DNA from: Paracoccus sp. (in: a-proteobacteria)
GTDB lineage: Bacteria; Pseudomonadota; Alphaproteobacteria; Rhodobacterales; Rhodobacteraceae
Assembly (NCBI RefSeq): GCF_035556475.1
Contig: NZ_DATMFA010000022.1
Coordinates: forward strand, 72-64,071
Length of the DNA: 64,000 bases
Reading direction: 5' to 3'
Shown: piece by piece, positions 1 to 64,000 of the stretch
Layout of the letters: each line of letters starts with the position of its first letter
Position numbering within the stretch: position 1 is the stretch's first letter
Position numbers and translations under genes: made by a program
The notes under the pieces: generated by a model
What the model was told of the DNA's origin: nothing
The model's database searches: none
The model's input: only the letters and a program-made list of their open reading frames with translations

Positions 1-2
1 TT

Positions 3-398
3 CGGCTTGAGGTTTCGACCGATGCGCCGGACACGGATTTCACCGCGAAGCTGGTCGACGTCTATCCGCCCAGCCCGGATTACCCGCGCGGCTATGCGCT
101 GATCATCTCGGACGGGATCTTCCGCCTGCGCTATCGCAAGGGCTGGGACCGGCCCGAGCCGGTCGCGCCGGATGAAGGGATCATGGAGATCGAGATCAAC
201 CCCTTCGCCACGGCGAACCTGTTTGCCAAGGGGCACCGGCTGCGGCTGGACATCTCGTCCTCGAACTATCCGAAATTCGACGTGAACCCGAATACCGGCG
301 CGCCCGAGGGCACCTCGCGCATGACCCGGATCGCCCGGAACCAGGTCCATCTGGGGCAGGGCACCCGGATCGAGCTGATGCGCCTGCCGCAAGGCTGA
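3..398 (+). CDS. CocE/NonD family hydrolase, C-terminal part (5' truncated by window edge)
   Basis: Frame is open from base 3: RLEVSTDAPDTDFTAKLVDVYPP...SDGIFRLRYR...GHRLRLDISSSNYPKFDVNPNTG, typical of the CocE/PepX C-terminal domain. Confidence 0.85.
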   Translation, partial: RLEVSTDAPDTDFTAKLVDVYPPSPDYPRGYALIISDGIFRLRYRKGWDRPEPVAPDEGIMEIEINPFATANLFAKGHRLRLDISSSNYPKFDVNPNTGAPEGTSRMTRIARNQVHLGQGTRIELMRLPQG

Positions 399-468
399 GG
401 CTTTTCGCCCCGCCCGCGACCAGCGTGTCGATGTCGTCGCCGCGTCATGGAGTTCCTTCAAGAATATG

Positions 469-1368
469 TCACGCGGCAGGCCATCCCGGTCCGGTATGTC
501 CTGCGGAGAGGCCGATCGCGGCGAGGATGGTCTGAAAGCTGCGCCGGGCGCGGTCGCTTTCGCGCCGGGCCCGCAGATAGCCGTGGGGGAGTTCCGGCTC
601 GTTGCGATAGCGCACGGGCACGCCCGCCTCGCGCAGCCGCGTGGCGTAAAGCCTGGCGTCGTCGCGCAGGGGGTCTACGTCGGCGCTGATGATGAATGCG
701 GGGGCGCAGCCGCGCAGGTCCGATACCAGCAACGGCGCGGCCATCGGGTCGGTTGGCGGCTCGTCGCCGTGCAGCGCGCGACGATAGACAACAAGGTCGC
801 TGGTCCGCAGCAGCGGTGCCTCGGCGTTCTCGGCATAGGACGGCGCATCGCCCATGCCCCCGAGCCCCGGATAGATCAGCACCTGCGCGAGTGGCGGATG
901 CCCGCCGCGTTCCGAGAGGCACAGCGCCGCCGCCAACAAGCCGCCGGCGCTGTCACCGGCCACGATCCCGGGGCGTGAGATCGCACGCCAGACTGCCTGC
1001 ACATCCGCGAGGGGCGCGGGCCAGCGATGCTCGGGCGCCAGCCGGTAATCCACCGCAATCACCTGCAAGCCGGTGGCATCCGCGATCTCGGCGCAGATAT
1101 CGTCATGACTGTCCAGACCGCCGACCATGAAGCCGCCGCCATGCAGGTAAAGCACGAAGACTTCGGACGGTGCGCCATAAAACCGGCAGGGGACGCCCGC
1201 GACGCGGCGATCCATGACTGCCAGCCCATCGGGGCGCGGGGCGCGGAAGCGGGCGCACATCGCGTCATAGTGGCGGCGATTATCGGCGGCGCTGGCCTGG
1301 TTCGCGTCGGCGGGATAAGCGGCCTCGGTCCGGGCGATGAAATCCAGCACCTGCGGATCGCGGATCAT
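469..1368 (-). CDS. HSL-family alpha/beta hydrolase (esterase), candidate acylcarnitine hydrolase
   Basis: HGGG oxyanion motif, GDSAG nucleophile, DPLRDD and HGY; start MIRDPQV overlaps the upstream stop (ATGA at 1368-1365). Confidence 0.85.
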   Translation of the reverse strand: MIRDPQVLDFIARTEAAYPADANQASAADNRRHYDAMCARFRAPRPDGLAVMDRRVAGVPCRFYGAPSEVFVLYLHGGGFMVGGLDSHDDICAEIADATGLQVIAVDYRLAPEHRWPAPLADVQAVWRAISRPGIVAGDSAGGLLAAALCLSERGGHPPLAQVLIYPGLGGMGDAPSYAENAEAPLLRTSDLVVYRRALHGDEPPTDPMAAPLLVSDLRGCAPAFIISADVDPLRDDARLYATRLREAGVPVRYRNEPELPHGYLRARRESDRARRSFQTILAAIGLSAGHTGPGWPAA

Positions 1369-2963
1369 CGGACACCCTCGGCGATGCGCCGGGTCAGCCA
1401 ATCGGGATCGGGCTGCGGGACCGAGGCCAGAAGCTGCCTCGTATAATCGTGCCGGGGCTGGTCCATCACCGCCGAGCGCGTGCCGCTGTCCATCACCCGT
1501 CCGTTGCGCATGACCACCACCTCATCGGCGATGGCGCGAACGGTTTCGATGTCATGGGTAATGAACATGTAGGACAGCCCCTGTTCGTCCTGCAGCCGGC
1601 TCAGCAGCCTCAGGATGCCTTCGGCCACCAAATGGTCCAGCGCGCTGGTCACCTCGTCGCAGATGATGAAGCGCGGTTCGGCGGCCAAAGCGCGGGCGAT
1701 GCCGATGCGCTGTTTCTGCCCACCCGACAGTTCACCCGGGCGGCGGTCGAGAAAGCGCCTCGGCTCCAGCTCGATCTGGTCCATCAGCTGGTGCAGGCGC
1801 TCGTCCCGGGCGCGGCCGGTCAGGCCCAGATAGAAACCCAGCGGCCGCGACAGGATCTGGCGGATGGTCTGGCGCGGGTTCAGCGCGGTATCGGCCATCT
1901 GGTAGATCATCTGCACCATGCGCAATTGCTCGCGCGAGCGGTCGGCGAGGCGCGGGGGCAGCGGTTGGCCGTCCAGCTCGACCCGACCGGCTCTGGGCGG
2001 CAGCAGGCCGGTGATGACCCGCGCCGTGGTGGATTTGCCCGAGCCGGATTCCCCCACTACCGCCACCGTCGCCCCGCTTGGCACGGCGAAATCGACATCC
2101 TCCAGCACGTTCCGCGTGCCATAGCTTGCCGTCACCCCGGCCACGCGGATCACCGGGCCTCCGCCGGGTAGTTCCCGCGCCGGGCGCCGAAACTCGCGCA
2201 CTGCCCAAAGCGAGCGGGTGTAGTCCTGGGACGGGGCGGACATCATCTCGCGGGTCGGCGCCTCCTCGACCTCGCGGCCGTGGCGCATGACCTTGATGCG
2301 GTCGGCCATCTGCGCGACCACGGCCAGATCGTGGGTGATATAGATCGCGGCGGCTCCGTAGCTTTCCACCGCTTGCCGGATCGCGGCCAGCACGCCGATC
2401 TGCGTGGTCACGTCCAGCGCCGTCGTCGGCTCGTCAAAGACGATCAGATCGGGGCGGCAGGCCATCGCCATGGCGACCATGGCCCGCTGCAACTGCCCGC
2501 CCGAGACCTGATGCGGAAAGCGCAACCCGAACCGGTCGGGCTCGGGCAGCGACATCTGGGCGTAGAGTTCGCGGGCGAGGGCCTCGGCCTCGGACCGCGA
2601 GGCGGTATGGTGGATCTTCGGCCCCTCGCAGAACTGGTCGATCAGCCGCCAGGCCGGATTGAAGCTGGCCGCGGCCGATTGCGCGACATAGGCGACGCGG
2701 CGGCCCCGGAAGGCGGCGCGGCGGGCATCCGGCAAGGCCAGCAGATCGGTGCCGTCGAAACGCACGCTGCCGCCCGCGAAACGCAGCCCCGGCGCGACAT
2801 AGCCCATTGCGGCCAGCCCCAGCGTCGATTTGCCGGCGCCGGATTCGCCGATCAGCCCGACCACCTCGCCCTGGTTCACGGTCAGATCGACCCCGTGCAG
2901 GATCGGGGTCCAGCCGGCCTCGCCCCTCGCCTCGATCTTCAGGTCGCGGATGTCGAGCAGCAT
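1365..2963 (-). CDS. Dipeptide/oligopeptide-family ABC transporter ATP-binding protein (fused double NBD)
   Basis: Two Walker A motifs ([16 protein letters not shown]), two SGGQ signatures, DEPT/DEVT Walker B. Confidence 0.92.
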   Translation of the reverse strand: MLLDIRDLKIEARGEAGWTPILHGVDLTVNQGEVVGLIGESGAGKSTLGLAAMGYVAPGLRFAGGSVRFDGTDLLALPDARRAAFRGRRVAYVAQSAAASFNPAWRLIDQFCEGPKIHHTASRSEAEALARELYAQMSLPEPDRFGLRFPHQVSGGQLQRAMVAMAMACRPDLIVFDEPTTALDVTTQIGVLAAIRQAVESYGAAAIYITHDLAVVAQMADRIKVMRHGREVEEAPTREMMSAPSQDYTRSLWAVREFRRPARELPGGGPVIRVAGVTASYGTRNVLEDVDFAVPSGATVAVVGESGSGKSTTARVITGLLPPRAGRVELDGQPLPPRLADRSREQLRMVQMIYQMADTALNPRQTIRQILSRPLGFYLGLTGRARDERLHQLMDQIELEPRRFLDRRPGELSGGQKQRIGIARALAAEPRFIICDEVTSALDHLVAEGILRLLSRLQDEQGLSYMFITHDIETVRAIADEVVVMRNGRVMDSGTRSAVMDQPRHDYTRQLLASVPQPDPDWLTRRIAEGVR

Positions 2964-2966
2964 GGT

Positions 2967-3788
2967 TTACTCCTTCAGGCCCGAGGCGCGGTGCAAGAGC
3001 CAATCGACCACGAAATTGACCGAGACCGTCAGCAGCGCGATGCAGGCGGCGGGCAGTAGCGGCGTGGAATCGCCGAAGGTGATCAGGGCCGCATTGTCGC
3101 GCACCATGCCGCCCCAGTCGGCCATCGGCGGCGGCAATCCCAGCCCCAGAAAGCTGAGCGCCGAGATGGTCAGGAAGACGAAGCAGAAGCGCAGCCCGAA
3201 CTCGGCGATCAGCGGCGCGGTGATATTGGGCAGAACCTCATGGCGGATGATCCACCATGTGCCTTCGCCGCGCAGCCGGGCGGCCTCGACATAATCCATG
3301 ACCATGATGTTCATTGCCGAGGCCCGGGCCAGCCGGAAGACCCGGGTGGCGTCCAGCACGGCGATGACCATGATCAGGTTCCAGATCCCCGGCCCCAGCG
3401 CCGACAGCGCCAGCAACGTGAAGATCAGCGAGGGCACGGCCATCAGCACATCGACCAGCCGCGATAGCAGCATATCGACCCAGCCGGGCAGCGCCGCGGC
3501 CAGAAGCCCGGCAATCGACCCCAGCAGGAAGGCCAGCAGCGTCGTCAGCAAGGCGACGCCCACGGTATTGCGCGCCCCCCAGATCAGCCGCGACAGCATG
3601 TCCCGGCCCAGATTGTCGGTGCCGAGCAGGTAATCTCCGCCCCATGGCAGGAACTGGTCGCCGACGATCTGCGCCTCGCCATAGGGGGCGATCAGGGGGG
3701 CGAGAATGCCGACCAGCGCATAGGCCACGATGAGGACCAGCCCCAGCAGGGCGGTAGGCGGGATCTGCCGCAGCGAGGCAAGTGTCAT
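2967..3788 (-). CDS. ABC transporter permease (DppC/OppC type)
   Basis: LLGTDNLGRD motif, EAA loop YVEAARLRG, hydrophobic segments. Confidence 0.9.
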   Translation of the reverse strand: MTLASLRQIPPTALLGLVLIVAYALVGILAPLIAPYGEAQIVGDQFLPWGGDYLLGTDNLGRDMLSRLIWGARNTVGVALLTTLLAFLLGSIAGLLAAALPGWVDMLLSRLVDVLMAVPSLIFTLLALSALGPGIWNLIMVIAVLDATRVFRLARASAMNIMVMDYVEAARLRGEGTWWIIRHEVLPNITAPLIAEFGLRFCFVFLTISALSFLGLGLPPPMADWGGMVRDNAALITFGDSTPLLPAACIALLTVSVNFVVDWLLHRASGLKE

Positions 3789-3791
3789 GTC

Positions 3792-4766
3792 TTACCTCGG
3801 ATGCAGCAGGCGCGGATTGGTCGCAATGGCCAGCACATCCGCGATCAGGTTCAGCAACACATAGACCGCCGCGAAGATCAGCGCACAGGCCTGCACCACC
3901 GGCATATCGCGGTTGCTGACGCTGTCCACCATCAGCTGGCCGAGGCCGGGATAGACGAAGACCACCTCGACGATGACGACGCCGGTGATCAGCCAGGCGA
4001 CGTTCAGCGCGATGACGTTGATGATCGGCGCCAGCGCATTGGGCAGCGCGTGCCGGGTAATGATCCGCCAGCGCGACACGCCCTTCAGCCGCGCCATGGC
4101 GATATAGGGCGCGCCCAGCACATTGACCACTGCCGCCCGTGTCATCCGCATCATATGTGCCGTCACGACCAGCACCAGCGTCACGGCGGGCAGGAAGGCC
4201 TTGCCCAGCAGGTCCGCCAGCGAAGGGTTCGCGCCGGGGTCGGCCATCGACGGGAACCAGCCCAGCCGCACCGACAGCCAGAACATCAGGATATAGGCGA
4301 TGAAGAACTCGGGGAACGAAATCGCCGAGAGGCTGATCACGTTCACGCAGCGATCGAACCACGATCCGCGCCACAGCGCCGCCAGCAGGCCAAGGGTCAC
4401 CGCCAGCGGCACCGCGATCACCGCCGCATAGGCGGCAAGGAGCATGGTATTGCCCAGCCGCGCCGCCAGAAGGTCGGCGACCGGGCGGCCATTGGCCAGC
4501 GAGCGGCCGAAATCCCCGGTCAGGATGCCGCCGATCCAGGCGAAATAGCGGGTGATCAGCGGCTGGTCCAAGCCCAGTTCCCGGCGCAGCGCCGCCACGG
4601 TTTCCGTGGTCGCCGACTGGCCCAGGATCTGCTGGGCGATGTCGCCCGGCAGCAGGCTGACCGCCAGAAACACCAGAACCGAGATCACCAGCAGCGTGAA
4701 CAGCCCGATCCCCAGCCGCATCAGGATCATCCGGCGCAGCGGGTGGTCGCGCGGCCCGCCGCTCAT
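3792..4766 (-). CDS. ABC transporter permease (DppB/OppB type)
   Basis: LPGD...LGLDQPL..RY..W..G.LTGDFG.S pattern, ARLKG EAA loop, HALPNAL. Confidence 0.9.
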   Translation of the reverse strand: MSGGPRDHPLRRMILMRLGIGLFTLLVISVLVFLAVSLLPGDIAQQILGQSATTETVAALRRELGLDQPLITRYFAWIGGILTGDFGRSLANGRPVADLLAARLGNTMLLAAYAAVIAVPLAVTLGLLAALWRGSWFDRCVNVISLSAISFPEFFIAYILMFWLSVRLGWFPSMADPGANPSLADLLGKAFLPAVTLVLVVTAHMMRMTRAAVVNVLGAPYIAMARLKGVSRWRIITRHALPNALAPIINVIALNVAWLITGVVIVEVVFVYPGLGQLMVDSVSNRDMPVVQACALIFAAVYVLLNLIADVLAIATNPRLLHPR

Positions 4767-6217
4767 GTCGCGACCTCGCGCGGGCGGATGTCGCGGATGC
4801 CCCTGCCTGCGTGATCGGGATGGGCGCCGGCGTCCTGCGCCGCGATCCGGTCCAGCGCTTGCAGCAGCCCGTCGGGCAAGGGGGTGGCGCGGCCCTGATC
4901 GGTGCTGACATGCATCAGCATGTGTTCGGCGGTGGCGGCCTCGGTGCCGTCCTCGCGCAGGATGGCGTGATGCAGGCGGATGCGCTTGGCGTCATGGCCC
5001 AGCAGCCGGGTTTCGACCATCAGCTGCTCGTTCGCGCCGATCTCGGCCAGATGGCGGATATGGGTCTCGACCGTATAGGCCGAGAAGCCGGCATTGCGAT
5101 AAGCCTCGCCCAGACCGATATGGATCAGGAACGCATCGGTCGCATCGCCGAAGACCTGCAGATAGCGGAATTCGGTCATATGGCCGTTATAGTCCAGCCA
5201 CGAGCCACCGACCCGCGCCCGGTGCAGGCGCAGGGGATAGCCCGAGGGCGCCTCGACCTGACGGGCATAAAGCCGGTTCTCGGCCTCGCGCAGCGTCTTG
5301 CCGGCCCCCCAGTCATTGGCCTTCAGAGCGTGGAAGATGCCGACCAGATTGTCGTCGCGGATACACTCCAGTTCGCGGATGGAATGGGCGCCGGACTGGG
5401 CGTCCGACTGGCTGGCGATGGTGTCGATCAGCGCGTCGTCCAGATCGGGAACATCCATCAGCTTGGTCCAGGGCCATTTCAGCGCCGGACCGAACTGGGC
5501 CAGGAAATGCTTCATCCCGGCCTCGCCGCCGGCGATGCGATAGGTCTCGAATAGGCCCATCTGCGCCCAACGCAACCCGAAGCCAAAGCGGATGATGTCG
5601 TCGATTTCCTCGGTGGTGGCGATGCCGTCCTTGACCAGCCACAGCGCCTCGCGCCAGACCGCTTCCAGCAGGCGGTCGCCGATATGGGCGTCGATCTCGC
5701 GCGCGACGGTGACGGGCTTCATGCCGATCGCCGTCAGGATCGCGCAGGCACGATCCGCCGCCTCGCCGCCGCCCACGACCTCGACCACGGGCAGCAGATA
5801 GACCGGGTTGAAGGGATGCGCGACAAGGATCCGGTCGGGATGCCGCGCGCCCTGCCGCAGTTCCGAGGGCTTGAACCCCGAGGTCGAGGAGCAGATCAGC
5901 GCCGTTTCAGGCGCCGCCGCCGCGATCTCGGCAATGACGCGATGCTTGAGGTCCAGCCGCTCCGGCACGCTTTCCTGGACGAAATCCGCGCCCGTTACGG
6001 CATCGGCGACGGTTTTGGCCCAGATCAGCCGGCCGGGCTCCGGCAGCGGCGCCTGGAACAGCCGGTCATAGGCGCGGCTGGCATTGGCCAGCACCTCGCC
6101 CACGATGCGGGCGGCCTCGGGATGGGGGTCGAAGACATGGACGTCATGCCCGTTCAGGATGAAGCGCGCGATCCAGCCTCCGCCGATCACGCCGCCGCCG
6201 ATTGCCGCGATCTTCAT
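4763..6217 (-). CDS. cdhA: L-carnitine 3-dehydrogenase fused to a C-terminal thioesterase (hot-dog) domain
   Basis: GGGVIG Rossmann motif, QESVPE, SSTSG, AHPFNPVYLLP, GLRWAQMG; C-terminal WLDYNGHMTE thioesterase motif; start at ATGA overlap 6217. Confidence 0.88.
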   Translation of the reverse strand: MKIAAIGGGVIGGGWIARFILNGHDVHVFDPHPEAARIVGEVLANASRAYDRLFQAPLPEPGRLIWAKTVADAVTGADFVQESVPERLDLKHRVIAEIAAAAPETALICSSTSGFKPSELRQGARHPDRILVAHPFNPVYLLPVVEVVGGGEAADRACAILTAIGMKPVTVAREIDAHIGDRLLEAVWREALWLVKDGIATTEEIDDIIRFGFGLRWAQMGLFETYRIAGGEAGMKHFLAQFGPALKWPWTKLMDVPDLDDALIDTIASQSDAQSGAHSIRELECIRDDNLVGIFHALKANDWGAGKTLREAENRLYARQVEAPSGYPLRLHRARVGGSWLDYNGHMTEFRYLQVFGDATDAFLIHIGLGEAYRNAGFSAYTVETHIRHLAEIGANEQLMVETRLLGHDAKRIRLHHAILREDGTEAATAEHMLMHVSTDQGRATPLPDGLLQALDRIAAQDAGAHPDHAGRGIRDIRPREVAT

Positions 6218-7767
6218 GCCGCATACCACCTTTCGACCAGCTTCCAGCCGTCGAAGAAGCGATCCCCCGCCACCTCGCCATGCGCCACCTTGTCGTTATG
6301 CGCATCGACATAATTGACGAAGACCGGGATGATGGTGCCGCCGTCCTGGCTGACCAGCCCCTGCATGTCGGCATAGATCTCGCGGCGCAGATCGTCGTTC
6401 AGCTCGGCCCGGGCCTGCAACAGCAATTCGTTGAAGCGGGCATTGTCCCAATGGCTTTCGTTCCATTCGACGCCGCGCGCATAGACGAGGCTGAACATGT
6501 CGTCCTCGGTCGGGCGGCCGTTCCAGTAGCCGACGCAGAAGGGTTTCTTCAGCCAGACATTGGACCAGTAGCCGTCCTCGGGCTCGCGCTTGACGTTGAT
6601 ATTGATGCCCGCCGCCTTGGCCGATTGCTGGAACAACTGCGCCGCGTCCACCGCCCCGGTAAAGGCCGCGTTCGAGGTCGACAGGTCCACCGAAAGCTCG
6701 CTGAGCCCGGCCTGTTTCAGATAGTGTTTGGCCTTGTCGGGATCGTAGCTGTTCTGCGGCAGGTCGGCCGAGAAATAGCGGTTCGCCGGCGTGATGGGGC
6801 TGTCATTGGCGACCTTGCCATAGCCTCGCAGCACCTTTTCGACGATTTCGTCGCGGTTGATGGCATGTTTCAGCGCCAGCCGGACGTTGACGTCGTTGAA
6901 GGGCGCCGCGTCACAGAACATCGGCATGGTGTAATGCGCGGTTCCCGTCGTCTCGACCATGGTGATCCCGGGCCGGCGCTGCAACAGGTGGATGGTCGAG
7001 AGGTCCGGGCCGTTGATCGCATCGACCTCGCCCGTCATCAGCGCGTTCTGCCGCGCGGTCGGGTCGTTGATGGTCATCAGCGTCACATCGTCGAACCAGG
7101 CGCGGTCCGGCTTCCAGTAGTCGTCGCGCCGCTTCAGGGTGATGCGCACGCCGGGCTCGTGATCGACCAGCGTATAGCCGCCGGTGCCAAGGCCCGATTG
7201 CCAGTCGAGCGAGCCGTCCTCCTTGGCGGGCATGATGATGAAATGATAGTCCGAGGTCAGGAAGGCAAAATCCGCATTGCCGCTTTCCAGTTCGAACACC
7301 ACCACATTGTCGCCATCGGCGCGGATATCCTTGACCTGCGCCAGCGCCCCCTTGGCGCCCGAGACGGAATTCTCGCCCCGGTGATGGTTGAACGAGGCGA
7401 TGACGTCGCGCGCGGTGACCTTGCGCCCGTCGCCGAAAGCGGCATCGCGGATGCGAAAGGTCCAGATGCGCGCCTCGGCATCGGGCTCATAGCTTTCGGC
7501 CAGTTCGGGCACGGCCTGGCCCTTGGCGTCGATCTCGACCAGATTGTTGCAGACTGCCAGCATCGCCGTCACCACCGGGCCGGCGGCAAAGGTCGCCGGG
7601 TCGATGGTGTCCGAGGTGGCGCCACCGGAATGACCGATACGGAACTGTCCGCCCTTTTGCGGCGTGGCCTGCGCCCGCGCCCCGCGCGGCAGGATCAGCC
7701 CTGCCGCAGTGATTCCCGCCGCACCTGCAAGCAGGCCACGACGCGAGATTCCCTTGTGGATGGTCAT
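6214..7767 (-). CDS. Family-5 ABC substrate-binding protein with Tat signal
   Basis: SRRGLL twin-arginine motif, GTGGY, DYWK, WN.S.W.N motifs of DppA-like proteins. Confidence 0.88.
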   Translation of the reverse strand: MTIHKGISRRGLLAGAAGITAAGLILPRGARAQATPQKGGQFRIGHSGGATSDTIDPATFAAGPVVTAMLAVCNNLVEIDAKGQAVPELAESYEPDAEARIWTFRIRDAAFGDGRKVTARDVIASFNHHRGENSVSGAKGALAQVKDIRADGDNVVVFELESGNADFAFLTSDYHFIIMPAKEDGSLDWQSGLGTGGYTLVDHEPGVRITLKRRDDYWKPDRAWFDDVTLMTINDPTARQNALMTGEVDAINGPDLSTIHLLQRRPGITMVETTGTAHYTMPMFCDAAPFNDVNVRLALKHAINRDEIVEKVLRGYGKVANDSPITPANRYFSADLPQNSYDPDKAKHYLKQAGLSELSVDLSTSNAAFTGAVDAAQLFQQSAKAAGININVKREPEDGYWSNVWLKKPFCVGYWNGRPTEDDMFSLVYARGVEWNESHWDNARFNELLLQARAELNDDLRREIYADMQGLVSQDGGTIIPVFVNYVDAHNDKVAHGEVAGDRFFDGWKLVERWYAA

Positions 7768-7802
7768 GACTTTCTTCTCCCCCTATTGTGGCGCCCGTCC
7801 GT

Positions 7803-8690
7803 TTATCGGCGGGTCAGCTTCAGCTTTTCGCGGACCTCGGCCGGGCCGAGGATACGGCATCCCATATTGGTCAGGATCGTCGCGGCGCGTTCGACCAGAT
7901 CGCCGTTGCGGGCCAGGACACCGCGATCCAGCCAGATATTGTCCTCAAGACCCACGCGGACATTACCCCCGGCCAGCACCGCCTGTGCGGCATAGGGTAT
8001 CTGCATCCGCCCGATCGAGAACATGGAATAGACCCAGCCCGGCGGGATGTTGTTGACCATCGCCATCAGGCTGTTCGGGTCGCTGGGCGCGCCGTAGGGA
8101 ATGCCCATGCAAAGCTGGATCATCACCGGATCGTCGATCAGCCCCTCGTCCACCAGCGTCTTAGCCAGCCACAGATGGCCGGTGTCGAAGACCTCGATTT
8201 CCGGGCGCACCCCGGCAGCCTGAATGCGGGCAGCCATGGCGCGCAGGGTGCCGGGCGTGTTGGTCATGACGTAATCGGCCTCGGCGAAATTCATCGTGCC
8301 GCAGTCGAGGGTGCAGATCTCGGGCAAAAGCTCCTCGACATGGACCAGCCGCTCGGTGGCGCCGACGATGTCGGATTGCGGCGACAGCGGCAGCGGCGCC
8401 TCGGCCGAACCCAGCACGATGTCGCCGCCCATGCCAGCCGTCAGGTTCAGCACCACGTCCACATCCGAGGACCGCACCCGTTCCACCACCTCGCGATACA
8501 GCGCCGGATCGCGCGAGGGCGCGCCGGTTTCGGGATCGCGGACATGCACATGCGCGATGGCGGCGCCGGCCCGGGCGGCCTCGATGCAGGCATCGGCGAT
8601 CTGGGCGGGGGTGATCGGCACGAGATGGGATTTCTTGTGGCTCTGCCCCGATCCGGTGACGGCGCACGTGATGAAGACGTCGTGATTCAT
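7803..8690 (-). CDS. cdhC: BKACE (DUF849) 3-dehydrocarnitine cleavage enzyme
   Basis: [15 protein letters not shown] Zn-binding motif, [22 protein letters not shown]; adjacent to carnitine dehydrogenase. Confidence 0.85.
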
Positions 8691-8713
8691 CTGATTCCTC
8701 GGAGAAGTATTCC

Positions 8714-8759
8714 CTTCAGGTTACGAGGATTTGGCTGGCATGATATGCGAATTAGGCCA
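8714..8759 (-). promoter_or_regulatory. Divergent promoter region between cdhC and its regulator, sharing motifs with 13697-13743
   Basis: CTTCAGG...GGCAT..ATGC..ATT(A)GGCCA occurs in both short divergent intergenic regions at 41 vs 42 nt spacing. Confidence 0.45.
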
Positions 8760-8765
8760 TAATAT

Positions 8766-9713
8766 TTGCTTATGCAGTCAATATCGCCGTTTCACCTGAC
8801 TTTCCTGCTGCTCGACGGCTTTTCCAACATGGTGCTGGCCAGCGCGATCGAGCCGTTGCGCGCGGCCCGCGATCTCAGCGGGAAACGGCTGTTTTCATGG
8901 CAGGTCGCCTCGGTCGATGGTGGGCCGGCGGTCAGCTCCTCACGCCTGTCCTTGGGGGTGGATATCCCCCTATCCCGCGTCGGTGCGACGGATGGGCTGA
9001 TCGTGGTCGCGGGCTATGGAGCGCGGGATCATGCCCGGCGCGAGACATTGCAACTGGTGCGTTCCAAGGGGCGTGGCCTTCCGGTGGTTGGCGGGATCGA
9101 CACCGGCGCCTGGCTGCTGGCCGAGGCTGGGCTGCTTGCGGGGCGTCGCGCGTCCATTCATTGGATGGAGGCGCAGGCCATGGCGGAAGCCTTCCCCGAG
9201 GTCGATGTCGTGCAGTCCGAATGGGTCGCCGACGGCAATACCGTGACCTGCGGCGGGGCGCAGGGGGTGCTCTCATGGTCGCTGGATCTGATCGGCCGCC
9301 ACGGTGACGAGGCGCTGCGTTATGACGTTGCCAATATGTTTGGCCGCAGCCAGATGCGGATGCCGGAGAGCGGCAGCAACCGGATGGTGGACCGCGCATT
9401 GCCCCCCGGTCTTCAGCGCGCAGTGCTGGCCATGCGGGAGACCGCGGAAAACCCAAAGCCGCTGGCCGCGATCGCCGCGCGTGCGGCACTGTCGCCGCGC
9501 ACGATGGACCGGCTGTTCCACAAGCATCTGGGCATGGCGGCAGGCGGCTATTATCGCACCATCCGCATGTCCCACGCCCGCGCGCTGGCCATCGAGACGG
9601 GCCATACTCTGGATGAGATCGCGGCGCGCACCGGGTTTTCCTCTGCCACCACGTTGGCCCGTGCCTATCGTGCGAGCTTCGGACAGACCATTCGGGCGAC
9701 TCGGCGCAGCTAG
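8766..9713 (+). CDS. GlxA/CdhR-type AraC family transcriptional regulator
   Basis: N-terminal DJ-1-like domain (IEPLRAA, GIDTGAWLLAEAGLL) plus AraC HTH (LSPRTMDRLF, GFSSATTLARAYRASFG). Confidence 0.88.
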   Translation: MLMQSISPFHLTFLLLDGFSNMVLASAIEPLRAARDLSGKRLFSWQVASVDGGPAVSSSRLSLGVDIPLSRVGATDGLIVVAGYGARDHARRETLQLVRSKGRGLPVVGGIDTGAWLLAEAGLLAGRRASIHWMEAQAMAEAFPEVDVVQSEWVADGNTVTCGGAQGVLSWSLDLIGRHGDEALRYDVANMFGRSQMRMPESGSNRMVDRALPPGLQRAVLAMRETAENPKPLAAIAARAALSPRTMDRLFHKHLGMAAGGYYRTIRMSHARALAIETGHTLDEIAARTGFSSATTLARAYRASFGQTIRATRRS

Positions 9714-10489
9714 CGCCCTTTCCAGACCGGATCACGTTTCTCGGCGAATGCGCGCGCCCCTTCCAGTTGATCCTCGGAACGGTAGAGCCGTTCGACGGTC
9801 TCCAGTTGGCTCTTGGTGATGCGGTTCAGCGCGTCCTGGAACTTCATGTCCTCGGCCTCGCGGACGATTTCCTTGATCGCTGCGAAAACCAGCGGTGGGC
9901 CCGAGGACAGTTCGTCGGCGAGCGCCCGGGCGGCGGCCATCAGCCCGTCGGCGGGGAGGATGCGGTTGATAAGGCCCCAGCGCGCGGCCTCATCGGCATC
10001 CAGCCAGCGTCCGGTCAGCAGCATCTCCATCGCGATGTGATAGGGGATGCGCTTCGGGAGCTTGATCGAGGCCGCGTCGGCGACGGTGCCCGAGCGGATC
10101 TCGGGCAAAGCGAAACGCGCATGTTCAGCGGCGAGGATGATGTCCCCCGACAGCGCCAGTTCCAACCCGCCGCCGCAGCAGATGCCATTCACCGCCACGA
10201 TCACCGGCTTGTTCAGACCGCGCAGCTCCTGCAAGCCGCCAAACCCTCCGACACCATAGTCGCCATCCACTGAATCGCCGCCCGCCGCCGCCTTCAAGTC
10301 CCAGCCGGGGCAGAAAAACTTCTCGCCCGCGGCTGTCAGGATGGCGACGCGCAGGTCGGGGTCATCGCGGAAACGGGTAAAGACCTCGCCCATGATGCGG
10401 CTGGTGGCAAGGTCGATGGCATTGGCCTTGGGCCGGTTCAGAGTGACCTCCAGCACATGACCGCGCGTCTCGGTTCGGATCGGGTTCAT
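9710..10489 (-). CDS. caiD: Crotonobetainyl-CoA hydratase / carnitinyl-CoA dehydratase (crotonase family)
   Basis: NRPKANAID, FFCPGWDLKAAA, GGFGGLQE, GGGLELAL, LPKRIPYHIAME match the CaiD/BcoD type. Confidence 0.85.
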   Translation of the reverse strand: MNPIRTETRGHVLEVTLNRPKANAIDLATSRIMGEVFTRFRDDPDLRVAILTAAGEKFFCPGWDLKAAAGGDSVDGDYGVGGFGGLQELRGLNKPVIVAVNGICCGGGLELALSGDIILAAEHARFALPEIRSGTVADAASIKLPKRIPYHIAMEMLLTGRWLDADEAARWGLINRILPADGLMAAARALADELSSGPPLVFAAIKEIVREAEDMKFQDALNRITKSQLETVERLYRSEDQLEGARAFAEKRDPVWKGR

Positions 10490-12516
10490 GGCAGCTCCCT
10501 TCGGATCAGCGCATCTACGGCGACGGCATCGTGTTCGCGGCAGATGAGCGGGTTGATTTCAATTTCGGTCAGTCCCGGCGTGGTGCGAACATAGTCCTGC
10601 ACCGCCATGACGGCATCGGCGATGGCATCCAGGTTGGCGGGTGGCGCGCCGCGCCAGCCTTGCAGCAGCGGCCAGATTTTCAACCCGCGCAAAATGGCGA
10701 TCACGTCATCGCGCGAGACCGGAAGCAGAGCCGAGGCGCTGTCGCGCAAAAGCTCGGTCAGCACACCGCCGGAACCGATGGTCAGCAGCCAGCCATGCGC
10801 CGGGTCGCGCGTGACGCCGATCAGGATTTCGGCGAGGCCCCCGGTCACCATTTCCTCGATCAGGAAAGATGTCGCGCCCATGCGGCGTGCCGCTGCCCTG
10901 ACCGCCTCGGCATCGTTCAGGCTCAGGACGACGGCGCCAGCCTCGGTCTTATGGGCAAAGCCCTCGCCCTTGAGCGCCACCGGAAAGCCGGGCGCCTCGG
11001 CAGCGGCTTCCTCGGGCGAGGTTACCCGGCGCGAGGCCGGGACGCGCAGACCGTGGGCCGCCAGCTCGGCCTTGGCCTGCGCCTCGGTCATGAGCGCGGG
11101 CAACACCGCCGGATCGGGGGGCAGGGGCCAGACCGGCTCAGGTTTGCCGGGCAGCGGGCTCGCGGCAAGCGCGATGGCGGTCATCGCTTCCGTTATGCCG
11201 CAAAGCGGGGTGATGCCCATGGCGATGCAGCGCCGCGCGACCTCCTCCGGCAGGTTCTCGGGCAGCGAGGCGATCAGCGCCAGCGGCATCGCGGGTGCCG
11301 GGCTGCCGGTCAGGGAGGCATCCATCGCCGCCACCACCTCGTCCCACGCGCCGACCGTGCATCGGTCGGCGCGGGGAAAGTCCAGCACGACGCAGGCCAT
11401 GGCCAATGTCGGGTCGGCGACAGCGCGAAAGCAGGCCGCCATCGCGTCACGGTCACCCCAGACATAGGTGTTATAGTCCAGCGGATTGGAAAGCGCGACC
11501 TTGGGCCCGAGCGCCTGGCGCAGGGCGCATTTCTGGACCGCATTCAGCGCGGGAAACTCCACGCCATGCGCCAGTCCGGCATCGGCCATCAGGCTGGCCT
11601 CTCCGCCCGAACAGGACAAGGACGCGATGCGGCGCGAGGCCAGAGGCCCCGCCACATGCAAGAGCTTCAGCGTTTCCAGCAGGGCCGGCAGGCTGTCGAC
11701 CTGCGCGATCCCCAGTCGGCGCAGCAATGCACGGCCACCCGCATCCGACCCGGCCAGCGAGGCGGTATGCGACACCGTCGCCGTCTGGGCCTGCGCCGAG
11801 GCGCCGACCTTCAGCGCCACGATGCGCTTGCCCAAAGCACGCGCGGTGGCGGCCAGCGCCTCGAAGCCGGGCACATCGCCGATGCCCTCGATATGCAGGC
11901 CAAGCGCGGTGACGCGCGGATCCGCCAGCAGCACCTTTCCGACCTCGGCAAAGCCCAACCGGGCCTGATTGCCCAGGGTAACGACATAGCCGAGCGGCAG
12001 GCCCCGCCGCTGCATGGTCAGGTTGATCGCGATATTCGAGGACTGGGTGATGATGGCGACACCCCGGTCCACGCGCTCGCAGCCATGCTGGTCGGGCCAG
12101 AGCGCAGCACCATCCAGCGCGTTGATGAAACCGTAACAGTTCGGTCCCAGGAACGGCATGTCACCCGCTGCCGCGACGAGGCGCTCCTGCATGGAGGCGC
12201 CATCGGCCAGCTCGGCGGTGGCCTCGCGGAAACCGGCGGCAAAGCAGACCGCGCCGCCTGCCCTCATCGTCGCCAACTCGGTCATCACTGAAATGGAGCT
12301 GTCGCGGTTCACGCCGACAAAGACCGCGTCCGGGGGCGATGGCAGGTCGGCCAGCCGGGCAAAGGCGCGCAGCCCGCCGATTTCGGCCTTGCCGGGGTTG
12401 ACCGGCCAGATCGGCCCATCAAAGCCGATGCGCTGGGAGGCGCTGATGATATTCCCGCACCACCCGCTGCCACCGATGGCGGCGATAGAGCGGGGACGAA
12501 ACAACCGCTCCATCAC
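10486..12516 (-). CDS. Acetate-CoA-ligase family acyl-CoA synthetase (NDP-forming), BcoA/B-like
   Basis: CoA-binding domain, LGPNCYG, SCSGG, NPLDY, HKTEAGAV ATP-grasp; lies between ACAD and caiD. Confidence 0.8.
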   Translation of the reverse strand: MMERLFRPRSIAAIGGSGWCGNIISASQRIGFDGPIWPVNPGKAEIGGLRAFARLADLPSPPDAVFVGVNRDSSISVMTELATMRAGGAVCFAAGFREATAELADGASMQERLVAAAGDMPFLGPNCYGFINALDGAALWPDQHGCERVDRGVAIITQSSNIAINLTMQRRGLPLGYVVTLGNQARLGFAEVGKVLLADPRVTALGLHIEGIGDVPGFEALAATARALGKRIVALKVGASAQAQTATVSHTASLAGSDAGGRALLRRLGIAQVDSLPALLETLKLLHVAGPLASRRIASLSCSGGEASLMADAGLAHGVEFPALNAVQKCALRQALGPKVALSNPLDYNTYVWGDRDAMAACFRAVADPTLAMACVVLDFPRADRCTVGAWDEVVAAMDASLTGSPAPAMPLALIASLPENLPEEVARRCIAMGITPLCGITEAMTAIALAASPLPGKPEPVWPLPPDPAVLPALMTEAQAKAELAAHGLRVPASRRVTSPEEAAAEAPGFPVALKGEGFAHKTEAGAVVLSLNDAEAVRAAARRMGATSFLIEEMVTGGLAEILIGVTRDPAHGWLLTIGSGGVLTELLRDSASALLPVSRDDVIAILRGLKIWPLLQGWRGAPPANLDAIADAVMAVQDYVRTTPGLTEIEINPLICREHDAVAVDALIRRELP

Positions 12517-13673
12517 GCCCCCAAAGGCCGGAACAGCTCGCGCCCGATGATATGGCGCTGGATCTCTGACGTGCCGTCCCAGATCCGCTCGACACGGGCA
12601 TCACGCCAGAAGCGTTCGACAGGGAAATCGTCCATCAGCCCCATGCCGCCATGGATCTGCAGCGTCGCATCGGTGACGCGGGCCAGCATCTCGGATGCAT
12701 AAAGCTTGGCGCTGGCAATCTCGCGGTTCGCGGGCAGGTTCTGGTCCAGCCGCCACGCGCCGGAAAGCGTCAGCCAGTCGGCGGCGTCGATCTCGGTGAT
12801 CATGTCCGCGATCTGGAAGCTGATGCCCTGAAACCGGGCGATGGGCTGGCCGAACTGCTGCCGCTCTGCCGCATAGCTGACGGCATGGTCAAAGCAGCGC
12901 CTCGCCCGCCCGACGCAGAAGGCCGCGACCGTCAATCGCGTGGCATAGAGCCATTCGTTCATCACCGCAAAGCCGCCATCGACCTCGCCCAGCACCTGCG
13001 TATCCGGCAGGCGGCAACCGTCGAAATACAGCGTGTAATTGCGATAGCCGCGATGCGAAACCGAGTTGTAGCCGTCGCGCACCTCGAATCCCGGCGTGCC
13101 GCGATCGACCAGAAAGCAGGTGATGCGCTTTTTCGGTCCCTGCGGCGTGTCGTCCAACCCGGTCGCCACGAAGACAATGAAGAAATCCGCATGTTCCGCA
13201 CCGGAGATGAAGTGTTTCGAGCCATTCACCACCCAGTCGCCGCCATCGCGCACCGCCGTGCATTTCATGCCGCGCACGTCCGAACCCGCGTCAGGCTCGG
13301 TCATGGCCAGCGCGTCCATCCGCTCGCCCCGCACGGTGGGCAGCAGGTAACGTTCGCGCTGCTCGTCCTTGCAGGCCATCAGGATATTCTGCGGCCGGCC
13401 AAAGAAATGCGTCAGCGCCATCGAGCCGCGACCCAGCTCGCGCTCAACCAGCGTCATGCTCAGATGCGACAGGCCGGCGCCACCGACCTCCTCCGGGAAG
13501 TTGCAGGCATAGAAGCCCAGTTCGATGACCTTGCGCTTGATCTCTTCGCCAAGTTCACGCGGCACCTGACCCGTCCGTTCGACCAGCACCTCATGCGGGT
13601 AGATCTCGTTTTCCACGAAACTGCGCACGGTGGAAACGATCATCTGCTGTTCATCGTCCAGCCCGAAATCCAT
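12513..13673 (-). CDS. Acyl-CoA dehydrogenase, BcoC-like (gamma-butyrobetainyl-CoA dehydrogenase)
   Basis: AMTEPDAGSD, NGSKHFIS, RQQFGQPI, QIHGGMG, RIWDGTSEIQ; start trimmed to MDFGLDDEQ. Confidence 0.85.
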   Translation of the reverse strand: MDFGLDDEQQMIVSTVRSFVENEIYPHEVLVERTGQVPRELGEEIKRKVIELGFYACNFPEEVGGAGLSHLSMTLVERELGRGSMALTHFFGRPQNILMACKDEQRERYLLPTVRGERMDALAMTEPDAGSDVRGMKCTAVRDGGDWVVNGSKHFISGAEHADFFIVFVATGLDDTPQGPKKRITCFLVDRGTPGFEVRDGYNSVSHRGYRNYTLYFDGCRLPDTQVLGEVDGGFAVMNEWLYATRLTVAAFCVGRARRCFDHAVSYAAERQQFGQPIARFQGISFQIADMITEIDAADWLTLSGAWRLDQNLPANREIASAKLYASEMLARVTDATLQIHGGMGLMDDFPVERFWRDARVERIWDGTSEIQRHIIGRELFRPLGA

Positions 13674-13696
13674 GAAGAAACCCCTTGTCGATTCGA

Positions 13697-13743
13697 CTTC
13701 AGGATGGAACATCTCGGCGGAGGGCATCATGCAGGATTGGCCA
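13697..13743 (-). promoter_or_regulatory. Divergent promoter region between bcoC-like gene and its regulator
   Basis: Same motif arrangement as 8714-8759. Confidence 0.45.
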
Positions 13744-13749
13744 ATGGTC

Positions 13750-14694
13750 ATGCAGAGTTGGAATGAAAAAGATCCAGCTTGGCAGGTCGACGTGTTGCTC
13801 TTCGACCATTTCTCGAACCATTGTTTGGCCAATGCGATCGAGCCATTGCGCGCCGCCAATACCCTTTCGCGCAAATCGCTGTATCGCTGGCGCTTCCTTG
13901 GTATCGACGGGGCGCCGGTGCAGTCCTCCAGCGGGTTGCCGGTGACGCCCGAGGCCGCATTGCGTCATGTGGACGGCGGTGATTGCCTGATCGTCATGCC
14001 GAGCTACGGCTTTCGTGCCCATGCCTCGGTCGCCTGTCTGCACGCCTTGCGCGCCGCCGCGCGGCGCTACGGCATGCTGGTCGGCATGGATACCGGCGCA
14101 TGGTTGCTGGCCGCAGCCGGCCTTCTGGATGGGCGTCGCGCAACCATCCACTGGGACGAGATCGGCACCCTGGCCGAGACCTTCCCCGAGGTCGAGGTCA
14201 TCTCGGACCGCTTCACCATCGACGGCAACCGGCTGTGCTGCGGCGGCGTGACCACGGCCTTCGACCTCATCCTGCATCTGATCGGCGAACAGCACGGCTC
14301 CATGCTGGCGTTGGAGGTCGCCGCATTGTTCATGCACGGCACCCGAGAGCACGCCAGCCAATACCGCGCCACGCCCGACGCCGCCGTCCATGCCGTGGTG
14401 TCGCTGATGCGTCGCAACATCGAGGCACCCCTGCCGATCCCCGAGATCGCCGCCCGCGCCGGGCTGAGCCGCAAGCGTCTGGAAACATTGTTTCGCGACC
14501 GTCTTCGCATGACCCCGCAGGCCGTCTATCGCGCCATCCGGTTGCGCGAGGCGCGACGGCTGGCTGAATACAGCCGCCAGAGCATCTCGGAGATCGCCAG
14601 CCGTTGCGGATATGACGATGCCACGGCGATGACACGCGCCTTTCGGTCGGAATTCGGATGCACTCCCACTTCGTTGAGAGGGTCGGGATTGTAG
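13750..14694 (+). CDS. Second GlxA-type AraC family regulator
   Basis: FSNHCLANAIEPLRAAN, GMDTGAWLLAAAGLL, AraC HTH; start 13750 or 13744. Confidence 0.87.
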   Translation: MQSWNEKDPAWQVDVLLFDHFSNHCLANAIEPLRAANTLSRKSLYRWRFLGIDGAPVQSSSGLPVTPEAALRHVDGGDCLIVMPSYGFRAHASVACLHALRAAARRYGMLVGMDTGAWLLAAAGLLDGRRATIHWDEIGTLAETFPEVEVISDRFTIDGNRLCCGGVTTAFDLILHLIGEQHGSMLALEVAALFMHGTREHASQYRATPDAAVHAVVSLMRRNIEAPLPIPEIAARAGLSRKRLETLFRDRLRMTPQAVYRAIRLREARRLAEYSRQSISEIASRCGYDDATAMTRAFRSEFGCTPTSLRGSGL

Positions 14695-14702
14695 CGGGGG
14701 TA

Positions 14703-14834
14703 TGGAATTTTCGAGGGCTACCACCGGGATCGGTCACGCGGGCGGCTGGAAAAGCCGCAGCTGGAGGTGGGGTCACGGCCGTCGCCAAGTCCATGCAGAC
14801 CTTTGTTGTCGAGGAGCGCATTGGCGCAATCTGA
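14703..14834 (+). pseudogene. Possible 3' remnant of an unidentified gene
   Basis: Coding-like codons ...GGGVTAVAKSMQTFVVEERIGAI-stop with no credible start; sits between convergent genes. Confidence 0.3.
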
Positions 14835-14894
14835 CCCTACCCTCGAGGGGAGAATGCCGCTCGAGGCCGCCGATGCAGTCCGCACATTACCCGG

Positions 14895-15665
14895 TCAGGG
14901 GTTATGAAACGCGAGCCGACTGGCAAGATCCCGAGCGATCTCGGCGAAATGAGCAGGACCGTGCATCTCGGCCTCGGCCTCGGTCATCGAGATAGCCAGA
15001 CCCGCAGCCACTGCCCCTCCAGCCTCGCGGATCGGCACGCCGACACAGACCATTCCCACCCGGATTTCGCCGCAATCGAGCGCAAAGCCCCGTGCCGCCG
15101 CCTCATCCAACTGCGTCTCGAGGCTTTGGGCGTCAGAGACGCTGGCCGGGGTAAAGGCCTCGGGCCAGGTCGTTGGCAGGATCGCCTGCCGCGCGGCGGT
15201 GGCAAGCGTCGACAGAATCGCCTTGCCTGTGGCCGAGAAAACTGCAGGCACGCGCATGCCGGTGCGAAAGGTGAAGCCGAGTGGCCGCACCGAGTTGCGG
15301 CAGCCGATGTAAACGACATCCGCCTGGTCCAGTACCGAGAGTGTCACCGTATAATCGGCCAGCCGCATATCCTGCGTCATCAGATGGTCGAAGGCGCGGA
15401 CAAGATCATTGCGGCCGAGATAAGCCGCGCTCCATTGCAGCACATGCGGACCGAGAGCAAACCCCCCGGCCTCGACTTGCAATAGCCCGAGCCGCACCAA
15501 GGTTTCGCACAGGCCATGCAGCGTGCTTTTCGCAATCTGGAGGCGTTGCGACAATTCCGACAGGCGTAAGGGCCCCGTCTCCTCCGCCAAAAGGTCAAGC
15601 ACTGCCACCGCACGGCCAAGGGCTGGCACCACAAGCTTCTGACGCGGAGCAGACAGGTTGTCCAT
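14895..15665 (-). CDS. blcR: IclR family regulator, BlcR/AttJ-like (succinic semialdehyde sensor)
   Basis: VPALGRAV HTH start; YTVTLSVLDQADVVYIGCRNSVRPLGFTFRTGMRVPAVFSATGK closely follows my recollection of Agrobacterium BlcR; divergent from an SSADH gene. Confidence 0.75.
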   Translation of the reverse strand: MDNLSAPRQKLVVPALGRAVAVLDLLAEETGPLRLSELSQRLQIAKSTLHGLCETLVRLGLLQVEAGGFALGPHVLQWSAAYLGRNDLVRAFDHLMTQDMRLADYTVTLSVLDQADVVYIGCRNSVRPLGFTFRTGMRVPAVFSATGKAILSTLATAARQAILPTTWPEAFTPASVSDAQSLETQLDEAAARGFALDCGEIRVGMVCVGVPIREAGGAVAAGLAISMTEAEAEMHGPAHFAEIARDLASRLAFHNP

Positions 15666-15773
15666 GACTCGATCCTCGTTCGTCCCGGCTTGTAAGGACA
15701 GGCCTTCGTTTCCGACAGGTGCGACTGGCTCTGACAAGTTGACAGAAGGCGCCAGGCTTTCTAATGTCCCATC

Positions 15774-15809
15774 GTTCGGTATATTGATTACTGTTCATAA
15801 TATCGAACA
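15774..15809. promoter_or_regulatory. Tandem IclR-type operator (two imperfect inverted repeats)
   Basis: GTTCGGTATATTGATT-ACT-GTTCATAATATCGAAC between divergent blcR and gabD. Confidence 0.65.
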
Positions 15810-15879
15810 CAACAGCCTGTCAATGAACTTCTATCGCCGCCACGCCTTTGGCTTCATCCGCTCCAACCGGGAATACACC

Positions 15880-17325
15880 ATGCTTCATCTCGCCGATCCG
15901 TCGCTTCTGCGTTCAGCCTGCCTCGTGAATGGAGAATGGCGGCAAAGCGTGTCGGGCAGATTGATCGATGTCACCAACCCGGCCGATGGATCGGTCGTGG
16001 GGCAAGTGCCTCGCTTTGATCACGATGAGATCGCCGAGGTGATCACGGCCGCCGAGCAGGCGCAGAAACCTTGGGCGGCGCGTACGGCCAAGGACCGCTC
16101 GGGCGTTCTGCGCAGATGGTTCGAGCTGATAGTCGCCAATGCCGAAGATATTGCGCTGATCATGACCTCCGAGCAGGGCAAGCCGCTGGCCGAGGCGCGG
16201 GGCGAGGTGATCTATGCCGCCTCCTTCATCGAGTGGTTTGCCGAAGAGGCCAAGCGCATCTATGGCGAGACCGTTCCCGCGCCGCTGACGAGTCAACGCA
16301 TCACGGTGCTGAAGCAGCCGATTGGCGTCACGGCAGCAATTACGCCGTGGAACTTCCCGGCGGCCATGATCACCCGCAAGGTCGGTCCGGCATTGGCGGC
16401 GGGCTGCACGATGATCGTTCGTCCAGCCGACCTGACGCCACTGACCGCATTGGCGCTTGGCGCGCTGGCCGAGCGGGCTGGGATACCGGCAGGCGTGTTG
16501 CAGATCGTCACGGGATCTTCGACCGGGATCGGCAAGGCACTGACCGAAAGCGATATTGTGCGCAAGCTGTCCTTCACCGGTTCGACCGAGGTGGGCCGGC
16601 TGCTGATGGCGCAATGCGCACCGACGATCAAGAAAGTCAGCCTCGAATTGGGGGGCAACGCGCCCTTCATCGTTTTTGACGATGCCGACCTTGATGCGGC
16701 GGTCGAAGGGGCGATCATCTCGAAATTCCGCAATGCCGGGCAGACTTGCGTCTGCGCCAATCGCTTTCTGGTCCAGGACGGTGTCTACGATGCCTTCGCC
16801 GAGAAGCTGGCCGAGCGCGTTGCGGGTTTGAGAGTCGGAAACGGGATCACGAAGGGCACCGATCTTGGCCCGCTGATCGAGGAAAAGGCGCTGCAGAAAG
16901 TCGAGGATCATATTGCCGATGCGCTGTCGAAAGGGGCAGAGCTGGTGCAAGGGGGCAAGCGTCTGGGCGGGCTCTACATGTCACCTGCCGTCGTGACCGG
17001 GGTGACCCCGGCGATGAAGGTGGCGCAAGAGGAAACCTTTGGGCCGCTGGCCCCTCTGTTCCGCTTCAAGACCGAGGACGAAGCCTTGCGGCTGGCCAAT
17101 GACACTATCTTTGGACTGGCCGCCTATTTCTATACCCGCGACCATGCCCGGGTCATTCGCGTCAGCGAGGGGCTGGAATATGGTATGGTTGGCCATAATA
17201 CCGGCATGATCTCGAATGAGGTGGCTCCGTTCGGCGGGGTCAAACAATCGGGTCTCGGCCGCGAGGGCTCTCACCACGGCATCGAGGACTATCTCGAGAT
17301 CAAATACATCTGCTCGGCAATCTGA
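15880..17325 (+). CDS. gabD: NAD(P)-dependent succinate-semialdehyde dehydrogenase (GabD/BlcA type)
   Basis: ITPWNFPAAMITRK, SFTGSTEVG, LELGGNAP, GQTCVCANR, EETFGP, FGGVKQSGLGREGS. Confidence 0.92.
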   Translation: MLHLADPSLLRSACLVNGEWRQSVSGRLIDVTNPADGSVVGQVPRFDHDEIAEVITAAEQAQKPWAARTAKDRSGVLRRWFELIVANAEDIALIMTSEQGKPLAEARGEVIYAASFIEWFAEEAKRIYGETVPAPLTSQRITVLKQPIGVTAAITPWNFPAAMITRKVGPALAAGCTMIVRPADLTPLTALALGALAERAGIPAGVLQIVTGSSTGIGKALTESDIVRKLSFTGSTEVGRLLMAQCAPTIKKVSLELGGNAPFIVFDDADLDAAVEGAIISKFRNAGQTCVCANRFLVQDGVYDAFAEKLAERVAGLRVGNGITKGTDLGPLIEEKALQKVEDHIADALSKGAELVQGGKRLGGLYMSPAVVTGVTPAMKVAQEETFGPLAPLFRFKTEDEALRLANDTIFGLAAYFYTRDHARVIRVSEGLEYGMVGHNTGMISNEVAPFGGVKQSGLGREGSHHGIEDYLEIKYICSAI

Positions 17326-17391
17326 AACAGCAGATCAGGACCAGGTCTTGGGGAGGCTTCATAAATGGGGCCTCGCCCTGTTTGCGGTCGG

Positions 17392-17516
17392 GGCATCAGT
17401 CGGTTCTGTAAGGAAACGACAAGGGGGTCGAGGCTTTCCCTCACCCGTCCGATCGAGGTGAATACCCCCTCTGGATCGACGCGACGTATCTCAAGATCCG
17501 CCAGAGCGGCCGGATC
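17392..17516 (+). mobile_element. Decayed IS256-family transposase fragment
   Basis: Across frameshifts reads SRFCKE-[I]DKGVEAF-[L]TRPIEGEYP-LWIDATYLKIRQSGRI, the IS256 region around the first catalytic Asp. Confidence 0.75.
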
Positions 17517-17621
17517 ACGGCCACGCTCTTGGATTCCTCGAGATGCTGATGAAACCCGCAGGTCACCTGCAAGGCAGAAGCAGGTGAGTCTCAGAAATCC
17601 CACAATTCGATAGAGCTATTT

Positions 17622-17638
17622 TTCATATTGATAATGAA
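17622..17638. promoter_or_regulatory. Candidate operator upstream of tctB
   Basis: Inverted repeat TTCAT-N7-ATGAA in an AT-rich patch. Confidence 0.35.
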
Positions 17639-17753
17639 GCCTGCTTGAAGTAGAGCCTGCCCTGCTCTTGGAGAAGGAGCTGGTCACTTTCTTGATCTTG
17701 GTCTGCATGACTGCGCCTTCCCCAATGATCTGAAAAGCCTGGGGAGGAGCAAG

Positions 17754-18200
17754 GTGCTAAACGTTCGGTTATCGCAAGATCTGCTTGCAGCACTGATATT
17801 CATTTTGATCGGCAGTTCCGCACTGTGGTTTGGACGGATGCTGGAACCCGGCACTTCGGCCGAGATGGGGCCGGGATATCTGCCCCGCGCCCTCGGCTGG
17901 CTCATTCTCGGTTTTGGCATTATCACAATGCTGCGAAGCGTCTGGATCGCGTCGCCGCGTGTGGGAGGCATCAAGCTGCGTCCGATCCTCGTGGTCATGG
18001 GCGCGGTGGGTCTGTTTGCCTTGCTTGTCGAGCCAGCTGGTTTCATCCCGGCGAGTGTCGCGGTCGTCTTGCTTTCGACCTTCGGGATGGGTCGCCCCTC
18101 GCTGCCATACCTGCTTGGCCAGAGCATCCTGTTGCCGGCTGCGCTGGCGGTCGTCTTTGTGCTGGGCCTGGGCCTGCCCTTCGACCTGTGGTGGTTCTGA
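17754..18200 (+). CDS. tctB: Tripartite tricarboxylate transporter small membrane subunit TctB
   Basis: Four TM segments, MGPGYLP motif, GFIPA; directly upstream of tctA. Confidence 0.85.
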   Translation: MLNVRLSQDLLAALIFILIGSSALWFGRMLEPGTSAEMGPGYLPRALGWLILGFGIITMLRSVWIASPRVGGIKLRPILVVMGAVGLFALLVEPAGFIPASVAVVLLSTFGMGRPSLPYLLGQSILLPAALAVVFVLGLGLPFDLWWF

Positions 18201-18201
18201 C

Positions 18202-19707
18202 ATGATGGACCTGTTGAACAATCTCGCCATCGGGTTCTCCGGCGCGGCCACGCTCGAGAATATCCTTTACGCATTCTGTGGCTGTCTTCTGGGCACGCTG
18301 GTGGGCGTATTGCCGGGCATCGGCGTTGTGCCCACGGTGGCGATGTTGCTGCCCCTGACCTTCGGGATTGATCCGCTTTCGGGCCTGATCATGCTGGCCG
18401 GCATCTATTACGGTGCACAATATGGCGGATCCACCGCGGCAATCCTGGTCCGCATGCCGGGTGAGGCAGGCTCGATCGTGACCGCGATCGACGGCTACGA
18501 GATGGCCCGGAAGGGGCGCGCCGGGGCTGCCTTGTCGATCGCCGCGATTGCGTCGTTCTTTGCCGGGACCGTGGCGACACTGCTGATTGCCGGCTTTGCG
18601 CCTTCGCTCGCGAAGGTCGCCGCGCTGTTTCATTCCGCCGACTATTTCTCGCTGATGGTGCTGGGCCTGACCATGTCCATCGTCCTTGCCCACGGTTCGA
18701 TCTTCAAGGCCATCGCAGTGATGCTGATCGGGTTCCTTTTTGGCTTGGTCGGCATCGACATCAATTCGGGCGAGCAGCGTTTCACCTTCGAGCTGCCCGA
18801 ACTCTGGGAGGGCATCAGCTTTCTTGCCATCTCGATCGGCCTGTTCGGTCTGGTCGAAGTGGTGCGAAATCTGGAATTTCCCGAGCCGACGCTGGGCTCG
18901 ATCAAGACCTCGCTGCGCGACATCTATCCGACGCGTGAGGAGGTGCGGGACGCGGCGCCTGCCGCAGTCCGGGGCACGTTGGTCGGCTCGATCCTTGGCA
19001 TTCTGCCCGGCGGAGGGGCCATCCTCGCTTCGTTTGCGAGCTATACGCTTGAGAAGAAGCTGTCGAAGAATCCGGCCAGCTTCGGCAAGGGCGCACCAGC
19101 CGGGGTTGCAGCGCCCGAGGCCGCCAACAATGCCGGGGCGCAGACAAGCTTCATCCCGTTGCTGACACTGGGGCTGCCGTCAAATCCGATCATGGCATTG
19201 CTGATGGGCGCAATGATGATCCACGGCATCGCGCCCGGCACGGCCGTCATCTCCGACCGACCCGAGCTGTTCTGGGGCCTCGTCGCCTCGATGTGGATCG
19301 GAAATCTGCTGCTGGTCGTGCTGAACCTTCCGCTGGTCGGGCTATGGGTCAAGCTGCTGACGATCTCCTACAAGCTGCTCTTTCCGGCGATCATCATGTT
19401 CTGCCTGATTGGGGTCTATTCCGAGGGTGGCAATGCCCTCCAGATTCTCCTGCTCGGCGCCTTTACCCTGCTGGGCTATCTGCTGTCGCGCTGCAATTGC
19501 GAGCCGGCGCCAATGATCCTTGGCTTTATCCTTGGCCCGATGATGGAGGAGAACCTGCGGCGAGCGCTGACCGTCTCGGAGGGGGATTACTCGATCTTCG
19601 TCACGCGGCCCATCTCGCTCTCGCTTCTGATCATGGCGGTGCTGCTTGTGCTGGCGGTCACGTTGCCGGGCCTGCGCAGGTCGCGCGAAGCGGTCTTCGA
19701 GGAATAG
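18202..19707 (+). CDS. tctA: Tripartite tricarboxylate transporter large membrane subunit TctA
   Basis: GTLVGVLPGIG, YYGAQYGGS, PGEAGS, APEAANNA, LTLGLPS motifs. Confidence 0.93.
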   Translation: MMDLLNNLAIGFSGAATLENILYAFCGCLLGTLVGVLPGIGVVPTVAMLLPLTFGIDPLSGLIMLAGIYYGAQYGGSTAAILVRMPGEAGSIVTAIDGYEMARKGRAGAALSIAAIASFFAGTVATLLIAGFAPSLAKVAALFHSADYFSLMVLGLTMSIVLAHGSIFKAIAVMLIGFLFGLVGIDINSGEQRFTFELPELWEGISFLAISIGLFGLVEVVRNLEFPEPTLGSIKTSLRDIYPTREEVRDAAPAAVRGTLVGSILGILPGGGAILASFASYTLEKKLSKNPASFGKGAPAGVAAPEAANNAGAQTSFIPLLTLGLPSNPIMALLMGAMMIHGIAPGTAVISDRPELFWGLVASMWIGNLLLVVLNLPLVGLWVKLLTISYKLLFPAIIMFCLIGVYSEGGNALQILLLGAFTLLGYLLSRCNCEPAPMILGFILGPMMEENLRRALTVSEGDYSIFVTRPISLSLLIMAVLLVLAVTLPGLRRSREAVFEE

Positions 19708-19786
19708 CGCAAAGGCTTCGTTTTCTGCTCACTATCCTGCCGGGTGCATTCCGGCGGGCCTTCTTCTCAACCCCGGAGTATTAGAA

Positions 19787-20734
19787 ATGGCCAATCTTGT
19801 CGGCATTGCCGCCTTGTCACATTCTCCGTCCTGGGATCTCTCGCGGGATCTGGAGGGTCCAGGCGCAGCCTTCGTCGCGGCGGTCGAACGACTGCGCAAG
19901 TTCAACGGCCAGAAGGTCGACGCAATCGTATTGTTCGGGCCGGATCACTATCGCAACTTCTTCTATGACCAGATGCCGCAATTCTGCATTGGCGTGGAAA
20001 AGCTGGATGGATACGGCGACTATGACAGTCCGGCCGGTCCCCTGCCGGTGCAGCGGGAACTGGGCAAGCATGTGCTTGACCGGCTGATGTCCTCGGGCTT
20101 CGATCCGGCGGTGTCGCTGAACATGTGTGTGGATCATGGCCACACCCAGCCTTATGCAGCGGTCAACCCGGCGCTCGACATTCCGGTCGTGCCGATCATG
20201 ATCAACTGCCAGGGCGGTCCGCGGCCGACCTACCGCCGCGTCATGGATTTCGGCCGCGTGGTCGGCGAAGCAATCCGCTCGTTTCCGGCGGAGATGAATG
20301 TCATCGTCATGGGTTCCGGCGGGCTTTCGCACTTCCTGCCAAAGATGTCTGCCGACGACACGGCTACCCCGGAAAATACCCGCGACTACATCATCAACGG
20401 CCGCGAACGCTCGCGCGAGGTGAATGCCGAGAAGGAGCGCGTTTCGAAGGAACGCCGCGCCGAAAAACGCACGGGCAAGGTTTCCGAAGCGTGGGATGCT
20501 TGGTTTCTGAATCTGGTCGAGACCGGAAACTTCGAGCCGCTGCATCTCATGTCCGATGCCGAAATCGAGGAGGCTGCTGGCAATGGCGCGCATGAGTTGC
20601 GCACCTGGCTGGCCGCGGCCGCGGCCTGGGGCCGCGACATAAGGACCGTGGGCTACGAGGCCGTGCCAACCTGGATCACCGGCATGGGCGTGATCGGCGG
20701 TGGCATCTGCCTGCCGCAAGACAAACAAGGCTGA
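19787..20734 (+). CDS. mhpB: LigB/MhpB-class extradiol dioxygenase (2,3-dihydroxyphenylpropionate 1,2-dioxygenase-like)
   Basis: LSHSP, PDHY..FFYD.MP.FC.GV, VDHG, GSGGLSH, HELRTW match the MhpB layout; 315 aa. Confidence 0.8.
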   Translation: MANLVGIAALSHSPSWDLSRDLEGPGAAFVAAVERLRKFNGQKVDAIVLFGPDHYRNFFYDQMPQFCIGVEKLDGYGDYDSPAGPLPVQRELGKHVLDRLMSSGFDPAVSLNMCVDHGHTQPYAAVNPALDIPVVPIMINCQGGPRPTYRRVMDFGRVVGEAIRSFPAEMNVIVMGSGGLSHFLPKMSADDTATPENTRDYIINGRERSREVNAEKERVSKERRAEKRTGKVSEAWDAWFLNLVETGNFEPLHLMSDAEIEEAAGNGAHELRTWLAAAAAWGRDIRTVGYEAVPTWITGMGVIGGGICLPQDKQG

Positions 20735-20749
20735 ACGCGGAGTATCGCC

Positions 20750-21622
20750 ATGATCGAACAAAACCAGGACTACCGCTCGCTTTGGACAGGGCTGCGCGAA
20801 ACGGCCTTTGAACAGGGCTTCACGCGCGTCAACGGTCTGAATACGCGCTATGCCCATGCCGGCACCCGGGGCAAGCCCGCGATCGTCATGCTGCATGGCA
20901 CCGCGGGCCATTGGGAAGCCTTCTCGTCCAATTTCCGGGCCCATGCCGAGGATTTCGACCTTTATGCGCTGGACATGGTCGGCTGCGGCTTCACTGACAA
21001 GCCGGATCACCCGCTGGAGGTGAAGCATTACATGGCGCATGTGATCGGCTTCATGGACGCCATGGGGCTGGACCGTGCCCATCTGATGGGTTGCTCGCTC
21101 GGGGCATGGATCTCGGCCACCATCGCCTTGCGCCATCCCGAGCGTGTCAACAAGCTGGTTCTGCTTTCGGCTTCGGGCTATTTCTCCTCGGCGGAAAATC
21201 GCGGGCGCATCATCTCGCAGCGGACCAAGGCGGTGGACGATCCCTCATGGGACAACGTCAAGGCGATCTTCAACAAACTCCTCGCAAAAGAGGAAAGCCG
21301 CATCGACGATCTGGTCGCCCACCGCCAGGCCATCTATCGGATGCCCGAGATGAAGCGCGGCATGATCAATATTCTTGCGCTACAGGATCCCGAAATCCGG
21401 GAACGCAATCTGCTGAAGGACGATGATTGGAGGTCGATCACCGCCCCGGCGCTCGTGGTGGGATCGTTGGCAGATGCCGATGAGTATCTGCGCACAGCCC
21501 GGATCGTCTCCAGGCTGATGCCAAACGCGGAATATGTCGAAATGGAAGGGGTTGGCCATTGGCCGCAATTCGAAGATCCCAAGACCTTCAACCAGTTGAG
21601 TCTTGAATTCCTCACCGCCTGA
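20750..21622 (+). CDS. mhpC: Meta-cleavage-product C-C hydrolase (MhpC/HppC-like alpha/beta hydrolase)
   Basis: LHGTAGH, DMVGCGFTDKP, GCSLG nucleophile elbow, GHWPQFE; follows the extradiol dioxygenase. Confidence 0.72.
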   Translation: MIEQNQDYRSLWTGLRETAFEQGFTRVNGLNTRYAHAGTRGKPAIVMLHGTAGHWEAFSSNFRAHAEDFDLYALDMVGCGFTDKPDHPLEVKHYMAHVIGFMDAMGLDRAHLMGCSLGAWISATIALRHPERVNKLVLLSASGYFSSAENRGRIISQRTKAVDDPSWDNVKAIFNKLLAKEESRIDDLVAHRQAIYRMPEMKRGMINILALQDPEIRERNLLKDDDWRSITAPALVVGSLADADEYLRTARIVSRLMPNAEYVEMEGVGHWPQFEDPKTFNQLSLEFLTA

Positions 21623-21632
21623 AGCAATTGGA

Positions 21633-21660
21633 AACGCCCCGTGGAGACCCGCGGGGCGTT
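21633..21660. terminator. Bidirectional hairpin terminator
   Basis: AACGCCCCGTGG-agac-CCGCGGGGCGTT between convergent genes. Confidence 0.75.
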
Positions 21661-21684
21661 CTGCGATGAAGTGGTCGCACCGGC

Positions 21685-22476
21685 TCAAGTCTCGTATTCG
21701 GCCAGTTCGCGCGTGATTGCCTGGACGGCCTGAAGCACCTCGTCAGTCATTTCGGCCAGATTGTTTCCGACAAAACGGAAAGCCGGTCCGCCAAGCGCGA
21801 TGCAGTAGGTCAGGCGACCGCCGGAAAAGATCGGCCCCGCCACACCGCTGACCCCTTCGTCGCGCTCTTCGTTCGAGATTGCGAAACCCTGCTTGCGGAC
21901 GCGCTCCAACTCGCGTTCCAGAAGGGTGGGGTCGGTGATCGTGTTTGGCGTATAGGCGCGCGGGGTGAAGTTGCGGAACATCTCCTTGACCTCGTTCGGC
22001 GGCAGGAATGCCAGCATGACCTTTGCGCCGGCGGTGGCCGGCCAGGGCAGGGTGGTATTGCGCAGATAGGGAATGCGGACATGATGTCGGCAATCGATGC
22101 GGTCCAACGGCACGAGTTCGGGGCCGATCAATTCACGCAGCGAGGTGAATTCGCCGAATTTTTCGGACAGCCGCTCCAGATAGGGGCGGGCAATGCGCAG
22201 CACAGTCGAGTTGCCCTTAGCCACGCGCGCAAGCTCGACGATCTTGGCGGAAAGCTGAAACCCACCCTCGCGGTCCTCGATGATCAGCCCATAATGCTTC
22301 AGGCTGTTGAAATATCGGTAGATCGTCGAGCGGGGCATGTTGAGGTGCTGCGCCAGCGCCGTCGGCGTCCAGACCGGGTGCGCGGCGTCGAAAGCCAGCA
22401 GGATCTCGATAGCGCGATCGGCGGTAGAATTCGCGCTCGTCAACTTGTCCTCACCTCTGAGAGTGCTCGCCATCAT
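21685..22476 (-). CDS. IclR family regulator (pathway regulator, MhpR-like position)
   Basis: STADRAIEIL HTH, PRSTIYR, TAGAKVMLA, GFAISNEERDEGVSGVAGPIF; start could instead be TTG at 22443. Confidence 0.87.
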   Translation of the reverse strand: MMASTLRGEDKLTSANSTADRAIEILLAFDAAHPVWTPTALAQHLNMPRSTIYRYFNSLKHYGLIIEDREGGFQLSAKIVELARVAKGNSTVLRIARPYLERLSEKFGEFTSLRELIGPELVPLDRIDCRHHVRIPYLRNTTLPWPATAGAKVMLAFLPPNEVKEMFRNFTPRAYTPNTITDPTLLERELERVRKQGFAISNEERDEGVSGVAGPIFSGGRLTYCIALGGPAFRFVGNNLAEMTDEVLQAVQAITRELAEYET

Positions 22477-22635
22477 CTTTCCTGTGTCGTATTTCAGCCA
22501 ATGCCATCTCATATTATGAAGAAATTCCGACCGACTTCCAGTGCGTTGTAGCTTTGCCGGCAGAGTTCGTCACAAATCATCTTTATATGATAAGATAGTT
22601 ATCGTATTACGGCCGCAAGATGAGGAGGAAACATC

Positions 22636-23610
22636 TTGTTCCGAAACTTGTGTATTACCCGCCGGACTGTTCTTTCGGCTGGGCTCGGTCTTGCGGTCAT
22701 GGCTGGTGCGGCGATTGCCGGTGATGCCTATCCCGACCGTCCGGTCACTCTGGTCGTTCCCTTTGCCGCTGGGGGGACCACCGACGCCATTGCCCGTCTG
22801 ATCGCCGAAGAATTGCAGACCCGCTGGGGCTCTGCCGTCGTGGTGGAGAACAAGCCGGGCGCTGGCGGAGCCATCGCGACGCAGGCTGTAGCACGTTCGA
22901 AACCCGACGGCACCCAGATCCTGTTCAATGACATCGGCATTGCATTGAATGAAGTGACAATGTCGAAGCGGCCCTACGACCTGTCGAAGGATTTGCGTCC
23001 GATCGTCGCCGCGGGTGAATGGCCGTTGGCGGTCGTCGTCAGCAATTCCACGGGCATCAAAACGCTGCCGGAGTTGGTCGAAGCCACGAAAACCAAGAGC
23101 TTGAGTTTCGGCACTTTCGGGCCGGCGTCCTCTCCGCATCTGGCGGCGGAACTGCTGATGTCGCTGACCGACGCGAAGCTGAAGATCGTGCATTTCAAGG
23201 GCGTTGGCCCGGTCATTCAGGCCCTTGCATCGGACGAGGTCGAGGTCAGCGTCTTTGGCGCGGGCGCCGCGGCTGCCGAAGTGACCAAGGGCACGATGAA
23301 TGTTCTCGCGCTGGACTATCGTTCGCCGCTTATGCCGGATGTGCCCACCTATGCCGAAGCAGGGGTCGAGGGAATGCGCTCGATCGCTTGGTGGGGTCTT
23401 TTCGCGCCCGCTGCCACGCCCGACGACATCGTGGACGAGGTCAATGCCGGCGTGAACGATGCCCTCAAGTCGCAGCGCGTGACCGAGTATCTCGAGAAGA
23501 ACGGCTATACGCCGGTCGGAGGCCGGCCGGAAGCACTTCAGCAACGGGTTGATGAAGCGATCGCTCTTTGGGGGCCGTTGATCGAGAAAGCCGGCATCCG
23601 CACGAACTGA
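22636..23610 (+). CDS. tctC: TTT substrate-binding protein TctC/Bug
   Basis: YPDRPVTLVVPFAAGGTTD, VENKPGAGG, PDVPT..EAG, WWGLFAPAATP; TTG start with GAGGAGG RBS. Confidence 0.9.
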   Translation: MFRNLCITRRTVLSAGLGLAVMAGAAIAGDAYPDRPVTLVVPFAAGGTTDAIARLIAEELQTRWGSAVVVENKPGAGGAIATQAVARSKPDGTQILFNDIGIALNEVTMSKRPYDLSKDLRPIVAAGEWPLAVVVSNSTGIKTLPELVEATKTKSLSFGTFGPASSPHLAAELLMSLTDAKLKIVHFKGVGPVIQALASDEVEVSVFGAGAAAAEVTKGTMNVLALDYRSPLMPDVPTYAEAGVEGMRSIAWWGLFAPAATPDDIVDEVNAGVNDALKSQRVTEYLEKNGYTPVGGRPEALQQRVDEAIALWGPLIEKAGIRTN

Positions 23611-23640
23611 ACGCGCGCGGTCACAAGCTGTGACTGGACG

Positions 23641-23669
23641 GGCCGCCCCTTGGGGCGGCCTTTCTTCTT
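23641..23669 (+). terminator. Intrinsic terminator after tctC
   Basis: GGCCGCCCC-tt-GGGGCGGCC followed by TTTCTTCTT. Confidence 0.75.
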
Positions 23670-23769
23670 GGGTGTCGGTCTTGGACAACAATTACTGTAT
23701 TGCGGTAATAGCATTATCGAAATAGAGACAAGCATATGCTTGGCACTTCCCAGCCGGAGAGAGAACTTG

Positions 23770-25401
23770 ATGACCACATCCTCCCAATTCGATGCCGCTG
23801 TGATCATTGTCGGGGCAGGTCCGGCGGGGACGACGCTGGCCAACCTGCTTGGTGGCTACGGTGTTTCGACCATCGTGCTGGAGCGCGAGCAGGAGATCAT
23901 CGACTATCCGCGCGCCGTCGGGATGGATGATGAGGCGCTTCGCGCCTTCCAGACCGTCGACCTGGCCGAACCGCTATTGCGCGACATGATCCAGAACACG
24001 CTGCTGCGCTATCACCACTCCAACGGCCGGATGTTTGCCGAGGTCGGTCCCAAGGCAAAGCCGTTCGGCTGGCCGCGCCGGAACCTTTTCATCCAGCCGC
24101 TATCCGAGAAAGTGATCCGCAGCGGAATTGACCGGTTTGACCACGTCAAGATTCTGCAGGGCCACGAAGTCATCGGACTCGATCAGAACGAAGATTGTGT
24201 AACGCTGACCGTGAGAACCGCTGACGGCAGCAAGATCATGCGCGCGCCCTATGTGGTGGGATGTGACGGTGGGAAGTCGTTCATCCGCAAAGGCCTCGGC
24301 ATCAAGCTTCTGGGCGATACTCATCCGTGGCGGTGGCTGGTGGTCGATCTGAAGAACGACGACCGCTTCGAGCCCTATTCGGCGATCTATTGCGACCCCA
24401 GGAACCCGTATATCGTGATTGATCTGCCCTACGGTCATCGCCGCTTCGAGTTCCGGTTGCGCCCCGAGGATACGGACGAGAAAATGTCGGATCCCAAGGA
24501 AGTCGACAAGTTGCTGCGCAAGCGCCTTGGCGAAGATGAAAAGCCCGAGGTCATCCGTGCCCGCATCTATACCCATCATTCGCGGATCGCTGAATCCTTC
24601 GGCAAGGGCAGGGTCTTCATCGCCGGAGATGCGGCGCATCTGCAGCCACCTTTTTTCGGCCAGGGTCTGAACTCTGGCCTGCGGGATGTGATGAACCTGT
24701 CGTGGAAGCTCGCTATGGTCACGCAGGGTCAGGCCGGGCCGGTGCTGCTGCAAACCTACGAGCAGGAGCGCAAGCATCATGCCGAAAAGATGGTGAAGTT
24801 CGCGACGGGCATCGGCAAGTTCTATGCACCCTACAGCTATCTGACCGAATATTTCCGCAAGGCCTTCTTCTGGGGCGTTCACCGCTTGCCGTCCCTGCGC
24901 GATTATGTGCTGCAGATGAAATTCAAACCGATGCCCTTCTACGAACGAGGTGTCGTCGATTTCGCCAATGCAGGCGGCAAGGAAAAGGTTGGTCGCATGA
25001 TCAACCAACCCAAGGTTGCCGATGCCGAGGGGCGTGCCATGCTGCTCGACAATGCCATCGGCAAGGGCTTTGCCGTCATTGGCATCAACGAGGATCCGGC
25101 GGCACAACTCTCGGCCATAGACCGCGCGTTCGTGAATTCCATCGGGCGCCTCGTTCAGGTGAACCGCTCGCGGCGCGGCACCGCCGGCTGGCAGGCGAGT
25201 CCCGATACGCTGGTCATAGACGATCTGGATGGTGTCTTCCGCGATATGCTCCTCAAGGCGCCAAAGCAGAGGTTTTTCATCCTGCGCCCGGATCGCTATG
25301 TCTTCGCGATCTGTGACCGCGACGAACTTTCATCATCGGTCGATCGTCTGCGCAAGCAGTTGGGTAGACCGGCGACCTCATTTGAACTGGCAGCGGAGTG
25401 A
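23770..25401 (+). CDS. mhpA: Single-component FAD monooxygenase, MhpA-like (hydroxyphenyl-alkanoate hydroxylase)
   Basis: GAGPAG, PRAVGMDDEALR, FGWPRRN.F.QP, GCDGG.S..R, GDAAH..PPF.GQG.NSG.RD. Confidence 0.82.
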   Translation: MTTSSQFDAAVIIVGAGPAGTTLANLLGGYGVSTIVLEREQEIIDYPRAVGMDDEALRAFQTVDLAEPLLRDMIQNTLLRYHHSNGRMFAEVGPKAKPFGWPRRNLFIQPLSEKVIRSGIDRFDHVKILQGHEVIGLDQNEDCVTLTVRTADGSKIMRAPYVVGCDGGKSFIRKGLGIKLLGDTHPWRWLVVDLKNDDRFEPYSAIYCDPRNPYIVIDLPYGHRRFEFRLRPEDTDEKMSDPKEVDKLLRKRLGEDEKPEVIRARIYTHHSRIAESFGKGRVFIAGDAAHLQPPFFGQGLNSGLRDVMNLSWKLAMVTQGQAGPVLLQTYEQERKHHAEKMVKFATGIGKFYAPYSYLTEYFRKAFFWGVHRLPSLRDYVLQMKFKPMPFYERGVVDFANAGGKEKVGRMINQPKVADAEGRAMLLDNAIGKGFAVIGINEDPAAQLSAIDRAFVNSIGRLVQVNRSRRGTAGWQASPDTLVIDDLDGVFRDMLLKAPKQRFFILRPDRYVFAICDRDELSSSVDRLRKQLGRPATSFELAAE

Positions 25402-25405
25402 TTAC

Positions 25406-26215
25406 ATGGCCGGCATGACCCCTGAAGACCACCAGCGTCTTGGAACTGCGCTTTTCGACGCCGAAAAGTCCGGCGTCCAAATTCCGCTGTTGTCACAAGA
25501 ATTCCCGCAAATGGGTCTGGACGATGCCTATGCGGTCCAGGATCGGGTGCTGGCCGCGCGGGACGCTGCAGGATTGCGGCGCATTGGCTGGAAGGTCGGC
25601 CTGACGTCGCGCGCCATGCAGGAGGCGCTGCAGATCACGTCCCCGGATTCGGGCGTGCTGTATGACGACATGCTATTCGCCAATGGCGCATCCATTCCCG
25701 CGGGCCGCTTCATCCAGCCGCGGGTCGAGGCAGAAATTGCCTTCGTTCTCAAAGAGGATCTGGCAGGCCGAAACCTGACCCGGGCCGACGTGCTCAGGGC
25801 GACAGATTTCGTGACCCCGGCACTGGAGCTGCTCGATACCCGGATCAGGCGCCGGGATGCGGCAACAGGTGCGATCCGCACGGTAATGGACACGATCGCG
25901 GATAACGCCGCGAATGGGGGGCTGGTCCTGGGTTCGGGCCGCTTCGCCGTTGATGAAGCGGATCTGCGTTGGATGGGCTGCATTCTGAAGCGCGACGGCG
26001 TGGTCGAAGAGACAGGCCTTGGGGCCGGGGTTCTCGACGATCCGGTCGCAGGGATCATCTGGCTGGCCGGCCGTATTGCTGATTATGGTCAATGCCTAAG
26101 GGCCGGCGACGTCGTCCTGTCCGGGTCGTTCATTCGGCCGGTCGAAGCCCCGCAGGGCTCAAGGTTCTCGGCCGATTACGGCCCATTCGGAGAGGTGAAT
26201 TGTGAGTTCCTCTGA
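25406..26215 (+). CDS. hpaH: 2-oxo-hept-3-ene-1,7-dioate hydratase
   Basis: GWKVGLTSRAMQ, PDSGVLYDDM, QPRVEAEIAF, IADNAANGG, EETGLGAGVL, LSGSFIRP are HpaH/HpcG-specific. Confidence 0.85.
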   Translation: MAGMTPEDHQRLGTALFDAEKSGVQIPLLSQEFPQMGLDDAYAVQDRVLAARDAAGLRRIGWKVGLTSRAMQEALQITSPDSGVLYDDMLFANGASIPAGRFIQPRVEAEIAFVLKEDLAGRNLTRADVLRATDFVTPALELLDTRIRRRDAATGAIRTVMDTIADNAANGGLVLGSGRFAVDEADLRWMGCILKRDGVVEETGLGAGVLDDPVAGIIWLAGRIADYGQCLRAGDVVLSGSFIRPVEAPQGSRFSADYGPFGEVNCEFL

Positions 26216-26999
26216 TAATCCCGATCGCGCACTGCTTGCCCCCCGTAACGGATTTCGCGATGCGTTGCGCCAGGGCGAGGTCAGGATCGGCTTCTGGCAG
26301 GCGCTGACCTCGACGGAAACGGTCGAGATCAGCTCGCGCGCAGGTTTTGACTGGCTGCTCTTTGATGGCGAACATGCGCCGAATGACATGGCCATGCTGC
26401 GGGACCAGTTGCGCGCAAGCCAGGGCGGCTCGGCGCATCCCATCATTCGGGTCGTATCGGGTGAGCCCTGGATGCTGAAACAGGCGCTTGATATCGGCTT
26501 TCAAACGGTTCTGGTTCCGATGATCAACACGGCCGAGCAGGCCCGGCAGGCTGTCGCCGCCTGCCTTTATCCACCGGAAGGCTGCCGGGGGGTGGGTGCA
26601 GCGCTGGCCCGGGCCTCCGACTTTGGCCGCCGTTCAGGCTATCTTTCCAATGCCAATGACGAGATCTGTATTCTGCTGCAGGTCGAAAGCCGGCAGGCGC
26701 TGGAAAATCTGGACGAGATACTGGCGGTGCCGCGGATTGATGGCATCTTCATCGGTCCGGCGGATCTGTCGGCCGACATGGGCTATCGCGGTCAGGCGAC
26801 CCATCCCGAAATGCGCCGCATCCTGCGCGAGACCACTCGCCGGATCCGCGCGGCCGGCATCGCGCCGGGCATCCTGCTGGGCGCCCCCCAACATGTTGCG
26901 GAAGCCCGCGAGGATGGCGCACAGTTCATCGCGATCGGTTCGGATGTTGGGCTGTTCATGCGGGCGGCCGGCGAACTCGCGGCGCAATATCGGGTCTAA
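26202..26999 (+). CDS. hpaI: 4-hydroxy-2-oxoheptanedioate aldolase (class II pyruvate aldolase)
   Basis: [50 protein letters not shown]. Confidence 0.85.
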
Positions 27000-27179
27000 A
27001 AGCCGGGCATCGGGCGCGACGGAGGCGTTCGCCCAGATGCGCTTCAGATTGGCGCGGCGGTAGCCGCGCCAAGAATATCGGGCCTTGAACACCTTGGCCG
27101 GGTGCGGACACCAAGGCTTCGCCGCGCATCGCTTGAACGGCGTCAACGACCGGCCCGAGCCTTCTGCCTTTGGCGCAGT

Positions 27180-28565
27180 TCAGACGACTGGGGCCGCCTC
27201 GTCCCTGACGGCGCGGGTATCCGGGGCGGGGGATGCCTTTTCGGATTGCCGGGCGGGTGACGCCCCATGTGGGAGGCCATACCGCTCGCGGATGGTTTCG
27301 CCCGGCTTGTAGTGCCGGCGATAGACTCCACGCGACTGGAGGATCGGCACGACCTGATCGACGAAGATGGCGGTGTCCTCGGGGCTGCGGGGTGGCTGCA
27401 CCGTGTAGCCGTCCACCGTTCCATCCGCCCAGAGGTCGATCAACTGGTCCGCAACCTCAGAAGGGGTGCCAAGGACGATGCGATGATGCCCGGCCGAGCG
27501 CCGGGCCGCCTGCCGGGGGGTCAGGTCTTCGTGCCGCAGCAATTCGACCATCCCCAGCAGGAATCCGAGCGCGCCGCCCTGCTCGGGGTCGGGCATCACG
27601 TCATCGGCGCTGAGGACGCGATCGAAGTCGACCTTGGCGGGATCCAGCCCGAACTGGCGCAGGAAGGCCGCGACCAGCTCATCTTCGTTGCGGACGCCGC
27701 TCAGGCGCTCATGCAGGCGCAAAGCGGCCTCGCGGGTCTCGGCGACGAAGGGCACGACGCCGGGCACCAGCAGGATACCCGCCGGATCGCGCCCGTATTC
27801 CGCAGCCTTGTCGAGCAGGCGCTTGCGGAAGGCGAGGCCGGCCTGCCGGGACAGGATATTGGCATAGATGATCTCTCCATGCCGCGCCGCGAAGTCGATC
27901 CCGCTGTCCGAGCCGCCGGCCTGCGCGATGACCGGATGGGTCTGTGGGCTGACCGGGACATTCAGCGGCCCCTTGGCGACGAAGTGATTTCCCGCGAAAT
28001 TCACCGGCTCAGCCTGCCAGCCGGACCAGAAGTTATCGGACGCGCCGGCATCCTTTCCCGGCTTCCAGCTTTGCCAGAGCTGTTTCACCAGATCGAGGAA
28101 TTCCTGCGCGCGCTCATAGCGCTGCTTGCGGGGCGGCAGAGGATCACTGCCGAAATTCGCGGCGACGTCGGGGTTGAAGGAGCTGACCATATTCACGATC
28201 AGCCGCCCCCCGCTCAGCACATCAACGCTCTGGCTGCTGCGGGCAAGGTTATAGGGCGTGTTGTAGGTCGTGGACATGGTCGCGACCAGCCCGATATCGG
28301 GAACCTGCGCCGCCAGATGCGTCAGCAGGATCAGCGGCTCGATCGTGTGAAAGGGGCGGGTGCCAGGGCCTGTGCGCAAGGCCGGATGATCCGAAAGAAA
28401 CAGCGCGTCGAAGCGCCCGCGATGCGCCAGCCGCGCGATCCCGAGGTAAAACTCCGGGTCGTTGACGTCGCGCATCCGGGCCGAGCCATGCGGCCATGCG
28501 CTTTCCAGATAGCCGGTGGTGTTCAGGCCGATATTCAGATGCAACTCGCGCGGGCGGTTCGACAT
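27180..28565 (-). CDS. NtaA/DmoA/DszA-family FMNH2-dependent monooxygenase
   Basis: FDALFLSD, EPLILL, IGLVATMSTTYNTPYNLAR, GPLNVP.SPQ.HPVIAQAGGS. Confidence 0.87.
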   Translation of the reverse strand: MSNRPRELHLNIGLNTTGYLESAWPHGSARMRDVNDPEFYLGIARLAHRGRFDALFLSDHPALRTGPGTRPFHTIEPLILLTHLAAQVPDIGLVATMSTTYNTPYNLARSSQSVDVLSGGRLIVNMVSSFNPDVAANFGSDPLPPRKQRYERAQEFLDLVKQLWQSWKPGKDAGASDNFWSGWQAEPVNFAGNHFVAKGPLNVPVSPQTHPVIAQAGGSDSGIDFAARHGEIIYANILSRQAGLAFRKRLLDKAAEYGRDPAGILLVPGVVPFVAETREAALRLHERLSGVRNEDELVAAFLRQFGLDPAKVDFDRVLSADDVMPDPEQGGALGFLLGMVELLRHEDLTPRQAARRSAGHHRIVLGTPSEVADQLIDLWADGTVDGYTVQPPRSPEDTAIFVDQVVPILQSRGVYRRHYKPGETIRERYGLPHGASPARQSEKASPAPDTRAVRDEAAPVV

Positions 28566-28589
28566 TCTGCTGTCCTTGTGATGATTTCG

Positions 28590-29015
28590 TCAGGCCGGGC
28601 GGAGCATGTTCAGCGCCAGACGGAGGTTCTGCGCCTCGGCCAGCGAGGGATTGCGGCGCATGACCAGACTGCTCCACGCCCGTGCATGTCTTCGGACCGC
28701 CTCGGGCGCGTCGGTCAGGATGACGGTGGGATAGGGCAGCGGCATCAGGGGCAGGCGGCTGCTGTCACCGGGACAGATCAGCACCGCGGCGTTGACGCAA
28801 AGCTCCAGATGCCGCGTGGTCAGGTTCAGCAGCGTCGGAACCCAATGGTTCGTGGCGATGATCGTGGCCCAGGGCAGGGCCTCAAGCAGACGACGCAAAG
28901 GCTCCTTGCGGGGGCGCGTGGGGTCGATGCCATGATCCAGCGGCGCCACGACCCTGTCGCCGGAAAGAAGCACCTGCGCTGCGTCTGCCGCATCAAGGCT
29001 GTGGAAATCAGGCAT
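28590..29015 (-). CDS. Short degenerate RBBP9/YdeN-like alpha/beta protein lacking the catalytic serine
   Basis: AAVLICPGD...LPYPTVIL...ARAWSS resembles the YdeN family, but AHSLG is replaced by ATNHW. Confidence 0.5.
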   Translation of the reverse strand: MPDFHSLDAADAAQVLLSGDRVVAPLDHGIDPTRPRKEPLRRLLEALPWATIIATNHWVPTLLNLTTRHLELCVNAAVLICPGDSSRLPLMPLPYPTVILTDAPEAVRRHARAWSSLVMRRNPSLAEAQNLRLALNMLRPA

Positions 29016-29198
29016 CGTCGTCTCGTAAAAATATGCAGGAAAACTATAGGCATTTGCTGGGCAGGTCTATTTCACAGATCGCGCCGTGACAGCATCCGGC
29101 TTCCCCATATGCGCCCATGAACAGAATGAATTGCCTTATTTTCCGGCTTCCCTACCCGATCCATAGAAGCTGCTGTCCGATCGCTGAGGGCGCGATTA

Positions 29199-29221
29199 AT
29201 GTATATTGCACAAGTAGATTT
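29199..29221. promoter_or_regulatory. Candidate Rrf2 operator 1
   Basis: ATGTATAT-N7-GTAGATTT, 18 nt upstream of the 29239 start. Confidence 0.65.
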
Positions 29222-29238
29222 ATCTTATGGGATGACCG

Positions 29239-30477
29239 ATGCAAAACCCCGTCCGCGCAAACCTGCATGTCGAGGCGAAGGCGCCCCGGCTGGACCAGAT
29301 CCTCGCCTCGCTGCCAGCGCTGGTGGATCGCATCAGGGCCGGTGCGGCGCAAAGGGACCGCGAGCGTATCCTGCCCTTCGAGGCGTTCGACTGGCTCCGG
29401 CAGGCGGGGATAGGAACGCTTCTGGTGCCGAGGGAGCGCGGCGGTCCGGGCGGCAAGCTTGCCGATTATATCGAGGTGATCCGTCAGCTTGGCGAGGGCG
29501 ACAGCAACGTGGCCCATGCGCTGCGCAGCCATTTCAACTTTGCGCAGGCCATCGTGCTGCGCTCGGTCGACCAGCCCGACGATCTGGCCTTTCAGCGATT
29601 GCTGTCCGGCGCGATCTTTGGCGGGGCGCATACCGAGAACCTGACCCGCCATCCCGGCGATATCGGCACCACCCTGACCCGGCAGGGCGATCACTACCGC
29701 CTGAATGGCCGCAAGCATTACGCGACCGGCACGGCATTTGCCGATTTCGCCTCGATCAGCGCGACGGATGAGCAGGGCGAGCTGGTCTTTGCCATGATCC
29801 CGACCGACCGCGAGGGGGTCGAGATTCTGGATGACTGGGACGGCATGGGCCAGCGGCTGACCGCCTCGGGCGGGATCGTCCTGCGTGACGTGCGGGTTGA
29901 GGTCGAGGAGATCGGCCAGCGCGACATCAACAGCTTCATCGGTCGCCACACCTCGACCATGCGGCAGCTGCATCTTGCGGCTTCAGCGGCCGGGGCGGTG
30001 GCGGCGGCGCTGCATGACGGGCGGGACTATGTGCTGAACCACGGGCGCGCGGCGACGCATAGCCATGCGGATTTCGCCCGCGACGACTTCTTCGTGCAGA
30101 AGGTGTTGGGCGATATTGCCGCGCTTTCCTATGGCGTCGATGCCGCGATCCGTGAGGCCGCGCGCGAGCAGGAGGCGGTGGCCGACGCGATCCTGTCCCG
30201 CGCCTCGGATGAGCAGGTCGAGCGGCTGCTGGTGCAGGCCTCGATCAACGGCGCAAGGGCGCAGCTTGTCTCGGGTCAGCTGGCGCTTGAGGCGGCGGGC
30301 CGGATCTTTGAGCTGGGCGGCGGCTCGGCGACCTCGCAGCGGTTCAACCTGGACCGGCATTGGCGCAATATCCGCACGGTCCTGAACCACAACCCGCTGA
30401 ACCACAAGGCGCGGGTCATCGGGGATTATCTGCTGAATGGCACCACGACCCACCTGCTGGAAGGCAAGGTGTTCTGA
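29239..30477 (+). CDS. DszC/SfnB-like flavin-dependent monooxygenase (ACAD fold)
   Basis: LNGRKHYATG, DDWDGMGQRLTASG, NLDRHWRNIRTVLNHNP; no TEP..GSD ACAD motif. Confidence 0.82.
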   Translation: MQNPVRANLHVEAKAPRLDQILASLPALVDRIRAGAAQRDRERILPFEAFDWLRQAGIGTLLVPRERGGPGGKLADYIEVIRQLGEGDSNVAHALRSHFNFAQAIVLRSVDQPDDLAFQRLLSGAIFGGAHTENLTRHPGDIGTTLTRQGDHYRLNGRKHYATGTAFADFASISATDEQGELVFAMIPTDREGVEILDDWDGMGQRLTASGGIVLRDVRVEVEEIGQRDINSFIGRHTSTMRQLHLAASAAGAVAAALHDGRDYVLNHGRAATHSHADFARDDFFVQKVLGDIAALSYGVDAAIREAAREQEAVADAILSRASDEQVERLLVQASINGARAQLVSGQLALEAAGRIFELGGGSATSQRFNLDRHWRNIRTVLNHNPLNHKARVIGDYLLNGTTTHLLEGKVF

Positions 30478-30481
30478 AAAG

Positions 30482-30506
30482 ACGGCCCGCCGGTCTGGCG
30501 GGCCGT
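30482..30506. terminator. Bidirectional hairpin terminator
   Basis: ACGGCCCGCC-ggtct-GGCGGGCCGT flanked by AAAA and TTT. Confidence 0.78.
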
Positions 30507-30513
30507 TTCCGTC

Positions 30514-31560
30514 TTAGCCGCGCGCGCGCAGGAATGCCGGTTCCTGCCCCGAGCCGCGGCTGACGCGACCCTCGATCGGGTGGCTCGGATCGTTGAAGCC
30601 ATGGGTCGAGGCATGGCCGGGCGTGACCAGCCCGTCGACCAGCGCCTCGTCCTCGGCGGTCAGCTTGGTGCCAAGCGCCTCGACATAGCCATCCCAATGC
30701 TCCTCGGTGCGCGGCCCCGCGATGGTCGAGGTGACGAGGCGGTTCTCCAGCACCCAGGCCAGCGCGAATTGCGTGGGCGTCAGGCCCCGCGCGCGGGCAT
30801 GTTCGGCGACCTGATGGGCGATCTGGACCGATTCAGGCCGCCATTCGGTTTCAAGGAGGCGCTTGTCACCGCGACCGGCACGGGTGTCCGCTGCCGGAGC
30901 CTCGCCGGGGACGTATTTCCCGGTCAGGACGCCACGTGCGAGGGGGGAATAGGTGACCGCACCCAGACCGAAGTAACTCGCGGCCGGCAGTTCCTCGCGT
31001 TCCGCCGCGCGGGTGACGATGTTGTAGAGCGGCTGGCTGGCGATGGGGCGGTCGATGCCCAGCTTGTCGGCAAGATGCGCCACCTCGGCGATGCGCCAGG
31101 CACGGAAGTTCGAGACGCCGAAATAGCGCAGCTTACCCTGCTGGATCAGGTCGCCGATGGCGCGCAGCGGCTCCTCCAGCGGGGCGTCGAAAATGGCGCG
31201 GTGGAAATACAGCAGGTCGATATAGTCGGTGTTCAGGCGCTTCAGCTGGCCCTCGACGTTCTGGATGATCCATTTGCGCGACTGCCCGCCAAGGTTCGGC
31301 CCAACGGTCTTGGAGTTGGTGAACTTGGTCGCCACGACCCAATGGTCGCGATGCTTGGCAATGCCCTTGCCCACGGTCGTTTCAGAGGCGCCATCGTGAT
31401 AGACGTCAGCGGTGTCGATGAAGTTGATGCCCTGTTCGCGGGCCTTGTCGATGATGCGGAAGGCCACATCGTCCGGGGTCGGGCCGCCGAACATCATCGT
31501 GCCGAGCGTGATGGGGGAAACTTTCAGGGCGCTGCGTCCCAGATAGCGATATTCGACCAT
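30514..31560 (-). CDS. Aldo/keto reductase
   Basis: YRYLGRSALKVSPITLGTMMFG, IDTADVY, VATKF, YFHR, YSPLARGVLTGKY; start trimmed to MVEY. Confidence 0.9.
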   Translation of the reverse strand: MVEYRYLGRSALKVSPITLGTMMFGGPTPDDVAFRIIDKAREQGINFIDTADVYHDGASETTVGKGIAKHRDHWVVATKFTNSKTVGPNLGGQSRKWIIQNVEGQLKRLNTDYIDLLYFHRAIFDAPLEEPLRAIGDLIQQGKLRYFGVSNFRAWRIAEVAHLADKLGIDRPIASQPLYNIVTRAAEREELPAASYFGLGAVTYSPLARGVLTGKYVPGEAPAADTRAGRGDKRLLETEWRPESVQIAHQVAEHARARGLTPTQFALAWVLENRLVTSTIAGPRTEEHWDGYVEALGTKLTAEDEALVDGLVTPGHASTHGFNDPSHPIEGRVSRGSGQEPAFLRARG

Positions 31561-31745
31561 GATGGTCTCCTGTCCTGGCCCCGAGGGGGCCTTGCTGCGT
31601 GCGTCCTTGCAGCGGTCGCGGGATAGCGAATCTGCTGCGAGAGTGGTGGTCCGCGACCGTTTTCTTTTCCCGGCGGCGGGCGAGATGGAAGAATTCCGGC
31701 GTTCTTGTTCCAAGGCGGCCCGAGCGTCCATTCTGGCGCGCCTAT

Positions 31746-31768
31746 TTGTTGACTAACTTTGTGTATAT
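31746..31768. promoter_or_regulatory. Candidate Rrf2 operator 2
   Basis: TTGTTGAC-N7-GTGTATAT between the divergent AKR and SBP genes. Confidence 0.6.
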
Positions 31769-31839
31769 TGTCAATAAATGTGGCTATCAGATGGCGCGCC
31801 AGAAGCCCGCATCGCAACCTGACAAGCGACGGTAATCAT

Positions 31840-33447
31840 ATGGAATACAGTGAAAATATCTCTCGCCGTGGCATATTGCTCGGCTCTGCCGCGCTGGCTG
31901 CCGGAATGGTTTTCCCCGTGGGTAAAATCCTTGCACAGCAGGGCAAATCCGGCGGCACTGCGGTCATCGCGATCAGCTCGGAGCCGCCGGTGATCTCGGC
32001 CCTTGGCCATACCGCCTATTATACGGTCCTCGTCTCGGCCAAGACGAACGAAGGGCTGCTGACCTATGATTTCGACCTGACGCCCAAGCCGCAGCTGGCG
32101 ACGGAATGGAAGATCAGCGATGACGGCCTGCGCTATGACTTCACCCTGCGGCAGGGGGTCAAATGGCATGACGGCCAGCCCTTCACCGCCAAGGATGTGG
32201 CCTTCTCGATCAATACGATCCGCGAGGTTCACCCGCGCGGCCGCAATACCTTTGCCAATCTCGACCGGATCGAGGTGCAGGACGACCATCACGTCAGCCT
32301 GATCCTGCGCGCCCCCGCGCCCTATCTGATCCGCGCCCTTGCCGCATCGGAAACGCCCATCGTCGCTGCCCATGTCTATGCCGAGGGCAAGCCGCTGGAA
32401 AATCCCGCGCAGAACGCGCCCATCGGCACCGGACCCTACCTTTTCCGCGAATGGGTGCGCGGCAGCCATATCGTCTATGATCGCAACCCGGATTACTGGG
32501 ACGCGCCGAAGCCCGCCATCGACCAACTGGTCATCCGCTTCTTGCCCGACGCCGCCGCACGCACCGCCGCGATCGAATCCGGCGAGGTGCATGTCGCGCC
32601 GGGCGAGCCCATCCCTCTGGCCGATCTGGCGCGGATCGAGCAGAACCCGGAGCTGGGGCTGGAATGGAACGGCTATCAATATGCGAACGGCGTCCGCCGG
32701 GTCGAGTTCAACCTCGACCGCCCGATCTTTCAGGACCGCCGGGTGCGCAAGGCATTCGCCCATGTGATCGACCCGCAGGTTCTGCTGAACCTCACGAATT
32801 ACGGCTATGGCGCGGTGCTGAACGGCCCGATCCACCCGGCGCTGAAGGATTATCACTTCGCCGACCTGCCCCTGCACGAGATCAGCCCCGAGAAGGCCGA
32901 GGCGCTGCTGGATGAGGCGGGCCATCCGCGCGGCGCGGACGGCACGCGCTTCAGCGTCGCCCTCGACTACGTTCCAGGCAACGAGGGCACGCGACGCGGC
33001 GCAGAATATATCCGGCAGGCGCTGCAACAGGTCGGGGTTGATGCGCAGATCCGCGCGCAGGATTTCGCGACCTATACCAAGCGCGTCTATACCGACCGCG
33101 ACTGGGATTTCCTGTATAACGGCATGTCGAACCTGTTCGACCCGCAAGTGGGTGTGCAGCGGCTTTATTGGTCGAAGAACTTCAAGCCCGGCATCCCGTT
33201 CAGCAATGGCGCCCATTACCAGAACGCCGAGGTCGATCGGCTGCTGGAATCCTCGGCCGTGCAGAACGACCATGAGGCCCGGCGTCAGGAATGGCGGCGC
33301 GTGCAGGAGATCCTGCATGAGGACGTGCCGTCGATCTATACCGTGACCAGCCCCGAACACACGGTTTTCAGCCGCAGGCTGGCCGGGCACACGCCCGACG
33401 GCACCGGCCTTTTCGGCAATGCCGCCGATCTGCATTTCGTCGCATGA
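31840..33447 (+). CDS. Family-5 ABC substrate-binding protein (Tat signal), paralog 1
   Basis: SRRGIL, LRQGVKWHDGQPFTAKDVAFS, IGTGPY, YWSKNFKPGIPFSNGAHY. Confidence 0.9.
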   Translation: MEYSENISRRGILLGSAALAAGMVFPVGKILAQQGKSGGTAVIAISSEPPVISALGHTAYYTVLVSAKTNEGLLTYDFDLTPKPQLATEWKISDDGLRYDFTLRQGVKWHDGQPFTAKDVAFSINTIREVHPRGRNTFANLDRIEVQDDHHVSLILRAPAPYLIRALAASETPIVAAHVYAEGKPLENPAQNAPIGTGPYLFREWVRGSHIVYDRNPDYWDAPKPAIDQLVIRFLPDAAARTAAIESGEVHVAPGEPIPLADLARIEQNPELGLEWNGYQYANGVRRVEFNLDRPIFQDRRVRKAFAHVIDPQVLLNLTNYGYGAVLNGPIHPALKDYHFADLPLHEISPEKAEALLDEAGHPRGADGTRFSVALDYVPGNEGTRRGAEYIRQALQQVGVDAQIRAQDFATYTKRVYTDRDWDFLYNGMSNLFDPQVGVQRLYWSKNFKPGIPFSNGAHYQNAEVDRLLESSAVQNDHEARRQEWRRVQEILHEDVPSIYTVTSPEHTVFSRRLAGHTPDGTGLFGNAADLHFVA

Positions 33448-33454
33448 GGTGAAC

Positions 33455-34474
33455 ATGGATACGCTTTGGTATACACGCTGCCCGGTTCCGACTCCGGTAG
33501 GGCTGGCTGTGCAGCTTGGCCTGCTGGATCGCGCCTTTGCGGCCAAGGGGGTCGAGCTTGCCTCGATCATCGACAGCAAGGACCGCAATATCCGGCAAAG
33601 CCATTTCAACCACACCCTGAAATGGTCGTTCCGCCTTGGCGGTAACGTGCCCCCGATCCGCGCCCGGTCCGAGGGGCGGAATACCCGGCTGATCGGCGTC
33701 ACCTGGACCGACGAGTATCAAGCGATCATCGCGCTGCCGGAAAGCGGCATCCGCAGCGCCTCGGATCTGGAAGGGCGCAGGCTGGGCGTCCCGAAACAAC
33801 CCGAGGGTGATGTTTTCGTCGTCGATTTCTGGCGGGCCAGTGCGCTCAAGGCCTTCGATTCCGCCCTGACCATCGCCGGTCTGGCGCGCAGCGAGGTCGA
33901 GCTGGTCGACATCGCCTTCTCGGAGAGCGTGCTGGATAGCCACGAGGCCGACCGCTTCGGCCTTGCCCGCCGCATCCCCTATGGCCCGGAAATCGCGGCG
34001 CTGTTCCGGGGCGAGGTCGATGCGATCTTCGTCAAGGGTGCCTCGGGGATTGCCGCCGCGAACCTTATCGCGGCGCAGGAGGCGGTGTCCTTCGGCTTCC
34101 ATGACGATCCCGCGATCCGCATAAATTCGGGGACGCCGCGCCTCCTGACCGTCGATGCGGCGCTGCTGGACGAACGGCCCGATCTGGCGGCGACCCTGAT
34201 CGGGACCATCCGGCAGGCGGGCGAATGGGCCGCCGCCCATCCCGACGACACCGCCCGCTTTGCCGCCCGTGAAACAGGCGCCAGCGAAGAGCAGATCCAT
34301 GTGGCCCACGGCCCGCGCTTTGCCCAGAGCTTCGGTCTGTCGCTGGAGCCCGAGGCCCTGGCCGCGGTGGAAAGCTACAAGGATTTCCTGCTGGCCGAGG
34401 GTTTCCTTGCCGCCGATTTCAGCATTGCGGATTGGGTGGACCGCCGCGCATGGGATCAGGCGCTGGCCGCCTGA
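33455..34474 (+). CDS. DszB-like arylsulfinate desulfinase homologue 1 (cytoplasmic)
   Basis: DTLWYTRCPVP, SHF, FRLGGNVPP align with DszB Cys27/His60/Arg70/Gly73; no signal peptide. Confidence 0.72.
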   Translation: MDTLWYTRCPVPTPVGLAVQLGLLDRAFAAKGVELASIIDSKDRNIRQSHFNHTLKWSFRLGGNVPPIRARSEGRNTRLIGVTWTDEYQAIIALPESGIRSASDLEGRRLGVPKQPEGDVFVVDFWRASALKAFDSALTIAGLARSEVELVDIAFSESVLDSHEADRFGLARRIPYGPEIAALFRGEVDAIFVKGASGIAAANLIAAQEAVSFGFHDDPAIRINSGTPRLLTVDAALLDERPDLAATLIGTIRQAGEWAAAHPDDTARFAARETGASEEQIHVAHGPRFAQSFGLSLEPEALAAVESYKDFLLAEGFLAADFSIADWVDRRAWDQALAA

Positions 34475-34917
34475 TCCTCGCCCGTAAGCGGACCGCTCAG
34501 CGGGACCGAGCTGCAAAGATCCTGCAGGGTGCGATGCTCCAGAATGGCCAGCATCGCATCGCGCACTTCCAGCATCAGCAAACGGATCTCGCAGGCGCTT
34601 TGCGTCGGGCAATCGTGGCATTTGCGATAGGCGGTCTTGCTGACGCAGGAAATCGGCGCGATCGGCCCGTCGATCACGCGCAGGATCTGGGCCACGCTGA
34701 TCGTGTCGGCCGGCCGGGCAAGGGAATACCCGCCCGAGCGGCCCTTGCGCGTCTGGATCAGACCAGCCTGACGCAAATCGGCAAGGATGGTGTCCAGAAA
34801 CTTCTTGGGAATGCCGTTCGCGTTGGCGATGGCAGTCGACTGCCGCACTTCGCCCGGATCAAGGCGCGCCAGCTCGATAAGCGCCTTGATGCCGTATTTC
34901 CCCTTCATGGTCAGCAT
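34456..34917 (-). CDS. Rrf2 family transcriptional regulator with a four-Cys C-terminal motif
   Basis: MLTMKGKYGIKAL, IPKKFLDTIL, GRSGGYSLARP, CVS..YRKCHDC....C. Confidence 0.9.
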   Translation of the reverse strand: MLTMKGKYGIKALIELARLDPGEVRQSTAIANANGIPKKFLDTILADLRQAGLIQTRKGRSGGYSLARPADTISVAQILRVIDGPIAPISCVSKTAYRKCHDCPTQSACEIRLLMLEVRDAMLAILEHRTLQDLCSSVPLSGPLTGEDQAASA

Positions 34918-34946
34918 GGATGATCCGCGTTTCGCAATGTTCCCCA

Positions 34947-34969
34947 TGCTCTACCATGATGGTGGATAT
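34947..34969. promoter_or_regulatory. Candidate Rrf2 operator 3 (autoregulatory position)
   Basis: TGCTCTAC-N7-GTGGATAT, 30 nt upstream of the rrf2 start. Confidence 0.65.
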
Positions 34970-34986
34970 TACGAAAGCCGGCTGGG

Positions 34987-36189
34987 CTATTGATGCGGCA
35001 AAGGCGGGGGCAGCTTGCCGCTGAGCGCATGCTCTCCGATCTGGGCATATTTCCACCAACTTGCGTCATGCAGGGTATGGACGCGCAGGTTGCGCCAGAG
35101 CCGGTCGAGGCCGAGCGTCCGGTTCGCCGCGCCGGCGCCGCCGAACTCGAAAAGGTCGCTGGCCATGCGCAGCGCAACCTCGCCGCCAAAGGTCTTGGCC
35201 TTGGCGATCTCCAGCGTCGCGCGGCCGATCGCCTCGGCATCGTCGCTGTCGATGACGGCATCCAGCCCACGCGCCCCGTCCTCTTGCAGCAGTTCCGCCG
35301 CCTTCTGGCGGGTTTCCCATTCACCGAAGCGGTAGAGAATATGGGTGTCGTCCAGATAGCTCGCATGGCCGTGGCCGATCGCCTCCGGGGCCAGCCTGCC
35401 GCGCGCCGCAATCAATTCGCGCGCGGCATCAAGCGCGGCGCGGCCCATGCCGATGTCGATGGCGGAATGAACCAGCATGAAGGTCGCCCAAAGCGGCAGG
35501 AAGGGCCCGGCGCCCTCGTGCTTGTGCAGGACGCGGTCGGCAGGCACGCGCACATTGTCGAAGGTGATCGACATGCTGGCCGTGCCCTTTTGCCCGAACA
35601 GATCCCAGTCATGGCCAAAGCTCAGCCCGGCCGCGTCGCGGGGCACGATGGCGAAGGTGAAGCGCTCCTCCTCGTCCGTGGCCGAGACGCGGATCCAGTC
35701 GCCGTTCCAGGCGCCGGTCGTATAGAATTTCTGGCCGCTGAGGACGTAATCGTCGCCGTCCCGAAGGATACGGACATTCGGCAGGCCCACGCCGCGCTGG
35801 CCGCGCTCGACCTGCGCGTTGCCAAAGACCGCGCCCTTCAGCATCAGGTCAAAGACCCATTGCCGCTGTTCGGGGCTGCCAAAGGTGCGCAAGGCGTCGA
35901 TGGTGCCGAAATGGGTCTGGGTTGTCTGGGCCAGCGCGCCATCGGCCTCGGCGACGATCTGGATCATGCGTGACAGCTCGGCATAGCCCAAGCCCGGCCC
36001 GCCATTCGCCTTCGGGATGGTCAGGGTCAGAAGGCCGGTCCGGCCCCAGGCGATGAATTCGCGCCTGAGGTCGTGGTTTTCGGCATCGCGACGCACGGCG
36101 TCCCTTGCCACCTCGGCGGCAAAGGCGCGCGCCGTTTCCAGATAGGTGTCGCGCGTCGGCAGCGGGATGATCGGGGCAAGATGGGTCAT
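34987..36189 (-). CDS. DszC/SfnB-like flavin-dependent monooxygenase
   Basis: LSGQKFYTTG, DWDLFGQKGTAS, GLDRLWRNLRVHTLHD. Confidence 0.82.
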   Translation of the reverse strand: MTHLAPIIPLPTRDTYLETARAFAAEVARDAVRRDAENHDLRREFIAWGRTGLLTLTIPKANGGPGLGYAELSRMIQIVAEADGALAQTTQTHFGTIDALRTFGSPEQRQWVFDLMLKGAVFGNAQVERGQRGVGLPNVRILRDGDDYVLSGQKFYTTGAWNGDWIRVSATDEEERFTFAIVPRDAAGLSFGHDWDLFGQKGTASMSITFDNVRVPADRVLHKHEGAGPFLPLWATFMLVHSAIDIGMGRAALDAARELIAARGRLAPEAIGHGHASYLDDTHILYRFGEWETRQKAAELLQEDGARGLDAVIDSDDAEAIGRATLEIAKAKTFGGEVALRMASDLFEFGGAGAANRTLGLDRLWRNLRVHTLHDASWWKYAQIGEHALSGKLPPPLPHQ

Positions 36190-37184
36190 GCGGCCCGATC
36201 CGCATTCGGCAGGTCGTTCCAGTCGAGCGCCCAGCCCGCGACATCGACATGTTCGGGGATGAGGCCCTGCGCCAGCAGGAAATCCGCCTGATCCTGCAAC
36301 GCGGCCAGACGGTCGACCGTCAGCGAGGGCAGCAGGTTTTCCGGCACGAAGGACTGGAATGCGGCCTCGGCATCCTCGGGCGACTGGCCGGTTTCGCCGG
36401 CAAGGATCGCCCAGAGCCGCGCCCGGTCCTGCGCGATGCGCGCCACCGCGCCTTGAGCGTCGGCAAGGATGCGGCGCACCACCTCGGGCCGGGCGGCGAT
36501 GAAATCGGCATGGAAGGTCAGCGTGCGGGGCGTCCCGTTATTGACCCGCAAGAGCGGATCGGAGAGCTGGTCGATCCGCAGCACCGCGCGATAGCGTCCG
36601 CTGCGCAGCGCCGCGACTCCGGCGGCGCTTTTCAGCCAGACCGCATCGACGTGGCCTTGATCCAGCAGCGCCAGTTCCGCGTCGAAGCTTTCGCCGCCGG
36701 TCTGGCCGGGCAGCACCCCGCGCAGGTCGCGCGCATCGACCAGCGTGACCGCGTCGAGCCCCAGCCCGGCATAGCGCAACGCCTGCTGGATGCCGCGGAC
36801 CGAGGTGATGCGCGACACGTCCAGCCGATGGCCCGAGGAAAGCGGCAGCGCGAAGCGGTGCCCGCCGAGCGACGCGACATCGGTGAATTCGCTGTCCTCG
36901 CGCACGATCACCGCCTGGAATTCGTCCAGCCAGGTGATGCCCAGAAGCCGCGTGTCCGCCCCGTGCGAGCGCGCCCAGATCGCAGGGATATTGCCGCCCT
37001 CGCGCATCAGATTCGCGATGCCATGTTCGAAATGATGACGCCGGATCTCGGGGTCGGGGATGTCCTGAAGCGCCCGCGCGTCAAGGCCGTGGTCGCGCAG
37101 GCCTGCCTGAAGGATCCCCAGCCCGGCGCTGACCCCGGTTGAGGTCGGAGCGGGGCAGCGCGTGTAATGGAAGATGTCGGTCAT
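36186..37184 (-). CDS. DszB-like arylsulfinate desulfinase homologue 2
   Basis: YTRCPAP, HHFEH, MREGGNIPA; ATGA-coupled to the upstream SBP; no signal peptide. Confidence 0.72.
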   Translation of the reverse strand: MTDIFHYTRCPAPTSTGVSAGLGILQAGLRDHGLDARALQDIPDPEIRRHHFEHGIANLMREGGNIPAIWARSHGADTRLLGITWLDEFQAVIVREDSEFTDVASLGGHRFALPLSSGHRLDVSRITSVRGIQQALRYAGLGLDAVTLVDARDLRGVLPGQTGGESFDAELALLDQGHVDAVWLKSAAGVAALRSGRYRAVLRIDQLSDPLLRVNNGTPRTLTFHADFIAARPEVVRRILADAQGAVARIAQDRARLWAILAGETGQSPEDAEAAFQSFVPENLLPSLTVDRLAALQDQADFLLAQGLIPEHVDVAGWALDWNDLPNADRAA

Positions 37185-38767
37185 TGGGTCACCTCGTCCT
37201 TGATCCAGGCATCGGCAAGACTGCCATTGATGCCCTCGGCATCGGTCACGGCATCCTGCACGCGGCCGTTGATGATGGAGAAATTGAAATCCGACAGCAG
37301 GTTGATATCGGGAAGATCCGCGATCACCTGCGTCTGGATCTGGTCCCACAGCGCCTTGCGTTTTGCCGGATCGGTCTCGACCGCGGTGGCCTCCAGCAGC
37401 GCGTCGGTCTGCGGATTGGCGTAATGCGCCCCGTTGGTGAAGGGCACGCCGGGGCGGAAGTTCTTCGACCAATAGAGCCGCTGGACACCGACGGTCGGGT
37501 CGAAGGTATTGGTCATGGAATTGACGGTGAAGGCAAAGTCGCGGTCGGTATAGACGCGCCGGGTATAGGTCGGGAAATCCTGCACCCGAACCTCGATGGC
37601 GATGCCAACCTGCGCCAGTGCCTGTTTGACGTAATCGGCGGTGCGGCGGTCGCCCTCGGTCGCGGGACGGAAATCCAGCGGCAGCGAAAAGCGGATGCCG
37701 TTCGCGCCGCGCGGATAGCCGGCCTCGTCCAGCAGGGCTTCGGCCTTCGCCGGATCGAAGGCATGGTCCGGCAGGCCCTCGGCCCGGAAGGGCGACAGGT
37801 CCGGGCTGATCGGTCCCGAAACGGGCTGGCCATAGCCATACCAGATCACGTTGCGGATGGTGTCGCGGTCAATCGCATGGGCGACAGCCTGACGCACGCG
37901 GAGATCCTTGAAATGCGGCTCGTCCAGATTGAATTCGATCCGCTTCACCCCGGCCTCGAAGATGGTGCCGCGCTCCTCGATGCGGATATGGCGCAGGGCG
38001 CGAACCCGCTCCAGATCGGCCATCGGGATCAGGTTGCCGGTGGTCAGGTCGGCCTCGCCCGTCTCGACCGCGACGGCGCGGGCGGCAGCGTCGGGCAGGA
38101 TGCGAAAGACCACGCCGTCCAGATAGGGCTTGCCCTTGTCCCAGTAATCCGGGTTGCGTTCCAGCCGCAGGAAGCTGCCGCCCTGCAACTCGGCAAAGCG
38201 GAACGGGCCGGTGCCCACGGGCTTCTGGTTCCACGGATTGGTCAGCGGATCGCTGCCCTCGTAAAGATGCCTGGGCAGGATCGGGCTTTCGACGGCGGCG
38301 AGGGCGCGGATCAGATAGGGCGCGGGCCGGGACAGGCGCAGGATCAGGCTGTGATCGTCGGGCGTCTCGATCGCGGTGACATTGGCGAAGGTCGTGCGCC
38401 CGCGCGGGTGATATTCCTTCAGCAGCTGGATCGAGAAAGCCGCATCCGCCGCGGTGAAGGGCTGGCCGTCGTGCCATTTGACCCCCTGCCGGATGTCGAA
38501 GCGGTATTCGAGGCCATCGTCCGACACATGCCAGCCCGTCGCCAGCGCCGGCAGCGGGTTCAGGTCGAAGTCATAGCGCAGCAGGCCCTCGACGATCTTC
38601 GGCCCGGTCGAACGTGAGCCGTCCGGCGACAACGGCACCAGCATCGGCGGTTGCAGGGCAAGCACCTGCGTCAGCGTGCCACCACGCTGCGGAGACTGGG
38701 CAAGGGCGGGCAGGGCCGTAAGGCCAGCCAACACAAGCGGCATGAGCCAGCGGGAGAGTTTCGGCAT
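37181..38767 (-). CDS. Family-5 ABC substrate-binding protein (Sec-type signal), paralog 2
   Basis: IRQGVKWHDGQPFTA, VGTGPF, YWSKNFRPGVPFTNGAHY; start trimmed to MPKLSRW. Confidence 0.9.
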   Translation of the reverse strand: MPKLSRWLMPLVLAGLTALPALAQSPQRGGTLTQVLALQPPMLVPLSPDGSRSTGPKIVEGLLRYDFDLNPLPALATGWHVSDDGLEYRFDIRQGVKWHDGQPFTAADAAFSIQLLKEYHPRGRTTFANVTAIETPDDHSLILRLSRPAPYLIRALAAVESPILPRHLYEGSDPLTNPWNQKPVGTGPFRFAELQGGSFLRLERNPDYWDKGKPYLDGVVFRILPDAAARAVAVETGEADLTTGNLIPMADLERVRALRHIRIEERGTIFEAGVKRIEFNLDEPHFKDLRVRQAVAHAIDRDTIRNVIWYGYGQPVSGPISPDLSPFRAEGLPDHAFDPAKAEALLDEAGYPRGANGIRFSLPLDFRPATEGDRRTADYVKQALAQVGIAIEVRVQDFPTYTRRVYTDRDFAFTVNSMTNTFDPTVGVQRLYWSKNFRPGVPFTNGAHYANPQTDALLEATAVETDPAKRKALWDQIQTQVIADLPDINLLSDFNFSIINGRVQDAVTDAEGINGSLADAWIKDEVTQ

Positions 38768-38786
38768 CAAGGAACCTCGGGGAATG

Positions 38787-39734
38787 TCAGGCCGTGAGGG
38801 GCAGCGGGTGATGGCAGGCGAAGGCATGGGCATCGCCATTCTCGGGGATCAGCGGCTCGACCTTGCGGCACAGGTCGGTGGCATGGGGGCAGCGCGGGTG
38901 GAAACGGCAGCCTCCGGGCAGGTTCTGGACACCGGGCAGATCGCCCGAGAGGGGCGCGACCTCGCGCGGGTTGCCTGCATCGGGCAGAGCGTCGATCAGC
39001 GCGCGGGTATAGGGATGGCGCGGATTGTCCCAGACCTCGCGCGTCGGACCGCTTTCGACGATCCGGCCCAGATACATGACCAGCACGCGGTCGGTGAAAT
39101 AGCGCACCACCGAAAGGTCATGGCTGATGAACAGATAGGACAGCCCGTATTCGCGTTTGAGTTCGGCCAGCAGGTTGATGATCTGGGCCTGAATCGACAG
39201 GTCCAGCGCCGAAACCGGCTCGTCACAGACGATCATCTGCGGGCGCAGGATCAGGGCCCGGGCAATGCCGATGCGCTGGCGCTGACCGCCGCTGAACTCA
39301 TGCGGGTAACGGTCCAGCGCATCCGGGGGCAGGCCGACGCGGCTCACGATCTCTTCGGCGATGCGGTTGCGCTCGGCGCGACTGGCGACGCCGTGGATCT
39401 TCAGCGGCCCGGTCAGGATGCGGCGGATGCTGTGGCGCGGGTTCAGCGATGCGAAGGGATCCTGAAAGATCATCTGCAATTTTCGCCGCACCGGCATCAA
39501 ATCGCGGCCCTGCGCGGTGGTGATCTCGTCCCCGTCCAGCCGGACGCTGCCCTCGTCCGAGGGCACGAGCCGCATCAGCGTCTTGCCCAGCGTGGACTTG
39601 CCGCAGCCGGATTCGCCGACAAGGCCCACCGTCTCGCCCTGTGCGACGGAAAAGCTGACGCCTTCCAGCGCGCGGAAGCGGCCATGCGGCGTGTCATAGG
39701 CGGTGGCGAGGTTCTCAAGCGAAAGCAGCGACAT
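38787..39734 (-). CDS. ABC ATP-binding protein (OppF/DppF)
   Basis: GESGCGKS, FSGGQRQRIGIARAL, CDEPVSALD, C-terminal GCRFHPRC. Confidence 0.92.
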   Translation of the reverse strand: MSLLSLENLATAYDTPHGRFRALEGVSFSVAQGETVGLVGESGCGKSTLGKTLMRLVPSDEGSVRLDGDEITTAQGRDLMPVRRKLQMIFQDPFASLNPRHSIRRILTGPLKIHGVASRAERNRIAEEIVSRVGLPPDALDRYPHEFSGGQRQRIGIARALILRPQMIVCDEPVSALDLSIQAQIINLLAELKREYGLSYLFISHDLSVVRYFTDRVLVMYLGRIVESGPTREVWDNPRHPYTRALIDALPDAGNPREVAPLSGDLPGVQNLPGGCRFHPRCPHATDLCRKVEPLIPENGDAHAFACHHPLPLTA

Positions 39735-40722
39735 GTCTTGCCTCCTCGGTCAGGATGCCGGGAAAATGGCAGGCGACCAGCCGGTCGCCCCGATACGCGA
39801 CGGGAGGGGGCACGACCGCGCCGCAAACCTCGCGCGCGGCGGGGCAACGCGGACGAAACGGGCAGCCCGCCTCTGCGCGGGCCGAGGCGATGGAGCCGGG
39901 GATCTCGGCCAGCGGCGCATCGCGATAGGTCAGCCCCTCGGCATTGCGGGGCGAGGCCGCAAGCAACCCGTGGCTGTAGGGGTGCAGCGGATCGGCGAAA
40001 AGCTGGGCGGGCGTCGCCTCCTCGACATGTAGGCCGGCATACATGACCACGACGCGGTCGGCCCATTGCGAGACGACGCCAAGGTCATGGGTGATCAGCA
40101 CCACGGCCACGTCCAGTTCGCGCCGCAGATTGTCGAGAAGTTGCAGGATCTGCGCCTGAATGGTCACGTCCAGCGCCGTCGTCGCCTCATCCGCGATCAG
40201 GATGCGGGGGCGGCAGGCCACGGCCATCGCGATCATTACGCGCTGGCGCATGCCCCCGGACAATTGGTGCGGATAGTCGTCGATGCGCCGCGCCGCGTCG
40301 GGGATGCGGACGAGGTTCATCAGTTCCCGCACCCGTGCGCGGCGGGCGGCGCGGTCCAGATCCTCATGCGCGATCAGCGTCTCTTCGATCTGGCGGCCGA
40401 TCGTGTGGACCGGGTTCAGCGAGGTCATCGGTTCCTGAAACACCATCGCGATCTGCTTGCCGCGCAAAAGGCGGCGGCGGCGTTCGGGCAAGGCCAGCAT
40501 GTCGACCCGACCCCGCGGCGTGCGGATCAGGATCTGGCCCGAGGCCCTGGCGTTGCGGGGCAGCAGGCCCATCATCGACAGCGCGGTCAGCGATTTGCCC
40601 GAGCCGGATTCGCCCACGATGGCCAGCGTCTCGCGCGGGTTGACGTGAAAGCTCACGCGCTCGACCGGCCGGGCGGGGCCGAAGGCGACGGACAGGTTTT
40701 CGACGGCAAGAACGGCGCTCAC
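39715..40722 (-). CDS. ABC ATP-binding protein (OppD/DppD)
   Basis: [39 protein letters not shown]; GTG start overlaps the permease stop (GTGA). Confidence 0.9.
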
Positions 40723-41708
40723 AGGCGATCCTCCGAAAAGCGGGGGTTCAGGGCGTCGTTCAGGCCGTCGCCGATCAGGTTCAGCGCGAGCACCGTTACG
40801 ACAATGGCAAGGCCGGGCAGGGCGGTCAGATACCAGGCGGTGCGGATCATCTCGCGCCCGCCGCCGATCATCGACCCCCAGGAGACCACATTGGGATCGC
40901 CAAGGCCCATGAAGGACAGCGCCGATTCCATCAGGATCGCCCCCGCGACCATGACCGAACTGGTCACGATGATCGGCGGCAGCGCGTTCGGCAGGATCTC
41001 GCGAAAGATGATATGGCCGTGGCCAAAGCCCAGACTGCGCGCGGCGGTGACGAAGTCGTTCTGGCGCAGGCTGCGGAACTCGGCCCGGGTCAGGCGGGCG
41101 ACGGTGGGCCAGGTGACGATCGCGATTGAAAGCGTGATCGTCGTCGCATTTGGCCCGAGGATCGCGACGAGGACTACGACAAGGACAAAGCTGGGCAAGG
41201 TCTGGAAGATCTCGATCAGGCGCGACAGCACCCGGTCGGTCACGCCGCCGAAATAGCCCGCGAGCGCACCGACGACGATGCCCACGCCCAGCCCCAGCGC
41301 GGTCGCGGCGACGCCGACGTAAAGCGAGATGCGCGCGCCATGGACCAGCCCGGCCAGCACGTCGCGGCCCATGGAATCCGTCCCCAGCGGAAAGGCGGGA
41401 TCCTGTCCGGGCCACAGAAAGGGCCGCCCCACCATCGCCAGCGGATCGCGCGGGAAAAGCAGGGGCGCGGTCAGCGCGCAAATGGCCATCGCCAGCAGCA
41501 CCACGATGCCGAAGATGGCATTCGGATTGCGCAGGAACAGCTTCAGCTCGGCATAGCCCTGTCGCGGCGGCAGGTGTGCCGTGGTCGCGCTGCGGGCGTC
41601 CGGGGCGTGGATATGGCGCCATTCGGGCTGCGGGGCGGGCGACTGGGGCGCGTTGCGCGCGGCGGGGGTCGCCAGCGCCTTGTGAAGCGTGCTGTCGGCG
41701 GGCATCAA
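40719..41708 (-). CDS. ABC permease (OppC/DppC)
   Basis: FPLGTDSMGRD, FVTAARSLG, ILPNALPP. Confidence 0.9.
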   Translation of the reverse strand: MMPADSTLHKALATPAARNAPQSPAPQPEWRHIHAPDARSATTAHLPPRQGYAELKLFLRNPNAIFGIVVLLAMAICALTAPLLFPRDPLAMVGRPFLWPGQDPAFPLGTDSMGRDVLAGLVHGARISLYVGVAATALGLGVGIVVGALAGYFGGVTDRVLSRLIEIFQTLPSFVLVVVLVAILGPNATTITLSIAIVTWPTVARLTRAEFRSLRQNDFVTAARSLGFGHGHIIFREILPNALPPIIVTSSVMVAGAILMESALSFMGLGDPNVVSWGSMIGGGREMIRTAWYLTALPGLAIVVTVLALNLIGDGLNDALNPRFSEDRL

Positions 41709-42691
41709 TTCGCTCCTATCCGGGGGTCGAGGCGGGACTGAAGCAGGTCCACCAGCCCGTTGACCACGATCACGACCAGCGAGGACAGCAGCAGGATTCC
41801 CAGGAGGACGTTGAAATCCCGCGCCATCACCGCCTCGAAGGCCAGCCGTCCAAGGCCGGGCCAGCTGAACACCGTTTCGACTACGACGGCGCCGCCCAGC
41901 ATGTTTCCGAAATGCATCCCCGCCATGGTCGTGACCGGGATCAGCGCGTTGCGCAGGATATGCGAAAGGGTGATCCGCAGCGGCGACAGGCCCTTGGCGC
42001 GCGCGGTGCGGACATAGTCCTGATTGCGGATCTCGAGCATCGCGGCGCGGGTCAGCCGGGCGTAGATCGCGACATAGAACAGCGACAGCGACATCGCGGG
42101 CAGGATCATGTAGCGCGCGTTGTCCAGCACGGCCGCCCAGCCGGTCAGGCTGCTGCCGATGGTGCCCGACCCGCCCGAGGGCAGCCAGCCCAACTTGACC
42201 GAGAACAGCAGGATCAGCATCAGCCCGATCCAGAAGCCGGGGATGGAATAGAAGAGCAGCGACAGGACCGACAGCAGGCGGTCGGGGATGCGGCCGGCGA
42301 AACTGGACATCACCGCGCCAAGCGCGACGCCCAGCACCACGGCCAGCCCCAGCGCCGTCGCCATCAGGATCAGCGTGCCGGGCAGTCGCTGCATGATCAG
42401 GTCAAGCACGGGCATGGCGTAGCGGGGGGAGTGCCCCAGATCGAGCTGCGCGAGATGCAGAAGATAGGTCTTGAGCTGTTCGAGAACGGAGAGGTCCAGC
42501 CCCATACTGCGGCGCAGCGCGGCCATTGTCTCCTCGGTCGCCGATCCCGCCTCGGCCGCGATCACGTCCGCTGCATCACCGGGCGCCAGTTGCAGCAGCA
42601 GGAAGTTCAGCACGACGATGCCCAGCACGGTGGGAATGGCGTGAAGGAAGATGCGCCAGATCTGGCGCGGGACGGATTTTCTTTGCGCCAT
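41705..42691 (-). CDS. ABC permease (OppB/DppB)
   Basis: LAPGDAAD, DYVRTARAKGLS, HILRNAL, ETVFSWPGLG. Confidence 0.92.
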   Translation of the reverse strand: MAQRKSVPRQIWRIFLHAIPTVLGIVVLNFLLLQLAPGDAADVIAAEAGSATEETMAALRRSMGLDLSVLEQLKTYLLHLAQLDLGHSPRYAMPVLDLIMQRLPGTLILMATALGLAVVLGVALGAVMSSFAGRIPDRLLSVLSLLFYSIPGFWIGLMLILLFSVKLGWLPSGGSGTIGSSLTGWAAVLDNARYMILPAMSLSLFYVAIYARLTRAAMLEIRNQDYVRTARAKGLSPLRITLSHILRNALIPVTTMAGMHFGNMLGGAVVVETVFSWPGLGRLAFEAVMARDFNVLLGILLLSSLVVIVVNGLVDLLQSRLDPRIGAN

Positions 42692-42744
42692 GATCGGCCT
42701 CGCTGCGTTTCTGCGGCTGCCCCGTCAACCGGGGATGGGGTTCA

Positions 42745-42767
42745 AAATACACATGAACAGTAGACTA
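42745..42767. promoter_or_regulatory. Candidate Rrf2 operator 4
   Basis: AAATACAC-N7-GTAGACTA, 54 nt upstream of the transporter operon. Confidence 0.65.
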
Positions 42768-43166
42768 TCAAATTGCGCATCGGACAGGTCAGGGGGCGGG
42801 CCTGGCCCGAAACCGCCCGGACGAATGCCCTGATCTGATATGCCCATGCGGCAGAGGTGAGATTTGCGATATGGCCGCAAAGTTTGGATTGTTATTCCCT
42901 GAGAAAAAATGCGCGTGAGGCGCAGATCCTGACGTGGGAGATTCGCATCGCGCGGAACCGTTCGGGCGCGGGGAAAACCTTGCCGATCCACGGCGGGGCA
43001 TCGGCGCGAAGTTGTCATGCTTCGGTCGGGTCAAACAAGGGAAAGACCATCTTTCGAGTATTCGATAACCTGCGCTCATCAGGATTGCCGCACATGCATC
43101 GTGCGGCATCAAGCGCGCCCCGTGCCGGGGAACGCGCCTGTCCTCCCCTTACCGCAGAGAAGATCC

Positions 43167-44759
43167 ATGACCCTTTCCCGACGCCAGTTTCACCAGATCA
43201 TCCTTGCCGCCGGTGCCTATGTGGCGCTGCCCGGCGGCGGCCATGCCGCGACCGAAGGGCCGGTCAGTGGCGGCACGCTGAAGATCGCCTATTTCCCCGA
43301 GCCGTCGCAGCTTGTCGCCATCAACACCAGCGCGGGCGGCGCGCAATTCGTGGGCTCCAAGATCTTCGACGGGCTGCTGACCTATGACTATGACCTGACG
43401 CCCCGACCCAGCCTTGCGCGGGAATGGACGGTGACGCCGGACGGGCTGGAATATGTCTTCCAGCTTCAGCCCGATGCGAAATTCCATGACGGGCAGCCGC
43501 TGACCTCGGCCGATGTGGCCTTTTCGATCCTGCGTCTGAAGGAGGCGCATCCGCGCGGTCGCATCACCTTCGCGCATGTCGAAAGCATCGACAGTTCGGA
43601 CCCGCATGTCGTTCGGATCGAGCTGGCAAAGCCCGCGCCGGCGCTGCTGTCGGCGCTCGCCGCCTCGGAATCGCCGGTCGTTCCCAGGCATGTCTTCGAG
43701 GGGCTGGAACCCGGCCAGAATCCCGGTCCGGGGCAGATCATCGGCAGTGGGCCTTTTGTCCTGAAGGAATGGACCCCCGGCAGCCATATCACGCTGGACC
43801 GCAATGCCGATTACTGGGCCGAGGGGCAGCCGCACCTAGACAGGGTGATCATCCGCCTGATCGGCGATGCCGGGGCGCGGGCGGCGGCGCTTGAGACGGG
43901 CGAGGTCGATATCGGCGAAAACCCCGTCGCGCTCGCCGATATCGAGCGGTTCCGCTCGGTCCCCACCCTCAGGGTCGATGACCGGGTCTATACCTATTCC
44001 GGGCTGCTGAACCAGTTGGTCCTGAATCTGGACACGCCCGAGTTGAAAGAGCTGAAGGTCCGGCAGGCCATAGCCCATGCGATCGACGTGAAGGCGCTGA
44101 TCAACCTCGTGCTTTACGGCTATGCCATCCCTTCGCCGACGCCGATCCCGCCCAGCTTCAAGCAGTTCCACAACCCCGATATCGGCTTTGCGGCTTTCGA
44201 CACCGCGCTGGCCGAAAAGCTGCTGGACGAGGCGGAGTTCCCACGCAAGAAGGATGGCAGCCGGTTCAGGCTGCGGGTGACGACGAACCCGTTCAACGCG
44301 CCGGCCTATTCCGATTTCATCGCGCAATCGCTGATCGCCATCGGGATCGCGGCGGAGATCCAGCGCTTTGATTTCGCGACCTATGTGAAGACCGTCTATA
44401 CCGACCGGGCCTGGGATCTGTCGGTGGAATCGCTCTCTTCGACCTTCGATCCGACGGTTGGCGTCCAGCGTGTCTATTGGAGCAAGAACTTCAAGCTCGG
44501 CTTGCCGTTCTCGAACGCGAGCCATTATGCAAACCCCGAGGTCGACCGCCTGCTGGAGGCCGCCGCGATCGAGCCTGACGTGGAAAAACGCGCGCAATAT
44601 TTCAAGGAATTCCAGCAGATCATCGCGCAGGACTTGCCGGTGATCAATCTGGCCGTGCCGGTGCAGCCCGTGGTCAGCAGCCTGCGCGTTCACGACTATG
44701 CGCCGGGCGCAGCCGGGCTTGGCGGCAACGTCGCCCGCACCTGGATCGGCGAGGTCTGA
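43167..44759 (+). CDS. Family-5 ABC substrate-binding protein (Tat signal), paralog 3
   Basis: SRRQF, KFHDGQPLTSADVAFS, IGSGPF, YWSKNFKLGLPFSNASHY; start trimmed to MTLSRR. Confidence 0.9.
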   Translation: MTLSRRQFHQIILAAGAYVALPGGGHAATEGPVSGGTLKIAYFPEPSQLVAINTSAGGAQFVGSKIFDGLLTYDYDLTPRPSLAREWTVTPDGLEYVFQLQPDAKFHDGQPLTSADVAFSILRLKEAHPRGRITFAHVESIDSSDPHVVRIELAKPAPALLSALAASESPVVPRHVFEGLEPGQNPGPGQIIGSGPFVLKEWTPGSHITLDRNADYWAEGQPHLDRVIIRLIGDAGARAAALETGEVDIGENPVALADIERFRSVPTLRVDDRVYTYSGLLNQLVLNLDTPELKELKVRQAIAHAIDVKALINLVLYGYAIPSPTPIPPSFKQFHNPDIGFAAFDTALAEKLLDEAEFPRKKDGSRFRLRVTTNPFNAPAYSDFIAQSLIAIGIAAEIQRFDFATYVKTVYTDRAWDLSVESLSSTFDPTVGVQRVYWSKNFKLGLPFSNASHYANPEVDRLLEAAAIEPDVEKRAQYFKEFQQIIAQDLPVINLAVPVQPVVSSLRVHDYAPGAAGLGGNVARTWIGEV

Positions 44760-44768
44760 CACCGGACG

Positions 44769-44793
44769 CTGGAATCCCTCGCAGGGGTTCCGG
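44769..44793 (+). terminator. Stem-loop after SBP gene (terminator or mRNA stabiliser)
   Basis: CTGGAATCCCT-cgc-AGGGGTTCCGG. Confidence 0.5.
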
Positions 44794-44878
44794 TGTTCTC
44801 CGCGAGCCGGGCGAAGGGACTTTTCATCACTGTTTTTCAGGGAAATACGCAAACCCGCATCCCTAGACGAGGCAATAA

Positions 44879-44901
44879 TCGTCCATATGATCAGTGTATA
44901 T
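44879..44901. promoter_or_regulatory. Candidate Rrf2 operator 5
   Basis: TCGTCCAT-N7-GTGTATAT, 17 nt upstream of the 44918 start. Confidence 0.65.
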
Positions 44902-44917
44902 TTAAGGGGATAGCAGC

Positions 44918-46276
44918 ATGACCCGCATCGTTTCCAGCTCTGCCCGGATGTCGCTGGGCCTGTTCCTGATGGGGGCGGGGCATCACATTGCGGCTTGGCG
45001 CCTGCCCGACGCACCGCCGGGCGCCGCGACCTCATTCGACCATTACCGCGAGATCGCGAAGGCTGCCGAGGCGGCGAAGTTCGACATGGTCTTTCTGGCC
45101 GACAGCGCCTCGATCCGCGAGTTCGGTCAATCCTCCATCGGATCGGACGAACGCGCCGTGCGGCTGGAGCCGCTGACGCTGCTTTCGGCGCTGAGTGTCG
45201 CGACGGATCGCATCGGCTTGGTCGCCACGGCCTCGACCACTTATAACGAGCCCTTCAACCTCGCGCGGCGCTTCGCCTCGCTCGACCTGCTGAGCGGCGG
45301 GCGCGCGGGCTGGAATCTGGTCACAACCTCGAATGCCGAGGACGGGCCGAACTATTCGCTCGACGCGCATCCGCCCCATGCCGAACGCTATGCCCGCGCC
45401 GAGGAGTTCGAGGAGGTTGTCCGCGGCCTTTGGCACAGTTGGCAGGGGGGCGACGCTTTCCCGATCGACAAGGCGGCCGGGCGGCTCTTCAACCCGGAGA
45501 ACCTCCACCCGCTCGCCCATCGTGGGCGTCATTTCAGCGTGCGGGGGCCGCTGGGGGTTCCGCCCTCGGCGCAGGGGCATCCGGTGATCGTGCAGGCCGG
45601 CGCCTCGGATGCGGGGCGCGAGATCGCGGCGCGCTCCGCCGAGGTGATCTTTGCCGCGCATCAGAATTTCGACGATGCTTTCCAGTTCTATCAGGACGTC
45701 AAGGGCAGGATGGCGCGATACGGCCGCGCGCCCGACAGCCTGCGCATCCTGCCCGGCGTCTCGCCCTATATCGGGCGCACGCGGGCCGAGGCGCAGGCGG
45801 CATTCGACGAATTGCAGGCACTGGTCACGCATGAGGTGGGGTTGAAACTGCTGCAACCCTTTGCCGGCGGGCTGGACCTGCGCGACCATGACCCGGACGG
45901 TCCGCTGCCCGATCTGCCGCCGACGAAGGACGCCATAGGCCGCCAGAAGCTGCTGGTCGATCTGGCGCGGCGCGAGAACCTGACCATCCGCGAGCTTTAC
46001 CTGCATATCGCGGGCGCGCGCGGCCATTGGCAACTGGTCGGCACCGCCTCGGATATTGCTGATGAGTTGGAGCATTATTTCAGGAACGGCGCGGCGGACG
46101 GGTTCAACATCATGCCGCCCGCGCTGCCGCGTTCGCTGGGGCCGATCAGCGAGCTTTTGCTGCCGGAACTGCGCCGGCGGGGGCTTTTCCGCGACGACTA
46201 TACCGGCAGCACCCTGCGCGAGCATTTGGACCTGCCGCGCCCCGATCTGCCCGCATTCCCGCAATCCGCCGCATGA
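44918..46276 (+). CDS. NtaA/DmoA/DszA-family FMNH2-dependent monooxygenase
   Basis: GHHIAAWR, FDMVFLAD, EPLTLLSAL, STTYNEPFNLARRFASLD, GHPVIVQAGAS, ADGFNIMP. Confidence 0.9.
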   Translation: MTRIVSSSARMSLGLFLMGAGHHIAAWRLPDAPPGAATSFDHYREIAKAAEAAKFDMVFLADSASIREFGQSSIGSDERAVRLEPLTLLSALSVATDRIGLVATASTTYNEPFNLARRFASLDLLSGGRAGWNLVTTSNAEDGPNYSLDAHPPHAERYARAEEFEEVVRGLWHSWQGGDAFPIDKAAGRLFNPENLHPLAHRGRHFSVRGPLGVPPSAQGHPVIVQAGASDAGREIAARSAEVIFAAHQNFDDAFQFYQDVKGRMARYGRAPDSLRILPGVSPYIGRTRAEAQAAFDELQALVTHEVGLKLLQPFAGGLDLRDHDPDGPLPDLPPTKDAIGRQKLLVDLARRENLTIRELYLHIAGARGHWQLVGTASDIADELEHYFRNGAADGFNIMPPALPRSLGPISELLLPELRRRGLFRDDYTGSTLREHLDLPRPDLPAFPQSAA

Positions 46277-46285
46277 GGACATGAG

Positions 46286-47647
46286 ATGAGCCGCAAAATC
46301 GCCCTCGGGGCCTTTCTCCATCCCTCCGGCCATCATGTCGCCGCGTGGCGCCACCCCGCTGCGCGGGCCGATGCGGGGATCAATATCCGCAACTATATCC
46401 GGCTGGCGCAACTGGCCGAGGCGGCAAGCTTCGATCTGGTGTTCCTGGCCGACCAGATCGCGGTGCCGTCGTCCAATCTGGACTATGCCAGCCGCACAAC
46501 TCGCGCGACCTATTTCGAGCCGTTGACCTTGATTGCGGCCATCGCGGCGGCGACCCAGCGGATCGGGCTGGTCGCGACGGTCTCGACCAGCTTCAACAGC
46601 CCCTACAACATGGCGCGCTATATCGCGTCGATCGACCATATCTCGGGCGGACGGGCAGGGTGGAACCTTGTCACCTCCGGCTCGGAACTGGAGGGTGAGA
46701 ATTTCGGCCTCGGCGACGATTACCGCCTTCATGCCAATCGCTACCGGCAGGCGGCCGAGTTTGCCGAAGTGGTCCGTGGCCTCTGGGACAGTTTCGAGGC
46801 TGGCGCGGTGGCGGATGACCGCGCCGCCGGGCGCTATCTGGATGAGGGGCGCGTCCATGCCCTGCACCATCGGGGCGAGCATTTCCGGGTGAAAGGGCCA
46901 TTGTCGCAGCCCCGTTCTCCGCAGGGCCAGCCGGTGCTGGTGCAGGCCGGTTCCTCGCCCGCCGGGCGCGATCTGGCGGCGCGCTCGGCCGAGCTGGTCT
47001 TTACCGCGCAGCCCACACTGGCGCAGGCGCAGGAATTCTATGCCGACGTCAAGGCCCGCGCGGTGGCATTCGGCCGCGCGCCCGAGGACATCCTGATCCT
47101 GCCCGGCGTCTTTCCGGTCGTCGGCCGGTCCGATGACGAGGCGCAGGAGAAATTCGCCACGCTGCAAAACCTCATCACCCCCGAGGTTGGGCGCGAATAC
47201 CTGTCGCTGCATCTTGGCGGCATCGACCTCTCCGGCCATTCCGACGACGATCCGGTTCCCGAGGTCGAGGTGGGCGAGCGTGGCCATGTCTCGCGCCCGC
47301 TGTTGCTGCTGCAAAAGGCCCGCAGCCGGAACCTGACGATCCGCGACCTTTATCTGGAAATCGCCGGCGCGCGCGGCCATTGGCAGATCGTCGGCACGCC
47401 CGAAACCATTGCCGATGAGCTTGAGGCCTATTTCACCCAAGGTGGCGCGGACGGCTTCAACATCATGCCGCCCTCACCCACCGGGCTCGACGATTTCATT
47501 GAGCTGGTCCTGCCCGAATTGCGCCGGCGCGGGCTGATCCGCGACCAATACGACGCCCATACCCTGCGCGGCCATCTTGGGCTGAAGATCCCGGCCAACC
47601 GCTTTGCTGCCGCGACCGCCCGGCCGCGCGAACAGGCTTTGGCCTGA
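46286..47647 (+). CDS. NtaA/DmoA/DszA-family FMNH2-dependent monooxygenase (tandem paralog)
   Basis: GHHVAAWRHP, FDLVFLAD, EPLTLIAAI, PQGQPVLVQAGSS, ADGFNIMP. Confidence 0.9.
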   Translation: MSRKIALGAFLHPSGHHVAAWRHPAARADAGINIRNYIRLAQLAEAASFDLVFLADQIAVPSSNLDYASRTTRATYFEPLTLIAAIAAATQRIGLVATVSTSFNSPYNMARYIASIDHISGGRAGWNLVTSGSELEGENFGLGDDYRLHANRYRQAAEFAEVVRGLWDSFEAGAVADDRAAGRYLDEGRVHALHHRGEHFRVKGPLSQPRSPQGQPVLVQAGSSPAGRDLAARSAELVFTAQPTLAQAQEFYADVKARAVAFGRAPEDILILPGVFPVVGRSDDEAQEKFATLQNLITPEVGREYLSLHLGGIDLSGHSDDDPVPEVEVGERGHVSRPLLLLQKARSRNLTIRDLYLEIAGARGHWQIVGTPETIADELEAYFTQGGADGFNIMPPSPTGLDDFIELVLPELRRRGLIRDQYDAHTLRGHLGLKIPANRFAAATARPREQALA

Positions 47648-47671
47648 ACCTTTCAACGACATGAGCATCCT

Positions 47672-48937
47672 ATGGCACAGTTTATCGAAGCCCTTCCCGT
47701 CAGCGCCCGCTATGAGGCTTTTGCCGCGAAGGCCCGGCCCTTTCTGGAGCAGGTTCGCGCCGAGGCGGTCGATCGCGAGGCCAAGCACCGGCTGCTGCAT
47801 CAGGAAGTTGCCGAAGCGATCCGGCTGGGCCTGACCCGGCTTCGCCTGCCCGAGGCGCAAGGCGGGGCAGGTTTCGATCTGGTCGAATTCTTCGCCGCCG
47901 TCATCGAACTGGGCGCGGCTGACCCGAACCTTGCCAATGCGCTGCGTGCCAATGCCGGGATCCTCGAGGATGCGCTGGCGCGGCCCGGCCTTGCATGGAG
48001 CCAGTTGGTCGCGGCCGAGATCGCCTCGGGCAAGCTGGTCGGCAGCGGTGCGTCCGAAATCGGCGGCGCCACCAACCGCAGCTATGAGACGGTGCTGCGC
48101 CCGGATGGCGGCGACTATCGCCTCAGCGGGCGGAAGTTCTATACCACCGGTTCGCTCTATGGCGACTATCTCAACACCTATGCCCTGACGCCCGAAGGCG
48201 CGACGGTCACGCTGATCGTGCCGACCAAGGCCGATGGCGTGACGATCCTTGACGACTGGGATGGCTTTGGCCAGCAATTGACCGCCTCGGGCACCGCGTT
48301 GCTGGAGGATGTGGTGATCCGCCGCGAATGGGTGCGCCCGACTGCGGATCGCTTCCCCCATGCGCATGGTTTCTTCCAGCTTTACCACATCGCGACCATG
48401 GCCGGGATCGCGCGCACCATCGCAGAGGAGGCGACCGATCAGGTGATTGCGCGCAACCGCAGCTATCCCGGCCGCTCGAATGCCGAGCGCAGTGCGGACG
48501 ATCCCCAGATCCAGCAGGTGCTGGGGCGGCTGGCCTCGGTCGCCTATGTCACGCGGGCCGCGACGCTTCAGGCCGCGCGCGGGTTGCAGGACGTCCATGA
48601 CCGCGGCCGGGACGAGGTCGACGCGGAGCGGTTGAACGAACTCAGCGCCATCGCCGAGCTGCATGTCAGCCAGACGGTCACGATCGTGACCGATCTCGTG
48701 CTCGAGGCGGCGACGGTGCTGTTCGACACGCTGGGCGCCTCGGCTGCAAAACGCTCGCACGGGCTGGACCGGCATTGGCGCAATGCCCGCACGCTGGCCT
48801 CGCATAATCCGCGCATCTTCCACGACCGGCTGATCGGGCGCTTTGCCGCCACCGGGGCGATCCCGGATTCCTTCGGACTGCAGGCGCGTCCCATCGCCGG
48901 GCCGGTGCCCGGTCGCCCGCAACTCGTCACTGCATGA
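47672..48937 (+). CDS. DszC/SfnB-like flavin-dependent monooxygenase
   Basis: LSGRKFYTTGSLY, DDWDGFGQQLTASG, GLDRHWRNARTLASHNP. Confidence 0.83.
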   Translation: MAQFIEALPVSARYEAFAAKARPFLEQVRAEAVDREAKHRLLHQEVAEAIRLGLTRLRLPEAQGGAGFDLVEFFAAVIELGAADPNLANALRANAGILEDALARPGLAWSQLVAAEIASGKLVGSGASEIGGATNRSYETVLRPDGGDYRLSGRKFYTTGSLYGDYLNTYALTPEGATVTLIVPTKADGVTILDDWDGFGQQLTASGTALLEDVVIRREWVRPTADRFPHAHGFFQLYHIATMAGIARTIAEEATDQVIARNRSYPGRSNAERSADDPQIQQVLGRLASVAYVTRAATLQAARGLQDVHDRGRDEVDAERLNELSAIAELHVSQTVTIVTDLVLEAATVLFDTLGASAAKRSHGLDRHWRNARTLASHNPRIFHDRLIGRFAATGAIPDSFGLQARPIAGPVPGRPQLVTA

Positions 48938-48944
48938 GGCCGCG

Positions 48945-50123
48945 ATGACCCTGCAATATGCCCCAGAGGCCGCCCGGACGACCCATCTGCCCGGTCCGGC
49001 CGATTTTCCCGACAGTCCGCTGTCCCGCGCCTTGCGCCAACCGACGCTGCTGGGCCTGTTCCTGCCGATTCAGGCCGGAGGCTGGACGGATTCCACGCTG
49101 CCCCGCAGCACCGACTGGCGCTTTGACTATAACCGCGATCTGGTGCTGGAGGCCGAGCGGCAAGGCTTCGATCTGGTCTTTGCGCTCAGCCAGTGGTTGC
49201 CGAAGGGTGGCTATGGCGAGGTGCTGAACGGTCAGGCGCTGGACAGTTTCATCACCACGGCGGCACTGGCGGCGGTGACGCAGCGGATCATGCTGATTTC
49301 CACGATCCATGTCCTCTATGGTCCGTGGCACCCGCTGCATCTGGCGAAATTCGGGGCGACGCTGGACCATATCAGCCGCGGACGCTGGGGCATCAATGTC
49401 GTGACCGGCCACCGCGCCGTCGAGCATGAGATGTTCGGTTGGACGAGGATCGAGCATGACCGGCGCTATGAGCTGGCCGCCGATTTCCTCGATGCGGTCG
49501 GCCAGCTTTGGGCCGCGGATGAAAACTATTCCCATGTCGGCGAGCGCTGGCAGATGAAGGATGCCTTCGTCACGCCGAAGCCGAATTTCGGGCGCCCGAT
49601 TCTGGTCAATGCCACCGGATCCGATGCCGGGCTGGATCTGGCGGCGCGCTATTCGGACATCGTTTTCGTGACCTCACCGGGCGGAGCGGACATCGCCTCG
49701 GCGCTGGAGACCTTGCCGGACCACACGGCCAAGGCCAAGGCGCGCGCCCGCGCCCAGGGGCGCGAAATCCGCACGCTGCTGAACCCGCTGATCGTGGCCC
49801 GCGATACCGAGGCCGAGGCGCTTGCCTATGCCGATGGCATCGTCGCGCATCACGGCGGGCGCAAGCCGATGGGCGCTGGCCGCTTCGACAGCGATGCGCA
49901 GGCCTGGAAAGGGCATATGGCGAAGAACGACCCCTATGCGAAGGTTGGCGGCAATATCTACCTGATCGGAACGCCCGAGCAGATCGTCGAGAATCTGGTC
50001 AGGCTGAAGGCAGCGGGCGTCGATGGCTTCCAGCTGTCCTTCTATGACTTCGCGCCCGACCTCGCCTATTTCGGCGACCGGATCCTGCCGCTGATGAAAG
50101 AGGCCGGATTGCGGCATGGCTAG
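48945..50123 (+). CDS. SfnG/SsuD-like luciferase-class monooxygenase
   Basis: GGW...TDW.FDYN, GPWHPLHLAK..ATLDHIS.GRWG.NVVTG, GTPEQIV. Confidence 0.8.
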   Translation: MTLQYAPEAARTTHLPGPADFPDSPLSRALRQPTLLGLFLPIQAGGWTDSTLPRSTDWRFDYNRDLVLEAERQGFDLVFALSQWLPKGGYGEVLNGQALDSFITTAALAAVTQRIMLISTIHVLYGPWHPLHLAKFGATLDHISRGRWGINVVTGHRAVEHEMFGWTRIEHDRRYELAADFLDAVGQLWAADENYSHVGERWQMKDAFVTPKPNFGRPILVNATGSDAGLDLAARYSDIVFVTSPGGADIASALETLPDHTAKAKARARAQGREIRTLLNPLIVARDTEAEALAYADGIVAHHGGRKPMGAGRFDSDAQAWKGHMAKNDPYAKVGGNIYLIGTPEQIVENLVRLKAAGVDGFQLSFYDFAPDLAYFGDRILPLMKEAGLRHG

Positions 50124-50218
50124 CCGCTTGTCCTGCCCGCAGGCGCGGCTTCAACGATCGCCGTGTTGAACGGCCGCACCGGGGCAATGGGGTCAGTCAG
50201 TATTTGATTTCCAAATTC

Positions 50219-50233
50219 TATCGGCCGCCGATA
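50219..50233. promoter_or_regulatory. Palindrome upstream of the CoA-transferase operon
   Basis: TATCGG-CCG-CCGATA. Confidence 0.3.
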
Positions 50234-50309
50234 TCATACCCGGCTATATTCCCCTGATCCCGCCGCCTGACCTAACCTGTCGGAAACCAGAACCAACAGG
50301 GGTAACGAC

Positions 50310-51512
50310 ATGGGCGCGTTGGACGGCATTACGGTACTCAGCTTCAACCATTTTCTCTCAGGACCGGCCGCGGCGCAGTTCCTTGGCGACATCGGCGCGG
50401 ATGTCATCGCGGTCGAGCCGCTGGGAGGGGCGTTCCAGCGCAACTGGGCCGTCGGCAACCGTTTCGTGGATGAAACCAGCGTCAATCACATGACGACCGG
50501 GCGCAACAAGCGCTCGATCGCGGTGGACCTGAAGTCGCCCGACGGGCTTGCCGCCGTGCGCCGCCTGATCGCGCGCGCCGATGTGGTGATGGAAAATTTC
50601 CGCCCCGGCACTCTGGAGAGGCTGGGCCTGTCCGAGGCCGCGATGCGCGCGATCAACCCGCGTCTGATCTATGCGGCGACCACCGGTTACGGCGGCGACG
50701 GCCCCTATCGCGACCGGCCCGGTCAGGACGTGCTGCTGCAGGCGATGTCCGGCCTTGCGGCCCATACCGGTAGTATGGAAAGCGGCCCGGTCGCCATCGG
50801 AACGGTTCCGATCGACCACCATGCCGCCGCGCTGACCGTGGCGGGGATCCTGGCCGCGCTCTACGAGCGTGAGCGGACCGGCGAGGGCAAGCGCATCGAA
50901 GTCAACATGCTGCAGGCTGCGCTGGACCTGCAGGGGGAATCGATCACCGCATGGATGAATGGCGCGGATCGCAGCGGTCCGCGTGGTCAGGCCGGAATGG
51001 CCAACTGGTTCAGCCCCGCGCCCTACGGAATTTACGCGGTCGCGGACGGTCATCTGATGATCTCGATGTCGAAACCCGCCGATCTGGCCGAGGCGCTGAA
51101 CCTGCCAGAATTGGCGGGGTTCAGCGAAAAAGACGGCTTCGACAGGCGGGCCGAGATTTCCACGCTGGTCGCGGGCGGCATGGCCGTGCTGACTGCGGCA
51201 GAGGCGCAGGAGCGCCTGGCGCAGGCCGGCGTCTGGCACGAATTGGTGCGCGATTACGACAGCCTTCGCGGCAACCCGCAGATCGAGCATCTGGGCGCCT
51301 TCATCGACGCCCGGACGCAGGGCGGCTCGCCCATGACGCTGCTGTCGCATCCGATCCGCTATGACGGCGCGCTGCCGGAGGTGCGGCTGACGCCGCAACC
51401 GCTGGGCGGCCAGACTCGTGAGATCCTGGCTGAGGTCGGGCTGAGCCAGGACGAAATCGACGCGCTGATCACCAGCGGGGCTGTCGCACAAACCGAAAAG
51501 ATGCGGGGCTGA
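50310..51512 (+). CDS. CaiB/BaiF family III CoA transferase
   Basis: GADVIAVEP, RNKRSIAVDLKS, ADVVMENFRPG, RPGQDVLLQAMSG with the catalytic Asp. Confidence 0.9.
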   Translation: MGALDGITVLSFNHFLSGPAAAQFLGDIGADVIAVEPLGGAFQRNWAVGNRFVDETSVNHMTTGRNKRSIAVDLKSPDGLAAVRRLIARADVVMENFRPGTLERLGLSEAAMRAINPRLIYAATTGYGGDGPYRDRPGQDVLLQAMSGLAAHTGSMESGPVAIGTVPIDHHAAALTVAGILAALYERERTGEGKRIEVNMLQAALDLQGESITAWMNGADRSGPRGQAGMANWFSPAPYGIYAVADGHLMISMSKPADLAEALNLPELAGFSEKDGFDRRAEISTLVAGGMAVLTAAEAQERLAQAGVWHELVRDYDSLRGNPQIEHLGAFIDARTQGGSPMTLLSHPIRYDGALPEVRLTPQPLGGQTREILAEVGLSQDEIDALITSGAVAQTEKMRG

Positions 51513-51513
51513 G

Positions 51514-52674
51514 ATGGATTTCGCGATTTCCGATGAAATGAAGATGGTGACCGAGGCGATCGGTCGCTTCGTGCGCGAAAAGGTCCAGCCGCTCGAGCAG
51601 GAGACCGAGGAGAACGCCCGCATTCCTGCCGACAAGCTGGCTGCGGTCCGGGCCGAGGCGCAGTCCCTGGGCTTCTATGCGCTGAACATGTCCGAAGAGG
51701 TCGGCGGCGGCGGCCTTGGCGTGCTCGACATGTGCCTTGTCGAGGAGCAGCTGGGCCAGACGTCGGATGCGCTGATCCGGCGCATCTTCGGGCAGGTTTA
51801 TCCGATGCTGGAACGCTTCGAGGGGCCGCTGCGCGACAAATACCTGTATCCGACCGTCAAGGGCGACAAGATCTGCGCCATGGCGATCACCGAGCCGGGT
51901 GCGGGTTCGGACGCGGCCGCGATCAAGACCAATGCCTGTCTGGACGGCGGCAAATGGGTGCTGAATGGCACCAAGCATTTCATCTCGGACGGGGACATCG
52001 CTGATTACGTCATCGTCATGGCGGTAACGGATGCCGAAAAGCGGGCGCGCGGCGGCATCAGCCTGCTGATCGTCGACAAGGACACGCCCGGCTTCAAGGT
52101 CACGCGCAGCCAGCCGATGATGGGCCATCGCGGCTATGGCCATGCCGAGCTGACATTCGACGATGTCCGCATCCCGAGGGAAAACGTGCTTGGTCCAGTG
52201 GGCGAGGGCTTCAAGGTGATGATGGCCAATGTCGGGGGCATTCGCCTCGGCCATATCGGGGCGCGCGCCGTGGGCATGGCCAGCCGCGTGGTCGAGCTGA
52301 TGCGCCAGTACGCCGCGACACGCCAGCAGTTCGGCCAGCCCATTGGTGACTTCCAGATGATCCAGCAGATGATCGCCGACAGCGCGATGGAGATCTTCGC
52401 CACCCGCATGATGGTGCTGAACACCGCGTGGGAGCAGGACCGGGGCATGGACCCGCGCGACAAGGTCAGCATGGTCAAGGTGCAGGCGTCGGAGATGCTC
52501 GGCCGCGTGGCCGACCGGGGCATTCAGGTCTTTGGCGGCTACGGCTTCACCAAGGAACTGCCGCTGGAGCGGATCTATCGCGATGCCCGCGTCACGCGGA
52601 TCTATGACGGCACCTCCGAGGTGCATCGCATGCTGATCGCCCGCTCGGTCATCAAGCGCGGCCTTGCCCTGTGA
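51514..52674 (+). CDS. Acyl-CoA dehydrogenase
   Basis: AITEPGAGSD, NGTKHFIS, RQQFGQPI, QVFGGYG, RIYDGTSEV. Confidence 0.92.
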   Translation: MDFAISDEMKMVTEAIGRFVREKVQPLEQETEENARIPADKLAAVRAEAQSLGFYALNMSEEVGGGGLGVLDMCLVEEQLGQTSDALIRRIFGQVYPMLERFEGPLRDKYLYPTVKGDKICAMAITEPGAGSDAAAIKTNACLDGGKWVLNGTKHFISDGDIADYVIVMAVTDAEKRARGGISLLIVDKDTPGFKVTRSQPMMGHRGYGHAELTFDDVRIPRENVLGPVGEGFKVMMANVGGIRLGHIGARAVGMASRVVELMRQYAATRQQFGQPIGDFQMIQQMIADSAMEIFATRMMVLNTAWEQDRGMDPRDKVSMVKVQASEMLGRVADRGIQVFGGYGFTKELPLERIYRDARVTRIYDGTSEVHRMLIARSVIKRGLAL

Positions 52675-52685
52675 AGGATCGGAAC

Positions 52686-53090
52686 ATGAGCGAACTTCCC
52701 GCCGTGGGTCAGTCGATGACCTTCCGCAAGACGATGACCGTGGCCGAGCAGGGCTTTTTCACCGGCATCTCGGGTAATATGGGCCGCGCCCATGTGGACC
52801 GCGCATTCGCGCGCAGTCAGGGCCAGCCCGACATGCTGGTCTTTGAACTTGCGGCAGCCGGCCTTTTCTCCACCGCTTTCAGCCGTCTCGCTGGTCCGGG
52901 CTTCCGCCTTGGCGGGATCGAGCTGCGCTTTGCCCGCGCCTTTCCCGTCGGCAGTTCGCTCGAGGCGACGGCGACGGTCGCCGAAAGCGCGGCGGATGGC
53001 GTCCGCTTCGACCTTTCCGCGACGCTCGACGGGATCGAGGTGATCACGGGCAAGGCGCGCCTCGTGCCGCTGGACGCATCCGATGTATGA
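52686..53090 (+). CDS. MaoC-like hot-dog protein with a degenerate hydratase motif
   Basis: SGNMGRAHVD in place of TGDxxPxH; LRFARAFPVG strand; possible GTG start at 52671. Confidence 0.65.
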   Translation: MSELPAVGQSMTFRKTMTVAEQGFFTGISGNMGRAHVDRAFARSQGQPDMLVFELAAAGLFSTAFSRLAGPGFRLGGIELRFARAFPVGSSLEATATVAESAADGVRFDLSATLDGIEVITGKARLVPLDASDV

Positions 53091-53517
53091 CATCCGCAAC
53101 ATCGACGAGTTTTCAGTCGGCGACCGGGTCAGCGTCGCCAAGACCGTGACCGAGGCCGATGGTGCGATGTATATCGCCGCGACCGGCGATTTCGGGCCGG
53201 TCCATGTGGATGAGGGCTATGCCTCGACCACGCGCTTTGGCGAGCGGCTGGCCCCCGGCATCCTTGTCGCGGGGATCTGCACCTCGGTCCTGACGGCTGA
53301 ACTGGTGGGCACGGTCGGCGTCTCGATCCGCGACTGTTTCTGGTTCACCGGCGCGGTCCGCTATGGCGACACGCTGACATTCGAGATCTGGATCTCGGCC
53401 ATCGACCCCGAGAACCGGACCGTCGACTGGCAGGCGAGTGCCCGGAACGAAGAGGGCGTCGAGGTGCTGAAGGCCGATGCCACACTCAAATTTCCAAGAA
53501 AGAAGGTCATCGCATGA
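53083..53517 (+). CDS. MaoC family (R)-specific enoyl-CoA hydratase
   Basis: ATGDFGPVHVD...TRFGERLAPG...FTGAVRYGDTL. Confidence 0.85.
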   Translation: MYDIRNIDEFSVGDRVSVAKTVTEADGAMYIAATGDFGPVHVDEGYASTTRFGERLAPGILVAGICTSVLTAELVGTVGVSIRDCFWFTGAVRYGDTLTFEIWISAIDPENRTVDWQASARNEEGVEVLKADATLKFPRKKVIA

Positions 53518-54443
53518 TTTCCGGCAAGGATCTTGGCGGCATTACCGTCGCAACCGTGCTTCCCTTTCATGAGGACGGCGCCGTCGACTGGGCGGGGTAC
53601 GAGGGCGTGCTGGCCCATTGCGCGCGCCCGGAGACGACGGATTGCGTCTTCGTGAACGGCCATGCCGGCGAGGCAACGGCGCTGACCGCTGAGGAACGCG
53701 CCGAGGTCATCCGCCGCACCCGCGACCATATCGGCAAGGATCGCGTCCTGCTGGCCGGGGTGGTCCCGACCGGCTACCCCGAGGCGATTGCGCAGGCCGA
53801 GGCCGCGCGGGAGGCCGGCGCCGATGTCGCGGTGATCTTCCCGGCCGAAGCGCTTGGCGGCGGCAACGCGAATACGGCCGCAGGCGTAAAGTTTATCGAG
53901 AAGCTGGGTGCGGAGCTGCAAATGCCTCTCTCGATCTTTCAGTTTCCGATCGCTTCGGGCTTTGGCTTCTCGACACCGGTTCTCGCCGAGATGGCCCGGA
54001 TCCCGGAGGTCGTCGCCATCAAGGAAGGCTCGGCCACGCTTCTCGCCTATGACGAGAACCGGCGCGCGGTGAAGGCGGCGGCACCCGATGTTGCCATTCT
54101 GCCCTCGAATTTCCACTGGTTCTTTGCGCAGGTGGCGCTTGGCGGCGATGGCATCCTGTCGGGGCTGGCAAGTCTTGTGCCGGACTTGCTGTCGGATCTT
54201 TGGAAAGCCTCGCAGGACATGGACCTTGGCCGGATGCGCGCGGCGAATGAGCGGCTCTATCCGGTGGTGCGTGCGGTCTACGGTCCTGCGCCCGTGGTCG
54301 ACATGCATACGCGGATGAAGGACGGGTTGCGCCTGATGGGCGTGATCAGGAATTCTGCCCCGCGTCTGCCCTTGCTCAAGCAATCCGATGATGTCGTCGA
54401 GGGCGTCCGCAAGGCGCTGGTCTCGGCAGGTGTGCTGCAATGA
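53514..54443 (+). CDS. DapA/NAL-superfamily class I aldolase, non-canonical (NGHAGE)
   Basis: VLPFHEDG.VD, NGHAGE, IFQF at the Tyr position, AIKEGS Schiff-base Lys. Confidence 0.8.
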   Translation: MISGKDLGGITVATVLPFHEDGAVDWAGYEGVLAHCARPETTDCVFVNGHAGEATALTAEERAEVIRRTRDHIGKDRVLLAGVVPTGYPEAIAQAEAAREAGADVAVIFPAEALGGGNANTAAGVKFIEKLGAELQMPLSIFQFPIASGFGFSTPVLAEMARIPEVVAIKEGSATLLAYDENRRAVKAAAPDVAILPSNFHWFFAQVALGGDGILSGLASLVPDLLSDLWKASQDMDLGRMRAANERLYPVVRAVYGPAPVVDMHTRMKDGLRLMGVIRNSAPRLPLLKQSDDVVEGVRKALVSAGVLQ

Positions 54444-55351
54444 ACGGCGGGCTTTACGCCGCCACGATCTGCACGATGACGTCCGACGGCCAGATCGACG
54501 CGGCGGCGCAGGAGAGGCATTTCGCCGCCGTGATGGCGACGCCGGGTCTGGACGGGCTGCTTCTGAACGGCCATGCGGGTGAGGGCGTTTTCACCTCGCG
54601 CGAGGAACAGGCGCAAATCGTGCGGATCGCGCGTGAGGTTTCGCCGAAGGCGCGCATCCTTGCCGCGGTCAGTTCGGAATCGACCATGCAGGCAGGCAAG
54701 GATGCCGAGGCCGCGCTGCATGCCGGTGCCGATGCGATCATGGTCTTTGCGCCCTTTTCATGGACGCTCGGGGCCGACCCGCGCGCGATCATCGCTCATC
54801 ATCGCGGCATCGCCGAGGTGGCGGGCGCGCCGATCTATCTGTTCCAGGGTTCGGTCGGTTCGGGAAAGCTGGCCTATACCCCTGACGTGCTGCGCGCGCT
54901 TCTCGACATCGAAGCCGTGGCTGGCATCAAGGAAGGCAGTTGGGAAACCCGTGCCTATGAGGTGACGCGTCGGATCACCCGCGCCGCGCGGCCTGATGTC
55001 GCGGTCATGGCTTCGGGGGACGAGCACCTTTATACCTGCTACGTGATCGGCAGCGATGGCAGCGCGGTCAGCCTTGCCGCCGTGGTTCCCGAGCTGATCG
55101 TGGCCCTTGATCGCCATGTCCGCGAAGGCCGCCACGCGCAGGCGCTGGCGATCCATGAGGCACTGTTCGACTTCGCGCGCCTCGTCTATGCCGCCCCCGG
55201 TCACATGGCCGCCGCGCGTCTGAAGGCCTGCCTGGTCGAGCTGGGCCGCATCCCCGACGATGCCTGCCGCGCACCGACCCCGCCGGTGCTGCCCGAAGAA
55301 CGCGCGGCGTTGATGGCCGCCCTGCGTCCCTGTCTGGAGCTTTCGCCGTGA
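54440..55351 (+). CDS. Second DapA/NAL-superfamily protein (NGHAGE)
   Basis: NGHAGE, LFQG, GIKEGS; ATGA-coupled to its paralog. Confidence 0.8.
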   Translation: MNGGLYAATICTMTSDGQIDAAAQERHFAAVMATPGLDGLLLNGHAGEGVFTSREEQAQIVRIAREVSPKARILAAVSSESTMQAGKDAEAALHAGADAIMVFAPFSWTLGADPRAIIAHHRGIAEVAGAPIYLFQGSVGSGKLAYTPDVLRALLDIEAVAGIKEGSWETRAYEVTRRITRAARPDVAVMASGDEHLYTCYVIGSDGSAVSLAAVVPELIVALDRHVREGRHAQALAIHEALFDFARLVYAAPGHMAAARLKACLVELGRIPDDACRAPTPPVLPEERAALMAALRPCLELSP

Positions 55352-55635
55352 CGGAACTGCAATCCCATATTGTCTTCGTCGATGTCGACCCCGAGCACGA
55401 GGCGGCCTTCGACGATTGGTACGACAACGTCCACCTGCCCGAGATCCTTGCTTGCCCCGGCTGGCTGGATGCACGACGCGAGAAATGCCTCGAGGGCGGC
55501 GCGCGACATGTCGCGATCTATACGATCACCGGCCCCGAGGTCTATGAAACGCCCGAGTTCAACGCTATCAAGGGGTTCGGGCCTTTTGCAGACAAGGTTC
55601 GGAACTTTCACCGCATCCGCCTGACGCGAAGCTGA
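55348..55635 (+). CDS. Small dimeric alpha/beta-barrel protein (EthD/DUF4286-like)
   Basis: FDDWYDNVHLPEILACPGW..ARR....RHVAIY. Confidence 0.6.
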   Translation: MTELQSHIVFVDVDPEHEAAFDDWYDNVHLPEILACPGWLDARREKCLEGGARHVAIYTITGPEVYETPEFNAIKGFGPFADKVRNFHRIRLTRS

Positions 55636-55666
55636 GGGGATGCACGCAAGGGAACGCGCGCGGGAC

Positions 55667-56584
55667 ATGCTGAACCTCAGGCAGCTCGAAATTCTGCGCG
55701 CGGTCGTCCAGTACCGCACCACCGTGGGCGCGGCCGAGCAGCTGGGGATGTCCCAGCCCTCGATTTCGAACACCATCCGACATGTCGAGACCTTGCTCGG
55801 GTTTCCGCTGTTCGAGCGGCAGTCGAACCGGCTGATCCCGACCGAGGAGACGATGATCCTCCTCGAGGAATCCGAGCCCCTCTTCCTGCTGCGCGACGCG
55901 GTCAATCAGCGCGCCGCCGACCTGCGCGCGGGACGGATCGGGCGGGTCCGCATCGCCTCGACCGCCGAGATCAGCGAGGCGGTGCTGCCCCGCGCCATCG
56001 CCGACTATGCGCGCCAATATCCCCAGATCCAGATTTCGCTTGAGACCCGACCGCTCGACAGCGTGCTTCAGGTCGTCGAGAACGGCCTGGCGGACGTGGC
56101 CTTCGTCATCTCGGCCTATGACCGGCAGGCGCTTGACTTCGAACTGATCGCGGAACTGCGCGCGGTCTGCATCTGCCCCGAGGGTCATCCTCTGGCGGCG
56201 CTGGCGCAGGTCACGCCGCGCGATCTGGAGGGCCATCCGCTGGTCGGGCCCCGCACTGCGAACCGGGTCGGTATGATGATCGCGGATTGTTTCCACGAAT
56301 GCGGGATGGAATACCGCCCTTCGATCGAAACCCGCTTCATGAACGCGGCCTCGCGCATCGTTGGCGAGGGCTGGGGCGTTGCTGTCGTGGACGAGCTTTC
56401 GGCCCATGTTGCGCTGCGCCCCGGGCTGACAGTTCGTCCCTTCCAGTCGCGGCTGCGCTTCAATCTGGTGGCCGCAACGCTGCGGACCAAGACCCTTTCG
56501 CGCCAGACCCGACGCTTCATGAAAGCTGTATCGGACCGGGTGAAGATGCAACTGGCAGAAATGCACGCTGCCTCGACCCCCTAG
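55667..56584 (+). CDS. LysR family regulator
   Basis: LRQLEILRAV...AAEQLGMSQPSIS...LFERQSNRLIPT; alternative start 55640. Confidence 0.92.
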   Translation: MLNLRQLEILRAVVQYRTTVGAAEQLGMSQPSISNTIRHVETLLGFPLFERQSNRLIPTEETMILLEESEPLFLLRDAVNQRAADLRAGRIGRVRIASTAEISEAVLPRAIADYARQYPQIQISLETRPLDSVLQVVENGLADVAFVISAYDRQALDFELIAELRAVCICPEGHPLAALAQVTPRDLEGHPLVGPRTANRVGMMIADCFHECGMEYRPSIETRFMNAASRIVGEGWGVAVVDELSAHVALRPGLTVRPFQSRLRFNLVAATLRTKTLSRQTRRFMKAVSDRVKMQLAEMHAASTP

Positions 56585-57348
56585 TTGCGCAGGCTGGCGA
56601 CCGCCTGGGCGCCCCCTGCGACCAGCAGGTTCGTGTCATTCGTCGCGACGATCAGCGAGGCGCCGGGTGCATGGCTTGCGACCAGATGCGCCGGCAAGCC
56701 CATGACCCCGAATGCCTTGGCGTGGCGCGCGGCGGCACCGGCGATCCGCCCAAAGGCAGCCAGCACCGCCGGGTGTTCGACCTGTCCTCTCAGCCCCAGA
56801 CCGTCGGCAAGGTCGTTCGTTCCGATGACGAGCATGTCGATCCCGTCGACGGCGGCGATTTCGTCGACCGCCCCCAACCCCGCCGCGCTTTCGATCATTG
56901 CCGCGATGCTGACCTCGCGCCCTGCCTGAACGCAAAAGTCCAGGGCAGGCAGCAGCGCATAGTCGAGTGCCGGCACCGGTCCGGGAATGCTGCGCCCGCC
57001 AAGGGGCGCAAAGCGGCAGGCGCGTACGATCTCGCGCGCTTGGGCCACGCTGTCCACATGCGGCACGATGAGCCCGGTTGCTCCGCAATCGAAGACGCGC
57101 GCGAGGTCGCCCGACCTTGGCCCGCCGACCCGGGCCCACACCGGAAAGCCTGCGGCGATCCCCGCCGCCGCCACCTGCCCGAGTGCATCCATGCCCAGCG
57201 GACCATGTTCCATGTCCACGACGGCAAAGTCGAATCCGGCACCACGCGCCAGCAGAACGGCCTCGGGCCGGCCCAGAATGCAAAAGGCGATGCCAATGCG
57301 CGGCGTATCGGGATTCTGTTTTTGCTCAGCATTTAGGCTGTTGGCCAT
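56581..57348 (-). CDS. HpcH/HpaI-family class II aldolase
   Basis: FDFAVVDMEHGP, GLIVPHV, FAPLGGRS, MIES, IGTNDL. Confidence 0.8.
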   Translation of the reverse strand: MANSLNAEQKQNPDTPRIGIAFCILGRPEAVLLARGAGFDFAVVDMEHGPLGMDALGQVAAAGIAAGFPVWARVGGPRSGDLARVFDCGATGLIVPHVDSVAQAREIVRACRFAPLGGRSIPGPVPALDYALLPALDFCVQAGREVSIAAMIESAAGLGAVDEIAAVDGIDMLVIGTNDLADGLGLRGQVEHPAVLAAFGRIAGAAARHAKAFGVMGLPAHLVASHAPGASLIVATNDTNLLVAGGAQAVASLRN

Positions 57349-57608
57349 TGCGTGTCCAAACCTCGGATTGGGGAACCCAAGGCTAACCCGATTGTCCGGG
57401 GATTATTCGCTGAAAGCGCGCGTTAAATACTTTGTATCAGGATATTTATAGTTGCGTGACTTCTTGAAGCCCTTTTTCCCGATAACCTATGAGCCATGGC
57501 AAAGAGCGCGCAAGCGCCGCAACCCGCCGACAGGTCGAAGGGGAATCAAGGATGGTCCATCCGTCAATTGCAGATACCTGCGTATCAGAAACTGCGCGCA
57601 ATCCATTG

Positions 57609-58106
57609 ATGCGCGTTGCCAATCGGGGACTCTGGATGCTGCGGCGCCTCGTCGACGGCGTCCTTCTGGCGCTGCTTGGCTATATGGCTCTGGCAATCCT
57701 CGCGCAGGTGGTAGGACGTTATTTTTTCAACTATTCGATCGCCTGGAGCGAGGAGACGGCGACCTTCGCACAGGTCTGGCTGACCCTCCTCGGGGCGGGT
57801 GTCGCGATGCGCTATAATCAACATGTCGGCGTGGATTTCCTGATCCTGAAGGCGCCGGTCGGGGTCCAGCGTATCGTCAACGGCGTGGCCTTCCTGCTGG
57901 GGATATGGTTTCTCGGCGTGGTGGTGGTCGGCTCGCTTTCGATGTTGTCGATCGGGCTGATGGTGAAATCGCCCGCATTGCGCCTGCCGATGGCGATTCC
58001 CTATTCGGCCCTGCCGGCGGGATTTGCCTATTTCCTGATCGAATTCGCGATCACTACCCTGCCGCGCGTCCTGCGCCCGGGTGCAACCACAAGCCAGGGG
58101 GACTGA
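57609..58106 (+). CDS. dctQ: TRAP transporter small permease
   Basis: QVVGRY, WSEE, HVGVD, SPAL..PM...Y; start uncertain (57609 or 57552). Confidence 0.85.
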   Translation: MRVANRGLWMLRRLVDGVLLALLGYMALAILAQVVGRYFFNYSIAWSEETATFAQVWLTLLGAGVAMRYNQHVGVDFLILKAPVGVQRIVNGVAFLLGIWFLGVVVVGSLSMLSIGLMVKSPALRLPMAIPYSALPAGFAYFLIEFAITTLPRVLRPGATTSQGD

Positions 58107-58108
58107 TC

Positions 58109-59389
58109 ATGGGCGTCGCACTGTCCGGCTTTCTCGTCCTTCTGGTTTCGGGAATGCCCATTGTCCTCGCGCTCGGCATCGCGGGGTTGATCGCGATCGA
58201 GCTGACCACCGGCGCACCGATTTCGATCGTCGCGCAGCGCATCTATGGCGGGATCAGTTCCTTCACGCTGATGGCGATCCCTTTCTTCGTCGCCTCGGGC
58301 CTGCTGATGGAGGCGGGTGGCATCGCGCGGCGCTTCGTCGCGCTGGCCGAGGCGCTGGTCGGCTGGATCACCGGCAGCCTCTATATGGTCGCGATCGTGA
58401 CCGGGACCGGGCTTGCCGCGATCTCGGGCTCAGGCTCGGCGGATACCGCAGCGATCAGCGCGGTCATGGTCCCCGAAATGAAAAAGCGGCGCTATAATAT
58501 TGATCTTGCCGCCTCGGTCATCGCGGCATCGGGCGCGCTGGCCTCGATCATTCCGCCCTCGATCGTGATGATCGTGATCGCGATCACGTCGAACCAGTCG
58601 ATCGGCGCAATGTTCCTTGGCGGCGTGGTGCCGGGCATGATGGTCATGATCTTCCTGATGGTCGGCTGCTGGCTTTACAGCCGCCGCCAGGGCGAGGTCT
58701 ATCGCGACGCCCGGGCCTTCACGCTGTCCCGGCTGTGGCGCGGCTTCGTCGATGCGGGACCGGGGCTGATGATCCCACTGATCGTGGTCGGCGGCATCGT
58801 CGGCGGCGTCTTCACCGCGACCGAGGCCGCCTGCGTCGCGCTGTTCGCCACGCTGATCATCACCATGCTGATCTATCGCGAGATCAGGCCTTCGGACCTG
58901 CCGCGTATTATGCTGAAGGCGATCAGCCTGTCGGCGACGGTGCTGATCATTGTCGCGACCGCCAGCGTATTTACCTGGGTCATCGCGACGGCCGGCCTGC
59001 CTGCCATGCTGAAAAACTGGCTGACCGGGATCACGCAAAGTCCCTGGGTATTCCTGCTGATCGTCAACCTGCTGCTGCTGGTCGTGGGCATGTTCATGGA
59101 AAGCATCTCGGCCGTGCTGATCCTGCTGCCGATCCTGTCGCCGATTGCGCAAAGCTTCGGAATCGACCCGGTGCATTTCGGGATCATCATATCGCTGAAC
59201 CTGTCGATCGGCCTGATCACGCCCCCCTATGGCATCTGCCTTTACGTCGCAGCCAGCGTTGCCGGCCGGCGGATCGAACAGGTCTCGCGCCAGATCTGGC
59301 TGCCGCTGGGGGCGATGCTGATCGTGCTGGGCCTCGTCACGTATGTGCCGGCGATCTCGCTCTGGTTGCCCGACGCCTTCATTCGCTAG
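58109..59389 (+). CDS. dctM: TRAP transporter large permease
   Basis: LMAIPFF, AISGSGSADTAA, IIPPSIVM, FTATEAA, DPVHFG, ITPPYG. Confidence 0.93.
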   Translation: MGVALSGFLVLLVSGMPIVLALGIAGLIAIELTTGAPISIVAQRIYGGISSFTLMAIPFFVASGLLMEAGGIARRFVALAEALVGWITGSLYMVAIVTGTGLAAISGSGSADTAAISAVMVPEMKKRRYNIDLAASVIAASGALASIIPPSIVMIVIAITSNQSIGAMFLGGVVPGMMVMIFLMVGCWLYSRRQGEVYRDARAFTLSRLWRGFVDAGPGLMIPLIVVGGIVGGVFTATEAACVALFATLIITMLIYREIRPSDLPRIMLKAISLSATVLIIVATASVFTWVIATAGLPAMLKNWLTGITQSPWVFLLIVNLLLLVVGMFMESISAVLILLPILSPIAQSFGIDPVHFGIIISLNLSIGLITPPYGICLYVAASVAGRRIEQVSRQIWLPLGAMLIVLGLVTYVPAISLWLPDAFIR

Positions 59390-59412
59390 CCATAACCAAC
59401 AGGGAACAAGAC

Positions 59413-60372
59413 ATGCTGAATCGACTGTTTGCCTCTGCCGTCCTTCTCGCCATCGTTGCGGGTCCGCTTGCGGCGCAGGAATACAAATTCAAGATCGGCC
59501 ATACCAATGCGTCCGACGAGGTGCAGGACAAAGGCCTGCAGAAGATGCGCGAGCTGCTTGAGGCCAAGACCAACGGCGCGGCGACGCTGGAGATCTTTCC
59601 GGGCGGCCAGCTTGGCGACGAATCCCAGTTGATCGAGGGGGTGATGCTTGGCAGCATCGACATGTCGATGACCTCGAACGCGCTGCTGTCGAACTATGTC
59701 GAGGATTACAAGGTCTTCGACATGCCCTTCCTGTTTCCCAGCATTGGCGAGTTGGGCGGCAAGATCGACGCGAACTGGGATCTGATGGAGGCATCTGCCA
59801 ACAATTCCGGTTTCCAGCTTCTGGGCGTCCATTCCTCGGGGCTGCGCCACCTGATGACCAAAAAGCCGGTCGAGGGCATCGGCGACCTGGCCGGGCTGAA
59901 GATCCGCACCATGCAGAACCCGGTTCATGTCGAGGCCTGGCGCGCCTATGGCGCGAACCCGACGCCGATGTCCTACAACGAGCTTTACGGCGCATTGCAA
60001 TCGGGCGTCGTGGATGGGGCAGAGGCCGCCTCGACCGGCTATGACGGGATGAAGTTCTATGAGGTCGCGCCTGATTTCGCGCAGGTCGGCTGGCTCAACA
60101 TGACCGCGCCGGTGGTGATGCAAAAGGGCGCATTCGACGCGCTGCCCGAAAACATCCAGGCCGCGCTGATGGAGGCAGGCCGGGAAGCCGCGGCATGGGA
60201 GCGCGGCTATGTCGAAGAGCAGGAGCAGCCGCTGATCGACAAGTTCAAGGCCGCCGGTGCGAATGTCACCCAGCCCGACCCAGCCCCGTTCCGCGAGGCG
60301 TCGAAGCCACTTTATGCAAGTCAACTCAGCACGCCCGGCCAGCAGGCGCTGCTGAAGGCCATGACCGAATAA
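59413..60372 (+). CDS. dctP: TRAP substrate-binding protein
   Basis: Signal peptide, IFPGGQLG, DMPFLF, GLKIRTM (carboxylate-binding Arg), ANPTPMSYNELYGALQSGVVDGAE. Confidence 0.92.
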   Translation: MLNRLFASAVLLAIVAGPLAAQEYKFKIGHTNASDEVQDKGLQKMRELLEAKTNGAATLEIFPGGQLGDESQLIEGVMLGSIDMSMTSNALLSNYVEDYKVFDMPFLFPSIGELGGKIDANWDLMEASANNSGFQLLGVHSSGLRHLMTKKPVEGIGDLAGLKIRTMQNPVHVEAWRAYGANPTPMSYNELYGALQSGVVDGAEAASTGYDGMKFYEVAPDFAQVGWLNMTAPVVMQKGAFDALPENIQAALMEAGREAAAWERGYVEEQEQPLIDKFKAAGANVTQPDPAPFREASKPLYASQLSTPGQQALLKAMTE

Positions 60373-60375
60373 GTC

Positions 60376-60407
60376 CGATGCGGCGTCCCGTCAGGGGCGC
60401 CGCATCG
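60376..60407. terminator. Hairpin after dctP
   Basis: CGATGCGGCGTCCC-gtca-GGGGCGCCGCATCG. Confidence 0.65.
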
Positions 60408-60429
60408 CGATGGCCAGGGGGCAGGCATT

Positions 60430-60530
60430 TTTGACACAGCCATCCGCAACGAGACCCTCATCATCGCCTGCGACCGCCACCGCGCCCAGTTCGTCGCGCT
60501 GTCGGCGATATGATTGACATCGGTGCCGAT
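60430..60530 (+). pseudogene. Possible N-terminal remnant of a dihydropyrimidinase/allantoinase-type amidohydrolase
   Basis: FDTAIRNETLIIACDRHRAQ resembles FDTVIRNGT.VTASD..RAD; followed by a stop/frameshift and a MIDIG-like segment. Confidence 0.4.
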
Positions 60531-60588
60531 GCCGATCCGACACTCCCGGATCCGGCGCGACGGCGAAGTTTGCTGCGGAAGTGCGGGC

Positions 60589-61257
60589 CTAGGCGTCAGG
60601 GGCGATCCGCGAGACGAGGTCTTCCATCATCGCCGCGTTCTGCATGCGCAGGATCGCCTCTGCCGCCACGTTGTCATGGCGGCGAAGGGCGTCGATCAGC
60701 AATTGCATCTCCTCGGCCATGACTCGCCTGCGGCCGGTGCCATAGCCATAGCCGCGGCGGAAGGCGAAGATGATGTCCCAGCCGCGCAGAAAGACGCGCA
60801 GCGCCTCGCGGTTGCCGCCGAACTCGACCAGCTTGGCGTTGAAGTCGCGGTTGACGCGGATCGCCTCCAGATCCTCGCCATGGTCCAGATGGTCGCGATA
60901 TTCCTGCGCCAACGCCTCAAGCGCGCGAATACGCTCCAGCGTCAACGTGGCCATGCCGCGCCTGACCGCGCAGATGCGCAGGTCGGTGTTCAGCTCGAAC
61001 AGGTCGGTGATATAGGCGCGGTCCAGCTTGCGGACCGTCGCGCCCCGGTTAGGCTCGATCTGGACCAGCCCTTCACCTTCAAGCTTCCGCAGCGCCTCGC
61101 GCAGGGGCATAGTGGACAGGCCAAGCCGCTGGGCCAGTTCTGCCGTCTTCAGCCGCTCGCCCGGCGCCATCTGCCCCGAAAGGATCGCCTCGCGGATCAG
61201 ACGGGTCGCCTGATCAGCCGAGTTCAGCGCGCTATCGAGCGGCTCGTTCATGATCAC
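60589..61257 (-). CDS. GntR family (FCD) regulator
   Basis: IREAILSG.MAPGERLK...LGLSTMPLREALRKLEGEGLV...PNRGA.V; GTGA-coupled to maoC. Confidence 0.9.
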   Translation of the reverse strand: MIMNEPLDSALNSADQATRLIREAILSGQMAPGERLKTAELAQRLGLSTMPLREALRKLEGEGLVQIEPNRGATVRKLDRAYITDLFELNTDLRICAVRRGMATLTLERIRALEALAQEYRDHLDHGEDLEAIRVNRDFNAKLVEFGGNREALRVFLRGWDIIFAFRRGYGYGTGRRRVMAEEMQLLIDALRRHDNVAAEAILRMQNAAMMEDLVSRIAPDA

Positions 61258-61688
61258 CCCCGCTTCCGAATCAGCGAGACATGCTCGGCGTCGATCACAG
61301 CCTCCTCGCCACGCAGAAGGCGCACGGCCTCGGTGACGACACCGCGCCCCTTGCTTTCGCGCTTGGCGGTGAAATCCATCTTGACATGGATCACGTCACC
61401 CGCAGCCAGCGGCTTCAGGAAGCGGACCTTGTCCCAGCCGAGCGAGGCGATCGAGCTTTCGTCGTAAAGATGTAGTTCGGTCTTCAGCCCCTCCATCAGC
61501 GCCAGACCGTATAGCCCATGAGCGATGATGCCGGGAAACCCGGCATCGCGCGCATAGTCGGCATCGGTGTGGAGGGGATGATGATCCCGCGTCAGACGGC
61601 AGAAGTCGGCGATGTCGGCCTCGGTGATGCGATGGGCGGGCGTGGTGTAGCTGCTCCCGATGTCGACATCCTCATAGAACAGGCTCAT
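61254..61688 (-). CDS. MaoC family dehydratase
   Basis: FYED..IG, ITEADIADF..LTRDHHPLHTD, IIAHG, VRFLKPL..GD.I. Confidence 0.87.
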   Translation of the reverse strand: MSLFYEDVDIGSSYTTPAHRITEADIADFCRLTRDHHPLHTDADYARDAGFPGIIAHGLYGLALMEGLKTELHLYDESSIASLGWDKVRFLKPLAAGDVIHVKMDFTAKRESKGRGVVTEAVRLLRGEEAVIDAEHVSLIRKRG

Positions 61689-62839
61689 GCGTATTGCTTT
61701 CCGACTTGTCGCGCGATGATCATGCGCTGGATCTGGTTTGTGCCTTCATAGATCTGGCTCAGCCGCACGTCACGGAAAAGCCGCTCGACGCGGAACTCGC
61801 GCGAATAGCCATTGCCGCCATGGATCTGCAGCGCGTTGGAAATATGGACCTGCGCCATGTCGGTGGTGAAAAGCTTGGCCTGCGCCGCCTCAAGCGCGAT
61901 GGGCTGACCGGCGTCGTAAAGCCGCGCGGCATGATGGATCAGCAGGCGGGCGGCGGCGATGTCCTTGGCCATGTCGGCGATCATGAACTGGATTGCCTGA
62001 AACTCGAAGATCGGCTTGCCGAACTGTCTGCGCTCATGCGCATAGGCGATCGCGTCCTCCATCGCCGCCTGCGCCATGCCAAGCGCCATCGACGACATCA
62101 TCAGGCGCGAGAAATTGAAGTTCTCCATCGCCATCTTGAAGGCGCCGTTCTCGGGCCCGATCCGGTTCGCGATCGGCACGCGAACCTGGTCGAGGGCGAT
62201 CATGCATTCGGCAAGGCCGTGCATTCCCAACAGTTCCTCGGACTTGCCGCGATGGACGCCGGGGCGGTCGGTCTCGACCAGAATGCAGGAAATCCCCCTG
62301 TGGCCCGCCGCGGGATCAGTCTTGGCAAAGACCATGATCACATCCGCGACCTGCCCGAACGTGACCCATGCCTTCGAGCCCGTGATCACATACTCATCCC
62401 CCTCGCGACGGGCGACGGTATTCATGCTGGCGACGTCCGAGCCATTGTCGGGCTCGGTCACCGCGGTCGCGGGAATCACACTGCCGTCAAGGATGCCGGG
62501 GATCAGGGCCTTGTGCTGGGCGTCGCCGTGATGGTTCAGGAATAGCGCCGCTTCGACCGGGATCGCGAAGGCATTGCCGACCGCGCCCGAGCCGCGCGCG
62601 ATCTCCTCCATCGCGATGCAGGCGGTCAGCGCGTCCATGCCGGCACCGCCGGCCTCCTCGGGCAGCGCCACGCCGAAAAGGCCAAGTTCGGCCAGTGCGA
62701 GATAGGCATCGCGGGGGAAGGCGTTCTCACGGTCGATCCGGGCGGCGATGGGCGCGACGACCTCATCCGAGAGCTTGCGCGCAGTGTCGCGCACCATGCG
62801 CTGCTCGTCACTCAAGAAGTGATCCAAAATAATCTCCAT
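61685..62839 (-). CDS. Acyl-CoA dehydrogenase
   Basis: AVTEPDNGSD, ITGSKAWVT, RRQFGKPI, QIHGGNGYS, IYEGTNQIQ. Confidence 0.92.
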   Translation of the reverse strand: MEIILDHFLSDEQRMVRDTARKLSDEVVAPIAARIDRENAFPRDAYLALAELGLFGVALPEEAGGAGMDALTACIAMEEIARGSGAVGNAFAIPVEAALFLNHHGDAQHKALIPGILDGSVIPATAVTEPDNGSDVASMNTVARREGDEYVITGSKAWVTFGQVADVIMVFAKTDPAAGHRGISCILVETDRPGVHRGKSEELLGMHGLAECMIALDQVRVPIANRIGPENGAFKMAMENFNFSRLMMSSMALGMAQAAMEDAIAYAHERRQFGKPIFEFQAIQFMIADMAKDIAAARLLIHHAARLYDAGQPIALEAAQAKLFTTDMAQVHISNALQIHGGNGYSREFRVERLFRDVRLSQIYEGTNQIQRMIIARQVGKQYA

Positions 62840-62869
62840 CAGGCAATAATTGATCTGTCATATTCGACT

Positions 62870-63235
62870 TCAGGTCGAGGGGATTCCGGCATGGAAGGCG
62901 TCTTCTGGGACGCGGTCCATAAAGTAGATGATGACGTTCTTGGCATCGGTCCCATAGGCCTCGGCTACAGCGGCAGTGATCAGCCGCGCGGCCTCGCCCT
63001 TGGCTTCGGCATCACGTGGGAATGCGTGGATTTTTATGAATATGCGGAAAATTTCGGCGGTTTTGCCGTGTTTTCCTGCATGTCCGTAGGAATAGTCGGG
63101 GGTCGAATTATAATAGCAGGTGACGATTTCAGGCTTGATCGCAAAGGCCTGGCACAGACCATCGGTCATTGAGCGGGTCGCAAGTTCGCGAATTTCCGGG
63201 CTTGGGCCGGAATCGGTGACTTCGATGAAAGGCAT
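62870..63235 (-). CDS. Tautomerase superfamily protein (Pro1, double beta-alpha-beta)
   Basis: MPFIEV N-terminus; 121 aa with two repeats (..K.E.ARLITAAVAEAYG....NV.IYF). Confidence 0.7.
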   Translation of the reverse strand: MPFIEVTDSGPSPEIRELATRSMTDGLCQAFAIKPEIVTCYYNSTPDYSYGHAGKHGKTAEIFRIFIKIHAFPRDAEAKGEAARLITAAVAEAYGTDAKNVIIYFMDRVPEDAFHAGIPST

Positions 63236-63287
63236 GGGGTTATCCGTCCATTGGTCAGTCGATCAGATGTGATCCAACATGTTTCTA

Positions 63288-63309
63288 TTGACACATTATC
63301 TGATCAGAT
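63288..63309. promoter_or_regulatory. TTGACA -35 followed by a perfect 12-bp palindrome (candidate GntR operator)
   Basis: TTGACA at 63288; ATCTGATCAGAT at 63298-63309; partial GATCAGAT copy at 63261. Confidence 0.6.
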
Positions 63310-63359
63310 CAAATCTGAAATCAACCTTGCTGATGTGATCGGGATCCGGGAGTGAAAGA

Positions 63360-64000
63360 ATGAAATTTCGCGGCAGCTATACCGTCTGCGTGACGCCCTT
63401 TGACGGGCAGGGGCAGCTGGATCTGGAGGCTTTGCGCCGCTATGTCGACTGGCAGATCGACGAGGGGGTCCATGGCCTGATCCCCCTTGGCAGCACGGGC
63501 GAATTCCTGTCGCTGACCCGTGACGAGCGCGCGGCCGTGGCCGAGACGACCATCAGGCAGGCCGCAGGCCGGGTACCCGTCCTGATCGGCACTGCCGCCG
63601 AATGGACCGACGAGGCTGTCGCGCTCAGCCGCGAGGCCGAAAGCCTTGGTGCGGATGGCGTGATGCTGGTGCCGCCCTATTACTCCTCGCCGACCGAGGC
63701 GGAACTTCTGGCTCATTTCACCCGCGTGGCCGAGGCGATCTCGATCCCGGTGATGCTCTACAACAACCCGTTCACGGCGAATGTGGATCTGACCGCCCCT
63801 CTGGTCGCGCGCCTCTCGGAGGTCGAGAACATCAGCTACATCAAGGACACGTCCAAGAACGTCCATCGCGTGACCGAGCTTCTGGATCTGTGCAAGGGCC
63901 GTATGACGGTTTTTGCGGGCTATTACCCGTGGGAGAGCTATCTGGCGGGGGCTGAGGGTTACAGTTCGGTCATGTCCAACATCTCGCCCTCGCTTTCGGC
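63360..64000 (+). CDS. DapA-family class I aldolase/lyase (3' truncated by window edge)
   Basis: VTPFD, PLGSTGEF, PYY, LYNNP, YIKDTS; ATG at 63360 is not listed in the ORF track because the stop lies outside the window. Confidence 0.88.
   Translation, partial: MKFRGSYTVCVTPFDGQGQLDLEALRRYVDWQIDEGVHGLIPLGSTGEFLSLTRDERAAVAETTIRQAAGRVPVLIGTAAEWTDEAVALSREAESLGADGVMLVPPYYSSPTEAELLAHFTRVAEAISIPVMLYNNPFTANVDLTAPLVARLSEVENISYIKDTSKNVHRVTELLDLCKGRMTVFAGYYPWESYLAGAEGYSSVMSNISPSLS

Follow-up and report, generated by a model that had tools for sequence, protein, structure and literature searches.

In the ChsH1–ChsH2–Ltp2 system, a heteromeric MaoC hydratase makes a tertiary alcohol that is cleaved by a partner aldolase. 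The branched-dicarboxylate cluster of Pseudomonas aeruginosa provides a transferase–acyl-CoA dehydrogenase (ACAD)–MaoC–lyase route to pyruvate without a 3-hydroxyacyl-CoA dehydrogenase (HADH) or thiolase, and the layout of the itaconate-type system Ict/PA0879/Ich/Ccl/IctPQM is parallel to that of module 1 of the locus described here (PMC9875883). We analyzed a 64,000-nucleotide stretch of Paracoccus sp. DNA (the window) and found a widely conserved, previously uncharacterized catabolic cluster that is larger than an initial annotation had described. No function was found to be assigned to this cluster in the literature, solved structures, or curated models. In public read data, the sequence was present in soil metagenome DNA runs only.

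Gene organization of the locus

Open reading frame analysis and profile searches with Pfam and NCBIfam placed all genes named in the initial annotation where it had located them. Module 1 begins on the forward strand with a family III (CaiB/BaiF) CoA-transferase (50310–51512; 400 aa; Pfam CoA_transf_3, 314 bits), followed by an ACAD with the complete set of ACAD Pfam domains (51514–52674; 386 aa) and two MaoC hot-dog proteins. MaoC-a (134–139 aa; 25.7 bits to Pfam MaoC, below the cutoff of 27) extends from 52671 or 52686 to 53090, the latter start being that of the gene callers, and MaoC-b (53083–53517; 144 aa) scored 61.6 bits. Downstream on the same strand are two DHDPS-like proteins, DH1 (53514–54443; 309 aa; Pfam DHDPS, 92 bits; NCBIfam dapA, 104 bits, cutoff 206) and DH2 (54440–55351; 303 aa; Pfam DHDPS, 111 bits), the small protein p95 (55348–55635; 95 aa), and a LysR-family regulator with HTH_1 and LysR_substrate domains (55640–56584; 314 aa). 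The junctions from the CoA-transferase to LysR measured +1, −4 (or +11 with an alternative ATG), −8, −4, −4, −4, and +4 nt; the MaoC-b reading frame shares 8 nt with that of MaoC-a and 4 nt with that of DH1, and LysR starts 4 nt 3′ of p95. Overlaps of 4–8 nt or a 1-nt gap at six of the seven junctions agree with the claim that this series is mostly translationally coupled. A candidate sigma-70-like promoter (50208–50237, forward strand) lies in the 186-bp spacer upstream of the CoA-transferase (50124–50309); it matched the consensus at 9 of 12 positions in a scan that returned five sites in the region versus 2.5 expected, and is weak evidence only.

As initially described, a convergent gene for an HpcH/HpaI class II (metal-dependent) pyruvate aldolase (56581–57348, reverse strand; 255 aa; Pfam HpcH_HpaI, 89 bits) overlaps LysR by 4 nt and is divergent from a TRAP transporter (TRAP-1), from which it is separated by a 287-bp spacer with 53% GC. 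TRAP-1, on the forward strand, consists of the small membrane subunit DctQ (57636–58106; 93.5 bits) and the large membrane subunit DctM (58109–59389; 371 bits), both with coordinates from source-contig gene calls, and the solute-binding protein DctP (59413–60372; 236 bits; above the cutoff of NCBIfam TRAP_S1 with 241 bits). The absence of HADH and thiolase held both within the cluster and among the gene families recurring in related loci; the sole HADH-type gene of the window (4763–6229) is located at a distance of 44 kb, in a distinct carnitine cluster. The region is flanked by catabolic clusters unrelated to it.

The initial annotation ended the cluster at 60372. The gene system extends beyond this point, with a second CoA module (module 2) from 60589 to beyond the window end. 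Its reverse-strand genes encode a GntR/FCD regulator (60589–61251; Pfam GntR and FCD, from the source contig), a single canonical MaoC (R)-hydratase, MaoC2 (61254–61688; 144 aa; Pfam MaoC, 80 bits), a canonical short-chain-type acyl-CoA dehydrogenase with ACAD Pfam domains, ACAD2 (61685–62839; 384 aa), and p121, a two-repeat tautomerase-superfamily protein (62870–63235) whose translation begins with an N-terminal Pro1 (MPFIEV...) and which gave weak matches to Tautomerase and Tautomerase_2. On the forward strand, DH3 (63360–64000) is cut by the window end; in the source contig it is a canonical DHDPS/NAL-type class I aldolase of 291 aa, and the gene order from there is DH3-DctP2-DctQ2-DctM2-DUF3830-AMP-ligase, which includes a second TRAP transporter.

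Conservation across lineages

The synteny set comprised 80 species-representative loci from Rhodobacterales, Bradyrhizobium, other Hyphomicrobiales, Rubrivivax, one Gammaproteobacteria MAG, and Paludibaculum (Acidobacteria). The core of CoA-transferase, ACAD, MaoC-a, MaoC-b, and DH1 was colinear in 70 of these loci, and core plus p95 in 67. The arrangement was kept down to 52% DH1 identity with differing flanking genes, and the same core was seen in Xanthobacter, Paraburkholderia, a Burkholderiales MAG, and an Acetobacteraceae contig. Such conservation is far beyond chance. The genes form one conserved functional unit, as had been proposed, combining CoA activation, an ACAD, and a MaoC pair of the (R)-hydratase type.

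Genes around the core were more variable: p95 was found in 69 of the 80 loci, LysR in 49 (mostly in the same position), p121 in 44, and HpcH in 29, including none of the 29 Bradyrhizobium loci; HpcH, TRAP, LysR, and DH2 were variable or displaced between lineages. HpcH and TRAP, which had been counted as parts of the system, are present at the locus but are not core. Bradyrhizobium loci carry a polar-amino-acid-type ABC system in place of TRAP, with binding proteins of this type also in Paraburkholderia and Paludibaculum, and the Acuticoccus transporter is a sugar-type ABC. In Paraburkholderia, a DH1-type gene lies inside the ABC operon and the core order is shuffled, with the CoA module still present. 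Importers (TRAP or ABC) and LysR, GntR, or LacI regulators lie beside the genes everywhere, and the cluster is therefore considered catabolic. Module 2 lies within 10 kb of the module 1 core in at least 54 of the 80 loci, GntR together with MaoC2 and ACAD2 in 25. In Thioclava sp. GXIMD2076, plasmid p3 carries a minimal module (CoA-transferase, ACAD, MaoC-a, MaoC-b, DH1, and p95 with ABC genes), and plasmid p2 carries TRAP, DH3, tautomerase-like, ACAD2, CoA-transferase, MaoC, GntR, and DH1-like genes; loci L036, L047, and L049 hold further minimal modules. Because these modules are self-contained, DH1 and p95 are the sole candidates for the terminal step.

Active-site variations of the encoded enzymes

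The best NCBIfam match of the CoA-transferase was succinate-glutarate CoA-transferase (189 bits), well under the cutoff of 750, so no named enzyme can be regarded as its equivalog. Its Asp169 was invariant in 71 orthologues, and the gene is duplicated in tandem in some relatives. The module 1 ACAD, the best-conserved protein of the cluster (66–96% identity), has an Asp at the catalytic Glu position (RIYDGTSEV, aligned with QIYEGTNEI of 1ukw and 5ol2), which was invariant in 73 of 73 orthologues. Its R89, located on the acyl-pocket helix, was likewise invariant and would fit a polar or anionic substituent on the acyl group. In MaoC-a, the hydratase-motif Asp was replaced by Asn in 70 of 72 orthologues and the motif His was mostly Tyr, and the protein is probably a non-catalytic partner subunit; GDFGPVH of MaoC-b was invariant in 73 orthologues, and we infer that MaoC-b is the catalytic (R)-hydratase subunit of a predicted MaoC-a/MaoC-b heterodimer. 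In module 2, MaoC2 carries an RDHHPLH motif (57 bits to NCBIfam RipB/Ich, cutoff 340), QIYEGTNQI of ACAD2 was invariant in 50 orthologues, and p121 matched a 4-OT-fold design.

The initial annotation had proposed three pyruvate-type aldolases. This stands for HpcH: alignment to 3qz6 and 4tv5 showed its His, Arg, Glu, and Asp residues to be retained, with about 102 bits each to NCBIfam GarL and HpaI, under both cutoffs. HpcH is accordingly classified from its residues as a canonical class II aldolase, albeit one accessory to the cluster. The proposal was not sustained for DH1 and DH2, which share 32% identity. A Tyr-Thr-Tyr proton relay is present in every characterized DHDPS/NAL enzyme, whereas DH1 and DH2 lack it, having His/Ala, Ala-Glu, and Phe at the positions of Thr44/Thr45, Tyr107, and Tyr133; therefore, aldolase chemistry is not assured for them. 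These substitutions were invariant across orthologues except at the Tyr133 position of DH2 (Phe here; Phe in 39 and Tyr in 29 orthologues). The Schiff-base Lys is kept in both (Lys170 in DH1, Lys164 in DH2) and in 108 of 109 members of their clade. In DH1, N48-G-H50-A-G-E53, F142-Q143, and K170 were invariant in the 80 loci, His50 and a C-terminal R-x-K motif having been gained and conserved; NGHAGE and K164 of DH2 were invariant in 68 orthologues. The AF2 model of DH1 (pLDDT 93) showed a DHDPS fold (TM 0.84–0.89 at 20–27% identity). By sequence, the two are non-canonical members of a large, unstudied DHDPS-like clade. Full-length DH3 retains GSTGE, PPYY, YNNP, and the Schiff-base Lys, and for an orthologue the dapA model gave 206 bits and the "HpaI-NOT-DapA" model 171 bits.

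The small protein p95 had been labeled EthD. Membership in Pfam EthD was rejected in favor of a DUF4286-like dimeric α+β-barrel (21.9 bits to DUF4286, below the cutoff of 25.8; orthologues carry the NCBI name DUF4286). Foldseek neighbors of its AF2 model (pLDDT 95) were barrels of the ABM, EthD, and Dabb types; 2ftr, a member of the EthD family, was at rank 4 (TM 0.73), and a hydroxynitrile lyase was among the neighbors.

Proposed pathway and alternatives

We tentatively favor a reading in which the two parallel modules form one conserved catabolic supercluster for CoA activation, desaturation, hydration, and then lyase cleavage by DH1/DH2, with module 1 (50310–60372) as one half of it. Each module would comprise an importer, a CoA-activating enzyme, an ACAD, a MaoC (R)-hydratase, one or more DHDPS-like lyases, and a small isomerase-fold protein. 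From gene content, order, coupling, conservation, family membership, and active-site residues, we infer the chemical steps, subunit roles, and substrate class as follows. The compound entering via TRAP-1 would be a small polar carboxylate whose second functional group is probably either another carboxylate or a polar moiety that may contain nitrogen; the match of DctP to its nearest solved relatives, 4mhf and 4mij, was only 152 bits, and the ligand is therefore not inferable from it. The family III transferase would form the CoA thioester, the Asp-base ACAD would introduce a 2,3-double bond with electrons passing to ETF, and the MaoC-a/MaoC-b heterodimer would add water. Rather than being oxidized and thiolysed, the hydrated intermediate would be cleaved by Lys-dependent DH1/DH2 with help of p95, giving a 2-oxo acid (pyruvate being the simplest) and a short acyl- or formyl-acyl-CoA, with CoA returned via the transferase. 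HpcH and the canonical DH3, where present, may cleave 4-hydroxy-2-oxo-acid intermediates, and module 2 may apply the same chemistry to a sister substrate. Counting against this explanation are the missing Tyr-Thr-Tyr relay of DH1/DH2 and the differing transporter types of the lineages (TRAP, polar-amino-acid-type ABC, and sugar-type ABC); moreover, no DHDPS-family enzyme is known to act on a CoA ester. It also leaves unexplained why genes for dihydropyrimidinase, DUF3830, DUF6282, and a ureidoglycolate-lyase-like protein recur near the core.

These neighbors bear on the foremost, although unlikely, alternative, in which the β-carbon of the substrate bears a leaving group such as ureido or amino, desaturation and hydration place a hydroxyl on that carbon, and urea or amine is then expelled by a lyase, which could be DH1/DH2, p95, or the ureidoglycolate-lyase-like protein, forming the carbonyl without an NAD-dependent dehydrogenase and accounting for the missing HADH. 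Substrates would be, for example, N-carbamoyl-β-amino acids or N-carbamoyl-aspartate from opened dihydropyrimidine, dihydroorotate, or hydantoin-type rings, and the route resembles DmdC/DmdD of DMSP demethylation. Dihydropyrimidinase (735 bits, NCBIfam cutoff 647) was found in 34 of the 80 loci, and its gene is part of the operon itself in Aquamicrobium, Chelativorans, and Phyllobacterium. This association is a hint that the precursors are cyclic amides or ureido compounds. The ureidoglycolate-lyase-like gene lies directly 3′ of p95 in the Burkholderiales MAG and adjoins the cluster in Xanthobacter; genes for the cyclophilin-like DUF3830 recur among the loci, as do DUF6282 genes, and DUF3830, the amino-acid-type binding proteins of several lineages, and the hydroxynitrile lyase among the fold neighbors of p95 also favor such elimination. 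However, dihydropyrimidinase is absent from the Paracoccus window, its closest genome, and most Bradyrhizobium core loci (present in 2 of 29), up to four aldolase-family proteins would have no clear role, a literature search found no such CoA esters, and the route seems costly because simple hydrolytic decarbamoylases exist.

Ranked next, and likewise doubtful, is a route of the itaconate/branched-dicarboxylate type, in which a 2-substituted succinate- or glutarate-type acid would yield a tertiary 3-hydroxyacyl-CoA and then acetyl-CoA and a 2-oxo acid. Here DH1/DH2 would take the place of a CitE-type lyase or Ltp2-type aldolase and, with no Schiff base formed, split the CoA ester itself by means of His50 and Lys170. 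The gene layout parallels Ict/PA0879/Ich/Ccl/IctPQM, the heteromeric MaoC recalls ChsH1–ChsH2–Ltp2, the DH1 gene overlaps that of MaoC-b, and the top CoA-transferase matches are succinyl-CoA-dependent dicarboxylate transferases; loss of the Schiff-base proton relay with gain of His50 and R-x-K is also in line with it. Nevertheless, the near-universal Schiff-base Lys in the clade argues for imine chemistry, the amino-acid-type transporters and dihydropyrimidinase are unexplained, and CoA-ester lyases with a DHDPS fold are not known.

Lower still in probability is a 2-oxo-dicarboxylate route, for which the initial annotation had given 2-oxoadipate as an example: a distal CoA thioester would be converted by desaturation and hydration to a 4-hydroxy-2-oxoacyl-CoA and split by retro-aldol to pyruvate and 3-oxopropanoyl-CoA, the Lys of DH1/DH2 forming a Schiff base at C2. 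Tautomers of the 2-oxo-enoate/dienol kind would be handled by the tautomerase-like and barrel proteins. All characterized DHDPS-family chemistry is on 2-oxo acids via the conserved Lys, which is invariant here; the minimal module is CoA-transferase, ACAD, MaoC, DH1, and a small protein alone; the tautomerase, HpaI-like HpcH, and "HpaI-NOT-DapA"-like DH3 are typical of 2-oxo-enoate/4-hydroxy-2-oxo-acid pathways; and the ACAD acyl pocket has an invariant Arg. Conversely, the equivalents of Tyr133, Thr44, and Tyr107 are absent, a 2-oxo diacid is a poor match for the polar-amino-acid-type binding proteins of Bradyrhizobium, Paraburkholderia, and Paludibaculum, and the route gives no reason for two modules. 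The 2-oxoadipate example found no specific support, with no pointer to C6, and does not account for the dihydropyrimidinase, DUF3830, and ureidoglycolate-lyase-like neighbors.

That independent CoA, aldolase, and transporter units merely lie side by side on a catabolic island is very improbable: HpcH, TRAP, LysR, and DH2 move between lineages, the modules are on separate replicons in Thioclava, and unrelated catabolic clusters flank the region, but the core and p95 are contiguous and mostly overlapping across phyla, DH1-type genes accompany the CoA module even where the order is shuffled (the Paraburkholderia ABC operon), and module 2 usually stays within 10 kb.

Comparison with known systems

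For the favored reading, two CoA modules ending in lyase cleavage, replacement of thiolysis by a retro-aldol step would be plausible. The Pseudomonas itaconate/branched-dicarboxylate cluster, whose layout the initial annotation had called similar, is reasonably comparable in its logic (PMC9875883).

Gene organization of the cluster

ORF listing combined with Pfam and NCBIfam scans of the window placed all genes named in the initial annotation at the coordinates it had assigned. The series opens with a family III CoA-transferase (CoAT; 50310–51512, + strand) and an acyl-CoA dehydrogenase (ACAD; 51514–52674, +) that carries the Pfam N, M, and C domains and scores 256 bits to 1ukw. These are followed by two MaoC-like proteins, MaoCa (52671 or 52686 to 53090, +) and MaoCb (53083–53517, +), two DHDPS-like proteins, DH1 (53514–54443, +; Pfam DHDPS, 92 bits) and DH2 (54440–55351, +; 111 bits; cutoff of 22 for both), a 95-aa protein (p95; 55348–55635, +), and a LysR regulator (55640–56584, +). 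The junctions from CoAT to LysR measure +1, −4, −8, −4, −4, −4, and +4 nt, in agreement with the tight coupling described earlier. The HpcH/HpaI aldolase (HpcH; 56581–57348, −; Pfam, 89 bits) converges on LysR with a 4-nt overlap and diverges from DctQ across 287 bp, both as proposed. DctQ (57636–58106, +), DctM (58109–59389, +), and DctP (59413–60372, +) are encoded side by side as a TRAP importer (TRAP-1) with Pfam scores of 93, 371, and 236 bits, respectively, and TRAP_S1 exceeds its cutoff.

No core protein of the cluster reached an NCBIfam equivalog cutoff, and public annotations of the genes are generic ("family protein" or "hypothetical"). A terminator scan of the region yielded no excess over shuffled sequence, and a promoter scan yielded one weak match. 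The window sequence corresponds to the 78-kb soil-metagenome contig k141_361298 (ENA ERZ27256359), and the sequencing runs carrying it are soil metagenome DNA only.

Conservation across genomes

One genome per GTDB species was scanned with a DH1 alignment, and the resulting 80 loci were searched by tblastn with all window proteins. CoAT, ACAD, MaoCa, MaoCb, and DH1 occurred jointly in 70 of the 80 loci and these five together with p95 in 67, all locus counts being lower bounds because flanks were limited to 10 kb and short contigs are included. DH2 was found in 68/80 loci, LysR in 49/80, TRAP (DctM) in 40/80, and HpcH in 29/80. Both HpcH and TRAP were absent from the Bradyrhizobium loci (0/29 each), where a polar-amino-acid-type ABC system replaces TRAP. 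As claimed initially, 3-hydroxyacyl-CoA dehydrogenase and thiolase are missing, neither being among the gene families that recur at the related loci.

The 80 loci include Paracoccus, Haematobacter, Salipiger, Rhodovulum, Roseibium, Donghicola, Jiella, approximately 29 Bradyrhizobium species, Chelativorans, Aquamicrobium, Phyllobacterium, Rubrivivax, a Gammaproteobacteria MAG, and Paludibaculum (Acidobacteria). Searches starting from the ACAD located the core also in Xanthobacter, Paraburkholderia, a Burkholderiales MAG, and an Acetobacteraceae contig. The closest named genome is that of Paracoccus broussonetiae, with a DH1 identity of 94%. Additionally, some 13–15 Bradyrhizobium loci (L046, L053, and others) carry four extra genes downstream of DH2, at about 14.7–19.4 kb, which sequence inspection and clustering alone assigned to a luciferase-like monooxygenase (434 aa), a class II aldolase/adducin-like protein, and NMT1-type ABC components.

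A second module

The extent of 50310–60372 assigned initially holds for the genes listed there, but the system runs further downstream into a second module. This begins on the minus strand with GntR (60589–61251), a canonical MaoC (MaoC2; 61254–61688), a canonical ACAD (ACAD2; 61685–62839), and a 121-aa putative tautomerase-superfamily protein with Pro1 (p121; 62870–63235). DH3, a canonical DHDPS-like protein, starts at 63360, divergent from the p121-to-GntR genes, and is cut by the window end. Beyond that end, the same contig (L093, 4206–9876) completes module 2 in the order DH3-DctP2-DctQ2-DctM2-DUF3830-AMP-ligase, the last being a BaiB-like, AMP-forming CoA ligase of 498 aa. The N-terminus of p121 reads MPFIEV, and the protein scores 22 bits with Tautomerase_2 against a cutoff of 28 and matches a 4-OT-fold design. 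A 317-aa ORF (60514–61467, +) lies opposite GntR and MaoC2 and has no family match; in this high-GC DNA, it most likely represents a shadow ORF.

At least 54/80 loci had one or more of ACAD2, MaoC2, and p121 no farther than 10 kb from the core; in Bradyrhizobium, among others, ACAD2 and MaoC2 enclose a class I CoA-transferase similar to Pct/FadX. Thioclava kandeliae (L036), Bradyrhizobium (L047/L048), and Rubrivivax (L049/L059) have loci with module 2 only, each with its own DH1-type gene. In Thioclava sp. GXIMD2076, module 2 resides on p2 (L096, 0.69 Mb) and module 1 on p3 (L097, 0.58 Mb), both non-mobilizable megaplasmids that each have their own DHDPS-like gene of the NGHAGE type described below, with generic PGAP names. 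These module-2-only loci and separate megaplasmids indicate that the two modules are parallel and separable. The predicted architecture is common to both: importer, CoA activation, ACAD, MaoC hydratase, one or more DHDPS-like proteins, and a small isomerase-fold protein.

Dehydrogenase, hydratase pair, and p95

For ACAD, MaoC, DHDPS, and HpaI, we assumed the residue roles described for those families. The module-1 ACAD reads RIYDGTSEV against QIYEGTNEI, with Asp at the catalytic-Glu position in 73/73 orthologs; ACAD2 retains the canonical Y-E-G-T. Arg89 in the acyl-pocket helix of the module-1 enzyme is invariant in the orthologs. We do not claim it as the equivalent of glutaryl-CoA dehydrogenase Arg94, a mapping that crosses a three-residue gap and is uncertain.

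The hydratase-2 motif G-D-x-N-P-x-H supplies the catalytic Asp and His of MaoC (R)-hydratases. MaoCb carries it as an invariant G-D-F-G-P-V-H and MaoC2 as R-D-H-H-P-L-H. MaoCa departs from the motif (G-N-M-G-R-A-H), with Asn replacing Asp in 70/72 orthologs and His mostly replaced by Tyr. The invariant motif of MaoCb and these substitutions in MaoCa imply a putative non-catalytic/catalytic pair, by analogy with ChsH1-ChsH2 or HadAB.

The label "EthD" formerly applied to 55348–55635 had to be dropped. The only Pfam match of p95 was DUF4286 (21.9 bits against a cutoff of 25.8), which is also what NCBI calls its orthologs. The p95 model was a confident dimeric α+β barrel (pLDDT 95) with ABM, EthD, and Dabb as fold neighbors, and its likeness to EthD is at the level of fold only, the EthD-family structure 2ftr ranking fourth with a TM score of 0.73. 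Fold searches with DH1 and p95 confirmed the folds and indicated no specific function.

Aldolase-family proteins

Three pyruvate-type aldolases had been proposed for the cluster. HpcH keeps the class II residues, but DH1 and DH2 are without the full DHDPS/NAL catalytic set. The latter two share 32% identity; the DH1 model gave TM scores of 0.84–0.89 to DHDPS structures, and no solved structure was closer to DH1 than about 27% identity. The Schiff-base Lys (Lys161 of E. coli DapA) corresponds to K170 in DH1 and K164 in DH2, aligned with 3cpr and YagE, and is invariant in 80 DH1 and 68 DH2 orthologs, respectively. At the position of Tyr133 (Y-N-x-P), DH1 has F142-Q-F-P, with Phe in 79/80 orthologs, and DH2 has L-F-Q-G in the window and Phe (39) or Tyr (29) in the orthologs. 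In DHDPS, the G-[TS]-[TS]-G-E motif binds carboxylate and Tyr107 comes from the neighboring subunit. That motif, which includes Thr44, is changed to an N-G-H-A-G-E invariant in DH1 and DH2, and P-Y-Y at the Tyr107 site is changed to P-A-E in DH1 and P-F-S in DH2. The Y133F, T44, and Y107F variants of the E. coli enzyme occur in the PDB solely as engineered mutants (1s5w, 1s5v).

Among the equivalog models dapA, nanA, KdgD, and HpaI-NOT-DapA, the best for DH1 and DH2 was dapA (104 and 88 bits, respectively, against a cutoff of 206). For the NGHAGE clade, a profile search across 1.84 billion representatives retrieved 189 clusters at E ≤ 1e-30. The 109 full-length top sequences had Lys in 108, Phe at the Tyr position in 87, and His at the Thr44 position in 71, and a C-terminal R-x-K motif is conserved in the clade. 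DH1 and DH2 belong to a large, uncharacterized clade. DH3 retains the full class I catalytic set.

The "VDMEH", "waRV", "mIEs", and "tnDL" segments of HpcH align with 3qz6 and 4tv5, and the protein keeps the Arg used in catalysis as well as the Glu and Asp that bind the metal in class II enzymes. Its scores with named equivalogs were all far under the cutoffs (GarL, 102 bits; HpaI, 102 bits; RhmA, 74 bits), and the NCBIfam models for CitE or citramalyl-CoA lyase did not match it.

Two forms of cleavage by these proteins may be considered. The first, in line with the retro-aldol cleavage put forward in the initial annotation, is a Schiff-base retro-aldol reaction on a 4-hydroxy-2-oxoacyl-CoA; the invariant Lys speaks for it, and the altered Tyr133, Thr44, and Tyr107 positions speak against it. 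The second is direct cleavage of a tertiary 3-hydroxyacyl-CoA by the DHDPS-like proteins; the conserved His and R-x-K positions favor it, and the near-universal retention of the Lys speaks against it.

Accessory genes and substrate hints

A dihydropyrimidinase-type protein (735 bits against an NCBIfam cutoff of 647) was encoded in 34/80 loci. Its gene lies between TRAP-1 and GntR in most Rhodobacterales and inside the operon in Aquamicrobium, Chelativorans, and Phyllobacterium, and is missing from the window and from P. broussonetiae. The window has a 216-bp DctP–GntR spacer (60373–60588) where most of the related Rhodobacterales compared (L007–L034) encode this 469-aa protein. DUF3830 (cyclophilin-like), DUF6282, and the BaiB-like AMP ligase are recurrent neighbors, and a ureidoglycolate-lyase-like gene is present at the Xanthobacter and Burkholderiales MAG loci. 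Taken together, these neighbors hint that the cluster substrates might derive from cyclic-amide or ureido precursors. Elimination of urea or an amine from the β-carbon of the hydrated CoA ester may then be the terminal step, as a third form of lyase termination; this alternative fits such neighbors.

The importers did not narrow the choice of substrate. The PDB relatives of the TRAP binding proteins are distant (best only about 150–168 bits) and have ligands of diverse kinds, sugar acids among them, so no TRAP ligand could be inferred, and the Bradyrhizobium ABC binding protein was set aside as a clue, being generically of the "polar amino acid" type only.

Neighboring catabolic units

Several other catabolic genes surround the cluster. 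The stretch directly upstream (44918–50123), which follows an SBP_bac_5 gene, combines three luciferase-like monooxygenases of 452, 453, and 392 aa with an ACAD-fold protein resembling SfnB/DszC and probably serves to scavenge sulfur or amines. We rejected these luciferase-like and SfnB-like genes as members of the system because they are not conserved beside the cluster in the closest genome. A carnitine/γ-butyrobetaine-type catabolic cluster, apparently of known kind, occupies 469–13751 (mostly −), with a 3-hydroxyacyl-CoA-dehydrogenase-like/thioesterase fusion (4763–6229), a BKACE β-keto acid cleavage enzyme (7803–8690), an SBP_bac_5 binding protein, a crotonase, an ACAD, an ADP-forming CoA ligase, and a regulator of the AraC/DJ-1 type. 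Genes for an aldehyde dehydrogenase (553 aa; 15664–17325), an FAD_binding_3 monooxygenase (543 aa; 23770–25401), and another ACAD-fold protein (34987–36189) point to further catabolic units. In Xanthobacter flavus, the core is preceded, across IS fragments, by an itaconate-like unit (L089, 1377–6729) whose products are an IclR regulator, an ACAD, a CitE-like lyase, a double hot-dog hydratase, a thiolase, and a transferase of the acetyl-CoA-hydrolase type; this may be a coincidence or a functional neighborhood.

Proposed function and significance

The conserved gene content supports a predicted route of CoA activation, desaturation, and (R)-hydration that would not be finished by oxidation and thiolysis. 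The terminal step has no other candidates in the minimal modules than a DH1-type protein accompanied by either p95 or a tautomerase-like protein. For this reason, lyase termination by the DHDPS-like proteins is the best-supported mechanism, although we infer every chemical step of it and hold it tentatively, with somewhat more doubt than confidence. Assembled from three or more uncharacterized enzyme subfamilies, the system would represent a form of lyase-terminated CoA catabolism of small acids.

A fuller joint reading, which we consider unlikely as a whole, is that the NGHAGE/Phe-Gln clade comprises new Lys/His-dependent lyases acting on CoA-bound intermediates and that, together with the Asp-base ACAD, the heteromeric MaoC, and the DUF4286 protein, they constitute a widespread NAD- and thiolase-free variant of β-oxidation. 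This variant would act on small acids that contain nitrogen or stem from cyclic amides, for example, ring-opened dihydropyrimidine or hydantoin-type compounds. A full-text literature search did not find the gene combination of the cluster, DUF3830, DUF6282, or the hypothetical ureido-CoA esters, and returned DUF4286 in unrelated surveys only.

If the cleavage role is true, it would give a function to an unstudied DHDPS branch (at least 189 clusters at 50% identity), the Asp-base ACAD subfamily, the DUF4286 family, and a cluster of approximately 20 genes. The cluster is widespread in soil and marine alpha- and betaproteobacteria, including Bradyrhizobium, Paracoccus, Rhodovulum, Salipiger, Roseibium, Xanthobacter, and Paraburkholderia. 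Such a role would also add another lyase-terminated CoA pathway to the itaconate and steroid side-chain routes and reveal a nutrient imported by dedicated TRAP or ABC systems.

Comparison with known systems

The cluster lacks the defining enzymes of the ectoine, carnitine, itaconate, and standard reductive pyrimidine pathways, and we rejected these as its identity on that ground. In logic, the closest characterized analogue is the branched-dicarboxylate cluster PA0878–PA0886 of P. aeruginosa, in which Ict, the methylsuccinyl-CoA dehydrogenase PA0879, Ich, and Ccl convert methylsuccinate/itaconate into pyruvate and acetyl-CoA, and the TRAP system IctPQM is the importer (PMC9875883; PMC12599236). 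Both have a family III CoA-transferase, an ACAD, a MaoC-type hydratase, and a TRAP importer, and would share a lyase replacing 3-hydroxyacyl-CoA dehydrogenase and thiolase and a pyruvate product, the latter two proposed here from the genes. The similarity to the itaconate cluster noted initially is one of layout and does not extend to orthologs of Ict, Ich, or CitE-type Ccl. The succinyl-CoA:mesaconate transferase model scored 152 against 700 and the RipB/Ich model 57 against 340, the latter with MaoC2 only; all cluster proteins stayed below the NCBIfam equivalog thresholds of Ich and of the mesaconate and glutarate transferases, and the Ccl-type lyase models matched none of them. In contrast to the P. 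aeruginosa cluster, HpcH here is GarL/HpaI-like and optional rather than a CitE-type citramalyl-CoA lyase, PrpD and glyoxalase genes are lacking, two genes encode the predicted heteromeric hydratase, the ACAD carries Asp as its base, and the core includes two non-canonical DHDPS-like genes and the DUF4286 protein.

In the ChsE1-ChsE2/ChsH1-ChsH2/Ltp2 unit of M. tuberculosis, the hydratase acting after the ACAD is a MaoC heteromer (ChsH1-ChsH2) that pairs a catalytic with a non-catalytic hot-dog subunit, and the hydrated CoA ester then undergoes a retro-aldol reaction in place of oxidation and thiolysis; the aldolase Ltp2 is SCP2-thiolase-like and docked on a DUF35 domain. The order of ACAD, heteromeric MaoC, and a putative retro-aldol ending resembles our cluster in pathway logic. 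SCP2-thiolase-like aldolase and DUF35 domains were found neither among the cluster genes nor among the recurrent neighbors, and, unlike in the Chs unit, the substrates would be small polar acids that enter through TRAP or ABC importers.

DH1–DH3 share the fold and the Schiff-base Lys with the DHDPS/NAL superfamily (DapA, NanA, YagE/KDG aldolases, HOGA, KdgD, and DapA-like HpaI), but DH1 and DH2 differ from these enzymes in NGHAGE, Phe-Gln in place of Tyr-Asn, the C-terminal R-x-K, and the lack of a Tyr107 equivalent. Like the homoprotocatechuate/meta-cleavage lower pathway, with its tautomerase-superfamily isomerase, hydratase, and HpcH/HpaI aldolase, our cluster encodes a class II aldolase similar to HpaI and a DapA-like "HpaI" relative, and the Pro1 protein p121 is a candidate counterpart of the isomerase; however, it has no ring-cleavage dioxygenase, FAH-family decarboxylase/hydratase, or semialdehyde dehydrogenase, and CoA chemistry is central to it. 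DMSP demethylation by DmdB-DmdC-DmdD, which uses an AMP ligase and a crotonase-type hydratase and has no DHDPS-like genes, also avoids 3-hydroxyacyl-CoA dehydrogenase and thiolase: after CoA activation and ACAD desaturation, hydration at the heteroatom-bearing β-carbon frees the heteroatom. The elimination of urea or an amine considered here would follow the same pathway logic.

Follow-up and report, generated by a model that had tools for sequence, protein, structure and literature searches.

Two adjacent DHDPS-fold proteins from an uncharacterised clade with histidine in place of the catalytic triad, encoded beside a CoA module in Paracoccus

Few class I aldolase families have been studied as thoroughly as the dihydrodipicolinate synthase/N-acetylneuraminate lyase (DHDPS/NAL) superfamily, of which a Thr/Tyr/Tyr proton relay is taken as a hallmark. 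What, then, is catalysed by a pair of neighboring proteins that have the fold and the lysine of this superfamily and lack the relay? Such a pair is encoded in a 64,000-nucleotide stretch of a Paracoccus sp. contig (hereafter the window, to which all coordinates refer). The pair belongs to a large clade that swaps the Thr/Tyr/Tyr relay for an invariant histidine while retaining the lysine. If the reaction were known, the superfamily would gain a reaction type or, failing that, a new catalytic solution, thousands of genes annotated as 'dihydrodipicolinate synthase' could be renamed correctly, and a new route for degradation of cyclic-amide or ureide-type metabolites would probably come to light.

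The DH1/DH2 pair and its active sites

The two genes, here termed DH1 and DH2, overlap at an ATGA that joins the DH1 stop to the DH2 start. A third gene of the family lies further downstream.

53514-54443, + strand: DH1, DHDPS/NAL-fold protein with His50, Phe142-Gln143 and Lys170
54440-55351, + strand: DH2, second DHDPS/NAL-fold protein with His45, Phe135-Gln136 and Lys164
63360-64000, + strand: third DHDPS-family gene, with a canonical site (GSTGE, YNNP, IKDTS), running off the window; 206.2 bits on TIGR00674, barely reaching its cut-off of 206.15 bits

The initial annotation had noted that both proteins carry GHAGE, have F-Q in place of the catalytic Tyr-Asn, and keep the lysine of IKEGS, and we confirm all of this in the translations. 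DH1 has NGHAGE at residues 48-53 (with His50), IFQFP at 141-145 (Phe142-Gln143) and IKEGS at 169-173 (Lys170); the corresponding motifs of DH2 are NGHAGE at 43-48 (His45), LFQGS at 134-138 (Phe135-Gln136) and IKEGS at 163-167 (Lys164). The gene at 63360, which had been offered as the canonical comparison, does read GSTGE, PPYY, LYNNP and IKDTS. The position of the conserved catalytic tyrosine (Y133 in E. coli DHDPS, Y137 in NAL) is occupied by Phe142 in DH1 and Phe135 in DH2. Lys170 and Lys164 align with the catalytic lysine of the canonical proteins and are the predicted Schiff-base lysines, from which we infer imine formation. The third triad residue, an interface tyrosine that is the second one of the 'PYY' loop, is also absent, with FPAEA in DH1 and FAPFSW in DH2. 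The loss of this tyrosine had gone unmentioned before.

PF00701 covers the full length of both proteins (92 bits for DH1, 111 bits for DH2), which are 32% identical to each other. The AlphaFold model of DH1 (pLDDT 96.2) is a (beta/alpha)8 TIM barrel, to which the PF00701 superfamily adds a C-terminal helical domain. Foldseek with this model gave TM scores of 0.85-0.93 to DHDPS, NAL and YagE; the canonical DHDPS structures matched it at a TM score of about 0.9 with no more than 26% identity.

A clade outside the curated families

Some JGI and UniRef records name these proteins DapA (4-hydroxy-tetrahydrodipicolinate synthase), and there are superficial grounds for considering them DapA isozymes. 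The dapA model TIGR00674 is the top-scoring NCBIfam model for both. DapA/DHDPS structures (PDB 3cpr, 3qze, 1dhp) share with DH1 and DH2 the (beta/alpha)8 fold (TM about 0.9), the position of the Schiff-base lysine and the G-x-x-G-E loop; canonical DHDPS gives the best PDB sequence matches for DH1 and comes just behind YagE for DH2, yet identity is only 21-26%. We find the isozyme interpretation barely credible. First, the TIGR00674 scores, 104.1 bits for DH1 and 87.9 bits for DH2, are at most about half of the curated equivalog cut-off (206.15 bits), and a genuine dapA is present elsewhere in the genome (G000:C7, 316.9 bits). Second, the residues expected of DapA are missing. We take the E. 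coli DHDPS triad to be Thr44/Tyr107/Tyr133, with Arg138 binding aspartate semialdehyde; on that numbering Thr44 is replaced by His, Thr45 by Ala and Tyr133 by Phe, and both Tyr107 and Arg138 are absent, the DapA sites reading His50, FPAEA, Phe142 and FPIASG in DH1, and His45, FAPFSW, Phe135 and GSVGSG in DH2. Third, DH1 and DH2 are located in a catabolic operon. Other curated families fit no better: matches to the NCBIfam models for nanA, KdgD, archaeal KDG aldolase and HpaI-not-DapA were 35-77 bits, against cut-offs of 278-397 bits.

The altered site is not a matter of chance, because its motifs are conserved at every level that we sampled. NGHAGE is kept in 117 of 120 DH1 homologues, with F-Q-[FY]-P and [IV]KEGS in nearly all; in the DH2 family NGHAGE, LFQG and GIKEGSWE are each at least 95% conserved; and an alignment of 51 sequences from the wider clade, which share 25-52% identity with DH1, shows no exception to His50 or Lys170. 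Of the 126 50%-identity representatives nearest to the pair, almost every one is non-canonical at the triad positions, and Phe is the common residue at the catalytic-Tyr position within the clade. In the tree DH1 forms its own clade (support 100), and the DH2 family (support 99) falls within a group (support 100) that also holds DH2-like proteins that keep the tyrosine. The DH1 and DH2 clades are not sisters, and by this phylogeny the two proteins are old paralogues. The clade comprises dozens of 50%-identity clusters from Alpha-, Beta- and Gammaproteobacteria and Bacillota. None of the solved structures among the PDB matches falls within it, database records give its members only generic or wrong names, ESM Atlas matches were only generic DHDPS-family clusters, and the literature that we searched, by motif strings and gene combination, neither mentions the clade nor reports an assay of any member. 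DH1 and DH2 are thus, on sequence grounds, members of an uncharacterised DHDPS/NAL superfamily clade with the lysine kept and the Thr/Tyr/Tyr proton-relay triad replaced. Within the limits of sequence evidence, the earlier suggestion of a distinct reaction subtype holds up, on the strength of a separate large clade with a replaced triad, scores below all curated cut-offs and no structure from within the clade.

The missing canonical triad might also be taken as a sign that one or both proteins are catalytically dead, serving as scaffolds or regulators. We consider this very unlikely: the lysine and histidine are invariant, many pocket residues are at least 95% conserved per family, and synteny extends across orders, with both genes intact.

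A precedent for an altered site exists in the superfamily. L-2-keto-3-deoxyarabinonate dehydratase (KdaD) lacks the conserved catalytic Tyr and has an N-F pair in the loop, with Gln144 and a Glu as catalytic residues; it is a Tyr-less dehydratase, and a changed triad residue can therefore accompany a changed reaction in the superfamily (PMC13398020). Like KdgD, it is a superfamily member that catalyses no aldol reaction. The details differ from those of our pair: where KdaD has N-F and Gln/Glu, DH1 and DH2 have H-A in the loop and F-Q, whereas KdgD keeps the Tyr, and KdgD models match DH1 and DH2 far below their cut-offs. The contexts also differ, KdaD and KdgD belonging to sugar-acid pathways and DH1 to a CoA module. 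Another paralogue in the genome (L072; LANFSE, IQDAP) fits KdaD better than DH1 and DH2 do.

Another related enzyme is Delta1-pyrroline-4-hydroxy-2-carboxylate (Pyr4H2C) deaminase, a DHDPS-superfamily enzyme that acts after a flavin-dependent D-imino-acid dehydrogenase in hydroxyproline catabolism (PMC4113996, PMC5144071). The resemblance is to stand-alone DH2-type genes, which come after a similar pair of HcnB-like and DAO-type dehydrogenase genes. However, the Pyr4H2C deaminase context includes an epimerase and an aldehyde dehydrogenase, in place of which DH2-type loci have a dihydropyrimidinase, and none of the hydroxyproline-cluster genes (epimerase, D-Hyp dehydrogenase, KGSA dehydrogenase) was found in the window cluster. 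The gene for the probable Pyr4H2C deaminase of this genome has Pro-racemase and AcnX genes as its neighbors, and the motifs of the protein are GSMGD, IYNSP and FKEFG; because this hydroxyproline-cluster paralogue, outside the clade, retains the Tyr, Pyr4H2C deaminase is unlikely to be the identity of the clade.

Gene neighborhood and separate occurrence of DH1 and DH2

DH1 and DH2 lie within an operon whose gene junctions are all overlaps or gaps of at most 4 nt, with an aldolase gene convergent on it.

50310-51512, + strand: CoAT, family III CoA-transferase, first gene of the operon; PF02515, 314 bits
51514-52674, + strand: ACAD, acyl-CoA dehydrogenase; all three ACAD Pfam domains
52671-53090, + strand: MaoA, MaoC-like subunit A; weak PF01575 match
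53083-53517, + strand: MaoB, MaoC-like subunit B, predicted catalytic (R)-hydratase subunit; PF01575, 62 bits
55348-55635, + strand: small ABM/EthD-like protein (95 aa, dimeric alpha+beta-barrel), core partner in the module; weak DUF4286 and EthD matches
55640-56584, + strand: LysR-family regulator, last gene of the operon, syntenic; PF00126 and PF03466
56581-57348, - strand: HpcH/HpaI-type class II pyruvate aldolase; PF03328

CoAT is syntenic in all DH1 loci; its best NCBIfam matches are dicarboxylate transferases (succinate-glutarate, formyl/oxalate, mesaconate), every one below cut-off. ACAD, 82-96% identical across related loci, is likewise below cut-off for its nearest curated models, acryloyl-CoA reductase and non-decarboxylating glutaryl-CoA dehydrogenase. 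Its gene overlaps that of MaoA at a GTGA. In the hydratase-2 motif of MaoA (GNMGRAH) an Asn replaces the catalytic Asp, and this subunit is probably non-catalytic; MaoB (GDFGPVH; 80-98% identity across loci) keeps both Asp and His. The small ABM/EthD-like protein (AlphaFold pLDDT 92) has Foldseek matches to ABM/EthD-type proteins and is 74-95% identical across loci, with 37 invariant columns. The HpcH protein has its best PDB matches in the aldolases HpaI and GarL (about 1e-26), with a weak match to the RipC CoA-ester lyase model (20.6 bits, E 2.5e-4). The HpcH gene is found in 26 of 29 related loci; in one of the other three the contig ends before its place. An upstream sulfur-scavenging island with luciferase-like monooxygenases does not accompany the operon in other genomes, and a sulfur-specific reading was therefore dropped.

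Further downstream the window contains transporter genes and a second set of CoA-enzyme genes.

57489-60372, + strand: TRAP transporter, DctQ (57489-58106), DctM (to 59389) and DctP (59392-60372); PF04290, PF06808, PF03480
60373-60588, no strand assigned: site of a lost dihydropyrimidinase gene, found here in 25 of 29 related loci
60589-63235, - strand: second module, with GntR/FCD regulator (60589-61257), MaoC (61254-61688), ACAD (61685-62839) and tautomerase-like protein (62870-63235); Pfam

Two open reading frames of this region, 59386-60324 (-) and 60514-61467 (+), were rejected as conserved genes, being antisense shadows of DctP and GntR, respectively. The best liganded relatives of the TRAP binding protein (only about 1e-43) are too distant for the substrate to be transferred from them. 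The dihydropyrimidinase of the relatives is a 469-aa protein scoring 527 bits on TIGR02033 (cut-off 393 bits); locus L001 retains a 50-aa remnant of it, and the window just a 20-aa trace at 60513-60572 (E = 0.05). A 66% identical copy is found elsewhere in the genome. The second module keeps its synteny with the first in most loci; in G346 the two are fused. In relatives, a second TRAP system, DUF3830 and an acyl-CoA synthetase follow the third DHDPS gene.

The cluster comprises about 20 genes, conserved across Rhodobacterales and Roseibium; about 30 alphaproteobacterial genomes have the whole block, including TRAP transporters, HpcH aldolase and second CoA module, and one betaproteobacterial plasmid has part of it. 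The order CoAT-ACAD-MaoA-MaoB is found directly upstream of DH1 in the window and in loci L001-L029, L060 and L076, and the constant company of DH1 is the CoA-transferase, ACAD, two-subunit MaoC hydratase and small ABM-fold protein. In L059 a DH1-like gene is paired with the second CoA module. The CoA-linked substrate proposed earlier is favored for DH1 by this strict synteny and disfavored for the wider clade: we reject the CoA link as a whole-clade trait, having found a CoA-transferase or ACAD within 8 kb of none of 13 other clade members and none of 15 canonical controls, in a tblastn screen that is insensitive for MaoC, although four clade members sampled separately did have such neighbors.

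The company of DH2 is different. DH2-type genes occur with the dihydropyrimidinase in the 25 of 29 Rhodobacterales loci, and in the four DH1-independent DH2-type loci a dihydropyrimidinase is adjacent (L051, L064) or about 6-7 kb away (L063, L079). In the window the dihydropyrimidinase is missing and DH2 is intact, so the link of DH2 to the hydantoinase is not obligatory here.

A possible interpretation of this gene pair, already raised in the initial annotation as a heterotetramer, is that DH1 and DH2 work only together, as a single enzyme built as a dimer of heterodimers (an obligate hetero-oligomer). The genes look as those of a heteromer would: they are adjacent and translationally coupled in 28 of 29 close loci, they share the ATGA overlap in the window, and in assemblies of Aquamicrobium, Mesorhizobium, Chelativorans and Acuticoccus the contigs that hold the two families have equal listed lengths and are probably one and the same. 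In the tight dimers of DHDPS each partner gives a residue to the active site of the other, and the loop for this active-site sharing shows strong conservation, with different sequences in DH1 and DH2. Yet otherwise identical modules can hold one protein without the other. The same operon has DH1 without DH2 in Falsigemmobacter (L028) and on Thioclava plasmid p3 (L060), and a Comamonadaceae plasmid (L064) has a DH2-type protein without DH1 beside the same CoA module; further DH2-type proteins have no CoA module at all. Moreover, the two clades are not sisters, their preferred neighbors differ, and in G346 transporter genes separate DH1 from DH2. We do not find support for the heterotetramer, and judge an obligate hetero-oligomer to be improbable.

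A candidate pathway

With moderate confidence, we propose that DH1 and DH2 are two different lysine Schiff-base lyases for different steps of one uncharacterised catabolic pathway, with substrate and chemistry read from gene context; that context points to a ureide or pyrimidine-derived acid as a possible pathway substrate. Each protein would form a lysine imine with a carbonyl substrate, the invariant histidine acting as general acid/base. In the order of steps that we envisage, the TRAP transporters would import a carboxylate; in most genomes the dihydropyrimidinase, whose gene is deleted in the window, would open a cyclic amide or ureide; an acid would be converted to its CoA thioester; ACAD would desaturate the thioester; and the MaoC pair, with its one catalytic subunit, would hydrate the product. 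DH1, as the dedicated partner of this CoA module, might then act as a lyase on the beta-hydroxylated product or a carbonyl compound derived from it, by retro-aldol cleavage or elimination. That DH1 is the one to carry out the lyase step is most probable because the scan of the cluster genes turned up neither a 3-hydroxyacyl-CoA dehydrogenase nor a thiolase. Imine formation between a lysine and a thioester carbonyl is not possible, and the link between DH1 and CoA therefore needs a second carbonyl or prior release of the acid. DH2, from a lineage with dihydropyrimidinase and amino-acid dehydrogenase genes, would probably be a dehydratase/deaminase-like enzyme with a 2-oxo or 2-imino acid intermediate as its substrate. 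If the HpcH aldolase alone performs the C-C cleavage, as it could, DH1 would lose its proposed role.

A more specific form of this proposal, which we offer tentatively, is that DH1 is a class I lyase working directly with the CoA-transferase, ACAD and MaoC, using His for the Tyr relay, on a hydroxyacyl-CoA-derived intermediate, and that with DH2 and the dihydropyrimidinase it makes up an undescribed route for ureide/pyrimidine-derived carboxylates in many marine and soil Alphaproteobacteria. The literature that we searched held nothing relevant on the combination of a dihydropyrimidinase with these CoA enzymes, nor any description of the cluster substrate.

A possible objection is that neither protein is unusual in its chemistry: both would be pyruvate-dependent class I aldolases of the ordinary kind, cleaving 4-hydroxy-2-oxo acids such as a 4-hydroxy-2-oxoadipate-type compound made by the CoA module, so that His merely replaces Tyr and the reaction type is not new. 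The conserved fold, lysine and carboxylate-binding loop backbone would suit such enzymes. CoA-transferase, ACAD and hydratase together could place a 4-hydroxyl on a C6 2-oxo-dicarboxylate, CoAT resembles dicarboxylate enzymes, and the cluster also encodes a tautomerase-like protein and, for acids of this kind, an aldolase of the HpaI/GarL type. Against this, all three triad residues are replaced, and in E. coli DHDPS the variants Y133F, T44V and Y107F have most of their activity abolished. Three aldolases for a single cleavage would be redundant, and DH2-type proteins also occur in amino-acid-type contexts without the CoA module. We therefore view the ordinary-aldolase explanation as unlikely.

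The logic of the proposed two-lyase pathway, in which a family III CoA-transferase, with or without an ACAD, is followed by a MaoC hydratase and a lyase with no dehydrogenase or thiolase, is that of itaconate degradation (Ict, Ich, Ccl) and of the methylsuccinyl-/mesaconyl-CoA steps of the ethylmalonyl-CoA pathway. Weak profile matches echo this likeness, MaoB to RipB/Ich and HpcH to RipC/Ccl. The components differ: the itaconate lyase is an HpcH/CitE-type CoA-ester lyase, whereas the HpcH protein of the window belongs with the pyruvate aldolases; the hydratase of the window is a two-subunit one, and the conserved partner here is a DHDPS-fold protein.

Active site and clade

DH1 and DH2, the tandem DapA-fold proteins, share 32% identity, and PF00701 spans the full length of each (92 and 111 bits, respectively).

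Tandem DapA-fold genes and their active-site motifs
53514-54443, + strand: DH1, 309 aa, clean translation; NGHAGE (His50), IFQFP (Phe142-Gln143), IKEGS (Lys170)
54440-55351, + strand: DH2, 303 aa, clean translation; NGHAGE (His45), LFQGS (Phe135-Gln136), IKEGS (Lys164)

The Thr/Tyr/Tyr relay is known from E. coli DHDPS, where the positions compared here are Thr44, Tyr133, Asn134 and Lys161. The initial annotation described an altered site with the lysine kept in both proteins, which is correct but slightly understated; because the 'PYY' interface tyrosine is gone in addition to the loop Thr and the catalytic Tyr, the relay is replaced at all three residues, with the predicted Schiff-base lysine retained. 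The AlphaFold model of DH1 is a confident DHDPS-type barrel (pLDDT 96.2; TM ~0.9 to structures of no more than 26% identity). Among 120 homologues of DH1 with identities as low as 54%, NGHAGE is kept in 117, and F-Q-[FY]-P and [IV]KEGS in nearly all; NGHAGE, LFQG and GIKEGSWE are each at least 95% conserved in the DH2 family, and each family has its own set of additional invariant residues. On sequence grounds, the altered site is not a matter of chance.

We rejected DapA identity, with scores of 104 (DH1) and 88 bits (DH2) on the dapA model against a cut-off of 206; a genuine dapA (317 bits) lies on another contig, C7, of the source genome, which has ten DHDPS-family paralogues in total. Both proteins fall far under every curated NCBIfam cut-off, with 35-77 bits against 278-397 for the nanA, KdgD, KDG aldolase and HpaI-not-DapA models.

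When 1.84 billion representatives were searched exhaustively with HMMER, 52 passed E <= 1e-30 and 798 passed E <= 1e-10. For the best 150 matches, restricted to full-length members (129 rows), the commonest combination at the four positions was His, Phe, Gln, Lys (54 rows), the remainder being variants such as Asp/Asn/Val-Phe-Gln-Lys or His-Tyr/His-Gln-Lys; canonical Thr-Tyr-Asn-Lys occurred in none of these rows except three DapA outgroup sequences. A clade alignment of 51 sequences shows no variation at His50 or Lys170. In the PDB, the profile of this alignment matched canonical DHDPS and YagE chains and nothing else (best match 209 bits, GTTGE and YN aligning with GHAGE and FQ), and the clade is therefore without a solved structure for any member. 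A 2026 superfamily survey recognizes the subfamilies DHDPS, NAL, KdgA, CHBPH, KdgD and KdaD, with the conserved Tyr missing only from KdaD, a dehydratase; the His/Phe-Gln clade is absent among them (PMC13398020). Neither the motif nor the gene combination turned up in literature searches, and the papers searched do not describe the pathway. The proposal of a distinct subtype is thus supported at the sequence level by the clade-wide altered site, the scores below curated cut-offs and the lack of a clade structure in the PDB. The DH1/DH2 type is a novel variation inside a known superfamily, its host pathway is well conserved, and both merit experimental follow-up.

Operon context: one enzyme or two

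DH1 and DH2 belong to an eight-gene operon whose neighbouring genes either overlap or lie no more than 4 nt apart.

Genes of the operon and the larger cluster
Operon gene 1: family III CoA-transferase (CoAT)
Operon gene 2: acyl-CoA dehydrogenase (ACAD)
Operon gene 3: MaoA, MaoC-like subunit; hydratase motif GNMGRAH, catalytic Asp lost
Operon gene 4: MaoB, MaoC-like subunit; hydratase motif GDFGPVH, intact
Operon genes 5 and 6: DH1, then DH2
Operon gene 7: 95-aa protein, modelled as an ABM/EthD-type dimeric alpha+beta barrel
Operon gene 8: LysR regulator
After the operon, convergent: HpcH, HpaI/GarL pyruvate-aldolase type
After HpcH: TRAP transporter DctQMP
Opposite strand: second module (GntR, MaoC, ACAD, tautomerase-like), divergent from a canonical-type DHDPS paralogue
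63360-64000, on to G000:C22:64288 (partial in the window): that third DHDPS-family gene, with GSTGE, PPYY, LYNNP, IKDTS

The whole arrangement is kept in 29 loci (Paracoccus, Haematobacter, Rhodovulum, Salipiger, Donghicola, Roseibium and others), and an 8-Mb genome of another family (G346) has it with the two modules fused. In relatives, a second TRAP system, DUF3830 and an acyl-CoA synthetase follow the third DHDPS gene, as does a nucleoside hydrolase in two of them. Two ORFs, 59386-60324 (-) and 60514-61467 (+), were rejected as antisense shadows despite apparent tblastn conservation; they lack Pfam matches, which come instead from the opposite strand (2e-70 and 6e-18), the real genes being DctP (59392-60372, +) and a GntR/FCD regulator (60589-61257, -). 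Directly upstream of the operon (44918-50123) are three luciferase-like monooxygenases and an SfnB/DszC-like ACAD-fold protein, which appear to form a separate, sulfur-scavenging unit, since this adjacency was not found in related loci.

The pair had been suggested to form a heterotetramer, and tight coupling of DH1 and DH2 in most genomes would fit a heteromer. We consider this unlikely. First, DH1 (support 100) and DH2 (support 99, within a group of support 100 that also holds Tyr-retaining relatives) fall in separate subclades, and they are therefore old paralogues rather than a tandem duplicate. Second, each is found without the other: the operons of Falsigemmobacter (L028) and Thioclava plasmid p3 (L060) are completed by DH1 alone, and on Thioclava p2 a DH1-like gene adjoins the second module. 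Conversely, a Comamonadaceae plasmid carries a CoAT-ACAD-MaoA-MaoB-small-protein module (46-70% identical) with LysR and HpcH, whose sole DHDPS-type partner, a DH2-type protein, precedes a dihydropyrimidinase. Three further genomes have DH2-type genes without any CoA module, preceded by a dehydrogenase pair, one HcnB-like (Pyr_redox_2 plus 2Fe-2S) and one DAO-type, with an amino-acid ABC transporter and GntR regulator alongside and a dihydropyrimidinase adjacent or within ~7 kb. DH1 thus goes with the CoA module and DH2 with the hydantoinase-type gene, and for this reason a pair of enzymes serving two steps is a better fit than one enzyme with two subunits.

The CoA-less layout resembles the pairing of D-hydroxyproline dehydrogenase with a DHDPS-type deaminase in hydroxyproline catabolism (PMC5144071, PMC4113996). 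However, the source genome's own paralogue beside Pro-racemase, AcnX and GntR genes (GSMGD, IYNSP, FKEFG) retains the Tyr and is not a clade member; the clade is therefore probably not simply that pathway's deaminase of Delta1-pyrroline-4-hydroxy-2-carboxylate.

The CoA link and a possible mechanism

The CoA link initially proposed is supported for DH1, which has CoA genes at every orthologue locus examined, but not for the wider clade: in a phylum-wide sample, a tblastn screen insensitive for MaoC found CoA-transferase/ACAD within 8 kb of none of 13 other clade members and none of 15 canonical controls. The unpublished genome G603 contributes to none of the conclusions drawn here. Four clade members of an earlier sampling did have CoA-type neighbours, including one on plasmids of Variovorax, Delftia and Achromobacter whose gene is translationally coupled to a MaoC gene. 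In the Variovorax sp. SRS16 plasmid 2 copy (L062:7477-8906), the MaoC-family gene overlaps the clade member (NGHASE, IFQYA, IKDYC; matching hits on the other two plasmids) by 4 nt, and the pair adjoins genes of the chlorocatechol pathway; immediately upstream are IS1071 and IS1600 elements.

The intact barrel, the Lys on its expected strand and the invariant His in the relay-Thr loop suggest an imine-forming lyase, in which the His may act as acid/base in the role normally taken by Tyr133. CoA-transferase, ACAD and (R)-hydratase would together give an acid a beta-hydroxyl group. Scanning of the cluster genes turned up neither a 3-hydroxyacyl-CoA dehydrogenase nor a thiolase, so a lyase step would have to follow hydration, and DH1, the constant companion of the CoA enzymes, is the candidate. 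Since a thioester carbonyl cannot form an imine, one of three routes would have to hold: the substrate may have a second carbonyl (e.g. a 2-oxo-dicarboxylate activated at the distal carboxylate), a 3-substituted acryloyl-CoA may be hydrated and release its leaving group to leave an aldehyde, or CoA may be transferred back before DH1 acts.

Dihydropyrimidinase and further paralogues

A bona fide dihydropyrimidinase (TIGR02033, 527 bits against a cut-off of 393) follows DctP in 25 of the 29 loci. It is gone from the window (60373-60588, between DctP and GntR), which retains a faint 20-aa trace (E = 0.05), and from the closest relative, L001, where a 50-aa remnant lies at L001:16007-16156; another copy, 66% identical, is elsewhere in the source genome. 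The recurrence of dihydropyrimidinase and nucleoside hydrolase, with a ureidoglycolate-lyase homologue in one locus, hints at a ureide or pyrimidine-derived substrate, a lead rather than a finding. That homologue (L064:3610-4113, on a Comamonadaceae plasmid; 231 bits, over the subfamily cut-off) is the last gene of a CoAT-ACAD-MaoA-MaoB-small-protein operon, and may point to a carbinol-ureide intermediate that gives off urea.

With 206.2 bits on the dapA model, the third DHDPS gene barely reaches the cut-off of 206.15, and pipelines may therefore name it DapA; its context (divergence from the tautomerase-ACAD-MaoC-GntR module, then the TRAP system and acyl-CoA synthetase in relatives) says that it is catabolic. 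Another paralogue of the source genome, L072 (G000:C12:3924-4745; LANFSE, IQDAP), fits the N52/F53/Q144 signature given for the L-2-keto-3-deoxyarabinonate dehydratase KdaD (PMC13398020). A further Tyr-less paralogue, L066 (G000:C73:3050-5298; LGMMGE, LQDFP), adjoins an amidohydrolase 30% identical to dihydropyrimidinase, a second DHDPS-amidohydrolase pairing in this genome.
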